A DNA stretch of 63,913 bases, filler included, from Folioceros fuciformis (lineage: Eukaryota): assembly GCA_049999805.1 (NCBI GenBank). It is 5 parts of 5 records of this genome, joined end to end, with 100 filler letters (N's around TTAATTAATTAA, not from the genome) between each part and the next. Parts side by side here need not be neighbours in the genome. Positions count along the whole stretch, not along the records: positions 61,374 to 63,913 come from JBNGIO010006387.1; 4 more parts are not named here. The stretch is one strand, 5' to 3'. The notes below the pieces were generated by a model that was not told the DNA's origin, made no database searches, and worked only from the letters and a program-made list of their open reading frames with translations. Shown here piece by piece: positions 1 through 63,913 of the stretch (position 1 is the stretch's first letter; the number at the start of each line of letters is the position of its first letter). Position numbers and translations under genes: made by a program.

Positions 1-1730
1 TTCAGTAAAAACTAATATAATATTTTTCATTGTGAATGAATGTCCAATTCAGCTTTTCATTCACATATAATGAAAATAGGGCATTATGTGCCGGTATATC
101 GGCTCACAATATCTTGCTCATGCGCCGGTCAACCGGTGCACTGTCACGCAACAATTGATTGGAAAGAAAGCTAGATACGCAAGTGTGACGATTTGAGTGA
201 AATGGCCTGAATAGGAAAACAAATAAATCAAACACTTAGGACTAAACATGAAATTGGACAAAACACAAACAACTTGATACCCGCTAGATTACTAAGTTCA
301 ATGATGGATTTGTATTTATGAACACCCGCAAATACATGATGTTTGTGCTGTGTTAATGCCGCATTAATGTGCATGTATCTGCACATTAATGCATTGCTGA
401 AAATAAATGCACATAAATGTGGATACATGACATGAATTTCAAATGTTCAAATCCGACAAAGCTCGAAATGGTGGAATCCGACCATTTTGATTAGATCTTG
501 TTTCATTGTAAAGTGTTCAAATGAACAGAGGCTGGTTGGAGCTTACTGGGGGAGTGATGTAGCTTTGGTAATCAAAGCAAACTTGATAGTGATGCTCTAA
601 AGAGAGCTTCATGATTGACATAGAAGTTTTTAGTCATTGAAAATATAGATAAGATTCATGAGTAAAGATTCATGAGAGAGTGAGAGAGGCTTGACCTCAA
701 AATTGAATAACAATTGAATGTGAGCCTTTTATGGGTAGACCATTATCATCACCCAAAAGAATGAATTGTTTGTTATCCTTAGGATAAAATGAAAAAAAAA
801 TATTTTCTGTGAAAACAAAAATAACTAACTAGTGGCACCAAAATCTAGAAACCATGTATCAAAAGAACTTTGTGCACACAACAAATAGCTACTAAGAATT
901 GCAGGTTGCTTACACTTGGATGTGGTGAGGTTGCTTTCTACAGGGGCAAGGTCTTTTTGATGCTTTTCATACTTCTTCTTTAGTCAATGATCCCTCTCTT
1001 AGTTTCTTAAAATTTTACACCCATTGCAGGTGAAAGTGATTTTCTTTTGGTTGATGGTGGCCCTTTGTTGACCCATAGAAGGAAAGCCTCTAATAGAACT
1101 TTCTCTATTCCATGAAAGCCTCTCATTCTCTTGAAGTAGGAAGAATTCTCCAATTTATTGAGTGTAGATCCTTAACACTTGTGAAAGTTACAAGTCCTTT
1201 CTTTAGCAAGCAACGCACTTGTAACTTCTTGAGTGTCACCTTGAAAGGTAATGCTTTTTTTTAGTGAAAACAAGAATTCACATTAAACCTTAGAGAGTAA
1301 CTTTCAAGAATATAAAGGAGGGAGACCAAGGCCTTGGAAGACCTCCTCTCAGAACAACAACTGAAACTTAGGGGAGAAAACCTTACTTCCCACCCAAAAT
1401 CTTTATTGACCTTTGTGGTTACCGCTTTAGAAGCTCTTCCAAGTAGTATCTGTCAAGTGCTATATTTATAGAGGCCATCTGCCCCTCGCTTATCACCTTG
1501 TATTCTTACTAATAGCATAAGCTGTCATAATCCGACTTTTTCTCCATGAAACAAAAAATCTTTACTAACCTAAACATATATGAACATCAACTTTATATTT
1601 GAACATCCCCTTCTAGAGTTGAGAACTAGGAAAGGCCCTATTTGAGGATTGAACCAACCAACATACCAAGCCTTGAGAGGTAATGTTGTTCCATAAATAG
1701 TACTAGCAGTCTAGACTGTTGTTGCATGAA

Positions 1731-2260
1731 TTATAGATTTTGATTTCCAACAAAATATTGATAACCCTTAGAAAGAGAGGCCAATAAACTTACAGCCACT
1801 TGGACCTTAGAAAGTGCAATATTGTATATGGCCAAATTGGCACCATCAATGCACAACTTGTTGATGTAGGCCTCAATTGGCTCACCTTCTTTCAACCTCA
1901 AGTTGAAGAATTCTTTGTAATGTATCAAGGACATTGCACTCTTATCCTTGTAGATAAGTTTGAAATCATTGCACACATTAGCTAAGGTGGTGACACCTAT
2001 AGTACGTGCAATAATATTGTTCTATGAAGAGATGAGATGAGAATAAATCTAGCTCTTCTATCCCTACTTTCCTAGGCTAGGAGATATCAATTGATCTAAG
2101 TGGTATAATCACCTCCTTGTTTGGGCCATCAACCAGCTGATCTAGGTGGTATAGTCACCTTGTCCGCACAATTAACTATAGAGATGTTCTCATTTTCTTT
2201 AAATATTTATATGAGACACAAGGACCAGATATGTTAGTCAATACCATTCAACCTGTCTAC
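1731..2260 (-). mobile_element. Degenerate Ty1/Copia gag remnant
   Basis: ORF 1731-1976 (EFFNLRLKEGEPIEAYINKL...VAVSLLASLSKGYQYFV) matches the gag signature of the intact Copia gags in this window. Flanks are broken by stops; boundaries are approximate. Confidence 0.7.
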
Positions 2261-2861
2261 ACTCAAAGAAAAACAAAAAAAAGACATTGAAGTTGTTTTT
2301 ATCTCGAGATTCTTCCAGGGTGGACAAGCCTGGTGGATGACTTGACTTGCTGATGACAATCAAGGAAGGGGTAGGAGAGAGGCTTCATGTAACGAGGCTG
2401 CAGTGGAAGAATCCCAAACTGAGTATCCAACAGAGTTTGCGAACAACGAGGACAAGTTATACTCGGTGTCTATCATAATTAGACTCCATAGCATCTTGCA
2501 GAGGTCTGACTAAGGAACTACAGATTGCTATTGCGTATGCTGAAGATGGATTCCACTGGAGGATGGATGGTGAGCATTGTCTTTCGCAGAAAAATCAGTG
2601 TAGACACAATCAAGGAGCTCATTATCGCCAGTCTCGTCTGCAGCAGCTGTAGCAGCCTTTTGAAAGGAGTTGTCCAGTAGGAGCTTTCCTTTATGCTGTC
2701 TGCTGGAAAGGTTTGAGGACCCGCCGTCCTCATGCTCCAACAGAAGTAGGCAGCGCGTCGATACGAGAATCCTCATCACCAGCTCGATGAAGTTGAGAAA
2801 TTTGGACATTGCATCGAACACAATATGGGTGGGCCAAATATTCAAAATACACATTCCATGA

Positions 2862-5800
2862 ATGTGCCCCCACTCTGATGGCCTCCTTGATGTGTTCTGT
2901 CTTTCCGATTTTGATCTGAAGCTGGATCGAAAAAACTTGCCCTCTAGAGAAGGGCACAGGCGTAGAGCTGGAAAAGCACCATGCAGCGCCAGAAATCAAA
3001 GGCGAGGCATGGTCGGTTGGGTAACGGTTGGTCTAGGAAGACCTGCAGCTCGCCTGCTTGCACCTTTGCCCAGCAAGCAAGCGGGGAGGTGGCCCACTCT
3101 TTGCATTCAGCTGGCCCGTCCAAGAGAAAGTGCAGCTCCTGCTCCTGCCCCTGCTGGACGCAGATACTCCAGGGAGAGTTGTCGTCAGGAGAAGCTGTGG
3201 ATACAATTTTTTCAGGACCCAACACTGTGGTGGGATTATAGGCAAACTAAGAGGAGCCAGGGTTCGCCTGACTTCCGGCACAGGCAGTCCCACGATGTCC
3301 TGTGGTTGAACGACTTTTACAAGCCAGGTTGGGTGGATGTGCCGATTGCTGACCTGGATCTGCATATGGGTATAGTGAAGGATCTATGTCATGAGGGCCA
3401 TCTCGCAGAAGCTGTTGAGGCTTTAGAGCTTTCGGTACACTCAGGGCATTGTATTTGCAAATCTGTGCTTTACTCAGTCCTGAAAAGATGTGTGGCGAAG
3501 AAGGATCTGGTTTTGGGTCGACGTGTCCACGCGTTGATCGTCATGGCTGGGTATCAGTCGGACACGTTCTTGGCCTTCCATATCCTGCGGATGTATGCTT
3601 ATCATGGCAGATTGGAAGAAGCGATGGATGTTTTTGTTCGGGTTGCTGAACCAGATACTTTCACATGGTCTGCCATAATCTCTGCGCATGTTAGACAAGG
3701 ACAAGACAAGCAGGCCATACATCTGTATCATGGAATGCGCAGATCCGGTGTGAAGGCAGATTGCCATGTCTTTGTGGCGGCTCTTCAGGCTTGTGGAAGG
3801 CAGTCAGACTTGAAAAGTGGGCAGCAAGTCCATGCGGATGTGCTGGCCAGTTGTGTAGAGCCTGATTTGTTTGTCTGGAACTCCCTGGTAAACTTGTATG
3901 CAAAGTGCGGCAGGTTGGAAGACGCTCGGGGAGTTTTTGATAGACTTGGTCAGAAAAATGTTGTGACGTGGACTGCTCTGATAGCAGGATATTCTCAGCA
4001 GGGCAAGGGGCAGGAAGCCCTTTCCCTCTACGGTGCTATGCAAGAAGAAGGCTTGGCGGTACCCAATTCTGTGACATTTGCGTGCCTCCTGCAGGCATGT
4101 GCGAGTGTGGGTCCTCCAGCACTGGATGAGGGGAGGCATCTGCATTCACAAATTAGAGAACGAGGACATCAGGCTGATTTGTTTGTTGCCAACAGCTTGA
4201 CGAACATGTACGCGAAGTGTGGCAGCCTGGAAGACGCACACAGCGTGTTTGATAGCCTTAGTCACAAGGATGTTGTGACGTGGAACACAATAATTGGGGG
4301 ATATGCCCAGCAAGATATGGGGCAGGAAGCCCTAAGTCTGTACAATGCTATGCAAGAAGACAGCCGCGTGGTACCGGATTCTGTGACATTCGTATCCCTG
4401 TTGCAGGCATGTGCAAGTGTGGGTGCACCGGCATTGATGCAGGGAAAGGAACTTCATACACAGATTACAGCATGTGGACTGCAAGCTGATGGATTTGTAT
4501 CCAATAGCATGGTGAACATGTATGCTAAGTGTGGCAGCTTGGACGAGGCGCAAAGAGTGTTTGACAGGCTTGAGCAGAAAAATGTGGTGACGTGGACTGC
4601 CATGATATCAGGGTATTCCCAGCGGGGCATGGGGCATGAATCCCTCCGGCTGTACAGTGATATGCAAGAAGCAGGCCATGCTGTCCCCAATTCAGTGACA
4701 TTCGTGTCTCTTTTGCAGGCATGTGCAAGTGTGGGCGCCCGGGCATTAGAAAAGGGGAAGCACCTCCATTGGCAAATTGGGGAACAAGGACATCAAGATG
4801 ATGAGTTGGTAGTCAACAGTTTGGTGAACATGTATGCAAAGTGTGGTAGTTTAAAAGATGCACAAAGGGTGTTTGATGCACTTGTTCGTAAGGATGTTGT
4901 GACGTGGAATGCTGTGATTGGAGGATATTCCAAGCAAGGTATGGGGCAGGAAGCCCTCCAGCTTTACAGTGTGATGCAAGAAGATGGCAAGTCTGTACCT
5001 GATGCCATAACATTCATGTGCCTGTTGCAGGCATGTGCACTTGTAGGCACCCCAGCATTGGAGAAGGGGAGGCAGCTTCATCGTGAGATCAGAGAACGAG
5101 GGCATCAAGCTGATGTGTTTGTAGTCAACAGTTTGATAAACATGTACGCTAAATGTGGCAGCTTGGAAGATGCACGCCTAGTGTTCGACAATTTGGGCCC
5201 AAAAAATGAAGTGACTTGGACTACCATGATAGCGGGATATTCCCAGCAGGGCATGGGCCACGAAGCCCTTTGTCTCTACAGCAGTATGCAAGAAGAATGC
5301 ATTGCTTCGCCTAATTCTGTGACATTGGTGTGCCTCCTCCAGGCATGTACAGGCGTGGGCACCCCAGCATTAGAGAAGGGGAAACAGCTTCATATGCAGG
5401 TGAGAGATCAAGGATTTGAAGGTGATGTATTTGTAGCCAGCAGTTTAATTAGCATGTATGCAAAGTGTGGCAGCCTGTCAGACGCCCAAGAAATCTTTGA
5501 TGGGCTTGACCAAAAAAGTGTGGTGACCTGGAATGCGATGATAGCAGGATATTCTCAGCAGGGCATGGGGCAGCAAGCTCTGCATCTTTACAGAGGTATG
5601 CTGGAAGGGGGAATGGCTGCACCAAGCCCCGTGACATTTGTGTGCCTCCTGCAGGCATGCGCAAACCTTGGCAACATAGCTTTGGATATTGGTAAGCAGC
5701 TGCACGCGCAAATTGTGGAACAAGGACATCAGGGTGACTTATTTGTAGCCAGCAGTTTGGTTAACATGTATGCGAAGTGTGGGTGTTTGGAGGATGCCCA

Positions 5801-7043
5801 AAAAGTGTTTGACCGACTTAAGAAAAAAGATGTGGTTACATGGAATGCGATGATAGCAGGATATTGTCAGCAGGACATGGGGCAGGAAGCCCTTCATCTT
5901 TACAAGGATATGAAAGAAGATGGCATTGTTAAACCTGATTCGGTGACATTCGCATGCCTCCTGCAGGCATGTGCAGGTGTGGGTACCCAGGCATTGGAGA
6001 TGGGGAAGCAACTTCATGATCAAATTAGAGAACAGGGATGCCAGAATGATGTGTTTGTAGCCAGCAGTTTGGTAGACATGTATGCCAAGTGTGGCAACTT
6101 GCTAGATGCTCAGAGAGTGTTCGATGGGCTTAGTCACAAGGACGTGGTGATGTGGAATGCCATCATAGCAGGATATTGCCAACAGGGCATGTGTCAAGAA
6201 GCCCTACGCCTCTTTAGTACTATGCAAGAAAATAGTACGGCTGTACCTGATTCTGTGACATTTGTGTGCGTCCTCCAGGGATGTGCACATCTGGCAGCTT
6301 TGTATCTAGGAAGGCAGCTGCATGCACAGATCTTCGCACAAGGGCTGCAAGCTGATGTGCTTGTAGCTGGAGGTTTGATCAACATGTACGGAAAGTCCGG
6401 GAGCATAGTGGATGCACAAGGAGTGTTTGATACAACGCCCGAGAAAACTATTGTCACCTGGAGTGCATTGATTGCGGGCTACACCAGTCAGGGAGACAGT
6501 GAAGGGGTCTTTGACTTGGTGGAGGGAATGAGGGAGGATGGCGTACACCCGGATGGCATTACATTTCTCAGCGTACTGACTGTGTGCAGTCATGCGGGTC
6601 TCGTGAACAAGGGGCTTGAGTATTTTGAAACCATGAGCAGAGACTATAGCATCACTCCCACAGAGGACCACTACACATGTATGATCGATCTCTTGGGTCG
6701 TGCAGGACACTTGGATGAGGCACTAGCTTTTGTACGTGCAATGGCTGTACCACCTAATGGTGCAGTTTGGCATGCTCTGTTGGGTGCTTGTCAAAAGTGG
6801 AGCAACTTGGAGCTGGGCCGCTATGCTTTCAATGAAGCAATCAAGCTTGATGATAAAGATACAGCAGCATACGTGTTGATGTCGAACATATACACCAGTG
6901 CCCAGATGTGGGAGCAAGCAGACAAGATGCAAGGATGCAGAAAAGCAATGAGGGCATGGAAGCAGCCAGGTGAGACCTGGTGGACAGACCAGAACGGGAC
7001 GATGTATAGTTTTGTGGCTGGGGACGCGAAGCATCTAAACTGA
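2862..7043 (+). CDS. PLS-class pentatricopeptide repeat protein (E1-E2 plus truncated WW-type PG box; organellar RNA-editing factor-like) with an N-terminal PDF motif
   Basis: Intronless 1393-aa ORF with about 32 PPR motifs (L-S, nine P-L-S triplets, P2-L2-S2), then E1 (GAVWHALLGAC), E2 (AAYVLMSNIY) and PG box KQPGETWW. It stops before any HxE/CxxC deaminase motif. The start may be ATG 2862 or ATG 3009 (Arg/Ala/Pro-rich, transit-peptide-like). Confidence 0.95.
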   Translation: MCPHSDGLLDVFCLSDFDLKLDRKNLPSREGHRRRAGKAPCSARNQRRGMVGWVTVGLGRPAARLLAPLPSKQAGRWPTLCIQLARPRESAAPAPAPAGRRYSRESCRQEKLWIQFFQDPTLWWDYRQTKRSQGSPDFRHRQSHDVLWLNDFYKPGWVDVPIADLDLHMGIVKDLCHEGHLAEAVEALELSVHSGHCICKSVLYSVLKRCVAKKDLVLGRRVHALIVMAGYQSDTFLAFHILRMYAYHGRLEEAMDVFVRVAEPDTFTWSAIISAHVRQGQDKQAIHLYHGMRRSGVKADCHVFVAALQACGRQSDLKSGQQVHADVLASCVEPDLFVWNSLVNLYAKCGRLEDARGVFDRLGQKNVVTWTALIAGYSQQGKGQEALSLYGAMQEEGLAVPNSVTFACLLQACASVGPPALDEGRHLHSQIRERGHQADLFVANSLTNMYAKCGSLEDAHSVFDSLSHKDVVTWNTIIGGYAQQDMGQEALSLYNAMQEDSRVVPDSVTFVSLLQACASVGAPALMQGKELHTQITACGLQADGFVSNSMVNMYAKCGSLDEAQRVFDRLEQKNVVTWTAMISGYSQRGMGHESLRLYSDMQEAGHAVPNSVTFVSLLQACASVGARALEKGKHLHWQIGEQGHQDDELVVNSLVNMYAKCGSLKDAQRVFDALVRKDVVTWNAVIGGYSKQGMGQEALQLYSVMQEDGKSVPDAITFMCLLQACALVGTPALEKGRQLHREIRERGHQADVFVVNSLINMYAKCGSLEDARLVFDNLGPKNEVTWTTMIAGYSQQGMGHEALCLYSSMQEECIASPNSVTLVCLLQACTGVGTPALEKGKQLHMQVRDQGFEGDVFVASSLISMYAKCGSLSDAQEIFDGLDQKSVVTWNAMIAGYSQQGMGQQALHLYRGMLEGGMAAPSPVTFVCLLQACANLGNIALDIGKQLHAQIVEQGHQGDLFVASSLVNMYAKCGCLEDAQKVFDRLKKKDVVTWNAMIAGYCQQDMGQEALHLYKDMKEDGIVKPDSVTFACLLQACAGVGTQALEMGKQLHDQIREQGCQNDVFVASSLVDMYAKCGNLLDAQRVFDGLSHKDVVMWNAIIAGYCQQGMCQEALRLFSTMQENSTAVPDSVTFVCVLQGCAHLAALYLGRQLHAQIFAQGLQADVLVAGGLINMYGKSGSIVDAQGVFDTTPEKTIVTWSALIAGYTSQGDSEGVFDLVEGMREDGVHPDGITFLSVLTVCSHAGLVNKGLEYFETMSRDYSITPTEDHYTCMIDLLGRAGHLDEALAFVRAMAVPPNGAVWHALLGACQKWSNLELGRYAFNEAIKLDDKDTAAYVLMSNIYTSAQMWEQADKMQGCRKAMRAWKQPGETWWTDQNGTMYSFVAGDAKHLN
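3195..3335 (+). other. PDF motif (OSB-family organellar ssDNA-binding motif) within the PPR ORF
   Basis: LWIQFFQDPTLWWDYRQTKRSQGSPDFRHRQSHDVLWLNDFYKPGWV fits the recalled OSB PDF pattern LW..FF..P..WWD.R..K.....PDF.H......LW. Confidence 0.85.
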
Positions 7044-7139
7044 GTCTACCATCAAACACACCTTGTTCAAAACGGAGACAGAAGAATATGTACCAGAGAC
7101 ACGCATACTGCTTTTGAAAGTTGGCGATCGTGTCAAAAC

Positions 7140-7420
7140 AGGCACCTGAAGACAATGGGCTGGCTCCTTACTCCTTAAGTGTTTACTTGCGAGTTGCAGC
7201 TTGATATTTGATTAGCATGCTGGATTTCTCGGGTAACGGCGAGCAAGTCAGAGCAGCTCTGTGAGATGTCTGCGAAGAACAGGCACCGGAACACAACGGG
7301 CTGGCTCCTTAGGCCTTAGGTGTTCATGTGCGAGTTGCAGCTTGATATTTGATTAGCATGCTGGATTTCTCGGGTAACGGCGAGCAAGTCAGAGCAGCTC
7401 TGTGAGCTGTCAGCGAAGAA
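7140..7420. repeat. Imperfect tandem direct repeat, about 140-bp unit x2
   Basis: gcgagttgcagcttgatatttgattagcatgctggatttctcgggtaacggcgagcaagtcagagcagctctgtgag occurs at about 7189 and 7329. Confidence 0.85.
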
Positions 7421-7841
7421 TGCCAAATGGTGTTCACATCTTACACCCAGCAAAGCATGAAAGACCAAAGGAGTGTGAAAGATGGTTGAATGTCCATGTT
7501 TCGGTAAGTGCGGAAATTGATTATTGGGGAGAGAACGCAAGGGGCCCAACACTAGGTGACATCACCAACCCCATCTCTCAGCCGGGGAGTCACAAGTGCG
7601 TTTTCACCACCTATCTCTCAGCCGGGGAGCCAAGAGTGCGTTTACACCAACTATGGGCTTCCCAGCCTGGTGTATGATTCAGCATACGCTTCGCAAGCAA
7701 ACATCTCAGTGGCATACTCTGTAGTCTGCGGATATGGAAAACCGTAAGGCCAACCTATCTTCTTGAAGTTCCAAATGGCGCATTTCGGCACTACAGTATG
7801 TGTCAGGTACTGCTCCCATAGGGATCAGCCTAGAGGTTGGA

Positions 7842-8548
7842 TGCCATGTTGAGCAGTTGAGCAGTTGAGCTCTACAAATGCAGGGGATGGAGTGAAGTCC
7901 ATCATGAAAATGGCGTCAATCTCTGTCAGATTGGATTTCTTGAGATCAGCTGCAGGGGTAAATGATCCAATCCTCTGAGTTGTGGCGACAGTTGTCAGTG
8001 CTCAGCTCCTGGCCCATGTACGTAAACTGAGGGAAAAGTGTACAACCCTGGCACTCCTTGGCATAATAGTTCACACCAAACTCCTAGGCATTCTACAAAG
8101 CCTACCTCTGGTCTTCCACCTCCAACCCTTGTGTGCCCAAATGCAGAAGGTGTGCCGAATCGCATATTAGGATGTTCTTTGTGCCATGTTGAGCAGTTGA
8201 GCAGTTGAGCTCTACAAATGCAGGGGATGGGGTGAAGTCCATCATGAAAATGGCGTCAATCTCTGTCAGATTGGATTTCTTGAGATCAGCTGCAGAGGTG
8301 AATGATCCAATCCTCTGAGTTGTGGCGACAGTTGTCAGTGCTCAGCTCCTGGTATCCTAAACCCTAAACCCTAAACCCATACGTAAACTGAGGGAAAAGT
8401 GTACAACCCTGGCTGGCACTCCTTGGCATAATAGTTCACACCAAACTCCTAGGCATTCTACAAAGCCTACCTCTGGTCTTCCACCGCCAACCCTTGTGTG
8501 CCCAAATGCAGAAGGTGTGCCGAATCGCATATTAGGATGTTCTTTGTG
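7842..8548. repeat. Tandem duplication, about 340-bp unit x2, downstream of the LecRK
   Basis: tgccatgttgagcagttgagcagttgagctctac...cgcatattaggatgttctttgtgc starts at about 7842 and again at about 8182. Confidence 0.9.
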
Positions 8549-8644
8549 CAACAAGACAAAAGCATATGTAGAATAGTGGGAAACGGCGCAAGGGAACGCT
8601 CAGCTTTCCAGCCAGGGTAACTCTCAGATTGATCCCATCGCTTC

Positions 8645-10792
8645 CTAGGCTTGCAAAGGATGAGAGCCGTACACTGCAACCGGTCTAGATCTGGGCAGCG
8701 GAGGGAGTTCAACTTCTCCGATCAAGATCTGCTGTATATGCCTGGTAGAAAGCCTTTCGCTGGGTACTGGGTCTGTGCACAGCAAGCCTACATGTAGCAA
8801 ACAGGTCAGCTCACTTTCGTCGAACTTGCCGTCCATAGCTGGGTCTGCTGCGTCCAGCAGGGTGTCAGCTTCTTGCATCTGCCACACCCAGTCCAGTAGC
8901 TGTGCTTCCTGGTCGGGGATTCGCGGTCTCCTGCCACACGCTACCTCCAACGACAGAACCCCAAAGCTGAACACGTCCGATTTATCGGAGGCTTTCCCGG
9001 TTAAGGCAAGCTCCGGAGCCATGTAGCCCCTGGTCCCAGCTAATCCTGTCAGGGTGAGGCCCGTCGTGTCCTCCACTAGGCGGGCCAGGCCGAAGTCTCC
9101 CAACCGACCTTCCATGTCCGAGTCGAGCATTATGTTGCTGGGTTTGATGTCCCTGTGGAGGATGCGCTTCTTGCACTCCGTGTGGATGTAAACCATAGCC
9201 GCTGCTACCCCTTGGACTACACGAAACCTCTCTTCCCAGGACAGCACCCTCTGACCAGAGTAGAGGTGCCGATCTAGGCTCAGGTTTGGCATGTACTCGT
9301 ACACAAGCAGGAGCTCGTCCTGTTCATGGCACCAGCCATGGAGATGCACCAGGTTCCGGTGCCGAAGCTGCCCCAAGCTCCTCAGCTCCGCTCGAAATTC
9401 CTTCTCTCCCTGTTTGGAATCCTGCGAGATCCTTTTGATGGCCAGCTGGACATCCAAGTCTCCTATCCGCATCACGCCGTGGTACACACTCCCGAATCCA
9501 CCTTTCCCCAGAACCAGTGACTGGCTGAAACCTTGAGTCGCATTCTTCAGCTCCTGGTAGGAGAAGGTCCGTGTCCCGTAGCTGGCATCCACATCATCTA
9601 CTGGATTAAAAGGGCGTGAGGGCTCGGAACTCCTGCCTGTGGACGAAGTCGGTGCTTTGTCTCCCATCATGAGAGGACGAAGGCCATTGTTCTCCGAATC
9701 CCCACCAGATGAGCAACAAAAGAACCAGCCGGCGCCACAGCCAAGAGCGACTGCCAGAAGCGTTGCGCCAATTGCGACCCCCGCAACCAATCCGGTCCTG
9801 CTGCCTCCTCTGCTATTGTTGCCTGCCTGAGGCTGAGTGGGAGCCTGGGGCTGAGTGGGAGCCTGGGGCTGAGTGGGAGCCTGGGGCTGAGTGGGAGCCT
9901 GGGGCTGAGTGGGAGCCTGAGGCAGAGGGGAGGGAGCTTGTGGCAAGCCACTGGTGGAGAAGCTCCAGCTGTAGACGTAGATCAGCTCCATTGCTGCACC
10001 TGTGCTAGCCGTGAACCCGACATAGGAATACTGTCTCACGATGCTGGAGACGTTCAAAGGGCTGTAAGAGAGCACGAGGGAGGAATTTGCTTTCTGGGTT
10101 CCGGCCCTGGCCATGTATATCACCAGCTCTTGCCTGTCCGCGGAGTAGTCAATCCAAGCCGTCAAGACAGGAGCATCGGCCGCATAATTGTCGAGCTGAA
10201 TGCCGTAATCTGACAGGTTCGCGGTTTTCCTAGAGACGTAGCTGTTGATGTCCAGCCCGACGTGGTTGGAGTCGTTCACGGGATCGATACCCGGGTTGTA
10301 ATAGGTGTCGAACTCCACGGCCACGACATGAATCCCGGGATCGCCGTCGACGTATGAGCTGTCGTAGATACCGATAGAACCACCGGCGTCGTTAGGGATG
10401 TCAGGGATGGGAGCGATGATGAAGGTCATTCCATCTGCCATGTAGTACGGGGGAACCGCCTTCATCCTGAAATTGAAGGAGGTGTTGAAGGAAGCTTCCG
10501 CACCAGAACCCACATCATAGAACTGCACCGGGGAAGAGAACACCGCTCTGGACACGAGGCCCCCGGCTACACCATTCCTCGGATCGCTGTTATTCACAGT
10601 GAGCTGCAGAATTCCTCCGGCTACCAGGGTACAGTTGCCGCTCAGCCGGAGGCCCGGTTGTGAGAAGTCGGGGAAGGAGAACCGCACATTTTGCGCACGG
10701 CAGCAGCTCGGTGTCACGCCCAGCAGAGGAAGCAGCAGGGGAGCACAGATGCGGAGCAGGCACAACATCGCGTTCCTCATTATCCGATTCAT
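8645..10792 (-). CDS. L-type (legume) lectin receptor-like kinase
   Basis: Signal peptide, lectin domain (SFNTSF, ADGMTF, VAVEFDT, NHVGLDIN), Pro/Gln stalk, TM helix and a complete kinase (GKGGFG, AIK, HRDIKPSN, DFG, GTRGYMAPE). Intronless; ATG 10792 corresponds to the paralog's ATG. Confidence 0.95.
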   Translation of the reverse strand: MNRIMRNAMLCLLRICAPLLLPLLGVTPSCCRAQNVRFSFPDFSQPGLRLSGNCTLVAGGILQLTVNNSDPRNGVAGGLVSRAVFSSPVQFYDVGSGAEASFNTSFNFRMKAVPPYYMADGMTFIIAPIPDIPNDAGGSIGIYDSSYVDGDPGIHVVAVEFDTYYNPGIDPVNDSNHVGLDINSYVSRKTANLSDYGIQLDNYAADAPVLTAWIDYSADRQELVIYMARAGTQKANSSLVLSYSPLNVSSIVRQYSYVGFTASTGAAMELIYVYSWSFSTSGLPQAPSPLPQAPTQPQAPTQPQAPTQPQAPTQPQAPTQPQAGNNSRGGSRTGLVAGVAIGATLLAVALGCGAGWFFCCSSGGDSENNGLRPLMMGDKAPTSSTGRSSEPSRPFNPVDDVDASYGTRTFSYQELKNATQGFSQSLVLGKGGFGSVYHGVMRIGDLDVQLAIKRISQDSKQGEKEFRAELRSLGQLRHRNLVHLHGWCHEQDELLLVYEYMPNLSLDRHLYSGQRVLSWEERFRVVQGVAAAMVYIHTECKKRILHRDIKPSNIMLDSDMEGRLGDFGLARLVEDTTGLTLTGLAGTRGYMAPELALTGKASDKSDVFSFGVLSLEVACGRRPRIPDQEAQLLDWVWQMQEADTLLDAADPAMDGKFDESELTCLLHVGLLCTDPVPSERLSTRHIQQILIGEVELPPLPRSRPVAVYGSHPLQA
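9831..9920 (-). repeat. 18-bp coding minisatellite x5 encoding PQAPTQ
   Basis: ggctgagtgggagcctgg repeated five times in frame in the LecRK stalk. Confidence 0.95.
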
Positions 10793-11994
10793 CGATCTCC
10801 TAGGAGGCGCACATCTGCGTCGAGGTCCTGGCTCGAGGAACACACGTTGAAGGTCAGAGGGGAGGAGGTGTCAAATACCAAGGACCATGATCCAGGGAAG
10901 CAGCTGCCCTGGACAGACTCCTTCCCGTCACTAGCCTCGATGCCGTGGGTGCAGAGCGTTGGACACTGCTCTCATAGCTGAGTGGACGTCGAAAATGTGG
11001 TCCTGATAGCACGTTCTGTCGGCTGCAGCTCATGTGGAAGGTCCTTGCTGGCCTGACTTTATTCCTTCACGTCCTTCGTGTCGACCACGCGTCCCTTTCT
11101 TTCTTCTTTCCGCTATTCAACTTACATACTTTGAAGCCTATATTGTACATGAAAAAAAAAGAGTCTGAAACACGATTTTTTCCTGCACACAACCGTCTCC
11201 CTTATGGAATACGGATAAGGACAATGGCTGAATATATATATATTTTTCTTAAATACATACTTTATATGCAAATATACTTCATATATATATATATATATGA
11301 GGTATATATATATACCTCGTATTATATATAGCCACATCGTAGGGCCCACTCGGTATAGTAAACCATATTATTTTATCCTCTAGGTATCTAGGTTGTAGAC
11401 CAATGGAGACACATGAGGTTTTTTTTAGGGTTATGCATGACATTGAAATATTTTTAAGTATGGGTTACCGCCCGTCCTTGTATCGGCAAGGGTTTAGGGT
11501 TTGTCGCGGCACATCACATTGAAGAGTTTGTCATGGCACATCGCATTGAAGAGTGATTAGTTAACATCAGTACATCAAGGACGCTTTCACGCGTGACGTA
11601 GCTTGCCAGCCTCCACCTCCTTCCCCCCTTCTTCTAGAAGGCTTTGAAAGGTGACATGAAATAGGGTTTAGGGAGACGGATCCAACATGTGAGGGAGAAA
11701 ATATTATCACAATCTAGGTTTCCCCAAGAGGGCAAATGTGTTAACTTCAAAAGTTTGGATTGCGCAGGGTAAATGTGTTACATCCAAAAATTTAGACCGT
11801 ATACCGCCGCACAAAACTTTGTGAGAAAGCCAAAAAGCATAATGGTATTCCATACTCTCTCTCACCTACTCACCAACCAATTCATACCATACTGGTATTC
11901 CATACTCTCCAATCACCTACTCACCAATTCATATCCTCGAAGGAGGAACCCACTCACACCTGACATGAGCTGAGGAACCCACTCATATCTGACA

Positions 11995-13661
11995 CGAGCT
12001 AATGATACGGACAAAGTAGGAGAAAGTAATGTAGCGCGCTTCCCAAGGCGCTCCAACGGAGCCATGTCGACATGCCATGCCATGCCCCTCCTCACCGGCC
12101 ACCGGCATACACACCCGGTGTATGTTTCTCTCTCCCCTTTTCTCCCCCGCCCCCGCTCCCCCTGCCCCCATCTTTTCCTTCCCCGTTCCCACTCCCCTTC
12201 CTNNNNNNNNNNNNNNNNNNNNNNNNNNNNNNNNNNNNNNNNNNNNNNNNNNNNNNNNNNNNNNNNNNNNNNNNNNNNNNNNNNNNNNNNNNNNNNNNNN
12301 NNCTTCCCCGTTTCCACTCCCCTTCCTTCTCTCTCTGCTTTCTCTCTCCCCGGTTTTGTGCGCGCTTAGGCCAAGTATTTACATCAAGCCGAGCTCAAGC
12401 ACTTGGCTTTGCAACTGATCGTAATGGATTACCAAGGTGGCTTTGGAGCGCGAATGTTTTGTTCCTTCTCAGCAACATTATGAATGTGAGTCTGACCTCT
12501 AATACAGAGTTGCAGGCGGCTCCATGGGATTTTGGCAATATCTCACTAGGAGTTGACTGTTCTCTGAAGAGAAAGCCTGCATTTCGGGAAATACAGGGCC
12601 AGAAGACTGGTTTTGATAAGGGTACAATTACAACACCTTGGGTGTTGTCTCTAAAACCAGTCAAGAGTCGTTTTGAGAAGCAAAGTGTTGCCAAGGACAA
12701 CCATTAGTAGTTGGTAGTTTCGTATAGAGTACTCTGTCTGCAAATGCACGTGTTTTATCAAAGACATTTTATGTAAGCCACCAAAGTGGTCCTTGCTCAT
12801 CCCTCAAGTGCATGATACCACGGCTTGCTCACCACAAACAAGTGCGATGCTGATAGTAGCTGCCCTTTCATTAACTTGGAGAAACAGAGTTGTTAGAAAC
12901 AATGTTGCTCAATTTAGACACCGGCCATAGCCGACTGAAACATACAGGCATGCGAAAACGAAACAGTCTTGCGCAATTTAGCCATAGCTGAGACTGAGGC
13001 ACACAGGCAGGCAAAAACGTGAGCGCAAACAAAGGCTGAAACGTGAGCACACACAAAGTTGAAACGTGAGCACACACAAAGCTGAACCGTGAGCACACAC
13101 AAAGCTGAACCGTGAGCACACACAAAGCTGAACCGTGAGCACACACAAAACTGAACCATGAGCACACACAAAGCTGAACCATGAGCACCCACAAAACGTG
13201 AATGCACACAAAGCTTTACTGCGTGCTGAAGATTGGACAGAGAGTCGAACTCCCCCTCGCAACTCACTCGCAACTTCAACAGAAACAAGTAGCCGCAAAT
13301 TGGAAATGCTCCGCCTAAGCGCGCACAAAAACGGGGAGAGAGAAAGCAGAGAGAGAAGGAAGGGGAGTGGGAACGGGGAAGGNNNNNNNNNNNNNNNNNN
13401 NNNNNNNNNNNNNNNNNNNNNNNNNNNNNNNNNNNNNNNNNNNNNNNNNNNNNNNNNNNNNNNNNNNNNNNNNNNNNNNNNNAGGAAGGGGAGTGGGAAC
13501 GGGGAAGGAAAAGATGGGGGCAGGGGGAGCGGGGGCGGGGGAGAAAAGGGGAGAGAGAAACATACACCGGGTGTGTATGCCGGTGGCCGGTGAGGAGGGG
13601 CATGGCTCTGTCGGAGCGCCTTGGGAAGCGCGCGACATTACTTTGTCCGTATCGTTAGCTC
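11995..13661. mobile_element. Long inverted-repeat (foldback/MULE-like non-autonomous) element
   Basis: 11995-12371 is the reverse complement of 13313-13661 apart from small indels; the spacer of about 940 bp shows no recognisable transposase. No TSD identified. Confidence 0.6.
13012..13215. repeat. 23-bp tandem repeat, about 9 copies
   Basis: gctgaaccgtgagcacacacaaa at 13081, 13104 and 13127, degenerating at both ends. Confidence 0.9.
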
Positions 13662-14855
13662 ATGCCCTCGTATCTCTACCGTTAGTGAGTTATTTTAAAG
13701 GGTGGGATTTTTTAACATATCCAATTTTAAGATATTTAATTTTGACAGGACAAGCTATGGCTACTTGTTGTGTTGGACAGCTGGTGCTCCACTCCCAGAT
13801 GCGTAGATCTTTAGTCCTTCAAACAAGAAACCTCCTAGGTGATTGGAATATGGTGATAGGTAAAAGACCTTTGTACCTTTAGCTAATGCTCTCCAGAGAG
13901 CTTTAGTAGTTGGTTGGCTAACGAAAGCCATTACAAAGGAAAGGTGGAGACCCTTGCAATTCCTGTTGATATGATAGGCTTTTCCGAAGTCTCGCTTTGC
14001 AAGGTTCACCTAGTGCAGTTCTTACCCATGGCCACAAGAGTATGTACGGGGGGCAAGCGTGACCAAAACATGGTCCATCTTGTATGGTAGAGTACTAAGC
14101 CTTGTGAATGCTCCTAAAAGGACGTCGGATTCCCTAAGGTCGATTAAAATGGACATTATCAAATTTTCTTTCAAGTTCATCTCGTGAATGCCCTCAAATG
14201 CAAGGATTTGACTTGGAAGCTGGTTGATTGTATTGGGAACGTCTCTTGTTCAAGTTACGAGGATGTTTGTGCCTATGGATTGAGTTTGTTAGTGGATACC
14301 ACCAAAAGCCATCAAGCATTTGACTCGTGCTCAATCTTACACTTGGGTCTTTGGAACCATGATTCTCATGTTCGTCTACTTTTTGTATATACCTACGGAG
14401 ACACCCATCGTGGCGGCGAAGGACATTATGTTTGTTCTTAGATTTACACCTACAGGAGCTGTGTGAAAGCTTTGTATCTCAGTGAATGTCAGTCTGATTC
14501 GATTTCTTGAGACCAGTCGAAGAGTTGAAGAAGCCAATCCGCTGAGGGTTTTGAGGGGTTCAGAGGCTGAGACTCGGAGTTTGTGGCTCCTAGTTCTCAG
14601 TGCTCTGCTCGCTTCTGGGCTACGTATGTAGACTCCTTACCATGCCAGTTCACACTGACGTACATGCCACTAAGGCTTCCATCTTGTCTTCTTCGTGCAA
14701 CCCTTGTATGTGTCCAAATGCAAAACGTCTGCTGGATCGCCTTCTTGTCAGGCTCCTTTGGTAACAGCGCAAAAGCCTGTGCAGCATTGTAGGAAAGGGC
14801 GCTCGTAGGGGAACGCTCAGCTTTCACACCAGGACATCCATCTTTCAGAATGATA

Positions 14856-16945
14856 TTATCGCTCGCTGGGAGTGTCCTGAATGTGAAAACCAAACATTTC
14901 AACTGGACTAGACCTGAGGAGCGGAGGTCGTTCCACTTCTCCGACCAAGATCTGCTGCACACGCCTGGTAGAAGGCCTCACGCTGGGACCTGCGTAAGCG
15001 CAAAGCAAGCCCACATGCCGCACACAGCTTAGCTCACTGGCGTCGAACTTGCCGTCCATAGCTGGATCTGCTACATCCAGGGTTCCAGCGTCGTGCATCT
15101 GCCACACCCACTTTACTAGCTGAGTTTCCTGGTCGCGGATTTGCGGTCTCCTGCCACTCGCGACCTCCAACGACAGAACCCCAAAGCTGAACACGTCCGA
15201 TTTGGTGGTGGCTTTCCAAGGTAAGGCAAGATCCGGAGCCATGTAGCCCCTGGTCCCAGCTAATCCTGTCAAGGTGAGGCCCGTCGTAAAGGTTTCACCC
15301 ACCAGGCGGGCCAAGCCGAAGGCTCCCAAGCGACCTTCCATGTCTGAGTCGAGCATCACGTTGCTGGGCTTCATGTCCCTGTGGAGGGTGCACTTTTTCC
15401 ACTCCGTGTGGATGTAAACCAAAGCCGCTGCTACCCCTAGGACAATACGAAACCTCTCTTCCCAGGACAGCACCCTCTCACCAGAGTAGAGGTGCCGATC
15501 CAGGCTCAGGTTTGGCATGTACTTGTACACAAGTAGAAGCTCGCCCTGATCATGGCACCAGCCATGGAGATGCACCAGGTTCCTGTGCCGAAGCTACCCC
15601 AAGCTCCTCAGCTCCGCTCGAAACTCCCTCTTTCCCCTGTGTGGAATCCTGCGAGATCCTTTTGATGGCCAGCTGGACATCCAAGTCTCCTATTTGCATC
15701 ACGCCGCCCTGGTACACACTCCCGAATCCACCTTTCTCCAGAACCAGTGACTGGCTGAAACCTTGAGTCGCATTCTTCAGCTCCTGGTAGGAGAAGGTCC
15801 GTGTCCCGTAGCTGGCATCCACATCGTCTACTGGATTAAAAGGGCTCGGAACTCCTTCCTGTGGACGAAGTGGGTGCTTTGTCTCCCATCATGAGAGGAC
15901 GAAGGCCATTTTTCTCCGAATGCCCACCAGATGAGCAACAAAAGAATCAGCCGACGTCACAGCCAAGAGCAACTGCCAGAAGCGTTGCGCCAATTGCGAC
16001 CCCCGCAACCAATCCGGTCCTGCTGCCTCCGCTGCTGTTGTTGCCTGCCTGGGGCTGAGTGGGAGCCTGAGGCAGAGGGGAGGGAGCTTGTGGCAGGCCA
16101 CTGGTGGAGAATCTCCAGTCGTAGACGTAGATCAGCTCAATTGCTGCACCTGTGCTACCAGTGAAGCCGACATAAGAATGCTGTTTCACGATGCTGGAGA
16201 CGTTCAAAGGGCTGTAAGAAAGCACGAGAGAGGAATTTGCTTTCTGGGCTCCAGCCTTGGCCATGTGCACCACCAGCTCTTTCCTGTCCGCAGAGTAGTC
16301 AATCCAAGCGACCAAGACAGGAGCATCGGACTCATAATTGTCGAGGTGAATGCCGTAGAATGACAGGTTCGCGGTTTTCGTAGAGACGTAGCTGTTAATG
16401 TCCAGCCCGACGTGGTTGGAGCCGTTCACGGGATCGATACCCGGGTTGTAAAAAGTGTCGAACTCAATCGGCAGGACTTGAATCCTGGGATCCTCGGCAA
16501 CTTATGCGGTGTCGTAGATGCCGAGAGAAGAACCCTCGTAGCTATGTGGGATTTCAAGGGTGGGAGCGATGATGAAGGTCATCCGATCCGCCATGTAGTA
16601 CGGGGGGACCGACCTCATCCTGAAGTGGAAGGAGGTGTTGAAGGAAGCTTCCGCACCTGAACCCCCGTCATAAAACTGCACCGGGGAAGAAAACACCGCA
16701 CTGGACACTAGACCCGTCGCTTCACCATTCTTCGGGTCGTTGTTATTCACAGTGAGCTGCAGAAAGCCTCCGTCTCCCAAGGTGGAGTTGCGGCTCAGCC
16801 GGAGGCCCGGTAGTGAGAAGTCGGGAAAGGAGAACCCCACATTTTTCGCACGGCAGCAGCTCCGTGTCACGCCCAGTAGAGGAAGCACCAGGAGAGCACG
16901 GATGCGGAGCAGGCACAACATCGCGTTTCTAGTCATCCGCTTCAT
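14856..16945 (-). pseudogene. L-type lectin receptor kinase pseudogene (tandem paralog of 8645-10792)
   Basis: Collinear with the intact copy but has TAA at 16502, TGG>TGA at 15947, an 8-bp deletion near 15845, further indels near 15595-15630, and DFG>AFG. Confidence 0.93.
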
Positions 16946-17479
16946 CGATCTCTTAGGAAACGCTCATCTCTCTCGAGGTCGTCTCTCAAGGAACAATTTA
17001 GGGTTGAAGGTATTAGGTACCAAGGACCATGATCTAGGCATACAGCTGCCACGGATGGAATCATGGACTCTTTCCAACGAGTGGCCTCGATGCTGTCGGT
17101 AAAAAAACGTAGTCCTGATGGGACGCCCTATATGGAATACCGGACACATATTTTTTTTTTCAAATACATATGTTATATATATATATACCTTAGAATCTAG
17201 TATAAATACTCCTATTGTACATAACAGGTCGGGCCTACCTCAGTATGGTATACCATATTATTTTATACATCAAGGTTTGTGGACGAATGGGATATGGAAG
17301 GTTTTTTCTAGGATTCATTCGAAATGTTTTGAAGTACACGTTACACAAGAAAAAAACCAACGTATCAGGAGGAGGACCCCTTTTTAGGGTTCATGCACGA
17401 ATCAAATTGTTTTTAAGTACATGTTACATAGAGGAAAAAACCACTGCCATCAGGAGGAGGACCCCTGCACCTGTTTCCA

Positions 17480-17582
17480 TCCTGCCGACCTCCGCCTCCT
17501 TCCCTCCTGCCGACCTCCGCCTCCTTCCCTCCTGTTGACCTCCGCCTCCTTCCCTCCTGTTGACCTCCGCCTCCTTCCCTCC
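17480..17582. repeat. 25-bp tandem repeat running into the segment end
   Basis: cctgccgacctccgcctccttccct x4. Confidence 0.85.
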
Positions 17583-17682
17583 NNNNNNNNNNNNNNNNNN
17601 NNNNNNNNNNNNNNNNNNNNNNNNNNTTAATTAATTAANNNNNNNNNNNNNNNNNNNNNNNNNNNNNNNNNNNNNNNNNNNN
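17583..17682. other. Artificial assembly linker N44-TTAATTAATTAA-N44
   Basis: Palindromic six-frame-stop 12-mer centred in Ns; identical structures at 42993-43092, 56293-56392 and 61274-61373. Confidence 0.95.
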
Positions 17683-18418
17683 CTTCTATACCTACTCTTA
17701 TTCTTGTAGGTTTTACTTCAAAAAATAAAATTCCATGTTGTAGTATCTCTGCAAAAATACAGCATACACTCAAAATATCAATTCTTGAATCATATATACA
17801 AGAATCAGTAGAATAAAGCTTTGGTGCATAGTAAAATCTTCTTCCTAAGGTACCATTACTAGGTATTATGTTGCTATACAAATGTTCTGGAATAATGCAC
17901 GCTTGTCCAAAATCACCTACTTTGGGTACGCCATGGTAACTCATCAATATATTTTCCGGTTTTAGATCTCCATGAACAATGTTTGCCGAATGTAAATACT
18001 CAACTCCTTTAAGGATTTGATACAAAAGATGTCGTTGTTCACATAGAGTGAAGTTCTCTATCTCTGTCTTGTATAAAAAAGAATGAAGATCTTCTTTCAT
18101 CAATTCCATTATAATATATATATCGTTGTAATTTGCATCCGGTGGAAGAATAACACCTTTGAATTGAATAATATGGTCATGTTGTAAAGTCTCCAACATT
18201 GTCAACTCTCTTAAGGTGCAAAGAGTTTTATCTTGAGTTTCACACACATTCTCAATATGTTTTATAGCAACATGTTCACGAGTTACCGTGTTCTTTGCTT
18301 CATAAACTTTTCCAAATGCTCCTTCGCTTAGATATCTAATTTTTTTATACGGAGATTCATCCGCATAACTATGAAAATATGCATCGATTTGTCGTGTATC
18401 CATTTGCACTTGAGACAT
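17683..18418 (-). CDS. Divergent intronless MAPK-like (group-D-like) Ser/Thr kinase, cut at the segment edge; possibly a retrocopy or pseudokinase
   Basis: SEGAFGKV, VAIKHI, TLRELTML, ILPP...DIYIIMELM..DLH, HGDLKPENIL, DFG. No TxY motif; APE is APK. Confidence 0.75.
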
Positions 18419-18489
18419 TTTAAAGGTTTGAGATTGTTGAAAGAAGCCCTTGCACTTGAAGATTTGGATCAACGAAACCACAAGCGTTT

Positions 18490-18790
18490 GCGCTTAAAGG
18501 GTTAGAAAGCTTGGACTAAGAAAACTAGAAAGTCCTTACGCTTGGAGGGTTAGAAAGCTTGAACCAAGAAAACTAGAAAGTCCTTATGCTTGGAGGGTTA
18601 GAAACCTTGAATCAAGAAAACTAAAAAGTCCTTGAGCTTGGAGGGTTAGAAAGCTTGAACCAAGAAAACTAAAAAGTCCTCGCACCTAGAGGGTTAGAAA
18701 GCTTGGACCAGAAATGTAGAAAGTCCTTGCGCCTAGAGGGTCAAAAAGCTTGGACCAAGAAATTTAGAAAATCCTTGCACCTTGAGGTTT
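18490..18790. repeat. 48-bp tandem repeat, about 6 copies
   Basis: gcttggagggttagaaagcttgaaccaagaaaactagaaagtccttat-like units at about 18492, 18540, 18588, 18636, 18684 and 18731. Confidence 0.9.
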
Positions 18791-20711
18791 AGGTCAAGGA
18801 AACTTAAAATCCTTAAGCTTAGAGTGCTATGTTAATCCTAGTAGCACACTAGTGCGAATGACAGTGACTTGAAGACCTAACTCACATTTATACTAAAAGA
18901 AAAATTTCTTAAATAAGTAAATGATAAAGCTTAGAATGTAATTCTAATTTTCTCAATCTAAAGTTTTAATATTGGTCTTTATTATATTATATTATATACG
19001 GTTTCATTCACCCTTAGATCAAGGCCAATTGACCCTTGGCTTAAACTCAATGGTAAAATCTTAGTTTATGCATATTTTGGAATGATATATATATATGAAT
19101 CCAAAATTATATAATTTGATTACATCATTATGAATTATTGTCTTTGTTCAATTTTAAATATCATACCACTATTTTTATTGAAACATTCTTTGGTTTCAAA
19201 CATGCCATTGCCGTGGGCCGCATGACCTAGCACTCCAACTTTGGATCCAACCCGCAGCACCCACCTTCATGTAAAACAAGTCTCCATATCTTTTTCGCTC
19301 TATAAGCCATGTGATTCAAAAAGATAATTTTTTTTGAAACAATTTAGCTAATTGGTGGGTTTGACAATCCATGTTGCATCTCCCATGTCCTGTTAAAATC
19401 GTATTTTTTACATTTGAAATTCATTTTCCCACATGAACTCCTTTTAAAATAAAGGCTTTTTACAAGCTAGAGATGAGGACGATCTCTCCTAGGGTTTACA
19501 TGTTGTTGTTGATGTTCTCATGATCATGATTAGTCATTCACTTCTGTTCTGTTGCTGCATTGCTTTACAAAGTGCACCGATTGACCAACACACTCTCATG
19601 CTGAGTTTCAATTAATGCCTTATGTACACTCTTTTTGATATACATATGATAAAGGACAACGTTGAGCTAAAGAAAAACTTTGTCCGTGCATGAGCACTAA
19701 GTCTCTACCACTTGCTGATCATTTTCATCCGGAAGTGTTTCTTGATCTCATTTCAGCACACAAGGTTTTGCTTGTGGGCATGTAGAGTTAATTCAAATCC
19801 ATATGCTAAAATAAAAGTGTCAACAATGGATAAAGGATCAATATGCTTCTGCAGTCTTTTGCTTGGCCTTCATTTGCATTCTCCTTTGGGACCCTCACAT
19901 GGATCTTCATTGAGTAAAATCATCTCCTATTAATATTGACCTTCAAATGCATTTGAACACTTGGTGACCCACCAATGCACTTTGATATAAGGTTTTGCGC
20001 ATCCCACATCAACCTCCAATACTGTGGCTATTAATATTGGCCTATTGTCTTTGGTTGTCTCACATTAGACAACAATCATATATCTACTTCTATTTCTAAT
20101 ACATTTCCATTCAAGGTTTCACAATCATCACACACAAGGGCCTCTCTCCTGTAAGCGCCCACATACATGTCTCTCCTGAGAACTTCATGTATGCATGGGT
20201 TTTCCACCACTTATGCATTCAGTACATGTAATGGTGTGTTCAACATTTATACCTTATCACGATCATACCATCAATACAGGCAATCAAGGTCTTGCTTCAC
20301 AACTTGGTTGATTTTATGGACAATGGCCTCTTTTGTAGCCCAAAACCCATCCCACTACACGTCCTCACCTACACCCAAGTGTTGTTTGAATTTGAACTCT
20401 CATTTTCATCGAATCTCTACTAGGTTATATCACCACTAGAATGGGCCGCAAAAAAAGATGTCCTTTAAGATAGCGGAATGATGTTACATTGGAAGTTAAG
20501 ACATGACATAACCTCCCAACCCATCATTTTCCTATCACTGGAATCCCATCATCCAAAACCGTTCATGACAGTTTTCTGTATTCTCAGATATCAAAACGGT
20601 CCTGGTAGCCATGCTGGGTGACTCCAACCAATTCGCCATGCATACACTAGTTAACCCTTATACCTTTTGTACCCTATCCAGCTACTCGAGAGTGCTAAAA
20701 CATGCCTTTGC

Positions 20712-20960
20712 TGTTAGGAATAGGGTTCGATTAAGTAACCCATAACCCTAGTCATCAATCAATTGAGTTAGGTTAATCTAGGAGTTACCTCGAACAGACA
20801 CATCCCTAGCGAAGTGGTGCGACTAGCACCTATATAAGAGACACCGCGACTAGCACCTATATAAGAGATACCCATCCTGTATTTTATTATTATGCTAAAT
20901 AAAGTAATATAGCTTAAGAACAAAATGTTTTCTCTACTTCCTACTAATAGGAATTTATCA
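20712..20960 (+). repeat. 5' LTR of element A (249 bp)
   Basis: Nearly identical to 31197-31415 and followed directly by the PBS. Confidence 0.95.
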
Positions 20961-20972
20961 TGGTATCAGAGC
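20961..20972 (+). other. Primer-binding site (tRNA-iMet)
   Basis: TGGTATCAGAGC immediately after the LTR-terminal CA. Confidence 0.95.
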
Positions 20973-21298
20973 ACATGAAGAATGCATCCTAGAATGTGTA
21001 GAAAAGAGGCACCTAGGCCTCTGCAATAAAAATAAAATAAAATAAAATAAAATAAAAAATAGACTACATATGCATGGGCCCAGGTACATGCTCCTCATCC
21101 AGGTCCTAATCCAACCCCGAGGCACTTGATCGCGGAGTTTTGATAGTGTACAAGCTATCAGCCCCACCCTTACTGGCACATACCAATATCTCCCCGCGTA
21201 AGATATGTTCGGTTACAATCCGTCGATGGCCTAAAAAAGGAGACACCCCCGTCTTCGCCATCTCTGCCCAGCCCTACCTCCTGCCGCCTCTGCTCACC

Positions 21299-21688
21299 AT
21301 GGCCTCGGGACAGGAGGATTTCTACGTGATCCCCCGTCATTTTAGACCTCTCAAATATCGGCCCAAGCTCCTCAAATTGCTGAAGACAAGGAGCTCGCTA
21401 CAAGCCAGGATTAAATGGCGGAGAAGGGCACGGGATGGACACCGAATTCGGAGGCAGGCATCCCTCCGCGATTACTCACGGCATTGCACCTGCTCCTCAG
21501 CATCTACTCCGCGTGTGGACTGCATTGTCCATGGATTCGATGAGAACGTCCCTGGATGGGTAGGAGGTTTTCTCAAAATCTCCGATGAAGATTTGGAGAC
21601 TGGAGAATTGACCCTCACCTCAGCAAAAAGGCTCCAGGGGCACTCCCCCCCCCCAATCACAGCCCTACGAGATTGGCAAACTCTCTGA
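21299..21688 (+). CDS. Extra ORF between PBS and gag of element A; may continue through frameshifts to about 22357
   Basis: ATG-initiated 129-aa ORF, Arg/Lys-rich with a Cys/His cluster (HCTC...DCIVHG). Open segments 21712-22173 and 22166-22357 follow in other frames. Confidence 0.5.
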   Translation: MASGQEDFYVIPRHFRPLKYRPKLLKLLKTRSSLQARIKWRRRARDGHRIRRQASLRDYSRHCTCSSASTPRVDCIVHGFDENVPGWVGGFLKISDEDLETGELTLTSAKRLQGHSPPPITALRDWQTL

Positions 21689-22408
21689 AATTGTAGGATT
21701 TTGCAGCGCTCTTGCTCAAACAGGCTGGATTTGGGAGCTATCTAGAGAAATTTGCTGAGCCTTCCCAAGAATCAAACTCAGGCGAGCGCTCGTACGGGAG
21801 ATTGAGTGGAGGCCTCTATATGCAGCAATTTCGGCCCGAAAAAGAGTGCCCCACATCGCCAGCTACAGGGCGCCCCAGATCGCCAGCATCGGAGGAGCAC
21901 CCCAGCTCGCCTGGTGCAGGGCGTGCCGGATTGTCCGTGGAGGGGAGCGGCAGATCCTCCTCCAAGGGGCACACCCGTGCCCAAACGGCGTCCCAAAACA
22001 ACAACTTAAGTTGTTGTTTCGAGCCTCCATACCGAAACGACAACTTAAGTTGTCGTTTCGGTGAAGGGGGTTTTTTCCCCCTCCCAATGGGTGTGAACCT
22101 GGTTTATTCGGGCACCAGTTCAGTCCGATGCCGGTTCACACTCGGACCCCCTCTTCTACAACTTCTTGCCTGACAGCCAGCAAGCTCTGGAGAACTCTTG
22201 TGTGAAGATCGAGCTTGCCTCGACACCCCCTCCTCTTGTCGACCACTCCTCGGCACTCCTGGACAAGCTCCAACTCATCGCTGAGTATTTTGTGGATTTG
22301 ATCTACCGACTCCGCCGCTTAGTAGAGCCTGTCCAAGATTTCTCACTAGCCCCTTGACTACTAGGACGTTGGTGGCACATGTGCTAGGAGGACACTAGAA
22401 CAAGTTTT

Positions 22409-22897
22409 ATGACCTCAGCTTACAGAGACGTGGTTAGTCAGCTTGTTGAACACTTTAATTCACTTTCAATTAACCCTCCAGCTTCCATGGCCACCAGCAC
22501 AATCGTCCCAATACCCACAGGATCTATGCCAACATTCACCGACCATATAAAGGAAAGTGACCGCTTCAACGGCCAGCGTTATCCAGTATGGCAAGTGCAA
22601 ATGAAGTCGATCTTGATTGGCCGTGGTGTTTGGAAAGTTGTCGATGGGAGCCATCCCAAACCAGACCCCACTGCAATCCCTCCTCCTTCTGCAGCCGACA
22701 TTGAGAAGTGGGAATATTTAAACGGAATTGCAGTGGCGCTCCTTATCTCTAGCTTGGACTCGAGCTTAGTGCCGAGCATCGAGTTCCTCATAGAGGCCCC
22801 CTCCATTTGGCACCAACTTTCCAACACTTACAATGTGAACAATGTCTTGACACTCTACAGCGTCATACAAGAGTTCAATGCACTTAAGATGAAGGAG
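22409..22897 (+). pseudogene. Copia gag, 5' part (interrupted by an insertion)
   Basis: KESDRFNGQRYPVWQVQMKSILIGRGVWKVVDG...EFNALKMKE; the frame resumes after 27189 as ADTVAAHTSKFRHLR. Confidence 0.92.
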
Positions 22898-25800
22898 TGT
22901 GAACGAAAAAAACTTTCGGAACCCCCATTTTGAGCGACGGAATGAGCAGGTTGTGATTTTTTTTGTGAAGGGATCGGCGAATCGGCTTAGTAGGTAAATA
23001 AGACCAGGGTGTTTATGCCCAAAGTCCCTCTTGGGCTTCGGGGTTTGGGGTGTAATGGAGACCGGGACAAGGAGGGGGAATGAGCGAGTGCCTCCTTGGC
23101 CCTCAGGTCATTGAGAACATTAAGGACCAGGTCTGTAGGTAGGTGAGTGGGGTATGTCCTTGGCCTTTGGTGGTCCGGGGCCCCTTAGGTCTCTATATAT
23201 GCTAAGAAGACAGAAGAGTTCCGAGCCCGAGCGTGAGGGGAGGAGGATAGCCAGGATGAGGTCGCGGCCTGAACTGATCCTTGAATCAGCAGCCTCTATA
23301 CAAGAGGGGGGACCTCCTGTCCCCCGAATCGACCTACTCCTGTGGCCAAATATGGAGCACTGGAGGGTCAGGGCAGGAAAGTTGGTGGCAGAGCTGGGTC
23401 TGACTTTTATGACCTAGAAGTGGAACCATGCAGCACCTCAGCTGGTCAGGGAGTGTGCCCTGAGGCTAATAGAGCCTGTACACGAGGAGGGGATCAGAGG
23501 CAGACCCCAGGAATGGAACCTGGAGTTAATCAGGAGGGTCTACGGGCGCGACCAACAGGAGGAAGGGGGACTGGTGCTGGAGTCCCTGAAGAGGCGTAGT
23601 GGAACGGGAGCCGCGGAAACGCTGCTCAAGGCAGGCACGAGAAAGGAAGCGAACGAGTGGCTGGTGCGCGACATGGCAAGTCCCCAGCTGTTGGGAATGG
23701 CTAAGTGGTTCCTGAGCTTCTTCCAGGTACGCAAACAGGATTATCTGTCCGATCAGATGCTCCTGTTTGTGCATGAAGTAGTGAAGGGCACCAAGATTGA
23801 CGGGGGGAGGATTTTATACACCAAGATGGATGAGGAGAGGCAGAACTTGATCCGACCCACCCCTGAACCTTCTATGATTTCCCCGTTTCTAATCCATCTG
23901 TACAGTTACGCTAACCTGGTCACTGAGCTAGAAAGGCTGGCCTCGCTGCACCTATGGAAGCCAGTTCGCGATGTGAAGTGGAAGCCCGCCAAGCCAGCAA
24001 GGGCGGCCTCCAGCAGTTGGGAAGCTGACAGTGGGAATAGCTCGCAGGAGGAAACCCAAGTCAAGCCCAGGAAGAGGATGGTGCCACAAAAGAAGACTCT
24101 TGCCAAGAGGAAAAGGACCAGAGGACAAAGTGTGAGCATGCAGACTGATCAGGAGGAAGGGGGGACAGCCCTGGAGCATATGGGTCAGCAGGAGGCAGAA
24201 CGAGAACCAGCTGTCAAGGGAATCAAGGACCGAAGGTTGGAGGAGCAAGGTCAGCGTGGGACAAGACCCGAGGAGCCACCGGATCAAGTGATGGCAGCCG
24301 ACACAGTTTCCTCCAGACAGGAAGATAAGTTAGGGCTCGTTTCAGCACAGGAGGGTTCCTCAAGGTGGAAGGACATTTTCAGGTGCAGGCCTCAGAGACA
24401 TAGGTTGCAGGTGGGGGACCTGGACAAGTTGGGAGAATTCCTGGGCAGACAAATCACGACGAGAGGAATGGGCACCGGAGGGGTGCAGGAGGTGGACCTA
24501 CCCGGGCTGGCTGCTGTGATGGTGTAGGCCCAAGCAGACCTCCTGGATCAGGCTACAAGGGCCCTGACCTGGTTAAGTGTACAAGCGGAGTGAGAGGCCG
24601 AGGCTTGGGGGAAGGAGGAGAAGGCTCGTGAGCGAGAGGCTAAAGCAAGGAGGCAACTGGCGGAGTCAGAGACGGCGCGGCAACTGCTGGAGGAGAAGCA
24701 GCGGGTTCTGGACAAGGAGAAGGCTCAAGCTGAGGAAGAGGCGCGCGAGGCGAGGGCTGAAGTGCAGGCGCTGAAAGAGAAATAGGGGACCCTGCTAGCT
24801 CAGGTGAGGGAGGCTCACGAGACTAATCTGGAGATGCAACAGGAAATGGCCAGGGCACAGGAGCTGGAGATAGTCATTGTGGAGCAGGCTCAAAAGTTGG
24901 CTGACAGATTCAAGCGGGAGCGGGATGAGGCCAGAGAGAGAGTGAAGGGGAAGAGCAAGGCTGGGCGTCCGAGTCAGTCGGCGACCTCGGTAGCAGAAGG
25001 GGCTACCACTAGCCGAACCAGAGGAACGGTAGTCGAGGGGACTACCGGTAGTCCGGTAGTTCACGGGACTACCAGTAGTCGGGTAGCCGACGGGGCTCCC
25101 GATGGCCCAGCAAGGCCCAGGATAGCTGAAGAACCAACCCTGGAAACAAAGGAGGAAGCAGTAGGGGCCTGCCCCTAGGCGCTACAGGAGGGTGACCCGT
25201 ACCAGGAGGATAGAGCCGGAGGAGGCAACAGCTGGGCAGACAGAGAACCTTCAGGTACCCCAGCAGGAGGGGGAGCGGGCAACCCGAGGTAGCCCAAGGG
25301 AGGACGGGGTAAGCACCTCTGTTATGACAGAAGGTCGGATTGTGCTGCAGTATGAGGAGGAGGCCTCCTATGTGCCAGGCCTGTATGTAGAAGGGGCCAA
25401 AGTTCTGAAGCTGTTTCTGTATGTACGTATGGGCATAGGAGGGACGCGGGGCTACGTCCTACAGTTGAGGACGCACCTGGGACTCTACCACTACAACTGG
25501 TGGGTGACAAGACTGCCCCACTGCTATGCGGAGGCAGTTTTGGAGAAACTGGCGGAAGAGGAGGCCCAGCGCTGGGTAGAACGGGGGCCTGTGGCTGTCC
25601 TCAACAACCAGAGAAGGAGGAGGAGTGGTGGACCACAGTGGCGGGACCCACCTGCGCCGCCAGCCAGGTCCAGCAGCAGCAGCAGTGATGTGGAGATCCT
25701 CTGGGAGGATCTGCCGGACCAACGGAGGGGCAGAAGAGCAAGAGGAGGGGCAGCAAGGGATGACACGCGAAGGCCAGGAGGAAGCCGTTAGCGGCGTGGG

Positions 25801-27184
25801 AAAGGGCGATAGTAAACATAGGCTAGAATAGGATTTTGTAGCGTGCTTTATTTGGACCTAAGTCGCTTAGAATTTAAGAGCGCAGCTCCCCTACCTAACA
25901 AACTTTATGGTGGGAAAAACTGCCATCACCGTGTACAAGAGGCCGGTTTGAAGGCCTAAGAAATTAGCAAGAACTAGCTGAACAGTCGACCTTGCAAGGA
26001 CTTAGCGATGGTCGTTGCTGGACAAGAGGTCTAGGCAAGCAAGCGCACGTAGCAACCTGAAGTGCGGGTGTAGGTGGTGGGCGCTCCGTGATCAGGTCCG
26101 GGGACGAATCAGGAGGAGGAGCCTCGCCGAGTGGGAGAGAAACTCCCTAGCTATCCTCGAGGTGGTCACGTGGGGTGGTGCAGGTGTTGGAGCCGAATCC
26201 GTGAGTGCAGAGTGGAAGGGACTCCTCTTCCCTTAGCTCCGGTACCTCACCATTCCTCAACGTTAATAGGAGCCCAGGAGGGGCATCGCTGAGAAAGAAG
26301 ACTGAAGAACCGGAGAAAGGAGAGTGCGGGAGTGCGCGTGTGTGAGAGGGAGGAGGAGCGAGTGGCCGAGTAGTGGATAAGAGCGAACGCAAAAAGGAAG
26401 CCAGAAGGAGTGGAGCAGGAAGTGAAGCGGAGTGGAAGTGATTCGACGAATGTTAAGACAAGCAGAATGTACATAGCGAACTGGTGAGTGGGGTAAGAGA
26501 GAACAAAGCCGGGGAAACCCCAGAGGCGAGGTGGGTAATGTGTGTGGGGTGCAACGAGACGTGGTGTGTATGTGTGACTGGTCGCGATGAGACTGGAGAG
26601 GCTGTGAAGAAGCTGAATTGAGACCGCAGGGGGTGTATCTAAGGTGTGAGATCACGCGGGTGGAAGGCGTCCAACAGATTGCTGCAGTTCATGTGAGTGT
26701 GCGCTTGTTTCTGAGGTGAGTGAGGCGGTTTTGTGGTGAACCAAGGAAGGGAAGCGCAAAAGGGGATGCGCGGGCCAGAGGTAATCAATCGGGTAGGAAC
26801 AACCCGTTGGAAGAGAAAATCCTAGAGAGAGGGAACTAAGAGAGAGAGAGTGGGACCCACGAGCGGTAGACCATCGGGCGACGGAGGTAGCCCGGTGGGC
26901 AACCAAGAGTAGTCCNNNNNNNNNNNNNNNNNNNNNNNNNNNNNNNNNNNNNNNNNNNNNNNNNNNNNNNNNNNNNNNNNNNNNNNNNNNNNNNNNNNNN
27001 NNNNNNNNNNNNNNNGGACGTGTGTGTGTGGGTCAGTCGAGCTTTAGGTGTTAATTGACTTTAGAAGCTAACTTGTGTAGTTTAACACAAATCATTCCTT
27101 TGGGATCGAATCCCAGAGCTACAACGACATAGAGGGCTTGTGTGGACCTCGCTGTACCCTCGGGTACCATATTTTAACCCCACA
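22898..27184. mobile_element. Nested TG...CA-bounded insertion (solo or collapsed very long LTR, probably Gypsy-type) with 5-bp TSD AGGAG
   Basis: Starts TGTGAACG and ends ACCCCACA; AGGAG at 22893-22897 and 27185-27189; excision restores the gag frame. Contains a 100-N gap at 26916-27015. Confidence 0.88.
23256..25791 (+). pseudogene. Disrupted retrotransposon accessory protein gene (putative plant-transposon-protein-like domain plus coiled coil) inside the insertion
   Basis: TATATA at about 23194 and ATG at 23256; segments ...GTKIDGGRILY...ISPFLIHLY, then a charged low-complexity region and an E/Q/R-rich coiled coil (about 24600-24950). Several stops and frameshifts. The family assignment is from recall only. 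Confidence 0.55.
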
Positions 27185-27189
27185 AGGAG

Positions 27190-30100
27190 GCGGACACAGT
27201 CGCAGCACATACCTCTAAGTTCAGACACCTTAGAGGGCAGTTGGCCTCTCTTGGGTCACTAATGACCGAGACCGACGCTGTTGCTCAACTGCTAATGAGT
27301 CTGCTGGCCTCCTAGCAACACTTTGTCACTAGCATGATGTTGGTTTCAACTCGCGGCATCCCTGGATCCACCTCCTCTATGGCAGTGGAGGAAATCATCA
27401 GTGCCCTTTACCAACATGAACAAAGCCGCCTCAATTCTGTAGGAGGGTCCAAGCCCAAGGTAGATAAGGCACTCGCTATTCGTTTTAAGCCTAGGAAATT
27501 CAAGGAGAAGTAGGCAACTACCTCCAAGAGTGAGTCGACCTTAGCTCCACCTCGCCGGGCAGGTAACTGCAATTGATGCGGCACACCCGGCCACTGGGCA
27601 CGAGAATGATGCAAGAAAAAGGCCGGAGAGCTACAGAAGCTTGGCCTGCGCCAGACCGCAAGTGTAGCCGTCAAAGGCAAAGCAGTATCCGAGGAGGCAA
27701 AGACGATCAAGATTCTCACCGTTTGCCTCAATACTCAGCCACAACAAGACAGAGGGTGGTACCTTAATAGTGGAGCCACCGCTCATATTTGCAATGACAA
27801 CACTCTGTTCTCCAAGCTAGACACACGTCCTGTCAGAGAAAGAGTGCTCTTGGGAGATGAGTAGAACAAATCAAGTCTGCCCATACTTGGACAAGGGACT
27901 TGCAAGTCCCCCTTACCTGACGGATCAACACTTACCCTAGAGCCTGTGCTCTATGTTCCACTAATGGGGAAGAACCTTGTTTCCTTGAGTCAGCTCATGC
28001 AACACGGTACCCTGGAGATACTGTTCTCGCGTGACTCTTGCTGCTTTTACAGGCCAGCTAACTTTGACCTGTGCGTGTTAAAAGCCATCCTTCAAGATGG
28101 ACTTTATAAGCTCACCTTGGACAGCAGACAGGAGCCCCTTGTCTTCACTGCTGAACAGCCCTCCTCCAGTCTGGCTACCCTTTGGCACGCCAGGCTCGGT
28201 CACATCAACAAGAATAAGTTAATCTCAATGTCATCACAGGACCTATATAAGGAACCTATGCCAAGATGCTTCCGGCACCTTCTTGTTTGCGAGCCATGTG
28301 TGCTTGCAAAGAAAAAGGAGTCGTCATTCCCCAAACATGCGCAGAGGTCAGAGTCAGTGCTGGAGCTGGTGCACGCTGACATATCAGGAAGGATTCACAC
28401 TCCATCCCTGGGAGGGGCGATCTACTATCTCACCCTCACCGATGACTTCAGCAAATACTCGTGGACCTTCCCCATGCACCTGAAGAGCAACATATTATTT
28501 TAAGGATTGGCTACTTGCTGTCGAGCATCAGACAGGCAACTTGCTGAAAACCCTGCGAAGCAACAATGGGAGTGAGTTTGTAAACAATAAGTTTGATGCT
28601 TTCCTGCTCGAGCGAGGAATCCAAAGACAACTCAGTGTTCTTTAAACCCCGCAGCAAAATGGGGTTGCTGAGCGTAAGAACCAAACGCTCCTCTCCATGA
28701 CTCGAAGCATGCTCTTGTGGTTTGGTCTTCCGCAGGGCTTCTGGGCTGAAGCCATAGTGGCCGCCACATACATCTTGAACCGGATCATCACAAGCTCCGC
28801 ACCCGGCCGCACTCCATACGAGGTATACTAGAAACGAAAGCCAAGTATTCAACACCTGCGGGTTTTTGGATCAACAACTTTCGCCCACATCCCTGCACAA
28901 AAGCGGCACAAGTTAGAGGACAGGGCAAGGAAGCCGATTTTTGTAGGCTACATTGAATCTACCAAGGCCTACAAACTCGTAGACCCTGAGACCTACAAAA
29001 TCACCCTTGCACGGAGTGTTACCTTCATGGAGCTTGCTAGGCCAACCTCAAAGGGAGCCGCCTCAGCCGAGGACCCAACTCCCCCTGACTCAGACCCTTT
29101 ATCAAGCTTCCCTCCGGAGGACGGTGACCCCCGCACTCTTGACATAGTGGATGCCGACTCGGATGTTGAGGACGGCCACCCACCCTTTCAGGACCTGCCA
29201 CCTGAAGACCATACTGGTGCTTTCGGTGACCCACCTGTCACCGCCGACAATGCTGACGGTGACTTGCTGCCCGCACCTGACATTCATGCCCCTGATGGAA
29301 CACCACTGGCTGCTCCACCACTTGTGTCGGACGGATGTGAGACGGCACCTACTAAGCTGCCTCTGCTAGATCCTACACCAGCTTCTGACCCTCGCTGCAG
29401 CACCCGTCACCGGCCACCGCTGTCCCAGTGGGCTGAGCCACCCTACCAGTCAATGGATTTTCGAACTGCTTTCAATTCCCTCTCCACTGCCTTGACCTCT
29501 TCCTCCTCTTTACCTGAGGAGCCAGCTACTCTGACCCAAGCACTCACTAGCCCCGAGTCCTCCCAGTGGCGGCTCGCAATGGAGGATGAATACCAGAGTT
29601 TGGTTCAGAACAAAACTTGGGAGCTAGTCGACCCGCCCCCTGGGAGGAAGCCCATCTCATGTAAATGGACATTCAAGCTAAAGTTGAATGCCCAAGGCCA
29701 GGTAGCCCGCTTCAAAGCTCGCCTGGTCGCTCGTGGGTTCTCCCAAGTTGAAGGCCTCGACTATCAAGAGACCTTTTCTCCTGTGGTACGTGCTCAATCC
29801 ATCCGGATTCTGCTTGCCCTTGCTGCTGAGCTTGACCTCGAGCTCCACCAAATGGACGTGAAGACTGCTTTTCTTTACTGCAATCTAGACGAGGAGCTCT
29901 ACATGAATCAACCTGAAGGCTATGTCAGCAAGCAACACCCAGGCAAAGTCCTAAGGTTGAGAAAGTGTATCTACGGCCTTAAGCAAAGCGGCCGGGTTTG
30001 GTACACCACCATGCACGCCTACCTCCTGAGTGTCTCTTTCACCCAAAGCACAGCCGACGGCAACGTATACAAGCTTTCTCGAGGCCCCCATTTTTTGGCC

Positions 30101-31143
30101 CTTGCTCTGTATGTTGACGACCTTATTCTTGCAGCAAACAACTCCGAAATGCTAGCAGAGGTCAAGTAACTCCTGAGTGCTCGCTTCGAAATGAAGGACA
30201 TAGGTGAACTCCAATTTTGCCTTGGCATACAAATCCTTAGCAACAGGACAGAAGGAAGATTGGTCATCCACCAACTGAAGTACATCAACGAGATACTATG
30301 AAAGTTCAAGTTGGATCAAGCCAGGCTGGTATCCACTCCTTATGCCGTGGGCACTAAGCTCAAAGCCGACCTGTGCCCACATACAGAGGAGGAAGCCAAA
30401 GAGATGCAAGGGATCCCCTACCATCATGCCTTAGGTAGCCTCCTCTTCGTCAGTGGATGGACAAGGCCAGACATCCAATACTCTATCTCCACGGTATCCC
30501 AATTCCTAGAGTCGCCTGGCAAGGCACACTGGGCTGCCGTCAAGAGGGTGTTCCGCTACTTGAAGGGAACCCTAACATATGGGCTTGTATACCAAAGTGT
30601 AGGAACATGCAAGCTCTCACTCACTGGTTATACGGATGCCGACTGGGCATCTGATCCCGACTCAAGGAAAAGTTTGAGTGCACATTGCTTCCTACTATCC
30701 GCAGCCGCAGTGAACTGGAGCTGCAAGAAGCAGACCTCCATAGCACTCTCTTCCACGGAGGCCGAATAGAAATCCCTTACAGACGCCTCCAAAGAAGTTG
30801 AATGGGAAAGGGCTTTTCTATCTGATATAGGCCAAAAGCAAGATGAGCCCACACCCCTTCACTACGACAACATGTCAGCCTTGGCACTAATCTCCAACCC
30901 AAATTTCATGCCAGGACAAAACATATAGAGATTCAGCACCACTACATCCACAACGTAGTGGAGCGTAAGGTGGTACAAGCTGGCTACGTGCCCACAGAGG
31001 AAAACCTAGCAGACCTTTTGACAAAGGGCCTGCCCAAGTCGAGACACTACCAGCACATGCAAAGAATGGGACTTGTGGACTACTCACCCTACCTCTCTAT
31101 CGACCAAGTACAAGGGAGGACTCACCTGACAGAGGGAGCATGA
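27190..31143 (+). pseudogene. Copia gag(3')-pol of element A: zinc knuckle, protease, integrase, RT, RNase H
   Basis: LWHARLGH, LELVHADI, QNGVAERKN, ARFKARLVARGF, QMDVKTAF, LYVDD, YTDADWA, IALSSTEAE; multiple in-frame stops. Confidence 0.95.
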
Positions 31144-31196
31144 CTACTACTTAGCTCTTGACTGAAGAGTTAGGTTATGTCTCACTTAAGAGGGAG

Positions 31197-31415
31197 TGTT
31201 AAGAATAGGGTTCGATTAAGTAACCCATAACCCTAGTCATCAATCAATTGAGTTAGGTTAATCTAGGAGTTACCTCAAACAGACACATCCCTAGCGAAGT
31301 GGTGCGACTAGCACCTATATAAGAGACACCTATCCTGTATTTTTTTATCATGCTAAATAAAGTAACATAGCTTAAGAACATAATGTTTTCTCTACTTACT
31401 AATAGGAATTTATCA
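31197..31415 (+). repeat. 3' LTR of element A (219 bp)
   Basis: Preceded by the PPT and followed by TSD TTTGC. Confidence 0.95.
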
Positions 31416-32099
31416 TTTGCCATGTTTGCGCACATGTCTCATGCTCTGTAGCGGACTGCCACTTCATTGACACATTCATCCTCCATGCATTGTGGGATCG
31501 TGTGCACCGTGTTCACGATCACTTGTGTGCGCCGTGTTCACGATCGCTTGCTCCCTACTACGTTATTGTCCTTAGTATAAATCGCATATTTACACATTAA
31601 TGATTGATTATTATAAGCACCTTTTGTTCATGAAGGTCGAGATCATTTCTTACGATCTGTAAATTATCTGCAAAGTCAGAGACAGGAATGCCCACATCTC
31701 CGAACCTCCAACTCGTGAACAAACTGAGGAAAAAAGACAGGGTCTTGTCGGGCAGCTAGTGGACATTGTCAGAATGCTAAACAGGCTCAAGGAGGTGGAC
31801 TTTGACAAGGTTTGAAAGACAGACATACAGATGATTAGGTATGTCCCTCACGCTTCATCCATATGATCCTGTGTGTTTTTTTAGTTCAAAAAATTGTAAC
31901 AGCTGCAAAAAACTGATTGTTGTTGCTTGTGCAGCTTAAATCATCTAGGAGAGGGGTGGTGGAAGCTTGTTGGCAAATTAAACCACCTGGCTGTTGGTTT
32001 GAAAACATGTGCTATCTGTTGTTCACAACAAGTTCTTGAGATAATGGTTATTAAAATAGACTTGGATGCCACATCCAACCCCCTCCAAAAACCAGATAA

Positions 32100-35000
32100 G
32101 TACACCTTAGAGTTGCTCATACGCTGTGAAGTCAATCAGGCCTAGGCCTTCCATATGTTCGTAGTGTTTATGCTTGGGAAGACCCTTAGTAAGGATGTCA
32201 GCTGTATTAAGTTCTATTGATACGTAGCTGACTTTCACGATTCCACGTTCGACCACATCTCTAACATAGTGGTGCTATATTTCTCTGTGTTTCGTTCTTG
32301 CATGGAACTTAGGATTTGGAACAAGTTCCAAGGCTGACATATTGTCACACAGGAGAGGAGTCGACATGTCTTGCTTCTGTCCTAAATCGGACAAGAAGGT
32401 ACGTTCCCACTCAGCCTCCTTGGATGCCTCTGTTAAACTTTTATACTCAGCCTCAGTTGAGGATAGAGCCACTGAAGTTTGTTTTTTTGCAGCTCCAATT
32501 AACAACAGCTGATGAGAGGAGAAAGCAATACGTGGAGAGGCTTCGACGTGACTCTGTATCCGACACCTAGTCAGCGTCTGTAAGCCCATAGGACTGCGTC
32601 CCCTTTAAATAGTGAAAGACACGTTTAGCTGCTGTCTAATGCACCCGGCTTGGGTTTTCCAGAAATTGTGACAGGGTGCTGACAGAATATTGAATATCAG
32701 GTCCAGTTAGCTATAAATATGAGATTGCCTATTGCATGCATGTAGGGAACCTGTGCCATCTCCTTAATCTCGTCTCCACCTTGTGGACACTGTAGGCTAG
32801 TCAGCTTGGTTCCTAGTGCATAGGGTGTGGTAGATGGTCTTGCTTGCTCAAGCTTAAATTTGTGCAGCAGTTCTTATACGTATTGGTATTGGTGGATAAT
32901 AATTAGCTTCTCATGTCTTACCCTTAGCAACTGAATGCCCAAACAGAATTTTAGCTCACCTATGTCCTTCATATCGAATCTTCCACTTAGCATTTCTTTA
33001 ACCTCTGCCAGCAGTGGCTGACTATTAGTAGCTAGTATAACATCGTCAACGTACAATGATAGAATAACATATTCAGCTCCCTTGGTCAACTTGTATACAG
33101 TACCATCAGCAGAGCTTCGAACAAAAGAGTTGTTGATCAGATGTTCGTGGATGGTGAAATACCAAACTCTGCCACTCTGTTTTAGACCATAGGTGGTCTT
33201 TAATAGGTTCAAAACCTGCTTAAGATGTTTAGGATCCACATAGCCTTCAGGTTGGAAGTCTTCGTCCAGAGCACGATATAAAAAGGCTGTGCATACGTCC
33301 ATTTGATGCAAGTCTAAATCAAATTCTGCTGCCAGTGCTAATATCATCCTTATCGATTGAGCTTTCACAACAAGTGAAAAGGTTTCCTGGTAGTCTAGTC
33401 CCTCAACCTGTGTGAATCCTCGTGCGACCAGTCTAGCCTTATATCTGGCGATTTCTCCCTTAGCATTCAACTTAAGCTTAAATACCCATTTGCAGGAGAT
33501 AGGTTTTCTGCCAGGCAGGAGGTCCACTATCTTCCATGTCTTATTCTTGACTAGGGAATTGTACTCATCATCAACTGCATGCTTCCATTTATCGCGCTCA
33601 GGTCCTGAGTAAGCCTCTGTCAATGACTTAGGCTCCAGGTGTAGAGTGCTTGAAGCAGAATTGCAGATGTCTGCATATGTTGTTCTCAAGTCAATTGATT
33701 CATAATGTGGCTCTTTCCACTGCTCTGGAGGAGGGCGGTTTCTGGTTGAACGTCGCAATGGAGGATCAGGTTCTTCATATTGAACACCTAGTGGAGGTTC
33801 ATTTTTTTCAGGTAGGTCCTCTTCAACCAGTGCATATCCCTCATCTCCCTCTGCTGGTTCAGCATGATAGTTAGGTTGATGATCATCTTCTTGTGGAATA
33901 GGAACAGGTGGCGGATTTGGATTAACAGCGTTTGCAAGCTTATGCTGTACAAGTGGGGGTATAGGCTGAACAGGGGAGGTGTACCCACAGGCTGGACACG
34001 TGGTTCATCTCCCTCGTCAGGTGAATCATCAGAAGGGAAGTCTATAATGTCATTATCTGTGGTAGGTAAATCAGCTCCCTCTGTTGTGGTTTGACCTAAG
34101 ATGAGAAGTTTGTCAATTTTCAGAAAGGTAACGGATCGAGCTAACACCACTCGTTGTTCCTCAGGGTGATACAATTTGTAAACCTTAGACTGTTCACTGT
34201 ATCCAATGAAGATGAGTGCTTGGGCTCTAGGATCCAGCTTCTTTCTCGTCTCCTCTGGGATGAGAGCAAAAGCACAGGAACCAAAGACATGCAAGTGCGT
34301 CAAGCTGGGTTTCCGCTTCCAATAAGCCTCATATGGAGTCTTCAAAGGGACTGAACTGGTGAAGAGTTTGTTCAGAATATAGGTCGCAGCAACGATGGCC
34401 TCAGCCCAATATTCTTGACATAAGTTTGCCCACAATAACATGCTCATGGTCATGGCTAATAAGGTCTGATTTTTCCTTTCTGCCACGCCATTTTGTTGTG
34501 GGGTATATGGGATTGTAAGCTGTCGTTATATCCCCCTCTCTTGTAGGAAACTATCAAATGTTGTGTTGACAAATTCTGTTCCATTGTCAGTCTGAAGATA
34601 TTTAACAGACTGACCTGTCTATTTTTCCGCAATCAGCAGCCAATCGTGGAAGTGCTCAAAGGTATCATCACTCTTTAGGTGCATCGAGAAAGTCCAAGTG
34701 TGTCGGGAATAATCATCAGTGATGCACAGGTAATAGATAGAACCGCCAAGGGACGGGACATGTATTTTGCCTGAAATGTCTGCATGCACTAACTCGAGGA
34801 TGACAGATGCTTTGTAGGATGTGGAGACTGGAAAAGGGTGAGCTTTTTGCTTGGCAACGATGCAAGCTTCACAAGAAGGTAAATCTTTGAAAACCTGAGG
34901 CAAGGGTTCAAGGTGACATCTCTGTAATGACATGTCTACCAGCTTTCTCTTATTTACATGACCAAGTCGTGCATGCCATAGGATAGCAAGGCTTTGGGAC

Positions 35001-35182
35001 TTCTTAGAGATAAGACTCACCTAGTGTCTAAGGGTACAAATATTCAGTCTATAGAGATCATTAGTTAATGTACCTTTGAATGCCAGCATGGAAGGTTCTG
35101 ACCTCTTGTAGAAGAGACAAGTGTCCTCACTGGCTTTCATATCATATACTCGAAGTTGCATCAGTTTACTGAGGGAGACCAG
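32100..35182 (-). mobile_element. 5'-truncated degenerate Copia element (integrase-RT-RNase H)
   Basis: LWHARLGH, LELVHADISG, AERKNQT, ARYKARLVARGF, LYVDD, VALSSTEAEY; cut at about 35182 by a LINE fragment. Confidence 0.92.
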
Positions 35183-35814
35183 ACTCAAGAGATCTGGAGG
35201 GAGGTGGGCAGGTGGCTTCGAGTGATATTTCCTAGTGCTAACCTCAAGATCACGAGTCAATTAGCCTTATTTTGGGCTGGACGCAACCTCGGGCAAGCCT
35301 CTCCTGAAAACCCAATGGTGGGGCTTATTGTGGCCTTCGTATCTTTTTCACCTCTGAGCCAACTGGTCCGCGGTGGTTTATGGTGGACAGGAGTCGGCCT
35401 CGCCAAAAGCTTTGCTATGGCGCATCTGGGAGCATTTATTGATAACAGCAGAAGCCCTGGAGCAATCCCAACGAAATCAGTTCAAGAGGAAAGATTGGAG
35501 GACGGTGGGTCTCCTATCGCCTGGGGAAAGATCGCTGGAATCACTCGTGCCCCTGGGGAAGGTGAGTATTTAGGGTCTGCGAGAGGCTTGGAGGTGGATG
35601 TATCAGAGGCTTTGGCAATATGCGGGTACCATCGGATTGGGGAGTGCTCTCAAAGCGCCTTGTCCTGAGTTTTGGGCTCTAGGCCAGTTCCCCCCCTCCC
35701 TCTTTTTGGTACTCAACTTATGTACATACACTAGTAGGGTTTTCCTTTGTATCGTAAGTTGGAGGAGTCTTTCCACTCATAATCAGAATTATTTTCTTCG
35801 CGAAAAAAAAAAAA
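35183..35814 (+). mobile_element. 5'-truncated LINE (L1/Tx1-like) 3' end with poly(A)
   Basis: QEIWREVGRWLRVIFP... is homologous to 54674-55174 (-) and ends in aatcagaattattttcttcgcg(A)12. Confidence 0.8.
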
Positions 35815-36416
35815 GAGGTGGTGGGGAAGTAAATGGACTGGTGTTCGCATGTGTGGCAACCTTAGGAATTGGTGGTGGATGCTATATGTAGTAGCCACCA
35901 CCAATTCTAGGACCACATGGCATGAGTGTAATGGCGGAGTGGTAGTGGCAACTACCTTCCTTTCAAACCTACACCTGCAACTCCACTCATATGCTTGACA
36001 TTGCTGATGAGTGCAGGTAGAAGAAGAGGTAGCAAACAATGGATGTAGAAGAACAGCCAGAGGAGGGTGCATACAATAGCTACATGATGCACCAGCAACA
36101 TGAACAATGAGATAGGCAAGTGTTGGAGGTGGAGAAAGAGGCAAGAAAGAGCGGAAATCGAAAGGGGAATGAGAAGGGCAAAGATTCCTTTGGACTCTCA
36201 TGCAAGTGGGAAGACATAATGATTAGGACGGAAGAAGAGGAGAATGACTATGTATAAATACAAAGTATTCTTCTGCCCTCTTCATTCCTCTTCTTCTCAT
36301 GGTAAGACGATGGTTATCTGGTCTAGCACCGAACTTAGGACTGTGTGACTGTGTAACTGTGTAACAACGGGCGCTACAAACTTGTTTGTAAACCGATTAC
36401 ATACTTTGTTCCAGTA

Positions 36417-39400
36417 TGTTGCAATTTTGAAATGGGTCGTGCAAATTAGTATAAGGAATAAGTGTGAACAACATCAAGGCTGTGTAGGCACACACAAGAC
36501 GTTGCCAGTGCAAAGATTCAATTAATTAAGCACTATGTGTTCTTATATACAAAATAATAAAGAGTTATGTCTCTTCACAAAACCTAAAGTCTAAGCGGCT
36601 AACAGTGAATACGTTTACTATACATAACCCTAACGAAGGGTTGTGTATCCAAACATGCCTTCTTAAACGGAGCAGACTGTTAGCAGCGCGAAAGGGTGAT
36701 CATGGCAGGTTCCATCGTGCAGTGTCTGGCGGTGTGCGCCTTCATCATCGCGGTGTTCCTCTTACACCAGTATGTAAAGGAGCAACAGGGAAGACACAGG
36801 AGAAGAGTGCGCAACCTAAATCGCCAGCAGCCTGTGAGTAGGTGGAACGACTTCACGACAGACCAGAGATGGCAGCTCGCGGGCTGGGAGTGGATCGCGT
36901 TCTCTGTCATGGAGATTCCAGAAACGCACCATCCCAGGACCAAAGAGAAAAACACTGGCGGAGCAATTGAAGAACGCTGCCTCCTGCCCACTCCCACGAG
37001 ATAAGTGACCACTGTCACAACCGGGCTACAGCATGCGATTAGAGCAGAACTGTGGAGCTTCATCCGCATCTGCTGTAGATTGTTTGTAGGGAGACTAAGG
37101 GGCAGGGCAGGGTCCTACACCCATTGCTTCCATAAATTGATAGTGTTTGCTGGCTAGCAGGTACTTGGTCACCAAGACTGCAGTGTTGAGGTCTGTGGAA
37201 ACATACTGAAGCCGGACCACCTTCTGCTCCACTTGATGACGAATAAAGTGATGCTGCACCTTGATGTGTTTGGTGCGGGCATGAAAGCGTGGATTGGTAG
37301 TCATGTTGATTGTGGAAACATTGTCACAGTGAATAAGGGTGGGCTTCAGCTGTGGAAATCCAAGACCTTGCATGAAGGCACGCTCCCACATGGCCCCTTT
37401 GGTAGCTTCTTTTAGGGCTTTGTATTCTGCCTCAGTGGAGGACAGAGATACAGAGACCTGCTTCTTAGAACTCCAGTGAATCGCAGCATTAGAGAGGATG
37501 AAACAGTAGGCTGATATGCTTCGTCTGGCATCAGGGTTAGTGGCCCAATCAGCATCGGCATAGCCACAAACAGTAGGTGATGCATCTCGCCCCTTGAAGC
37601 ATAAGCCGTGGTTCATTGTGCCTTTAAGATAACGCAAGATACGCTTAACCGCACTCCAGTGGGCCTGTCCAGGGTTGTCGAGAAATTGGGATACGGAACT
37701 GACAGCATACTGAATGTCAAGGCGAGTTCAGCAGCTGATGTAATTCAAACAGCCAACAGCGTGGCGATAGGGAAGCTGAGGCATGGCCTGACGTTCAGCC
37801 TCATCCTAAGGACAGTCATCTGCGGAAAGCTTGAGGCCTGGGACACTAGGAGTAGAGACAGGTTTCGAAGAATCCAAATGAAAACGTTGAAGAGTCTCTG
37901 CTATGTACTTACTTTGGTGAAGCATGAGAGTTTGATCCTCCACATTACGAACCAGTTGAACTCCAAGCACAAAGGTAAGAGGACCAATGTCCTTCATATC
38001 AAATTTCTTGTGGAGCATTCCTCTAACCCAAGAAAGTAACTCCAGATTGTTGGATACAAGAATGGCATCATCAACGTAGAGGGCCAAGATGACAAGATGG
38101 CCACCCTTGGAGTACATATACACATTAGCATCTCCGGGATTCTGCACGAAGCCAATGGACTTCAGGTACTGATCAATGGTCTTATACCATTCACGGGCAG
38201 ATTGCTTAAGCCCGTAGATGGTCTTCTTCAAGCGACAAACCCAGGTAGGATGTTCTGAATCAACAAAACCTTCGGGCTGCTGCATGTAAATGTCTTCTTC
38301 GAGCTCACCATACAAAAACGTGGTACAGACGTCCATCTGTTGCAAATCCCAGGCATTTGCTGCTGCTAGAGCAAGTATCATTCTGACAGATTGAGTTTTG
38401 ACGACAGGGCTAAAGGTTTCTGTAAAATCAACACCAGGAACTTGGGAGAAACCTCTGGCTACAAGACGAGACTTGTACCTGGCGATCTCCCCTTTTTCAT
38501 TCAACTTATGCTTGAATACCCACTTACAGCTAACCACTTTGCAACCTGCAAGTAAAGGGCAGAGTTCCCAGGTATCGTTCTTTATGAGGGAATCATACTC
38601 GTCCTTGATGGATGGGATCCAATAAGCTTTATCAGTTCCTGTGATGGCTTCAGTATGGGTCCTGGGCTCAGGTTTGATGTAAGGAAGTTCCTCTGTAATG
38701 CGCTGAAGAGAAACACCTGCCCGTGGACGTCTGAAGTCAACAGAAGCATAAGGGGGCTCCTTCCATTGAGTTGGGGGAGCCCGGTCACGGATAGGGTACC
38801 TGCGCTCAACTGGAGGAGCTGGAACCGGCTCGTCGTCATCTGTCTCCACAATAAAATCTGGTAAAGAATCGTTTTCTGCTAAGGCATCTGAGTGTTGGGA
38901 TGCAGCATCCTGATCATGTGGATACCCTAAAGTAGCTTGATCTTCTGCAGGTGTGTCAAGAGCAGCAAGAGCATTATCTGTAGGTAAAGTAGTAGCTGGA
39001 CGATGGGGAGTTGGAGGGTCAGCTGCATGGACAGCTGGTTGTACAGGAAGATTTGCTGGGGGAACCTGTGCGGGAACATGATTTGGCAGAACACCTGGCT
39101 GAGCCAAGATGTCATCAGCAACAAAATCTTCTTGAGGAAATTCAGAAGGATCCTCCAGGTCAGATGCATCTATAAAAGTGAAATTCACAGGTGTATGTGG
39201 AACTGAATCAAAATAAGGTTTAGCGGGAGTCGTCAGTTCTCGAAATGTAACGCTCCTGGCAAAGACAGCTGATTTTGTATGGGGGTCATAAAGCTTGTAT
39301 GACTTTGCTTCTTCACCATAACCCACAAACAGCAGTGGCTTAGCGCGACCATCTAATTTTCATCTCTTTTCCTCAGGTACATAAGCAAATGCGGGAGAGC

Positions 39401-41372
39401 CAAAAACGCGAAGGTGCGGCAGGCTGGGCTTCCGACTCCAAATCACCTCATATGGAGAGAAACTGGTTAAAATGGCCATGGGTGAACTCCGTGCCGTTAT
39501 CTGTACGTAGGCATTTAAGCGAGTAACCTGTTTGCCTCTGGACAATCTGCAACCATTCCTGGAAAAGCTCAAAGGTGTCTGATTTGAGACGCATAGGATA
39601 TGTCCAAGAGTATCGACTAAAATCATCTGTAAGGGTAAGGTAGTATAAAGCTCCTCCAAGAGAAGGTAGGTGAATCTTGCCAGAAATATCTGCACGCACA
39701 AGTTCCAAAATCCGTGAAGCTCGATGTGCCGGCTATTTAGGGAAAGGCATCTCCTTTTTCTTTGCTATCTCACACAAAGGGAGATCCTTAAAACATTTTG
39801 GTAACGGTTCTCTGTAACAGGAGAGGTTGGACATCTTAATGAGCTTATCACGGTTAGCATGACCTAGACGGGCATGCCAAAGGCTGGCCTGAGTAGCTTG
39901 CAACGACTGTGCGACATGAGCAAATGCTGGAGGTATGACTGTTAAATCAAGTTGATACAGATCATGTACTATGTGCCCTGTAGCCACAATGTGACCTCTC
40001 TCCCCTCTCTTCTTAAGCTCACAGCGGGAAGAAGAGAAGAGCAATCATATATGCGTAGGGACATGAGCTGGCTAACAGACAACAAGTGCTTAGCCATATG
40101 AGGGACATAGAGGACATTATCCAAGTGAAGGACTGAACCGTCATGCAGTCGGAAACGGCATGAGCCAGAGCCTTCTATCTTCAAACCTGTACGGGTAAGC
40201 TCATCTCCCAGCAGCACTTTGTGAGACGTTTGGGATGACCGAAAATGGCTGAGCAGTGACTTATCATTACAGATGTGAGAAGTAGCCCCTGAATCTAAAT
40301 ACCAACTCTGGTGGGAAGGATGAGCAAAAGATGCAAGGCAAACCGTCATGACAACTGGCGGTTTGTTGGAGGTCGACGGCTGAGGTCGATCCTTGGCAGC
40401 CACATGAGCTTCAGCCTGTCTATTGGGCTTCTCAGCTTTACGAGGCTCGCCAACCTTCTTTTTCCGGCATTCCCTCTCCCAATGGCCCTGTATACCGCAC
40501 CAGTTACAAGCGCCAGCTCTTTTCACAGAAGTGGGTTTGGAAGAACCTGCACCTGAGGTAGGTTTACTTCTGTTATTTTTCCCTTGTGTATAGAGAACCC
40601 TATCGGCCTTGGTACATCCACTGTGTAAAGCGGAAGTGTTCTGGCTTTGTTCCTCTTGCAAGAGGGCCCCTACCACATCAGCAAGACTAATGTTGGTAGG
40701 CTACCCTGCAGCTCGAGCTGCATTAGCAGCACGAATAGTTGCACCATAGCTGGAGACAAAGGTTTGGTAACTGAGAGGCAGACTTGTTAGTAGCTGAGTA
40801 ACAACATCAAGCTCCAGGAATTGCGAACCAAGGTTAATGAGCTGTGCTCACAGTTGACAAAAACGGATGACAAAGGGGGACACCTTGTCACCTTCCTTGA
40901 GACGCAAAGAGAAGATTTCACCTCGGACAGCACACATGGTAAGTATATTCTTAGGTTCATATGTCTGTATGAGAAGAGTCTAGATTTCTTCAGCCTTTGT
41001 CAAGAAGGCAACATCAGCAAGAAGGGCCTCATCTAGACCGCTGATTAAGACAGCACGAGCAACGTAATTGAGGTTTGCCCATTTGTCCTTTTCGTCTTGT
41101 GTGGCAGATTGTGCAGGCTCCTTGATCGTGCCAATAACAACTCCCCAAACGTGTCTCGCTTGCAGGGCAGATGTCATGCGCACTTTCAGCCTTTGAACTT
41201 CATGCCATTAAACCGGTCCCGCTCTTTAAATTCAACAGAGTACGAAGGTTGTGGGATAACTGGCACAGGCGCGAGCGGAGGATTGACTCTTCCTCCGCCA
41301 CCGCCTCCTCCTCCTCCTCCTCCTCCTCCCCCCGCCTCCGTCTCCGCCTCCACCACCTCCCCCAGATGCCAT
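36417..41372 (-). mobile_element. Copia element B (gag-pol with stops and frameshifts; putative 3' LTR about 36417-36655; 5' LTR/PBS not seen)
   Basis: KERDRFNG gag, CNWCGIQGHWEREC knuckle, WYLDSGAT protease, integrase, LYVDD RT, YADADWA RNase H; degenerate purine tract next to 36655. The left LTR boundary is uncertain. Confidence 0.9.
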
Positions 41373-41401
41373 GCTGACCTACTTTGTGGAAAAGACGCAG
41401 G

Positions 41402-42992
41402 TGTCAGAATTGGAAGACTACATGCGGAAGCGTGTCTTCATAACAAAAGATAAATTCAGAATAAAAATTACAAATAGTTGTCCTTTTATAGGTTTCACCC
41501 CAAAGGGTGTGACCTTTCACTAGCCTAGCCAACTAACCTAGCACTTAGGTAGATAAGCTAACATAACCTATGGTTACATAACTCTAGTGGACTGCTACTC
41601 CTTCTAACTCTCCCTCTCAGACACGTAGAGATTATGAGAGCTCTACTAGAGATCAGTGCTTAGCAAGTTTGTATTCTAGAGCTATCTACTTTAGCTCGGC
41701 TGTCAACTCTTCCAGTCGTTGACACTATCAAGATGTCTGTCGCTGGCGACAACCTCTACAGTAGCGCACCGGTCATGACCAGAGCAGAAGTAATACTCCA
41801 GGTATAGCTGCCATTGCACTAGATCGAGCAAGAAGGAATATCATTACCTCGTCTTCAAATTCTCTTGGGTAACATAACCACTACAATCTACAAGACCAAG
41901 TCCTTCCCTATGAAAACAGTGTCTAAACTTAGGAAGTGACTTTGTCAGAACATCAGCTACATTAAGGTCTGTAGACACATACTGAATCTTCACTAAGCCT
42001 CTCTCAGCAGCATCCCTAACATAATGATGTTGGATCTCGATGTGCTTAGTGCGAGCATGGAAAACAGGATTAGCCACCATAGCAATGGCTGACATATTAT
42101 CACAGTTGAGGATGGTAGGGCCCTTTTGGAGCATTCCCAGATCCTCACATAGTTTCCTTTCCCACTCAGCCTCCTTTGTGGCTTCTGTTAATGCCTTACA
42201 CTCTGATTCTGTAGAAGACAGAGAGATGGAGGCTTGTTTCCTGCAAGACCAGTTAATTACTGTGGAACCAGCCAGAAAACAATAAGCAGAAAGGCTTTTG
42301 CGGGTATCAGCATCAGAAGCCCAATCTGCATCCACATAACAGCTGAGCTGCAGATGCTTCTTCCTGCTAGGTTTGTAGCAGAGACCAAAGTTAGGAGTGC
42401 CCTTAAGATATCGCATTATCCTTTTAACTGCAACCCAGTGGTCTCTACCTGGATTCTCAGAGAATTGCGCAACTGCATTCACAGTGTTAGATATGTTTGG
42501 TCTCGTCCAGTTGCTAAGGAACATGAGAGTGCCCACTGCCATTCTATAAGGCACACTTTCCATTTCCTTCTTATCCTCTTCACACTGAGGACATGACGAC
42601 GAGGACAGCTTAATACCAATAGCACCTGGAGTTGCAGCTGCACGAGCATTCTCCAAATTAAACTTCTTCAGCATGCCTGCTACATATCTCCCTTGATGGA
42701 GGTAGATTGCTCCTATGGACCTATCTTTATGTACGTGCATTCCTAGTATATACTTGACTTGACCAAGATCTTTCATCTCAAACTCTTTACTGAGATCTGT
42801 CTTGATCTGGTTAACAAGCTCCACATTATTTCCAGGAATGACTAAGTCATCCACATACAAAGCTATTAACACAAGTGAACTATCTTTTCGCAGTACATAA
42901 AGATTAGTGTCAGCTTCACTTTGCACAAAGCCAATCTTCTTGAGATATGTGTCAATTCGCTTGTACCAAAGGCGTGGGCTTTGTTTAAGCCC
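41402..42992 (-). mobile_element. Copia 3' portion (RT-RNase H, PPT, putative 3' LTR about 41402-41608) abutting the 5' end of element B's gag
   Basis: ORF 41844-42926 with LYVDD, YVDADWA and HARTKHIEIQHH; PPT GAGAGGGAGA on the minus strand near 41610; cut by the linker. Confidence 0.88.
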
Positions 42993-44475
42993 NNNNNNNN
43001 NNNNNNNNNNNNNNNNNNNNNNNNNNNNNNNNNNNNTTAATTAATTAANNNNNNNNNNNNNNNNNNNNNNNNNNNNNNNNNNNNNNNNNNNNATACAAAT
43101 CTCGTGGGCCTGATATTTGCTTAGACGATGAGCACTTTTGTCTCGGCTTAGGACATATGGTGGGGAGAAACCATGTCATGAAATGTCTCCCCCTCAACAG
43201 GTATGTGTTTTTCAAACACCTGTTTGTTTCACTCAAAAAAAAGCTAAGATGTGTGAAGAGTCTTATTAGAGCTAGATTACTTAATTATAGCATATATTCA
43301 TATTATCTCCTTGAACAAAAAAGCATGGATGTACAGCTACCTCTTTTCTACACAAATATGCAGTTTTTCTTGTATTAGTTTGGACATATATAACAATCAG
43401 ATATATTTTAATAATTATTAATATATAGTTTAAAAATATAATTCATTTCATACACAATATTACCTCTGTTCTATAGATTGAGGATCCTACAATACCACCA
43501 CTTAGTTAGAGCCATTCGCTTAATGCCCCCACATCACTTATCCCCCAATTATTGAACTCATGTCTAGACTTTGCAAACGTCCACATTAAGACAGTCGGCT
43601 AAGATTATGACAGCCCCTTCAAATGACCCTTCGAACAAGACCAAGCAGATCATTGCCCACAAGTAACCAACATCAATTTTTCATCACCCATATCTACCCA
43701 ACTTCACATCCATCTTCAAGCTATGGAAAGCCAAAGCAACGGACACCAAATCACCTACAGAGCCTACAAGCCATCGACAAACCAAAGTGCACATGAGTCT
43801 TATACAAACCAAAGTGCACATAAGTCTTCGCCCAGACCACAGTTGCCTTCGCCCTGGAATCCACACTTACCTTGCATCCTCATCCTCCCTATGTTGTATG
43901 TAAAGTATATGTATAAAGTATATGTATATCATCCCTTTCCAGGGCAAGCTCCTGTCCGAAGAGCGAGCTATGGGCGGGACATGACCAGTTGGACGTGGAC
44001 GGAAAATCATAAAGAATGATTTTCTGCCATACTGGGCCCAATCCTTCAGTAGAAGTACACCAAGGCAAAGTACCTGATCTGACGTACATGATGCCATAGG
44101 ATATCGTAGATGCAGACCCAGGATGACCTAGGAGCGGTGATAGCGGACCTCTGACACCGGTGACGACCACGGTATACCTTAGTCCTCCATACTCTCATAT
44201 TCCATTCCTGGTCAGACGTCTGGGCAATGTCAGTTGTGTTCTTTCATTGGTGTTGTGGCCTAGACCAGACTCGGCATATCATCGAAAGTCTGGGAGGTCC
44301 TCAGTGGAGATGCTGAAATCACGTCCACGGCACGACAAACCTGTCCTGTTCCCTGTAAAACGGGATGGCGGTTGGAAAGCTTGGAAGAAGAATTGGAGTC
44401 GGCGGGGCCCCCTTCGCTCCTGTTCCCTCCAGTGCTGCTTGGATTGGCCAGATTTCGGTGTAACCCGCATCTACT

Positions 44476-45625
44476 ATGGAAGAGGTCTCCTCGCAATCCC
44501 TTCAACACCGTGGCAGCGAGCAGCAAATCGTCGTTCAAATGAGGCCAGGCGAAGGGGAGGACAGCTACTTGAAGAATTCCTCCTCGCAGTCCCTCATCCT
44601 TCAGGAGGTGGAAGCGCTGCTGTGGCACGGGATTCGTTCTGCCTCCCGCATTCCAGAGACGGGAAATGCCGGCAACGCGCTGCGCGTAGCAGACCTAGGA
44701 TGCGCCACGGGCAACAACGCCATCAGAGCTGTGGACAAGCTGCTGGAAAGTCTGGCATCCCTGTGGGAGTCCAAGTTTGGTTAGCTTCAAGCGCAGCCCT
44801 TCCCCAAGGACGTTCAGGTTTTCTTCAACGACTTGCCCTCCAACGATTTCAACACCCTCTTTCGCAGCCTGCCGCTCTACGGATCTGGATCCAGGCGCTA
44901 TTTCGCATCCGGTGTGCCTGGATCCGCTGTTTCCCGCCTCGAGCATCCACGCTTTCACCTGCTTCACTGCGCTGCATTGGATGTCCCAAGTCCCACCCGA
45001 GGTCCTGGACAGGAACTCCCCTGCATTCAACTTTGACAGGGTGCACGTGCATGGCGCCAGTCCCGCCGTGGAGCGGGCCTTCACTGTCCAGGGTTCCAGG
45101 GATCTGACGGAATTCTTCACCAACCGAGCTAACGAGCTGGTACCTGGAGGGTTCCTTGTGCTGGCCACGCTCATCAAACCAGACGAGCAGCATGACCTGC
45201 AAGCACTCTGGCATTTGCTCTGGGACGCCTTCCACGAGCTAGCTGTGCAGGGTGTCATACCGTGGGCTCTCATTGAGACCTTCAACTTCCCCTTCCACTT
45301 GCCGAGCATCGCACTGGTGAGGCAAATTGTGGAGCAGGTAGGACTCTTCGACATCCACATCCTCCAATCCTGCGGCAACGTGTTCTACTTTCCTGCACGA
45401 AAATGTGAGGAATACCGAGCGGATCTCAGGAAATTTGCGAGGGACAGTGCCTTGTTCTGGAAGAGCATCTTCCTCTCATCCATCGAGGAGCACTTCGGTG
45501 GGGAGTTGAGCAACCTGGTGTTCGAGCAGTTCGAACACCTTGTTCGATCCCTTAATCTTCATGGTGCAAATGTGGACGATTACTTCACAGCAGATTACGG
45601 CGTTGCTCTTCTGACCAGGAAGTAG
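44476..45625 (+). pseudogene. SABATH carboxyl methyltransferase pseudogene
   Basis: Collinear with 48351-49517 but has TAG at 44782 and an 11-bp deletion near 44925 that destroys GSFYGPLFP and shifts the frame. Confidence 0.93.
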
Positions 45626-46239
45626 AGATCCCTGGTGCACGTGCCGCGGAAGGCCGCATTGGGCGTCGCTTGCGTCCGCCTCCACGCGAGGAATATAGCT
45701 TTACCGACACCTACACTCTCACAACCTGTCCAAAGTCTTCAGGGTTTGAATTTGAGGCTTATGCTATCCGAACAAAGGTTTCCATATTGCCGTGAAACAT
45801 TCTTTCCAAAGGTCGGCCACTTTGCTGCTTTGTTAGTCTTGAGTTTGAGATTTCATAGATATAGTTTGGGAGGGCGTGTTTTTATGGCGTTGATTAGATT
45901 TGTGTAAAAAAACAAATATTAAAAATCCTAGAACCCCCTTCAGAAAATTTTAGAACCTCTTGAGAAACAAGCACCATTACCACCTAAGTGAGCAAAAACT
46001 CTTCCATTCCGATCCAGGTCTTTGCTATGGAGCAAACATCCCTCAAAAACACAAGCACCATTGCATGAAGCCTCAAGCAATTGTCCACCTTTTATGGAGT
46101 CGCTTGCAAGACTTCTTCTGGGTTACTGTATCTCCGACCTTTTTATGTGGAAGCTTGCAAGACTATCTCCGACTGTGTGCGCTCCTGGCCCAGGTTCGCT
46201 ACTATCCAGTGGAAAATAATGTAAGGATTATTAGTAACG

Positions 46240-46310
46240 TGCACCGGCCGGGAATCGAACCCGGGTCTGTACCGTGGCAGGGTACTATTCTACCACTAGA
46301 CCACCGGTGC
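46240..46310 (-). tRNA. tRNA-Gly (GCC)
   Basis: GCACCGGTGGTCTAGTGGTAGAATAGTACCCTGCCACGGTACAGACCCGGGTTCGATTCCCGGCCGGTGCA: 71 nt, perfect acceptor stem, A and B boxes, T-run downstream. Confidence 0.97.
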
Positions 46311-46369
46311 AATTAATGACATTTATAAGAAAGTTTTATTATTTATTATTTATTTTATATCATGTGCAG

Positions 46370-46720
46370 TTTTTCCCCAACCAAGGCCCTCTCCAAGACT
46401 TGCTGTCTCCGCCTAGCGTGGAAGAAGCGTGGAGTGAGGAGAACGGAGAAGGTAAAAGACAAGCAGGGCTTCCTGGAGTGGAGGCTTTGAGCAGAACGCG
46501 CTAACCTGGTGCAAAAGCTCCCCATCGACAGGACGACAGCTCAGTGGCAACCAGACGAAATCCTGAAGGCTAGCACATTGACCGCACGGTGAGGCTTCAG
46601 CAATCCGTGAAATGTGAACAAGGTCCTGTTCAATCGTTAAAGGTTTTCCTGACCTTGATGCGCATTCGGAGAAAGTTAGTTCACTGAAGACCATGATAAA
46701 GCGAGTTGCGACTTGAATCC
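46370..46720 (-). pseudogene. Duplicated remnant of AAR2 3' exons and introns
   Basis: DFVWLPLSCRPVDGELLHQ and flanking DNA match 50240-50555 of the intact AAR2. Confidence 0.8.
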
Positions 46721-48350
46721 TTCAAAGAGCTTGCTGGTATCTTCGTTCATGCTAGTACGTTGGCGGTTCGGCAAGCGTTAATCCATGTACGCATCATCCC
46801 CTGCCTGGACGTTTTTAGTTGACAACTCCGTATCCTGAATGAACAGTTTTCCAGGGTCTTGGATGTCAGCTTCTGTCTCACTAAAGGCATCTGCATCTGT
46901 AAGCAGAAACGCTGATCATTCCCATTGGATAGGAGGACTGCCTTTTCCACTGAATAATCCAGGGACTTCATGATTCAAGGTGGCCACTTCCTTGACAAGG
47001 TCTTCAGATACATATCCTTTCGGCTTTGTCATTGCTATAGGTTGATTCTGTGAGGCAATGACCTTCCAAAGGCAAGGTTGGCATTACGAACCTTCTGTGG
47101 ATTGCTTATGGGAAGAAGGCTACGGATGTCTGAGCCTAGACGATAGAAAGTTTGAGGATGATACCTTCATAGCAACGCATACTGGCCCGTGTTTTTTCTC
47201 TCTCTGTGGTATGGTTTCAACTTGGTTGTCAAGACCCCCGACCTTGCCTCGCAAAGTTGCACTTCCACAGTTTTCCATAACCTGCACCGAGTGCGAATGC
47301 CTTGATATCGGGGTGAGGTTCGCTCGAACGCGTTTATGGTTCACTGGCGGGCTACGTTCCCTGTTCACCTTTTAATGTGCCACTGAAAAGTTCCCCTGTT
47401 ACAGCGACATTCATATTCGTTTCTCACAGTCAAGGCATACACGGCGAACACAACAACGTCCTTTTTCACTACACTTTTCTTCAAAACACTGCAAAAGGAG
47501 CCCAACAAGTCCAGCTCCCAAAGCATCAACAGCCTCCACCGGATGCCCTTGTCCACACAGCTTGCTGACGACGAGGAAGAAACGGAAAAAGTGGAGGAGC
47601 TGAAGTGGGGGTTGAAGAGAAGGAAGAGGAGGAAGAAGAAGAGGGGGCCCAAAAAAGAAACGAGGAAAAGGAAGGGGAAGAAGCAGTAGAAGGAGACACC
47701 CTGGGAGACAGACAACACCTGGACGTAGCTTAACGCAAGACCTCCTCCATCACTGCGAGCATCATGCGCATGGTCCTACGCTGATCTGCAAGCCAGGGTT
47801 CAAACTCAGGGGACAGATGGCCACCGTGCATTAGCTCAATCTCACCTGGACATTGTCCCATCTCTTTGGAGCCGTGTCTTCGCCAAGAGAAAAATAAGAT
47901 AGACAAATCTATCTACCCTAATAAGAGAAATAAATTGTAAAAGATTAAAACTAACTCCTCAACACTAATGACTACCAATAGCACCTACAATAAACAATCC
48001 CAGAAGAGTTAGTGGACACCGCCTCCCGTGTCATATGGCATTTGCTCATGGGAATCAGCGCCTACGAATGTTAAAGCCGGGAGGCTCCCCGGCTTGTGGG
48101 GCAGCGGAGATCCTGACTACTACCTATCTCTACAGAAGAATGAAGAGATACTGAGCGGAGATCCTGAACAGTGACGACCCCTCCCCGACACGACAAACCC
48201 GTCCAATTCCGTCTGCCTGAACGCGTTTGTGCATGTACGGTGATGGCTACAAAGCGTTGAAGAAGCAATGGAGTCGTGCTACCTGTGCTCCGGTTCCATA
48301 GTGCTGCTTGGATTGGCCAAAGTTCGGTGTTACAGTAAGCCATATGTGCT

Positions 48351-49517
48351 ATGGCACTTGTCTCCTCGCCATCCCTTCAGTGCGATGGCAGCCGGCACGA
48401 ATTCGTCGTTCAAATGAAGTCAGGTGAAGGGGAGGACAGCTACTTGAAGAACTCCTCCCCGCAATCGCACATGCTTCAGGTGGTGGAAGCGCCACTGTGG
48501 CACGGGATTCGATCAGCCTCCCGCATTCCAGAGACGGGACATGCAGGCCCCGCCCTGCGCGTAGCAGACCTAGGATGCGCCACGGGCACCAACACCATCA
48601 AAGCTGTGGACAAGCTCCTAGAAAGTCTGGTAGCCCTGTGGGAGTCCAAGTGTGGCCAGCTGCAGCTGCACCCTTTCCCCAAGGACGTCCAGGTTTTCTT
48701 CTCCGACTTGCCCTCCAACGATTTCAACACTCTCTTCCGGACCCTGTCGCCTTCCGGCTCGGGATCCAGGGGCTATTTCGCAGCCGGTGTGCCTGGATCC
48801 TTCTATGGCCCGCTGTTTCCCGCCTCGAGCATCCACGCTTTCACCTGCTTCACTGCGCTGCATTGGATGTCCCGAGTACCGCCCGAGGTCCAGGACAGGA
48901 ATTCCCCTGCATTCAACTTTGACAGGGTGCACGTCCATGGCGCCGGTCCCGCCGTGGAGCAGGCCTTCGCTAGGCAGAGTTCCCGGGATCTGACGGAGTT
49001 CTTCACGAACCGAGCCACCGAGCTGGTACCAGGAGGCTTCCTTGCGCTGGCCATGCTCATCAAACCAGACGATCAGCCTGATCGGCAAGGAATCTGGCGG
49101 TTTCTCTGGGACGCCTTCCACGAGCTAGCTGTCCAGGGTGTTATTCCGCGGGTTCTCATCGAGACCTTCAACATTCCCTACTACTATCCGAGTATCGCAC
49201 AGGTGAGGCAATCTGTGGACCAGGTAGGGCTCTTCGACGTCCACATCCTCCAATCCTGCGGTGAAATCTCCCACCATCCTGCACACAAACGTCAGGAATA
49301 CCGAGCGGATGTCACCAAATTTGCAAAGGACGGTACTTTGGCCTTGAGGAGCATTCTCCAGTCATCCATGCAGGACCACTTCGGTACGGAGTTGAGCAAC
49401 AAGGTGTTCGAGCAGTTCGAACAAGGTATCAGAACCCTTAATCTTCAGCCTGGTGGAGAATATGTAGACGATTACTTCACCACAAGTTATGGTATTGTTC
49501 TTCTGACCAAGAAGTAG
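48351..49517 (+). CDS. SABATH-family SAM-dependent carboxyl methyltransferase (388 aa, intronless)
   Basis: MKSGEGEDSYLKNS..Q, VADLGCATGTN, FFSDLPSNDFNTLF, GVPGSFYGPLFP, ALHWMS, FNIPYYYPS. Confidence 0.96.
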   Translation: MALVSSPSLQCDGSRHEFVVQMKSGEGEDSYLKNSSPQSHMLQVVEAPLWHGIRSASRIPETGHAGPALRVADLGCATGTNTIKAVDKLLESLVALWESKCGQLQLHPFPKDVQVFFSDLPSNDFNTLFRTLSPSGSGSRGYFAAGVPGSFYGPLFPASSIHAFTCFTALHWMSRVPPEVQDRNSPAFNFDRVHVHGAGPAVEQAFARQSSRDLTEFFTNRATELVPGGFLALAMLIKPDDQPDRQGIWRFLWDAFHELAVQGVIPRVLIETFNIPYYYPSIAQVRQSVDQVGLFDVHILQSCGEISHHPAHKRQEYRADVTKFAKDGTLALRSILQSSMQDHFGTELSNKVFEQFEQGIRTLNLQPGGEYVDDYFTTSYGIVLLTKK

Positions 49518-50054
49518 AGCAACAAGTTGTGAAGCGATCCCTTGTGCCCGTGCCGCCCAAGGCCGCGTCGATTATGGCAGGATCGACTTGAGCCATTCAG
49601 CCTAACCTACACACACTCTCACCGACTGTACAGGGGTTAGGCTGAGTTTTTGTCTCTTGCTATGTTTTTGGTTGCAAAGTCCTTGTCTCTTTATCAGGGC
49701 TTTTGCTTTTGGTTGGCAGCTTCTGTTAGCTTGCGGTTTTGGTTCGAACTTCTCCTCCTAACGCAGGCTTTCGGTTGGAAGGTTTGTCTCCACCTGAGTG
49801 TTTACTTGGGAGTAGTAGCTTGGATTTGAGATCAACTTTCCATCTGTTTCTCTACACCAATATGCTACTTTGAGTATAGTAAAGAAAAAAATTATCAAAC
49901 TTCAGATCGTTCACTCCTAGATGAACTCGAGAATGGCCGCTAGATTCAGTTTGGACTGCCCTCTCCTCACTTCGGGCTGTGCTGCATTTGGTGGAGATAA
50001 CACTCATCATCAGTGGTGAATGCCTTCAGAGTGCCCCACGCAGCTACAGACTAG

Positions 50055-52489
50055 CTAAATTTCCATGGCTTCTCTAGACATCGTATCTTCATGGTCTACC
50101 ACGACCGGGGCGAACTGCAAAACCCAGACATTCCAGAATTTCAGCAACACAAGTTCTTGAACTACCAAGTTCATCACAAAACCAGTTTGTCACAGCTAAA
50201 GCAGCACCTCATCGTCCGAGTCGAATGCTTCGTCGTACAGAGGCCAACCAAGGCTGCCTTCCAAAAGTTTTTGTAATCGCCTAGCCTGGAAGAACCGTAG
50301 AGTAAGGCGAACAGAAAGTGAAAGACAAGCTGGACTCTCTAGAGGCTTTAAGCAGAATGAGCTAACCTGGTGCAAAAGCTCCCCATCAACAGGACGACTG
50401 CTCAGTAGCAACAAAACGAAATCCTGAAGCACAGAGACCGCAGGATGAGGCCTCAGCAAACCCTAAACTGTGAACAAGGGCATGTTCAAGCATTCAAGTT
50501 TTCTTCTCACCTTGAAGCGCGTTCGGAGAAAGTTATCCTCTGAAAGCCATGACGAATTCAGGACTGGAACGTTAGGCGTGGCTGCTGCTCCGACTGCATC
50601 CGGCTCCAGACTGAGCTTCAGTTGCCAATACAGGACAACCAGAAACTGCAGGATGCAAGATCAGTAAAGTATTAGGTTTTCTGCTTGATACAAGCACTGC
50701 TCATATCCTGTGCACTTTGTCGTGCTGAGGACAGGCCCAAATACCTTACTGAACAACACCGTTCGCATGTGTAAAGGCTGCATGAGACACAAGACAAATT
50801 CAGCGACAGCCCCACAAGCTACCAACTTCAGAATCTTGCAGTGTGTGCGAACAACAATAACCGAAACATAAGAGTAACGGCAGCTTACTGCTGCTTCACA
50901 GCTGAGCATGAGATTGACGAGCTCTTTCCACTGGCGAAAACCTTCAAGCGATTGCCCCATCTATAACTCCAGATTGTTGACATGAGATGACTTCGCCTTG
51001 AAAATGCTGGAACTGCTCAATCACGTGGGATAGCTTCTGGGACTCACCAGAAAGGCCACAAAGGAAAATTGCAATTCCCCCAAAAGCAGATTCTCATTAT
51101 CCTTAAAATGCTGATGCAACAAACTCTCCAAAGCTGTGCTCTGAACATACCATTAAGCAGCTGTTGAGCACTACGGCCAGAACCCCTCCAAGTGCAGGAT
51201 TTATTGATCGTGTAGACGAGGCACCACACACGCTAAAATGAAGAGAGGATTACCTTGTCCAAATTTAAGGCGGTTAACTCAGAAGCCGAAATTCCTGTCC
51301 TTTTCACAACCTGAGGGATCGGTGTGTAAAAGCATCGCTCGGTAACCTTCGCTTGAGAAGTCTCCACTTCTGATGAGGCCGTAGGAACATCTTCTTCTCC
51401 GGAGAAAGCCCTCCTTTGAAGCTCAATCTGCTTCATGAGCTTCCTTTCAGCAGCGCTTGCAAGATAGGTCTCTGCGACTTGCGCCTCTGCCAGGATGCTA
51501 ATGTTTCCCCCAATAGACTCTGTCTACACAGATGCCAGGTCCGAGATGAGCGCATAAAAAATATTTCAAACCTATAACTCATGAGTGGATCATGGCACCA
51601 GCTCACCTAGCCGGCTGATGACATCAGCCGTGATGTAGTTGGTGAGGTGTTCCCAGGATCCAAAGTGATGAATGTCATAAGCTCCAAGACGCTTGTCAAA
51701 ATCAAAGTTCCGAACTCCTTGGACAAAGCGCTCCTCCTGAGAAAGTTGTCTGCACTTTCCAAGTCAGTTGAGGCACAAGCAAACGATTGACACAAGTTCA
51801 CGTTCAGTATCAGAGGGTTAAGTGGTCCTTCACCTCAGTGCTATCCGAAACTCTGATGAGGGTCTCAGTCTCTGTATCCCACCTTCGGACAATCACCTGT
51901 ATGCAATCATCTCCATAACGAGTTGCTGTAGCCTATTTCCAGACATTCCTGACACCGGCAGACATTTCAAAGCCAGCCTCTCAACCACAACAGCCATCCA
52001 ATATCCGACCTGGGAAGTACTGAGGTGCAGAAAAAATCCAGTAACAGGTGAACCATCATGTCCATGTCTGTCAACACAACCGGTACCACAATGCAATTTT
52101 CTTAAGCATCCAACGCGACCAACGAGTTATGTGCTAGCAGCTGAACTTCGTGAACTTACTTGCTGCTGGAACTGTAGTACACAAAGTGTGGACCAGGGGG
52201 AAGCATCTTCACTCCTTGGAAGTTGGGTCCAAGAACAAACATCTAAAATACACACAAGTAAGCCTCCCAACCCCGTCAACGTGGCGCAACCCAGGCATCC
52301 TGGCCCGTCAATAAGGAACGACGAAAGAGCGGAAACACACATAAGGAGACACCCAACCTGCATGTCAATCCCCAACATCGTTGTCGAAGGGACACCCAGC
52401 AGCAGGAGGGAACCTCCGGCCTTCGTCAATTCCAAGGCCCTCTGTGGATCCAAGTGCACATCGTAAGGGGCCTGGTCGGAACCTGCCAT
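50055..52489 (-). CDS. AAR2: AAR2 homolog (U5 snRNP assembly factor), about 11 coding exons
   Basis: Exons read SLLLLGVPSTTMLGIDMQ / FVLGPNFQGVKMLPPGPHFVYYS / GFFLHL / VRNFDFDKRLGAYD / ELTALNLDK / LLGELQFSFVAFL / MGQSLEGFRQWK / DNFL / DSDDE / FAPVVV...EI*, with GT-AG introns. Confidence 0.9.
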
Positions 52490-54444
52490 TTTCACCACTT
52501 CGGCACGAATGAAAAATTCCTTGGGTTCTTAACCCCAGAACGACGAGGCTCACTCACTTTTCGTTCCCCCCTTCCCTTTCGCCAAATTTGCTGAACATGT
52601 GGTCCTAACAAAACTGTGCTAGGTCTCAAATAAAACCCGACAATGAGAGTGCACAATCGTTTTGATCAGAGATCGAGAAATGCATCCCACTACACTTGAC
52701 GCGAATCGGACTCACAACTATCGGATCCCGAATTAGATACGCCACCATTGCGCCACGGATCCAAATACATCCTTACCCAATCTTTAGCTAGTTTATATAT
52801 TATTCAAAAATATCCAGTAGCCTTCCAAAGCAAATGGGACCTTCCGATATCACCTCCATGGTGGGAGAAGGAGAGGCAGGAATCTCCAACACCCAAGATC
52901 CCTACAACAAGAGAAGAGGATAAAAAAAGCTCTACAATATCCCCTCCAAGAATGAAGGAAGGCTTAACCTAGAAGGGATCGGCACACTGTTTCTTCTCCA
53001 TACTTTAATTCATGAAGATACATTGAAGAAAGGCTTTAATTCATGAAGATACAATGAAGGAAGGCTTATCCTAGAAGGGATTGGCACACTGTTTCTTCTC
53101 CATCCTTTAATTCATGAAGGTACAATGTTTGTTTCCTTCTTCCAGCCCCCTCCATTTCTCTTGTTTTGACGAGGCTTCCAACTGGTAGCCCCTGGTCTTG
53201 AAAAGTCGGGGTAGTCTACCTCTCTTTTGCATCCACACACACAGTAATTCATGACCGACTCCACGTCCTGATTCATCCCGAAGAGGCGATTGTGGCAGCA
53301 TTGTGAGAACTTTGTTGCTCTTCATTGCTTTTAAGTACGCTAGGATTGTGAAATGATGTGGGATCGTGACACAAGTGGCTAAAGTTGCTTGATTCGATGT
53401 GTGTTTGCAACAACGTGCAAGGGCAACAAGGAGAGGCGTACATGGGCACATCCGTCATGGCTCACAATGTAGGCAAGGCCATGTACTTGGGTGCGCTGAG
53501 TGTGGCTGTAGCGTTGCTGCTTGTGCTGTTGGAGATAGCCCAACTGGTTGCTGCTCAGGCCTTTTTATGCCCATCGCCCTGTTAGGAGTGGTTTATTATA
53601 ACATATCAAAATTAGTTAATGAAGAGTACCCTAAAGTAATTAAGGTGCCCTAACATGGGTTTTCTAGATAAGGACTAAGAAGCATCTTCCAGATAAAGAC
53701 AAAGGAGCATCTTCTTGAAGGGGCAAGCCAAAGTCAAGCCCACAAGGGAAGGGATAAGTCAAGGACCAATAGCATGGAAGGCCTAGGAGCTTATAAAGGC
53801 CTAGCCTACCCAAGGATAGTGCATACTTGTGTGCCATCTTCTTGTAGAAGTGTGCCTAGCACACTTATGTCCCATATTGTGTAAGAACAATGTATGACCT
53901 CTCTATAAAGGCCTAGATCCTTGGAGAATATGCCCTTAACCATCGAGTTTGACGCATACAATCAAATAAACTTCGGTGGCTCGCCGGCAGTCGATTGCTT
54001 GCTCACAACCCCAACCCAGTCGATTGCTTGCTCACGACCCCAACCATATTTGCAGTCTTAGACCCCGGTTTCCCCATCATGCCGTATCAATGGTTTTCCA
54101 GTTTGTGTTATGACACTTTGTGCCGCTCCCGATTAGGGTCGACCGAGTTTTACCACCCGGAACCCTTGTGATGAATCCTGATGACTCTGCTAACGCACCT
54201 ACTCGCTTGATTGTCTCTTGTAGCGGATACGTCAAAAATTGCTTTTGCTACTAACTTAGTGATATATCGGAAGAGATGCCTCTCACCTCATCTCGTTCCT
54301 AAGGCTTGAACACCTAAGGGGTTCGCCATAGTCATCAGGAGCGCGCGCTATTGCAGAACTCTGGGTGCGTAATCGTTTGTCCTCTCAACTTTAGGTGAAG
54401 CACTTATAATTATACACGCATTATCAATTCTCTGATTGTTGTCA

Positions 54445-56292
54445 TTTTTTTTTCGCGAAGAAAATATTCAGATTAATATTGCCGTCCTCTTACAATACTA
54501 AGGGAACCCCTGCCTACATATTTACATAGCATGAGCACAAGATTGGGAGAAAAATCGACCTCGTGTCCAGCCCTCTGGACAAGGCGAGGAAAAAGCTCCC
54601 CACCACCTTGATATTAATGGACTCCTACGACCATCCAGTCTTAACCCTCAAATTCCCCCGAGGAACATGGGGCTCACTTTCCCTTAAGGCAGGCGTGATT
54701 CCAGTGATCGTCATTCCCAGTAACTAGGAAGCCTGCCGACCTCCATTCGCTCTGCTTGAATTGTTTCCGATGGGACTCCCTCAAACTTTCTGCCGCAATC
54801 AGTATATGCTCCCAAAGGTGCCAAAGTAGAGCCTTAGATGAGGCTGGCTCCTTACCTCCATAGACCACGGCAGACCAGTTGACCCAAAGATGAAAAAGGC
54901 AAGAAGACCACAGTAAACCCTACCATTGCACCTGAAGTAGAGCTTTGCCCGAGGTTGAATCCAACCCATAGAGGGCAGTTTGTTTCGTGATCCTGAGGCT
55001 GGTGCCAGGGAGAATCCTTTGCAACCAACTGCCCATCTCACTCCATATCTCTTGGGCGAAACTACAGTGGAAGAACATGTGCTGGCTTTTGTTTGGGGCA
55101 CCATAGGAGCATAGTCGACGCTGGTCTTCTCCCGTAGCAACCAACAACTCATCCCAACGATCCGCAATAGGCAAACAAGCTTGAAAAAAGCATCAAACCG
55201 TCGCCCTAACCTTGGGAGGAATACCTACTGACTTCCAAAGCAACTTGATAGCTTCCCTTTGTCGCCTCACAGATGACTGTAACCTGGGAGCCATTGGTCA
55301 CCGTTGCTTGAGTTTCCGCGCTCGTACCATCCAAAGGAAGATGTCCGCCTTTAGGAAGTTGAAGAAGGACCGAAGGTTGACCGCCTTGCACCCTGGCCTC
55401 TTGGGCCATTTGTAGAGATTTGGTCTTAAGGCCAAATCCCAATTTTTGACGAGCCAAAACCAACATCGCACGACTGGTTTGACCGAGGTTTGTGGCCCAT
55501 TAGAACGTTCGACTTGAGTGCACCACCGCCCTGCGCGAACAGACTTTGAGAGGACCGTGATGGCCCTTAGTTCCCCTCTTTGGATATCACCATCATCCCT
55601 GCCCTGATCTTCCAAAAGCACTTCAGGTGACAAGACCTTGAATGACCACAATTCTTCTTTGTCAGCCGTACCTGTAAGCCAAATAGCCCCATCTAATTCT
55701 AGGTCATCCTTCTGCTCTTCCTCCTCAAAGTTGACTCCCTTACTATCCATAGAGTACGCATACCACCCCTCAGCGCCCCAGTAGGTTGTTGCCTTAACAC
55801 CTGTTGTACCTTATCCTCTAACCCTCTTGCAGCCATGAAAAAATGAGCCTAACATGTTTAGTTACTAATCCAAATTCACCCTTGACTTCCTCCCTCCTTC
55901 CAGCGGGCCTCTATTTTATTCCATAAGTGACCAAGCTGGATAACTCCTTGCCGACATGCCAATCCGAAGATTTGTGACCGATACACTCTTGCCCTAAACT
56001 CTTGAGCCCACAACCTCAAGAAACCTTGCAAAGGAACACCTAGAACATCATCAACATGCACAGGGTTACTAGGGATAATGCATCGCGCAACCTCTAAGTA
56101 GCTACTCTAGATTGACTTGAATAGTGGGGAGCACTCTACCGTATCAAGAAGTAGTTTATCAGCAAAGATGTTGTGGATAGACCTTCTTCCCCTAGGGAGA
56201 GCTTAGGAGCACTCCAGATGTTGTGTTAGCAAGCTCTTCCAGGGGTAGTAGGCAGGATCCGCCGCCCTGACAACCCACTGAGCATGCAAGAC
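54445..56292 (-). mobile_element. Degenerate LINE (L1/Tx1-like) ORF2 3' region with poly(A)
   Basis: Degenerate RT motif (IFAD near 56160), C-terminal HMFFHC zinc-finger segment, and 3' end aatctgaatattttcttcgcg(A)9 shared with the 35183-35814 copy. Confidence 0.8.
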
Positions 56293-56392
56293 NNNNNNNN
56301 NNNNNNNNNNNNNNNNNNNNNNNNNNNNNNNNNNNNTTAATTAATTAANNNNNNNNNNNNNNNNNNNNNNNNNNNNNNNNNNNNNNNNNNNN

Positions 56393-59300
56393 ATGTGCAT
56401 CAACATTGTGTTCATCAAGGTTGTCCTGATCAGCAAGTCCTAGAGCAGCATGCTGATCATCTTCATCATGTTGTTCATATTGAATAGGATTCTGGTGAAG
56501 AGGCTGTCCATGTAGATCAGCTGGGACAGCTGTTGGTACAACTAGCTGTGCACCAGATTGTGTGCCAAGTTGTAGAAGCTTATTCACAGCTGCATGATCA
56601 GTATTATCTGGTGACTCTCCGTCAGACTGAGGATAATGAAAGGCAACATCAGCAGGAACCATGTCCTCGAGCAATGGCCCTAGTGGAGATGAGCCTCTAG
56701 CATCGTTCCTTATTTCCTGTTTAGTCTGAGGGAAGACAAGTTCCTTACAGGTAGCACTCCTAGACAGGATGACCTTAGACGTGTCTGGATCATAAAGTTT
56801 GTACGCCTTGGACTCTTCAGAGTAGCCAATAAAAACCAGCTGCTTAGCTCTATCGTCTAACTTTCGTCTTTTGGCCTCAGGTATGAAGGCAAAGGCAGGG
56901 GATCCAAAAACCTTAAGGTGTGACAAACTTGGCTTCCTTCCCCAGAATGCTTCATAGGGTGTTTTCCCTGGAAGGGCAGAGGTCACCAATCTATTCAAAA
57001 TGTAAGTAGCAACTACTGCTGCTTCTGCCCAATACCTCTTAGACAGACCTGAGTATGATAACATGCTTTTGGTCATCCCCATGATTGTTTGATTCTTCCT
57101 CTCAGCGACTCCGTTTTGCTGTTGTGTGTAGGGCACCGACAGCTATCTGATGATTCCAAACTGCTGAAAGAGATCATCAAATCTGTGGCCAGTGAACTCG
57201 CCTCCATTGTCGGTTCAAAAACACTTGACCAAATGCCTTGTTTGGCGCTGAACCATGGGAATCCAGGAAGCTATCTGTTCATATACATCACTTTTCTGCT
57301 TGATAGGAAATGTCCATGCATATCGTGTGAAATCATCTGTCAATTTTAGGTAGTATTCTGCACCTCCTAACGACTTGACTTGGATCCTCCCAGCAATATC
57401 ACCATGGATAAGTTCAAGCACTTCCTTAGCACGATTGGGTGCTTTATTTTTAAAGGGCAGCTCTTTCTGCTTAGACAGAATACAAGAGCTGCATGCTTCT
57501 AGGTGCTTGAAGCAGGAGGGTAGTTTTTCCCTATACAAACTTGAGTTGGCCATGACATCTAGCTTAAACTTGTTGACATGACCTAACCTCGCATGCCAGA
57601 GGTTAGCTTGTGCATTGGATGTAGCAACTAGTGCCCTAACATGATGCTTAGAAACTGTGACCAACTGGTACAGATCATTGACTAGGATGGCTTTAGCGAC
57701 GTAGTTGTGAGGATCAGAGAGATTGTAGATATAACACTTTCTGTCCTCAAACCTAAAGCCATACTGCTGACTCTGTGCCACAACCCTAATAGATAGCAAG
57801 TTTTTGCTCATATCAGGTACATACAACACATCTTCAAGACGTAAGGATGCACCACCAAACAAGGTATGAACACAACACCACAGCCTTTTACCTCCACACC
57901 TCTTGAGTCCCCAACGTACACTGACTGTGGAGATGTCTGTCTGTGGAAGGTGGAAAAGAGTTGCCTGTTGTTGCAAACATGCGCTGTAGCACCAGGATCG
58001 ACAAACCAAGAGGAAGATGTTTCTATGTAAGAAGTTAAGCGCACAGTCATAACTGAGCTGCTACTTTTGTGGTTTGGGTGATTCGGAGAATTGGATTTGT
58101 CCTTTGAGGTGACATGTGCCTCAGGTCTGCTGTCCTTCTTGGCTTCACCTGCTTTCTTTTTCCGACAATCCCTTTCCCAATGTCCTGGAGTTTGACACCA
58201 GTGACAATTGCCTTGCTTTTTTGTAGTGACTGTAGCGGAGGTTGAGTGTTGAGGTGAGTTTCCCTTCTTACCCTTCCCCTTCCAAGGTCCTTTGCCCTTA
58301 GCTGCAAAAAGGACCTTCTCACCACGAAGACGAGAGCCACCTTGCTTGTGACGACTCTGCTCTTCTTGCATGAGTGCTCCAATGACAGCATTCAAGTTCA
58401 ATGTAGTCGGTTGACCACTAGAAGCTGCTTGATAGGCAGCATGAAGTGCTGTGTTCTGACTTGATATAAACGTCTGATAGGAAGGAGGAAGGCCGGTCAA
58501 CAGTTGAGCTACCATTTCCACATCAGTCGTCTTGGCCCCAAGCGCGGCAAGCTGTGCCCGCAAGTACCTCAACTTTGTGACGTAGGCTCCAACTAGATCC
58601 CCTTCCTTCATCCGCAGACTGTGAAAGTCACTCCTAACGTGGATAAAGGCACAAACATTCTGCACCTGGTACGTGTCAACAAGTTGAGTCCAAACATCTG
58701 CTGCTGACTCCAGGAAATCAACTTCGGAGACAGTAGTCTCATCCAGGCCTGAAAGTAAGATGGCAAATGCTATCTTATTGCCTTTATTCCACTTAGCAAA
58801 ATCATCTGATGTAGGCTGATTCTGTGCCGTGGCTGGGATGGTCGCAGGGTTGGGAATTGTCCCATCAACGAACTCCCATACATCCCTGGCATTGAGGTTT
58901 GCTTTCATTCTTGCTTTCCAGCTTTCAAACTGGGCAGGTTTACCATCAAACCTGTCCTTTTCTTTGAACTCTCCTGAATAGGAAGAGCCAAAAGATGTTG
59001 TTGGATTATTAGCCATGTTAATAGTTCCTATAGAGGCTGTTAGACCCACTGAAGGAGGTAGTGACGTCTGCTGTTGCAGGTATGCAGGCAATACGGATAC
59101 TGGAAACTGTGCTGCAAGTGACTGTAGAATATTAGCTTCTGAGTTTGAAGACTCGTCAACCTCACTTCTTGAATCTAGCCAAAAATGACTAGACATGAAC
59201 AATCGTAAAGCGAACCGGTAAATTACAGCACACAATGCTTCATTAGGTTAGAAACCTGTTCATGCTAGAAATGATATGAAACGTTACTATTAGGGCAGAA

Positions 59301-60464
59301 TGCCTGTTCACTAATAACTTATGGTGACAGGTGGCTACACCACCCAACCGTCAGGTTAGATGACGGTGGTGGTTGGTAGCTGGCTGTAGGCTCCCGATGC
59401 TAGGCACTGGCTGCTGCCCAGCGAAGGCTCTGGAGCATCCACCATCACTGAATTTACATAAGAAATTACGCCACCCATTATGCCTGTCTCTCTCGTTGAG
59501 GGGTGAGATCTGGCAATGAATCTCTTACTGTTGGGGGAGCACCCGATCTTGCAGACACAGAACCGAGGCCTTGAAAAGCTGCTGGCTAGGTATTCAGAGT
59601 CAATCCTTGAAAGGCAGCAAGACGGATCACTGCTCCTCCAACGTCAGCAAGGCAATCAGTGAACACGGTGATGTGGTTTTCAACACGCTGAATCAGGTGT
59701 AAAATTGAAGCTTCAAATGATGAACTTCTCGTGTGAAGTCCTGCTATAGCAAGTTCTTGAATAGAAAATCTCTTAGCAATTTCGATGCGTAAGCTTGCAA
59801 TCACTGAGAGTGGATTGTCTCGTCGATTTCCAGGTAGGTTTTCTCGTAGTGTTCTGTTGTTACTCCTAAGTTCAGCTTTTCACTGACTCCTATTAAGATC
59901 AGGAGTAGACTGTGAGTCAAAGAGCAATTCAGAACGTAAGCTAGGACGAAGGAGCAGTGTGTAGGCTGCCACTTCCTGATAGCTATCTGAACTTTCACTA
60001 TAAGGCTGACGCCTATCTCTTTGATTACATAAATTCTCAATAGCCCGCTGAGGACGATTGGAACGTCTACGAGTCATCTCGACGAGATTCTCTAGTGACT
60101 TCTAGTTGCATTGTTACTTAGAAGTTTAGAGTTTTTCCAGAATCTTTTAAACTAGTGCTAAGAATGTAGGGATTTTGATCCATTATACACACAACGTAGC
60201 CTACTCTACCTAGAGTGGGCTAGCTTATGTGTGTAATACGATCTTCAGCCCCAGCATGCTAGCACTAAACTAAACATGCTCTAATAACATGTAAATAAAT
60301 ATAGCGGAAGTGCTCTTAGACAAAACACACACGAAATGCACAAGAGCGAATTAATTAATAAAGCACAAAAGGTCTTTAAATACAAAACTGTGTGTAACCC
60401 TAAGTTACATAAATAACACTATTTAATTATAACCCAAGAGGAGGGTTAAATCTATTTACTAACA
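56393..60464 (-). mobile_element. Copia element C, 5' part (5' LTR 60290-60464, degenerate PBS 60278-60289, extra ORF, gag-PR-IN), cut by the linker
   Basis: LTR reads TGTTAGTAAATA...TATTTACA on the minus strand, followed by TGTTATTAGAGC; gag 57808-59235 with CHWCQTPGHWERDC; integrase motifs LWHARLGH and QNGVAERKN. Confidence 0.9.
59586..60077 (-). pseudogene. Extra ORF between PBS and gag of element C (164 codons, one internal TGA)
   Basis: ORFs 59880-60077 and 59586-59804 are in the same frame and separated by a single stop; basic N-terminus MTRRRSNRPQR and amphipathic C-terminus. Confidence 0.6.
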
Positions 60465-61373
60465 GGGGCACCCTTCCTGATCTGGGCGGTTGATGCGCAA
60501 TTGAGCGCGCCTCTACCATGCACCTGGGCGCCCTGGATGGGCGATCTCAGCCCTGGATTGTTCAGCAAAAATTGGACAGCGTTGTCCTGATCCTACACCA
60601 CCAAACCAGTGATCAACTTTTCTGGCTTTGCATTAAATTCAGAGACAATTTGAGGAGAGGAGCCACCAAATGGGGCGCCTGTATGTGTAGATGTTGCCTG
60701 GCGCCTCCTTTGATTATTCACTTGCCGAAATGATGGAGAGAAGATTAACAATTCTTCGTCACTTTCTTTCCATTCCTCGGCATTCGGTGGCTAATCTCTT
60801 GCAGGTGACGTGCTTAGGCACGTTGTTGTACAATGTCCTTCACGGGGTTGTGGAGCGCCTTCACGAAGTGCCGAACTCAGGCTTGAGTGGGAAGCAACTA
60901 TTTCATTGGTGCCATCTCTCCTAGTTCAGGCACTTGATTTTCTCTGCTAACGATTAGAGAAAGATCTTGAATGACCTGACATCAAATCGGTGTTGCTAGG
61001 ATGGCTTTCTGTCGGTGGAGTCCAGCCTTGATCTTGCAAAGTGTGGAAGAGAGCATCCAGCCAGCTATTGCCGAGAAGACGTTGTGTTCTCGATGAGGAA
61101 GAACGCCCTGTCCTCCTATCATTGCTACTGCGATGCGTACGACCATGAGTTCGAACCCGATCTTCAACACTTCGTCTTGCTGAAGCTTGAGAGCAACGAT
61201 GATACCTTCCCATCCGTGAACTGGGAATTTTGTGGTGGAAGGGAGACTTGCAATGGATGGCTTCTAGAAAAAGNNNNNNNNNNNNNNNNNNNNNNNNNNN
61301 NNNNNNNNNNNNNNNNNTTAATTAATTAANNNNNNNNNNNNNNNNNNNNNNNNNNNNNNNNNNNNNNNNNNNN

Positions 61374-63587
61374 GGCTGCCGTTGGGGCTCACCTGCCTTC
61401 TTCTTACGGCATTCTCTTGCCCAATGGCCGGGGGTGCCACACCAATTGCAAGAACCCGGTCTTTTAGCAGAGGAGCTGGCGGAATCAGTTCGCTGTCCAG
61501 CTGAACTTCCAGGTGGGTTATATCCCCCTCTGAATTTTGCTTTGCCTTTAGAAAAGCGGGAATTCACAGCTAACACTCTTTCGGTTCTGTTCTTAGGAGC
61601 AGCACCGGAAAGAGTACGAGCCTGTTCTTCCTGGTAGAGTGCGCCGATGATGTCCTCAACAGTGGGGGCAGCAACAGCAGCAGCTCCAACAACAGTAGGT
61701 CGAACAGGGCCATTCTGAGCTGTGACAAAACTCTGATATGAAGAGGGGAGACTGATAAGAAGCTGGGATACAGCTTCGACTTCTGGCATCTTGTGTCCAG
61801 TCAGCGACGTGATCTGGGCTCTCAGATGTCGGAACTTGCTGGTATGTGTAGCTATCTTCTCTCCCTCCTTCATTTTCAAAGCATAGAATTCCATTCGCAC
61901 AGCTGATAAAGACATCATGTTAATGGAATGATATGTAGTCTCCAATTGATTCCAGATATCTTCAGCTGTATCGAGGAACTCTATATCAGGCACAAGATCA
62001 GCATCCAGGCCGTTAATCAGGAGAGCCATGGCAACACCATTGTGGTGTACCCACTTGGTATGTTGATCAGGATGTGTGCTTGGATCTGGTTTCCTAAAAG
62101 AGCCGTCAACACTTGACCAAACTCCTCGAGCAGAAAGGATAGCCTTGATCCTGACTCGCCAAACGAGGTAACCATTACCCTTAAACCGATCTTTCTCCTT
62201 CAGTTCTGAAGTGAAAGGCGCTGTGGCTGCCATCGAACTCATATCTGGATTTGCACTGGTAGGAGAAGTGATGGACATGGATAAATAAAAAAAGCTATAT
62301 GGAAAAGTGATTTACATATGACAGATAAGTATCCATGCCTGCGTTACTCAATTTCATGCTTTAATCTTAGGGACTGACCATTAGATACAGGAGGGGTAGT
62401 TGGGAAGGGTCAGCCAGAGGAGGGGATAACAAGGAGCTATGCCCTTCTCGTGCTGAACTTCTCAACTTCCTTTCCGATACTAGTGAACAGTTGCAAGTAT
62501 AAGCAAAAAACCCTAAAATTGACACCGTTTCAAAAAACTAAACTGAAAAGTTAGGGTATGAGGCCAACCGACATGTCCCTGTCCTGTGAACAGACGTTTA
62601 CAGGTGGACGAATCTGGTGAAAGCAAGAAATGCATTGTGAAAGGGCACATTGCCAATCACACCACTTCAGATCCTGGGAGGGGTTGCTCCAGCGCCAGGA
62701 TTGCTCCACTCGACAGCAGCGGAAATGCTCAGGGGGCATGGGCCCGTTGATCCACAGCAAGGTGAGGGCTGTCCATCTCAAGATCTCGCAGTCTTAGGTT
62801 CATCAACTGCAGGAGATCAGTCACGTGATTGATATCCTGCTTGATTTCCTGTTTGCAGTCTGAAATGGCTTGTTCTGAGTTGAAAATCAGGTTGTCAACT
62901 CTGTTCTTGATAAGCTCCTGATTTGTGAGCGCTAAAGACAGCACCTTCTCCGCACGAACTAAGGTGACCAATGCTCTGTCACTGGTTTCGTTCCTGAGTT
63001 GTGTGAAGTCTCTAACGGTGTTATCTTGTTGTTGTGGCAAAGGCTGCCTAGGACAGAAGAAAGATCCTTCAGCGCCGGGACTGAACAACAGATCTGGATT
63101 CTGTCCTCTCCTGCGACAGCGCTGCAGATACAGGCGATGAATCTCTTGATTTTGATGTAGTACATAAGCCGGTCCAGGAGGAGTGCTGCGCTGAGCCACA
63201 AAGCGCCTTAGCCAGAGGGCAGGATATTCGTGTTCGTAGAGGTCCAGCAACGTGTCAATAGGCAAAGTTGCTGTTTGTCGTCGTGGGTGACCTTCCTTAT
63301 TAGAATTCTTTGGAGGTCCACCACACCGCCTGCCTCTAGAACCACCCTGCCTCGGCATTCTGAGGAGATCTTAGCAGGAAACAGAGCATGGCTCTGATAC
63401 CATATAAAATATCGAGTAGGAGCGAGAGTGCATGAACTCTTGTAGTTGGATTAAAATGAATGCAATACAAAAAGTGTTTATATACTACGCACATGACTGT
63501 TCGTGTTCACAAACCTAATCTATATAAACCCAAAACATAAAAGAACCACGTGTTTAGGTTTAACCAGAGAAAAGCCTATTCGTAACA
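61374..63587 (-). mobile_element. Copia element D, 5' part (LTR about 63403-63587, PBS 63391-63402, extra ORF, gag)
   Basis: Perfect PBS (gctctgatacca on +); gag starts at 62278 and is open to the linker, with KEKDRFKG and CNWCGTPGHWAREC. Confidence 0.92.
62729..63358 (-). CDS. Intact 209-aa extra ORF between PBS and gag of element D
   Basis: ATG about 33 nt after the PBS, same strand as gag, Arg/Gly-rich N-terminus, heptad-like C-terminus, about 450-nt spacer to the gag ATG. Confidence 0.75.
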   Translation of the reverse strand: MPRQGGSRGRRCGGPPKNSNKEGHPRRQTATLPIDTLLDLYEHEYPALWLRRFVAQRSTPPGPAYVLHQNQEIHRLYLQRCRRRGQNPDLLFSPGAEGSFFCPRQPLPQQQDNTVRDFTQLRNETSDRALVTLVRAEKVLSLALTNQELIKNRVDNLIFNSEQAISDCKQEIKQDINHVTDLLQLMNLRLRDLEMDSPHLAVDQRAHAP

Positions 63588-63913
63588 GACTCCCCTCACA
63601 CCAGAAGAGACAGAGGAGATGGCAAGGACCCCATACAAGCATGCAGTGGGGACACTGATTTACTTAGCAAACGTCTCTCGACCATACATAGCATTCTCGG
63701 TTAGTTTGGAGTCGCAGTACCTGCAAAACCCAAGTCCAGAACACTGGAGTCATGTGAAAAGAACCTTCGGGTATTTAAAACAAACTCCCACACAGGGCAT
63801 TACGTATGCAAGAGCTGAAGGGAGTCTACTTACCTTGGAAGGATTCTCATACTCGGATTGGGCGTTAGACTTGGATAGCAGGAAGTCGCTGTCTGCATTC
63901 GTGTTCATGTTAG
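63588..63913 (+). mobile_element. Copia RT/RNase H fragment into which element D inserted
   Basis: Translates as PYKHAVGTLIYLANVSRP...HWSHVKRTFGYLK...SDWALDLDSRKS. Confidence 0.88.

What the first reader, a model, noticed from the sequence alone, without database searches (positions are those of the whole stretch)
3195..3335. OSB-type PDF ssDNA-binding motif fused to a PLS-class RNA-editing PPR protein
Seen: a clean PDF motif (LW..FF..P..WWD.R..K.....PDF.H......LW) lies in frame between a transit-peptide-like N-terminus and the first PPR motif of an intronless gene. Known: PDF motifs are the ssDNA-binding modules of plant organellar OSB proteins, and PLS-E proteins are editing specificity factors that normally carry no N-terminal accessory domain. 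Inference: this could tether an editing factor to nucleoid ssDNA or R-loops, or add non-specific RNA affinity. I cannot tell from here whether the fusion has been reported.
Basis: partly seen in the sequence, partly recalled or inferred. Interest (0 to 1): 0.8.

Follow-up and report, generated by a model that had tools for sequence, protein, structure and literature searches.

The report
PDF motif on a PPR protein
A plant gene for an organelle RNA-editing helper carries, at its front end, the small DNA-binding motif otherwise known from organelle genome-maintenance proteins, and the same combination turns out to be common but apparently undescribed in mosses, liverworts, clubmosses and ferns.

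Summary
Observation confirmed. Window 3195-3338 (+) encodes residues 112-159 of an intact, intronless 1393-codon ORF (2862-7043). A profile built only from non-PPR (OSB-type) PDF motifs scores it 59.8 bits; the next-best six-frame fragment of the window scores 5.1. Searching 1.84 billion proteins with the segment gives 471 hits at E<=1e-3. These include named OSB2/OSB3 proteins. The rest of the ORF is a PLS-type PPR array plus an E motif, with no DYW domain and no DYW remnant downstream.

The fusion is not a one-off. 68 of 120 listed profile hits are PPR proteins with 1-4 N-terminal PDF motifs, and 65 of those are Diphasiastrum clusters. Further examples come from Selaginella, Adiantum, Pteridium, Sphagnum, Ceratodon and Calypogeia. 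No named seed-plant hit was a PPR protein: 0 of 30 and 0 of 21. Seven literature searches found no description of it.

Function is inferred, not shown. I favour an auxiliary, sequence-independent single-strand nucleic-acid grip at the 5' end of the PPR tract. Nucleoid ssDNA tethering is the main rival. The isolated motif folds confidently (pLDDT 91.8) but matches no solved fold.

The parts
2862..7043 (+). Uninterrupted ORF of 1393 codons plus stop (protein P0001): presequence, PDF motif, PLS PPR array, E motif
   Evidence: ORF, standard code; Pfam PPR_2 E 8.4e-161, PPR E 2.9e-141, E_motif 55.1 bits against a cut-off of 27.3
3009..3194 (+). Likely presequence, starting at the second in-frame Met (residue 50): 62 residues with 9 R, 2 K, 10 A, 3 E, 0 D. 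The stretch 2862-3008 from the first Met holds 5 D and looks less like a transit peptide
   Evidence: composition. The choice of start codon is inference. No transcript 5' end is available
3195..3338 (+). PDF motif (residues 112-159). In the models: an alpha-helix, a small beta-meander carrying the WWD and PDF segments, then a helix that runs on into the first PPR
   Evidence: OSB-only profile, 59.8 bits, residues 112-159; 471 hits; invariant columns; AF2 models, pLDDT 91.2 and 91.8
3366..6797 (+). PLS-type PPR array (residues about 169-1312, roughly 30 repeats)
   Evidence: 19 PF01535 and 15 PF13041 stretches; Foldseek best matches: synthetic PPR-DYW 9kfx_A E 2.9e-15 and designer PLS-type PPR 5iww_D E 2.6e-14; regular helix pairs
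6798..7040 (+). E motif region (Pfam E_motif residues 1313-1373) and the short tail that ends the protein; no DYW deaminase domain
   Evidence: PF20431, residues 1313-1373; tblastn with the C-terminal 200 residues of three PDF-PPR-DYW proteins aligns only up to 7031-7034, nothing downstream at E<=1
7041..7043 (+). Stop codon TGA

Best explanation
The segment encodes a genuine PDF motif, homologous to the ssDNA-binding motif of plant OSB proteins. It sits just after a probable organelle presequence and about 8 residues before the first repeat of a roughly 30-repeat PLS-type PPR protein. That protein ends in an E motif and has no DYW deaminase. The gene belongs to an old, large and apparently undescribed PDF-PPR subfamily of non-seed land plants. 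Shown: the homology, the architecture and its recurrence. Inferred: PPR tracts bind RNA with their N-terminal repeats towards the 5' side of the target (established knowledge). I therefore propose that the aromatic and basic PDF module acts as a built-in, sequence-independent grip on single-stranded nucleic acid. It would hold the RNA just 5' of the sequence-specific PPR footprint. This would add affinity, or keep the site unfolded, at the end of the array where repeats contribute least to recognition. The E-type C-terminus would then recruit a deaminase in trans. I put the identity and architecture at about 0.95 and this particular mechanism at about 0.35. The confidence given below is for the mechanism.
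For: Homology to the OSB motif: (471 hits at E<=1e-3; the top hits are multi-PDF proteins); the same profile retrieves proteins named OSB2 or OSB3, for example Amborella OSB3 at E 1.3e-67; the OSB-only profile gives 59.8 bits.

Architecture.

Recurrence: 13 of the 150 listed representatives are PPR proteins with N-terminal PDF motifs, and Pfam confirmed PPR in the 7 of them that I scanned. 68 of 120 listed profile hits are PPR proteins. Of 80 stored proteins with PPR similarity, 78 carry 1-4 PDF motifs, and the first always starts within residues 7-169. 22 of the 120 nearest PPR relatives carry it. Names span a liverwort, mosses, lycophytes and ferns.

A single mRNA in relatives: transcriptome-derived ORFs of Pteridium (P0105, P0162) hold PDF and PPR together.

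Conservation: the PPR-linked and OSB-linked consensus share the same aromatic and basic invariants.

Rigid coupling in this protein: in the AF2 model the last PDF helix runs straight into the first PPR helix (model helix 57-78; pLDDT 91.2).

Literature: a review states that the PDF motif of AtOSB1 is sufficient for ssDNA binding (PMC6963530, passages). N-terminal PPRs are reported to contribute weakly to target selectivity (PMC10482289 and PMC6397227, passages).
Against: No binding, localisation or editing data exist for any PDF-PPR protein. Recombinant AtOSB1 and AtOSB2 are reported to prefer ssDNA over dsDNA or RNA (PMC4166229, passage), which favours the ssDNA-tether rival over an RNA grip. 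The spacing between PDF and PPR varies among relatives and many carry 2-4 PDF copies. That fits a flexible, independent module better than a fixed extension of the RNA groove. I had no access to model coordinates, so I could not check whether the conserved aromatic residues face the PPR RNA-binding surface. Expression of this particular gene and its start codon are not shown. Most listed PLS relatives lack the motif (98 of 120), so it is not required for PLS function in general.
Confidence: 0.35

Rival explanations
1. Nucleoid tether. The PDF motif binds single-stranded organellar DNA, such as the displaced strand of transcription bubbles or R-loops, or replication and recombination intermediates. 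This would concentrate the editing factor on the nucleoid so that sites are met co-transcriptionally.
For: The motif keeps all residues conserved in OSB PDF motifs. A review states the AtOSB1 PDF motif is sufficient for ssDNA binding (PMC6963530). OSB1 and OSB2 prefer ssDNA over RNA (PMC4166229). Multiple PDF copies on many PPR relatives parallel the copy-number expansion seen in OSB proteins (PMC13393729).
Against: There is no localisation or binding data for any PDF-PPR protein. A tether gives no obvious reason why the motif always sits at the N-terminal end next to the first repeats: the first PDF starts at residue 7-169 in 78 of 78 proteins. Nothing here tests DNA against RNA preference.
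Confidence: 0.25
2. Protein-contact module. The PDF motif mediates oligomerisation or recruitment rather than nucleic-acid binding. Partners could be other PDF proteins (OSB, other PDF-PPRs) or a trans-acting DYW deaminase needed by E-type proteins.
For: AtOSB2 is reported to be a tetramer (PMC6963530). This protein lacks a DYW domain and must obtain deaminase activity in trans. Lineages with PDF-PPRs are said to lack the seed-plant non-PPR editing helpers (PMC9459714, figure legend passage).
Against: The motif also occurs on relatives that have their own DYW domain. My pattern test found 20 such proteins among 80 stored PPR proteins, for example P0073 and P0082. Recruitment of a deaminase therefore cannot be its general role. 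Which part of OSB2 mediates tetramerisation is not known to me. No interaction test was run.
Confidence: 0.15
3. The motif is not part of the mature protein of this gene. Either translation starts at the Met at 3366, or the motif is removed with the presequence, or the gene is a decaying paralogue. The motif would then be only a relic of the family's architecture.
For: Transcript ends are unknown. The gene has lost, or never had, a DYW domain. Such families turn over quickly, and there is at least one paralogous contig at 90% identity or more over the motif in the same organism's DNA run (places 3296 and 3302 in X1).
Against: The ORF is open for 1393 codons and every invariant PDF position is kept. 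A contig about 90% identical, from a second organism, spans 3227-3609 (motif into the PPRs). Among the differences that were listed, no invariant PDF column is touched. The list is incomplete: about 24 of 37 differences were shown. Homologues from annotated genomes and transcriptomes keep the motif in the same ORF.
Confidence: 0.07
4. Chance resemblance: the PDF-like string is not homologous to the OSB motif.
For: Pfam holds no model that matches it, and no solved structure matches by sequence or fold.
Against: 59.8 bits against an OSB-only profile, compared with 5.1 for the next-best fragment. 471 database hits at E<=1e-3, including named OSB proteins.
Confidence: 0.01

Closest known systems
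[quoted passage not shown]
   Same: The same roughly 50-residue motif with the same invariant aromatic and basic positions. Profile searches retrieve named OSB2/OSB3 proteins and the PPR-linked motifs together. Both are nuclear genes with organelle-type presequences (here inferred).
   Different: [quoted passage not shown] Here there is no SSB/OB domain. The motif is N-terminal and is followed by a PPR array. OSBs act on DNA recombination, whereas the partner domain here is an RNA-editing specificity module.
PLS-class PPR RNA-editing factors, E subclass (recalled examples: angiosperm E-type factors that use trans deaminases)
   Same: PLS repeats and E motif, intronless gene, no DYW domain.
   Different: It carries an N-terminal PDF motif. 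The additional domains listed for Physcomitrium PPR proteins are RRM, LAGLIDADG, SMR, NYN, CBS and SAP, with no PDF (PMC9459714, table footnote passage).
MORF/RIP helpers of seed-plant editosomes
   Same: Only a possible functional analogy: an accessory part that increases RNA binding by PLS arrays. A designer PLS-PPR/MORF9 complex is among the best fold matches to the PPR part (5iww_D).
   Different: There is no sequence or fold relation to the PDF motif. MORFs are separate proteins that contact L motifs. PDF is fused in cis at the N-terminus. The analogy is untested.

Membership tests
PDF motif (as defined on OSB proteins) | Significant match to a profile of PDF motifs from non-PPR, OSB-type proteins | tested here: met
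   59.8 bits, residues 112-159, E 1e-17 in 1273 fragments; the same family profile retrieves proteins named OSB2 and OSB3. Caveat: the 'OSB-only' set was defined as PDF proteins without PPR similarity. Not every member was verified as an OSB.
PDF motif (as defined on OSB proteins) | Binds single-stranded DNA | not testable with these tools
   Known for AtOSB1 only from a review passage (PMC6963530). The primary paper PMC1785405 is not held.
OSB protein family | Central SSB/OB-fold-like domain | tested here: not met
   no PF00436 (SSB) or other OB family among the 24 Pfam families listed for P0001 at E<=1. Residues 169 onward are PPR repeats.
OSB protein family | PDF motif(s) located C-terminal to the OB domain | tested here: not met
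   The motif lies at residues 112-159 of 1393, directly after the presequence.
PLS-class PPR editing factor, E subclass | Tandem P, L and S type PPR repeats | tested here: met
   (PPR_2 522.5 bits, PPR 450.7 bits). (best fold matches are a synthetic PPR-DYW and a designer PLS-type PPR). I did not run a P/L/S motif caller.
PLS-class PPR editing factor, E subclass | C-terminal E motif(s) | tested here: met
   PF20431 E_motif 55.1 bits (cut-off 27.3), residues 1313-1373.
PLS-class PPR editing factor, DYW subclass | C-terminal DYW cytidine deaminase domain | tested here: not met
   no PF14432; tblastn with three DYW-bearing relatives aligns only to 6774-7034, with no downstream remnant at E<=1.
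PLS-class PPR editing factor, E subclass | Specifies an organellar C-to-U editing site | not testable with these tools
   No organelle genome or transcriptome of this organism is at hand, and no target prediction was attempted.
WW domain (considered because the spacing of the two conserved Trp and a Pro, and a small beta-meander in the model, recalled it) | Structural match to solved WW domains | tested here: inconclusive
   Foldseek against PDB: best E 9.7. VIA-align wide: best Z 3.9, no WW entry among the 50 rows shown. Pfam: no family at E<=1.

The most novel reading that the evidence does not exclude
PDF-PPR fusions are the ancestral land-plant way of giving PLS editing factors extra grip on single-stranded nucleic acid. 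On this reading they are a cis-acting counterpart of the trans-acting MORF/RIP helpers, and were lost in the seed-plant lineage in which MORFs took over. The OSB 'ssDNA' motif would then be a general single-strand binder that also works on RNA, and dozens of editing factors per genome in lycophytes and ferns would depend on it.
Probability: 0.15. Interest if true: 0.8.

Novelty: new variant of a known kind. Interest (0 to 1): 0.6.

Why it matters
PPR editing factors and OSB proteins are both well studied, but as separate worlds: RNA editing on one side and organelle DNA recombination on the other. A shared module on dozens of editing factors per genome, across liverworts, mosses, lycophytes and ferns, suggests one of two things. 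Either the PDF motif is a more general single-strand binder than the OSB literature assumes, or editing factors in these lineages are physically linked to the nucleoid. Both ideas can be tested directly with existing heterologous editing assays and EMSAs. The finding also matters for annotation, because these proteins are currently labelled 'hypothetical' or plain 'PPR'. It matters too for engineered PPR editors, where a small affinity-boosting cap could be useful. The apparent absence from seed plants, where MORF helpers exist, gives a concrete evolutionary hypothesis.

Tried and rejected
1. RNA evidence for this gene. The look-up of sequencing runs listed no holder on record as RNA. The runs guessed to be RNA (X3, X4, X5) are Logan contigs. 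They cannot show a start, a strand or transcription. X3 shows no cover before the bin 3083-3243. I draw no conclusion from this.

2. Whole-genome search. No genome is held for this window, so I could not count PDF-PPR paralogues in this organism.

3. Word-based search of the motif region among proteins of 766-2438 residues found nothing. This was a sensitivity limit. It was overturned.

4. Solved structures. No PDB sequence match to the motif profile at E<=1. Foldseek best E 9.7. VIA-align wide best Z 3.9. The WW-domain idea therefore gained no support, and no known fold was identified. This does not show that the fold is new.

5. ESM Atlas: no usable hit.

6. Single origin of the fusion. A FastTree of 547 motif instances (56 columns) splits the 116 PPR-linked instances into 13 pure groups: 60, 31, 6, 4, 4, 4 and 7 singletons. 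The smallest clade holding all of them has 243 members. The motif is too short to decide between one and several fusion events. I make no claim.

7. The primary OSB1 paper (PMC1785405) is not held. Supplements are closed, so Table S1 of PMC13393729 (its list of 182 OSB genes) could not be checked for PPR-containing entries.

8. Earlier scan notes: the search found no note holding all the words. One note on an algal OSB was returned.

9. I did not run complex prediction, because the report claims no protein-protein binding.

Full report
THE OBSERVATION

Window 2862-7043 (+) is one uninterrupted ORF of 1393 codons. Residues 112-159 (window 3195-3338) read as a PDF-type motif. It is the only such string in the six frames of the window.

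Pfam has no model for it: 0 families at E<=1 for window:3009-3359. I therefore tested it in three other ways.

(i) phmmer with window:3144-3377 (78 residues) against 1.84 billion cluster representatives gave 471 proteins at E<=1e-3, 97 at <=1e-10 and 10 at <=1e-30. The top hits carry up to 13 copies of the motif.

(ii) A profile of 14 PPR-linked motifs (A1) retrieved 373 proteins at E<=1e-3. Among the 120 listed are proteins that NCBI names OSB2 or OSB3, for example Amborella OSB3 at E 1.3e-67, plus Carex, Abrus, Salvia and Papaver.

An HMM built only from the 431 motif instances of proteins without PPR similarity hits residues 112-159 at 59.8 bits (E 1e-17 among 1273 six-frame fragments). The next-best fragment of the window scores 5.1 bits.

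THE GENE

Pfam finds PPR_2 (E 8.4e-161), PPR (E 2.9e-141) and an E motif at residues 1313-1373 (55.1 bits, cut-off 27.3). It finds no DYW domain. tblastn with the C-termini of three DYW-bearing relatives aligns only up to 7031-7034, and nothing downstream matches at E<=1. So this is a PLS-E protein, not a broken DYW gene as far as can be detected.

An AF2 model of residues 100-446 (30-row alignment) has pLDDT 91.2. Its best PDB matches are a synthetic PPR-DYW (9kfx_A) and a designer PLS-type PPR (5iww_D).

In-frame Met codons lie at 2862 and 3009, and, after the motif, at 3366. From 3009 the 62 residues before the motif are rich in Arg and Ala and hold no Asp, like a transit peptide. The start codon is inferred.

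THE FUSION IS A FAMILY, NOT A SINGLETON

Of the 150 listed representatives, 13 have PPR similarity plus N-terminal PDF motifs. Pfam confirmed PPR, E or DYW domains in the 7 of them that I scanned.

Of the 120 proteins listed, 68 are PPR proteins (my local test, agreeing with the precomputed Pfam column). 65 of these are separate 90% clusters of Diphasiastrum complanatum.

Across all 80 stored proteins with PPR similarity, 78 carry PDF motifs: 25 with one, 44 with two, 8 with three and 1 with four. The first motif always starts within residues 7-169.

Among the 120 nearest relatives of the first 420 residues of this protein, 22 carry the motif: 16 of 114 new ones (4 of them cut at the N-terminus) plus 6 already known.

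Source names place the architecture in these taxa:
- a liverwort (Calypogeia fissa);
- mosses (Sphagnum compactum, jensenii, fallax, tenellum and troendelagicum; Ceratodon purpureus);
- lycophytes (Selaginella moellendorffii, Diphasiastrum);
- ferns (Adiantum capillus-veneris, A. nelumboides, Pteridium aquilinum).

The Pteridium entries are transcriptome ORFs, so in a fern the PDF and PPR parts sit on one mRNA.

No named seed-plant row was a PDF-PPR:
- 0 of 30 named seed-plant rows (all OSB-like, with no PPR Pfam domain);
- 0 of 21 seed-plant PPR rows. These are rows labelled Gb_, which I take to be Ginkgo, plus PITA_, Musa, Taxus and Tetracentron.

Both lists are capped, so absence from seed plants is provisional. 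Hornworts were not seen either way.

The motif occurs on relatives with a DYW domain as well as on E-type ones. My pattern test found 20 with and 60 without among the 80 stored proteins. The window's closest motif relative, P0082, ends in GRP and has a KP-type box. From memory, that is the DYW:KP variant linked to U-to-C editing.

WITHIN THE MOTIF TREE

The window's motif pairs with P0082 (support 0.873), then with the first copy of Diphasiastrum P0195. PPR-linked instances fall into 13 groups, and 56 columns cannot resolve whether the fusion arose once.

A DNA contig of the same organism and a 90%-identical contig of a second organism cover the motif. The second spans 3227-3609. Among the differences listed (about 24 of 37), it leaves the invariant positions unchanged.

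STRUCTURE OF THE MOTIF

Folded alone (45-row alignment) the motif gives pLDDT 91.8. The model has a helix, two short strands carrying the WWD and PDF segments, and a second helix. In the longer model that second helix continues into the first PPR helix.

No solved structure matches. The profile against PDB sequences gave 0 at E<=1. Foldseek's best was E 9.7. VIA-align's best was Z 3.9 over 48,161 chains. A WW-like reading that I considered gained no support.

HOW IT MOST LIKELY WORKS

The following is from papers or established knowledge:
- The AtOSB1 PDF motif is said to suffice for ssDNA binding (PMC6963530, passages).
- OSB1 and OSB2 prefer ssDNA to dsDNA or RNA (PMC4166229, passage).
- PPR arrays bind RNA with N-terminal repeats towards the 5' side (established knowledge).
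- N-terminal repeats add little specificity (PMC10482289 and PMC6397227, passages).

My inference is that the PDF module is a sequence-independent single-strand grip at the 5' end of the footprint, adding affinity or keeping the site unfolded (about 0.35). The rivals are:
- a nucleoid ssDNA or R-loop tether (0.25), favoured by the reported ssDNA preference;
- a protein-contact module (0.15);
- a motif that is not in the mature protein of this particular gene (0.07);
- chance resemblance (0.01).
The remainder is none of these. None of them is tested here.

WHAT IS KNOWN

Seven full-text searches found no paper that links the PDF motif with PPR or DYW proteins.
- The 2026 OSB family survey has no occurrence of 'PPR' or 'pentatricopeptide' (PMC13393729, find).
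- The Physcomitrium PPR overview lists RRM, LAGLIDADG, SMR, NYN, CBS and SAP as extra domains, but not PDF (PMC9459714, passage).
- The primary OSB1 paper and much of the subscription literature on lycophyte and fern PPRs are not held.
So 'unreported' carries that caveat.

The earlier scan note returned concerns an algal OSB and does not touch the fusion.

VERDICT

This is a real feature, correctly read. It is one member of a large, old, database-visible but apparently undescribed PDF-PPR subfamily, and therefore a new variant of a known kind. Interest 0.6.

Noticed in passing
P0082 (Logan protein, 753 aa; closest relative of the window's PDF motif): This PDF-PPR protein ends in GRP instead of DYW and has a KP-type box in place of the PG box. 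From memory, that marks the DYW:KP variant proposed for U-to-C editing. If so, the PDF motif occurs on both editing directions.
   Followed up: partly
P0051 (Coptis chinensis, 1526 aa) and P0031 (Striga hermonthica, 1063 aa): PDF motifs sit in the same predicted protein as a kinesin motor (P0051, Pfam Kinesin E 1.8e-86). In P0031 they occur in a protein named 'Interactor of constitutive active ROPs 2'. These may be merged gene models rather than real fusions.
   Followed up: no
P0002 (Kingdonia uniflora, 1160 aa): An OSB-like protein with 13 matched PDF stretches, far more than the one to five copies described in the OSB papers I read.
   Followed up: no
window 7137-7420: Two tandem copies of a 141-bp unit (92% matches) directly downstream of the PPR gene's stop. 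A second small repeat (40 bp x 2) lies at 7573-7654.
   Followed up: no
window 8645-10792 (-): An intronless 715-codon ORF for an L-type lectin receptor kinase (Lectin_legB E 9.6e-51, Pkinase E 7.9e-45).
   Followed up: no
window 29027-30169 (+), 41844-42776 (-), 57808-59196 (-), 61322-62278 (-): Copia-type retrotransposon pieces (RVT_2, Retrotran_gag_2, zf-CCHC). A SABATH-type carboxyl methyltransferase ORF lies at 48351-49517 (+). The window holds 652 N.
   Followed up: no
P0259 (Calypogeia), P0073 and P0318 (Sphagnum), P0303: In these bryophyte PDF-PPR proteins the residues between the motif and the first PPR are themselves conserved across liverwort and moss (a shared stretch right after the motif's final WV). 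This hints at an orthologous group with a fixed PDF-PPR junction.
   Followed up: partly

Follow-up and report, generated by a model that had tools for sequence, protein, structure and literature searches.

Does the interval between the PBS and gag of a Ty1/copia retrotransposon of Folioceros fuciformis hold an additional gene, and is such a gene a trait of a whole lineage or of a single family? The question arose from a preliminary description of a 63,913-nt stretch of the assembly GCA_049999805.1 (the window, 5 joined parts), in which three elements were proposed to carry a sense ORF at this position. One of these, element D, lies on the minus strand of the part derived from JBNGIO010006387.1 (61,374-63,913).

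Element D starts with a 5' LTR of 185 nt (63403..63587, minus strand; first letters TGTTACGAATAG), which contains TATA-like boxes at two positions (63526 and 63484) and has its terminus pattern in common with the element at 20712. Since no second (3') LTR of element D is found within the 64-kb window, the LTR call is deduced from its terminus, together with the PBS and the summed contig depth. The PBS (63391..63402, minus strand) is an exact 12-mer match with 0 mismatches, TGGTATCAGAGC, which we take to be the complement of the 3' end of plant tRNA-iMet; no tRNA-Met gene for checking it is present in the window. A tRNA-Met PBS is used by most Copia groups (Neumann et al., 2019; PMC6317226). 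After a spacer of 32 nt, the extra sense ORF (62729..63358, minus strand) begins with an ATG and runs over 209 codons plus the stop, encoding a predicted product of 24 kDa and pI 9.2, designated P0001. A second spacer of 450 nt (62279..62728, minus strand) leads from its stop to the AUG of a Copia gag at 62278. This gag (61374..62278, minus strand; 301 visible codons including a CCHC knuckle) matches Retrotran_gag_2 (PF14223) at 8.1e-29 with 100.7 bits (cut-off 27), and its zf-CCHC match of 20.5 bits is slightly below the cut-off of 20.8. The gag frame is open to the contig end at 61374, where a joint (61274..61373, N44-TTAATTAATTAA-N44) interrupts it and leaves the remainder of element D outside the window. 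Judged by its gag domain and PBS, element D is a Ty1/copia LTR retrotransposon, and the layout first reported for it, i.e. a perfect PBS closely followed by a 209-aa ORF and then by a gag that is intact as far as visible, was confirmed. Next to the LTR lies, in opposite orientation, part of a different Copia pol (63588..63913, plus strand), which is probably the target of the element D insertion; within it, an ORF of 98 aa (63619-63912) resembles by eye the Copia RT-to-RNase H linker, and no Pfam match was obtained for this piece. A search of positions 61374-63913 against Rfam gave 0 matches at E ≤1.

To judge the ORF against chance, dinucleotide-preserving shuffles of the 1112-nt leader of element D were used. 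An ATG-initiated ORF of at least 209 aa was present in 1 of 5000 shuffles (mean 66 aa), which corresponds to about 1 in 1000 after allowing for three leaders. An independent signal is given by the codon positions: GC1/GC2/GC3 of the ORF are 0.60/0.41/0.49, and the resulting GC1-GC2 difference of 0.196 was reached by only 4 of 596 random ORFs of at least 100 codons derived from shuffles (mean 0.032, sd 0.068). The difference peaks at 0.37 over codons 137-209. Three-frame translation revealed abundant stops in the two remaining frames of the ORF region, and the longest ORF on the opposite strand comprises 71 aa. The only tandem repeat in the ORF is a weak 27-nt array of 2.2 copies, so that the ORF counts as non-repeat under the criterion used for eORFs (at least 3 monomers over more than 150 bp). 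In the 450-nt spacer, all three frames are closed by translation, 8 additional in-frame stops stand between the ORF and gag, and GC1-GC2 amounts to 0.04 in the ORF/gag frame; by this measure, the spacer is not coding-like. The intact sense ORF noted at the outset in the PBS-gag interval of element D is thus borne out by a length and a GC pattern beyond chance.

The predicted product combines a basic and a helical part. As initially described, the N-terminus is Arg/Gly-rich, with 8 K/R among residues 1-30 and a pI of 10.8 over residues 1-60, while the C-terminal part is acidic (pI 5.5). AlphaFold2, run on the single sequence, predicts a helix at residues 118-196, and the pLDDT of this helix block climbs from 60 at residues 121-130 to 88-97 across residues 141-190. 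The mean pLDDT of this single-sequence model is 60.8, and 94 of the 209 residues fall below 50. The notion of a coiled-coil-like C-terminus stands insofar as a long C-terminal helix is predicted; the heptad pattern is only moderate, with hydrophobic residues at 12 of 23 a/d positions at best. A homodimer prediction for residues 112-209 scored 0.05 (mark 0.32), which speaks neither for nor against self-association. Hydropathy analysis of P0001 (19-residue Kyte-Doolittle scan) yielded a best mean of 0.84 and no hydrophobic segment.

Searches for relatives of P0001 returned 0 Pfam families at E ≤1 and 0 fold matches in the PDB at E ≤0.001 (best E 0.3), and the best PDB match by sequence, DisA (E 0.12), is not meaningful. 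The exact sequence is absent from the protein collection by look-up. Searches of 5.8 billion proteins and 1.84 billion representatives gave a sole relative, P0002, a singleton of 134 aa on one 1170-nt contig; protein searches at shorter (5 candidates) and longer (908 candidates) lengths gave no match in either. Pattern searches of metagenome contigs produced 166 stretches for P0001 and 70 for gag, and those of viral contigs 7 matches, of which 0 were confirmed in both cases. The first match in the ESM Atlas, Borna disease virus P24 (0.80), had a recognition of 1608 against a mark of 2300; scores like this one are reached by one third of shuffled proteins, and the match is a lead only. By these comparisons, with no Pfam, PDB or fold match and one relative, the ORF of element D is an orphan.

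P0002 is 64% identical to P0001 over residues 1-73 (47 of 73 residues kept), retains the AUG and, in our own reading of the alignment, includes a block of 28 residues of which 26 are kept. Past about codon 73 it changes frame and finishes in the other frame of element D at the same stop. Because of this break, no copy displays conservation of the whole ORF. The preliminary description had counted the absence of conservation among close copies against its own proposal, and a frame-broken sole relative is what we find. Instead of constraint on a protein, the conserved 5' block could also reflect an RNA signal that acts in cis close to the PBS.

In the organism's own DNA runs, a near-identical contig spans positions 61852-63432, ending inside the element D LTR, with 2 substitutions and 1 indel that all lie outside the ORF. 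The summed contig depth over the ORF is close to the depth of this contig itself, while the gag bins are 3 to 8 times higher and the LTR part (bins from 63329) also exceeds the ORF. The ORF region is therefore low-copy in these runs, and no second copy of the ORF is found in the 64-kb window. In a bisulfite-like run, the ORF seems to be methylated at CG and CHG sites, which would mean a silenced copy. In addition, the run contigs contain short-sided joints with sides of 20-26 letters. In total, one intact copy of the element D ORF and one frame-broken relative were counted.

The lineage proposal was examined on the other Copia elements of the window. Short LTRs, related gags, a Met-type PBS and leaders of 1.08 to 1.44 kb are common to all three elements whose PBS is visible; a fourth gag, at 41.2 kb, has no visible leader. 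The gag of element D shares 40% identity with that at 59196 (313 aa compared) and 52% with that at 22409 (124 aa compared), and the relatedness of the gags of the three elements (38-52% identity and the motif KE.DRF.G) agrees with the earlier observation. The LTRs of two elements start with TGTTAsKAATAG and, judged by eye, that of the third with TGTTAGTAAATAG. The ORFs said to occupy the same position in the two other elements do not, however, compare with that of element D: the longest leader ORF of the element whose PBS lies at 20961 encodes 129 aa and was equalled in 127 of 2000 shuffles, and that of the element with its gag at 59196 encodes 65 aa and was equalled in 405 of 2000. The remaining long leader ORFs have GC1-GC2 values of only -0.02 to 0.08. 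Pairwise comparisons of the full leader products of the three elements revealed no similarity, the observed scores being reached by 172, 408 and 338 of 500 shuffles, and no DNA similarity was detected between the leaders. A likeness of the C-terminal leader segments (66-70 residues) seen by eye was discarded, as 799, 508 and 1527 of 2000 shuffles scored equally. A reading frame in the element at 20961 would require 6 stops to be read through even though about 97% similarity is retained between its LTRs, while the element at 59196 has one 163-codon frame with a single stop. Open frames of 65-130 codons at the same position in long leaders are accordingly a chance expectation, for which a shuffle control is needed, and an accessory protein throughout the three elements is not upheld.

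Taken together, our results favor, with a probability of about 0.5, a joint reading in which element D represents a Ty1/copia family of low copy number with a family-private leader ORF of the eORF-5'F type rather than a conserved lineage trait, in which this orphan ORF arose or was acquired inside the family, and in which it is, or recently was, real coding sequence. The low mean pLDDT, the moderate heptad pattern, the apparent methylation of the copy, a length under the published limit for eORFs and the single intact copy with its single frame-broken relative count against it, as does the possibility that the conserved 5' block is an RNA signal. An unlikely alternative is that a piece of a host gene or of another element was captured in the leader by transduction and is a passive passenger, open because the copy is young. 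Its coding-like composition would be compatible with any real coding origin, the ORF is restricted to one family at low copy, and published eORFs came from many sources (Neumann et al., 2019; PMC6317226); yet P0002 is the only homologue in all protein, Pfam and PDB searches, the window lacks a second copy, and the ORF has its own AUG, in good context and directly behind the PBS, which P0002 keeps. A lineage-specific host gene may nevertheless be the source. Less likely again is a chance or decaying frame within a leader that works only as RNA, in packaging, dimerisation or primer contacts, and yields no product. The leaders of all three PBS-bearing elements are long irrespective of the presence of a long ORF, the sole relative is frame-broken, conservation peaks in the 5' part closest to the PBS, and the number of AUGs ahead of gag resembles that of other long retroelement leaders. 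Against this stand the rarity of the ORF length in shuffles, the independent codon-position signal and the frame closing exactly at the end of the coding-like composition.

The view originally put forward appears the least probable. It would have a Copia lineage characterized by an accessory gene in the PBS-gag interval that evolves fast and has diverged beyond recognition among the three elements. This view draws on the related gags, the two similar LTR starts, the shared short LTRs, Met-type PBS and leaders of more than 1 kb, and the 163-codon frame with its single stop; published eORFs of the same lineage are, moreover, often unalignable, the eORF-3'F of SIRE alone forming 19 groups (Neumann et al., 2019; PMC6317226). 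The chance-range lengths of the other leader ORFs, their low GC1-GC2 values, the dissimilarity of leader products, C-terminal parts and leader DNA, and the stops in the element at 20961 with its nearly identical LTRs argue against it.

Under the favored family-private reading, the genomic RNA would start in the short LTR and present three mini-uORFs of 10 to 20 codons, followed by the extra ORF as the first long ORF. Since the AUG of the latter (AGAATGC, behind the three short uORFs) has an A at -3, scanning ribosomes would translate the extra ORF first. The product may comprise an Arg/Gly-rich N-terminus that is basic and probably disordered, then a short helical block PIDTLLDLYEHEYPALWLRRFVA, which is the best-conserved part in P0002, followed by a linker rich in Pro and Gln and an acidic helix of 79 residues. 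By analogy with LINE-1 ORF1p or with the ORFs that precede gag in Ogre and MDG1, it might act as an RNA-binding, self-associating RNP helper. From 63433 onwards, 14 AUGs precede that of gag (a count starting at the ORF's own AUG at 63358 gives 11 further ones in the ORF and spacer together), and gag is consequently out of reach by simple scanning, in line with the earlier notion that it requires unconventional access. Gag might be reached via a spliced or shorter RNA, by reinitiation or by shunting; inspection by eye found no donor/acceptor pair of matching phase for an in-frame splice between the ORF and gag. Translation, RNA binding, self-association and the route to gag are all inferred. 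It would go considerably further, and seems improbable, to regard the ORF as a working first gene for a basic-plus-helical RNP or anti-silencing factor, with the long leaders of the related elements as decayed or replaced remains of the same slot; if true, this would constitute a Copia lineage with a two-gene 5' layout like that of Ogre and MDG1. If the ORF is translated, element D would be a rare Copia case in which gag is not the first gene on the RNA, with two questions to follow: by what route ribosomes arrive at gag, and which role an orphan basic/helical protein plays for a retrotransposon.

Among known systems, LINE-1 ORF1p is encoded by the first ORF on its RNA and combines a coiled-coil-type helix with basic RNA-binding parts; the second ORF, behind ORF1, is translated unconventionally. 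LINE-1 is of non-LTR origin, its ORF1p has RRM and CTD domains, and no sequence or fold match links ORF1p to the element D product; any resemblance would be a functional analogy only. Ogre elements (Ty3/gypsy, Tat clade) likewise have a sense ORF, ORF1, before a gag that is not first on the RNA, but they belong to another superfamily, and their ORF1 is clade-wide, whereas the ORF of element D is seen in one family. The plant mobile domain PF10536, carried by 57% of the eORFs of Ogre elements (Neumann et al., 2019; PMC6317226), is not found in the element D ORF, nor is any other common domain. The MDG1 group (Ty3/gypsy, Drosophila 412/mdg1) carries two small sense ORFs, sORF1 and sORF2, in the LTR-gag interval, which depend on the main transcription start and showed low non-synonymous rates in earlier work (PMC11952523). 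These are insect Gypsy elements, however, and their sORF2 encodes a FAST-like membrane fusogen of 63-107 aa (PMC11952523), whereas the 209-aa product of element D has no transmembrane segment and no sequence relation to it.

The closest counterpart is the class eORF-5'F defined in a survey of plant LTR retrotransposons (Neumann et al., 2019; PMC6317226), and the category is thus already catalogued, contrary to the suggestion that it might be undescribed. The survey reports 582 Ty1/copia elements with extra ORFs of at least 250 codons in 45 unrelated groups (PMC6317226). Like members of this class, the element D ORF is a forward ORF in the interval between the 5' LTR and the polyprotein and separate from the latter, without a conserved domain and unrelated to the eORFs of other families as these sources describe them (PMC6317226; PMC7264820). 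Its 209 codons fall below the 250-codon cut-off, which served to delimit the survey and is no biological criterion. The only lineage-typical kind of Copia eORF in the survey's account is the 3' sense ORF of SIRE (PMC6317226), while that of element D is 5'; in the literature we found no description of a 5' sense ORF as the hallmark of a Copia lineage, and the per-element tables of the survey may list cases. A conserved accessory ORF is understood as one present in all or most copies of a family (Vicient and Casacuberta, 2020; PMC7264820). At present, the ORF of element D stands as one further unrelated extra ORF in a catalogue of dozens of groups.

Element D, a Ty1/copia element on the minus strand (61374-63587), was re-located in the sequence, and the preliminary description was correct in the coordinates and distances it gave for the PBS, ORF, spacer and gag. 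The 5' LTR (63587-63403, 185 nt) starts with TGTTACGAATAG and carries TATA-like boxes at 63526 and 63484. It is followed by an exactly matching 12-nt PBS (TGGTATCAGAGC, 63402-63391) and, directly 3' of the PBS in the sequence, by a 32-nt spacer. ORF calling places an ATG ORF of 209 codons (P0001) at 63358-62729; a 450-nt spacer with all three frames closed (62728-62279) separates it from a gag ORF that begins at 62278 (Retrotran_gag_2, 8.1e-29; CCHC knuckle). Since the gag frame, still open, runs into a contig joint at 61374, what remains of element D, the 3' LTR included, is absent from the window. The LTR of D adjoins a plus-strand fragment resembling Copia pol (63588-63913), probably the target into which D inserted.

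Several contigs are strung together in the window; their joints (17583-17682, 42993-43092, 56293-56392 and 61274-61373) read N44-TTAATTAATTAA-N44, a six-frame stop linker; plain 100-N runs are found at 12203-12302, 13383-13482 and 26916-27015. ORFs spanning joints or N runs, e.g., 12072-12707 and 12914-13603, were rejected as artefacts. Host genes are present between the elements: an intronless 1393-aa PLS-type pentatricopeptide-like (PPR) ORF recognized by eye (2862-7043, plus strand), an L-type lectin receptor kinase (8645-10792, minus), kinase fragments (14856-18418, minus), two SABATH-type carboxyl methyltransferase ORFs (44981-45625 and 48351-49517, plus) and a tRNA-Gly(GCC) gene (46239-46310, minus).

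The ORF of D was compared with chance by two separate measures. When the 1112-nt leader, the stretch from PBS to gag, was shuffled 5000 times with dinucleotides preserved, an ATG ORF of at least 209 codons arose only once (mean 66, largest 223). The GC contents at codon positions 1, 2 and 3 (0.60/0.41/0.49) follow the same pattern as those of the window's large PPR gene (0.59/0.41/0.50). Among 596 random ORFs of at least 100 codons taken from shuffles (mean 0.032, sd 0.068), 4 attained the resulting GC1-GC2 difference of 0.196. Within the ORF the difference peaks at codons 137-209 (0.37), and the coding-like signal is lost in the 450-nt spacer (0.04). A repeat check found no tandem-repeat artefact behind the ORF, and no long antisense ORF was found opposite it. 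Because length and codon-position composition both exceed chance, we consider it an even bet or slightly better (roughly 0.5-0.6) that the ORF is, or recently was, a real coding sequence.

Relatives of P0001 are scarce. No Pfam family was found at E values up to 1, and the PDB gave no meaningful match by sequence or by fold. A collection of 5.8 billion proteins yielded one match among those of similar length and none among shorter or longer ones; HMMER, run in full against 1.84 billion representatives, again returned a single match, the same protein P0002. Scans of metagenome and viral contigs revealed no relative, and no second copy of the protein or of D's DNA was found within the 64-kb window. 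P0002, a 134-aa singleton on a 1170-nt contig, keeps the AUG and is identical to P0001 at 47 of 73 residues; in an alignment read by eye, 26 of 28 positions are kept across PIDTLLDLY.HEYPALWLRRFVA together with the residues immediately before this block. From about codon 73, P0002 continues in the other frame of D (29/64 identical) and terminates at the stop of that frame, so the 209-codon frame is not kept in the sole other known copy. The better-conserved 5' part is compatible with a protein domain as well as with an RNA signal close to the PBS. The frame that P0002 reads is a second open frame of 80 codons inside the ORF (63201-62959, minus strand), ending at the same stop; its composition is not coding-like (GC1-GC2 of 0.02), and the match of P0002 to it may be a coincidence.

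In two DNA runs labelled as the same organism, one contig spans 61852-63432 with two substitutions and one inserted base (at 62219, 62558 and behind 62286), all outside the ORF. As the assembly may have been built from these very runs, the contig is not an independent confirmation. The summed depth over the ORF in run X1 was 37.6-47.5, compared with 37.6 for this contig alone, which would accommodate roughly one additional copy, partial and diverged, whereas the gag bins reached 126-315. Thus, the gag of D belongs to a populous group, while its leader and ORF are private to a small family. Run X3 from the same sample appears bisulfite-like over 61835-63430, with C>T changes at 242 places and G>A changes at 264. 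In the X3 contig over 63055-63430, 45 of the 90 C positions are changed, about half; the 20 changes listed among these 45 all lie in CHH context, of which the stretch holds 47 sites, suggesting that the CG and CHG sites of element D are methylated, i.e., that this copy is silenced.

The preliminary description had further proposed that an extra sense ORF between PBS and gag is common to three Copia elements and marks a lineage. Four gags with the KE.DRF.G motif are present in the window. One belongs to a full-length plus-strand element of about 10.7 kb (20712-31416) with one assembly gap, LTRs at 20712-20960 and 31197 to about 31416 that are about 97% alike, and a PPT (AAGAGGGAG) upstream of the 3' LTR. 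Its 5' LTR contains a 27-nt tandem duplication doubling the TATA-box region, its gag frame is broken after 174 codons, and two adjacent palindromes of type AACAACTTAAGTTGTT were seen by eye in its leader (21990-22070, plus strand). Behind an exact PBS at 20961, the 1436-nt leader (20973-22408) has longest ORFs of 129 and 117 aa, the former length being reached in 127 of 2000 shuffles. The element with its gag at 59196 (minus strand) has, as read by eye, a 172-nt LTR (TG...CA) and a PBS with two mismatches. The longest ORF (65 aa) of its 1082-nt leader (59197-60278) was met by 405 of 2000 shuffles; a leader frame is readable over 163 codons through one stop. The fourth gag (41.2 kb) has no visible leader, since the pol of another element ends 500 nt upstream.

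Local alignments of the leader products with that of D and with each other remained at noise level (scores met by 172, 408 and 338 of 500 shuffles), and no DNA similarity was found among the three leaders. A likeness of the C-terminal parts perceived by eye was rejected, as its scores were met by 799, 508 and 1527 of 2000 shuffles. The gag of D shares 40% identity with the gag at 59196 (313 aa) and 52% with that at 22409 (124 aa). The three PBS-bearing elements have in common short LTRs (172-249 nt) that begin alike (TGTTA..AATAG), a Met-type PBS and leaders of 1.08-1.44 kb (62279-63390, minus strand, in D). The shared long leader is thus real and may be a trait of this Copia group, but the tests do not show a common gene within it. 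The proposed extra ORF holds for element D, where it is coding-like, but not as a shared trait, the other leader ORFs being within shuffle range and their products dissimilar; with all similarity tests between leaders failing, a lineage-wide gene is not upheld, and the preliminary interpretation stands in part.

The predicted product (24 kDa, pI 9.2) has a basic N-terminus (residues 1-60, pI 10.8, with 8 K/R within the first 30), which bears out the Arg/Gly-rich character noted earlier, and an acidic part at residues 118-209 (pI 5.5); hydropathy revealed no transmembrane-like segment. A single-sequence AlphaFold2 model (mean pLDDT 60.8) shows short low-confidence helices at 34-55 and 63-83 and a single long helix spanning 118-196, for which pLDDT averaged over blocks of 10 residues is 60 (121-130), 75 (131-140), 88-97 (141-190) and 74 (191-200). 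Of the coiled coil suggested for the C-terminus, a long amphipathic helix is what the prediction retains, the heptad pattern being moderate (hydrophobic a/d positions 12/23 at best).

An RNA from the likely start past the TATA at 63484 would present three AUGs first, opening ORFs of 20, 10 and 17 codons, before the AUG of the D ORF (AGAATGC); 11 further AUGs precede that of gag, the context of which is weak (TCCATGT). Given this order and these contexts, scanning ribosomes would meet the 209-codon ORF before gag and seldom reach the latter. If the ORF is expressed, gag would have to be translated from a spliced or shorter RNA, or by reinitiation or shunting. The reading we favour is a family-private extra ORF, the product of which would bind the element RNA by means of its basic N-terminus and self-associate by means of the long helix; our confidence in this functional part is much lower than in the coding claim. 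LINE-1 ORF1p is an analogue of such a product, the likeness lying in the proposed function.

Vicient and Casacuberta (2020; PMC7264820, available text) describe extra ORFs on either side of gag-pol. The available text of Neumann et al. (2019; PMC6317226) defines four classes, eORF-5'F among them, and reports extra ORFs of at least 250 codons in 582 Copia elements, forming 45 mutually unrelated groups, with known-domain similarity in just 21.4% of the eORF proteins; the sole eORF that it names as typical of a Copia clade is the 3' sense ORF of SIRE. The literature searches yielded no paper on a Copia lineage with a 5' sense ORF as its defining feature, although such cases may be listed in the supplementary tables of that study. 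Ogre elements characteristically carry sense ORFs before gag, and in 57% of these elements, according to Neumann et al. (PMC6317226), the eORFs contain a plant mobile domain; the ORF of D shares this position, but not the domain or the sequence. Likewise, the insect MDG1 group, as described in the available text of PMC11952523, carries two sense ORFs ahead of gag, sORF1 (∼110 aa) and the FAST-like fusogen sORF2; the ORF of D has this position in common with them, but not the membrane segment or the sequence. Since the position matches while domain, membrane segment and sequence do not, the ORF of D is one more case of the heterogeneous extra ORFs already known.
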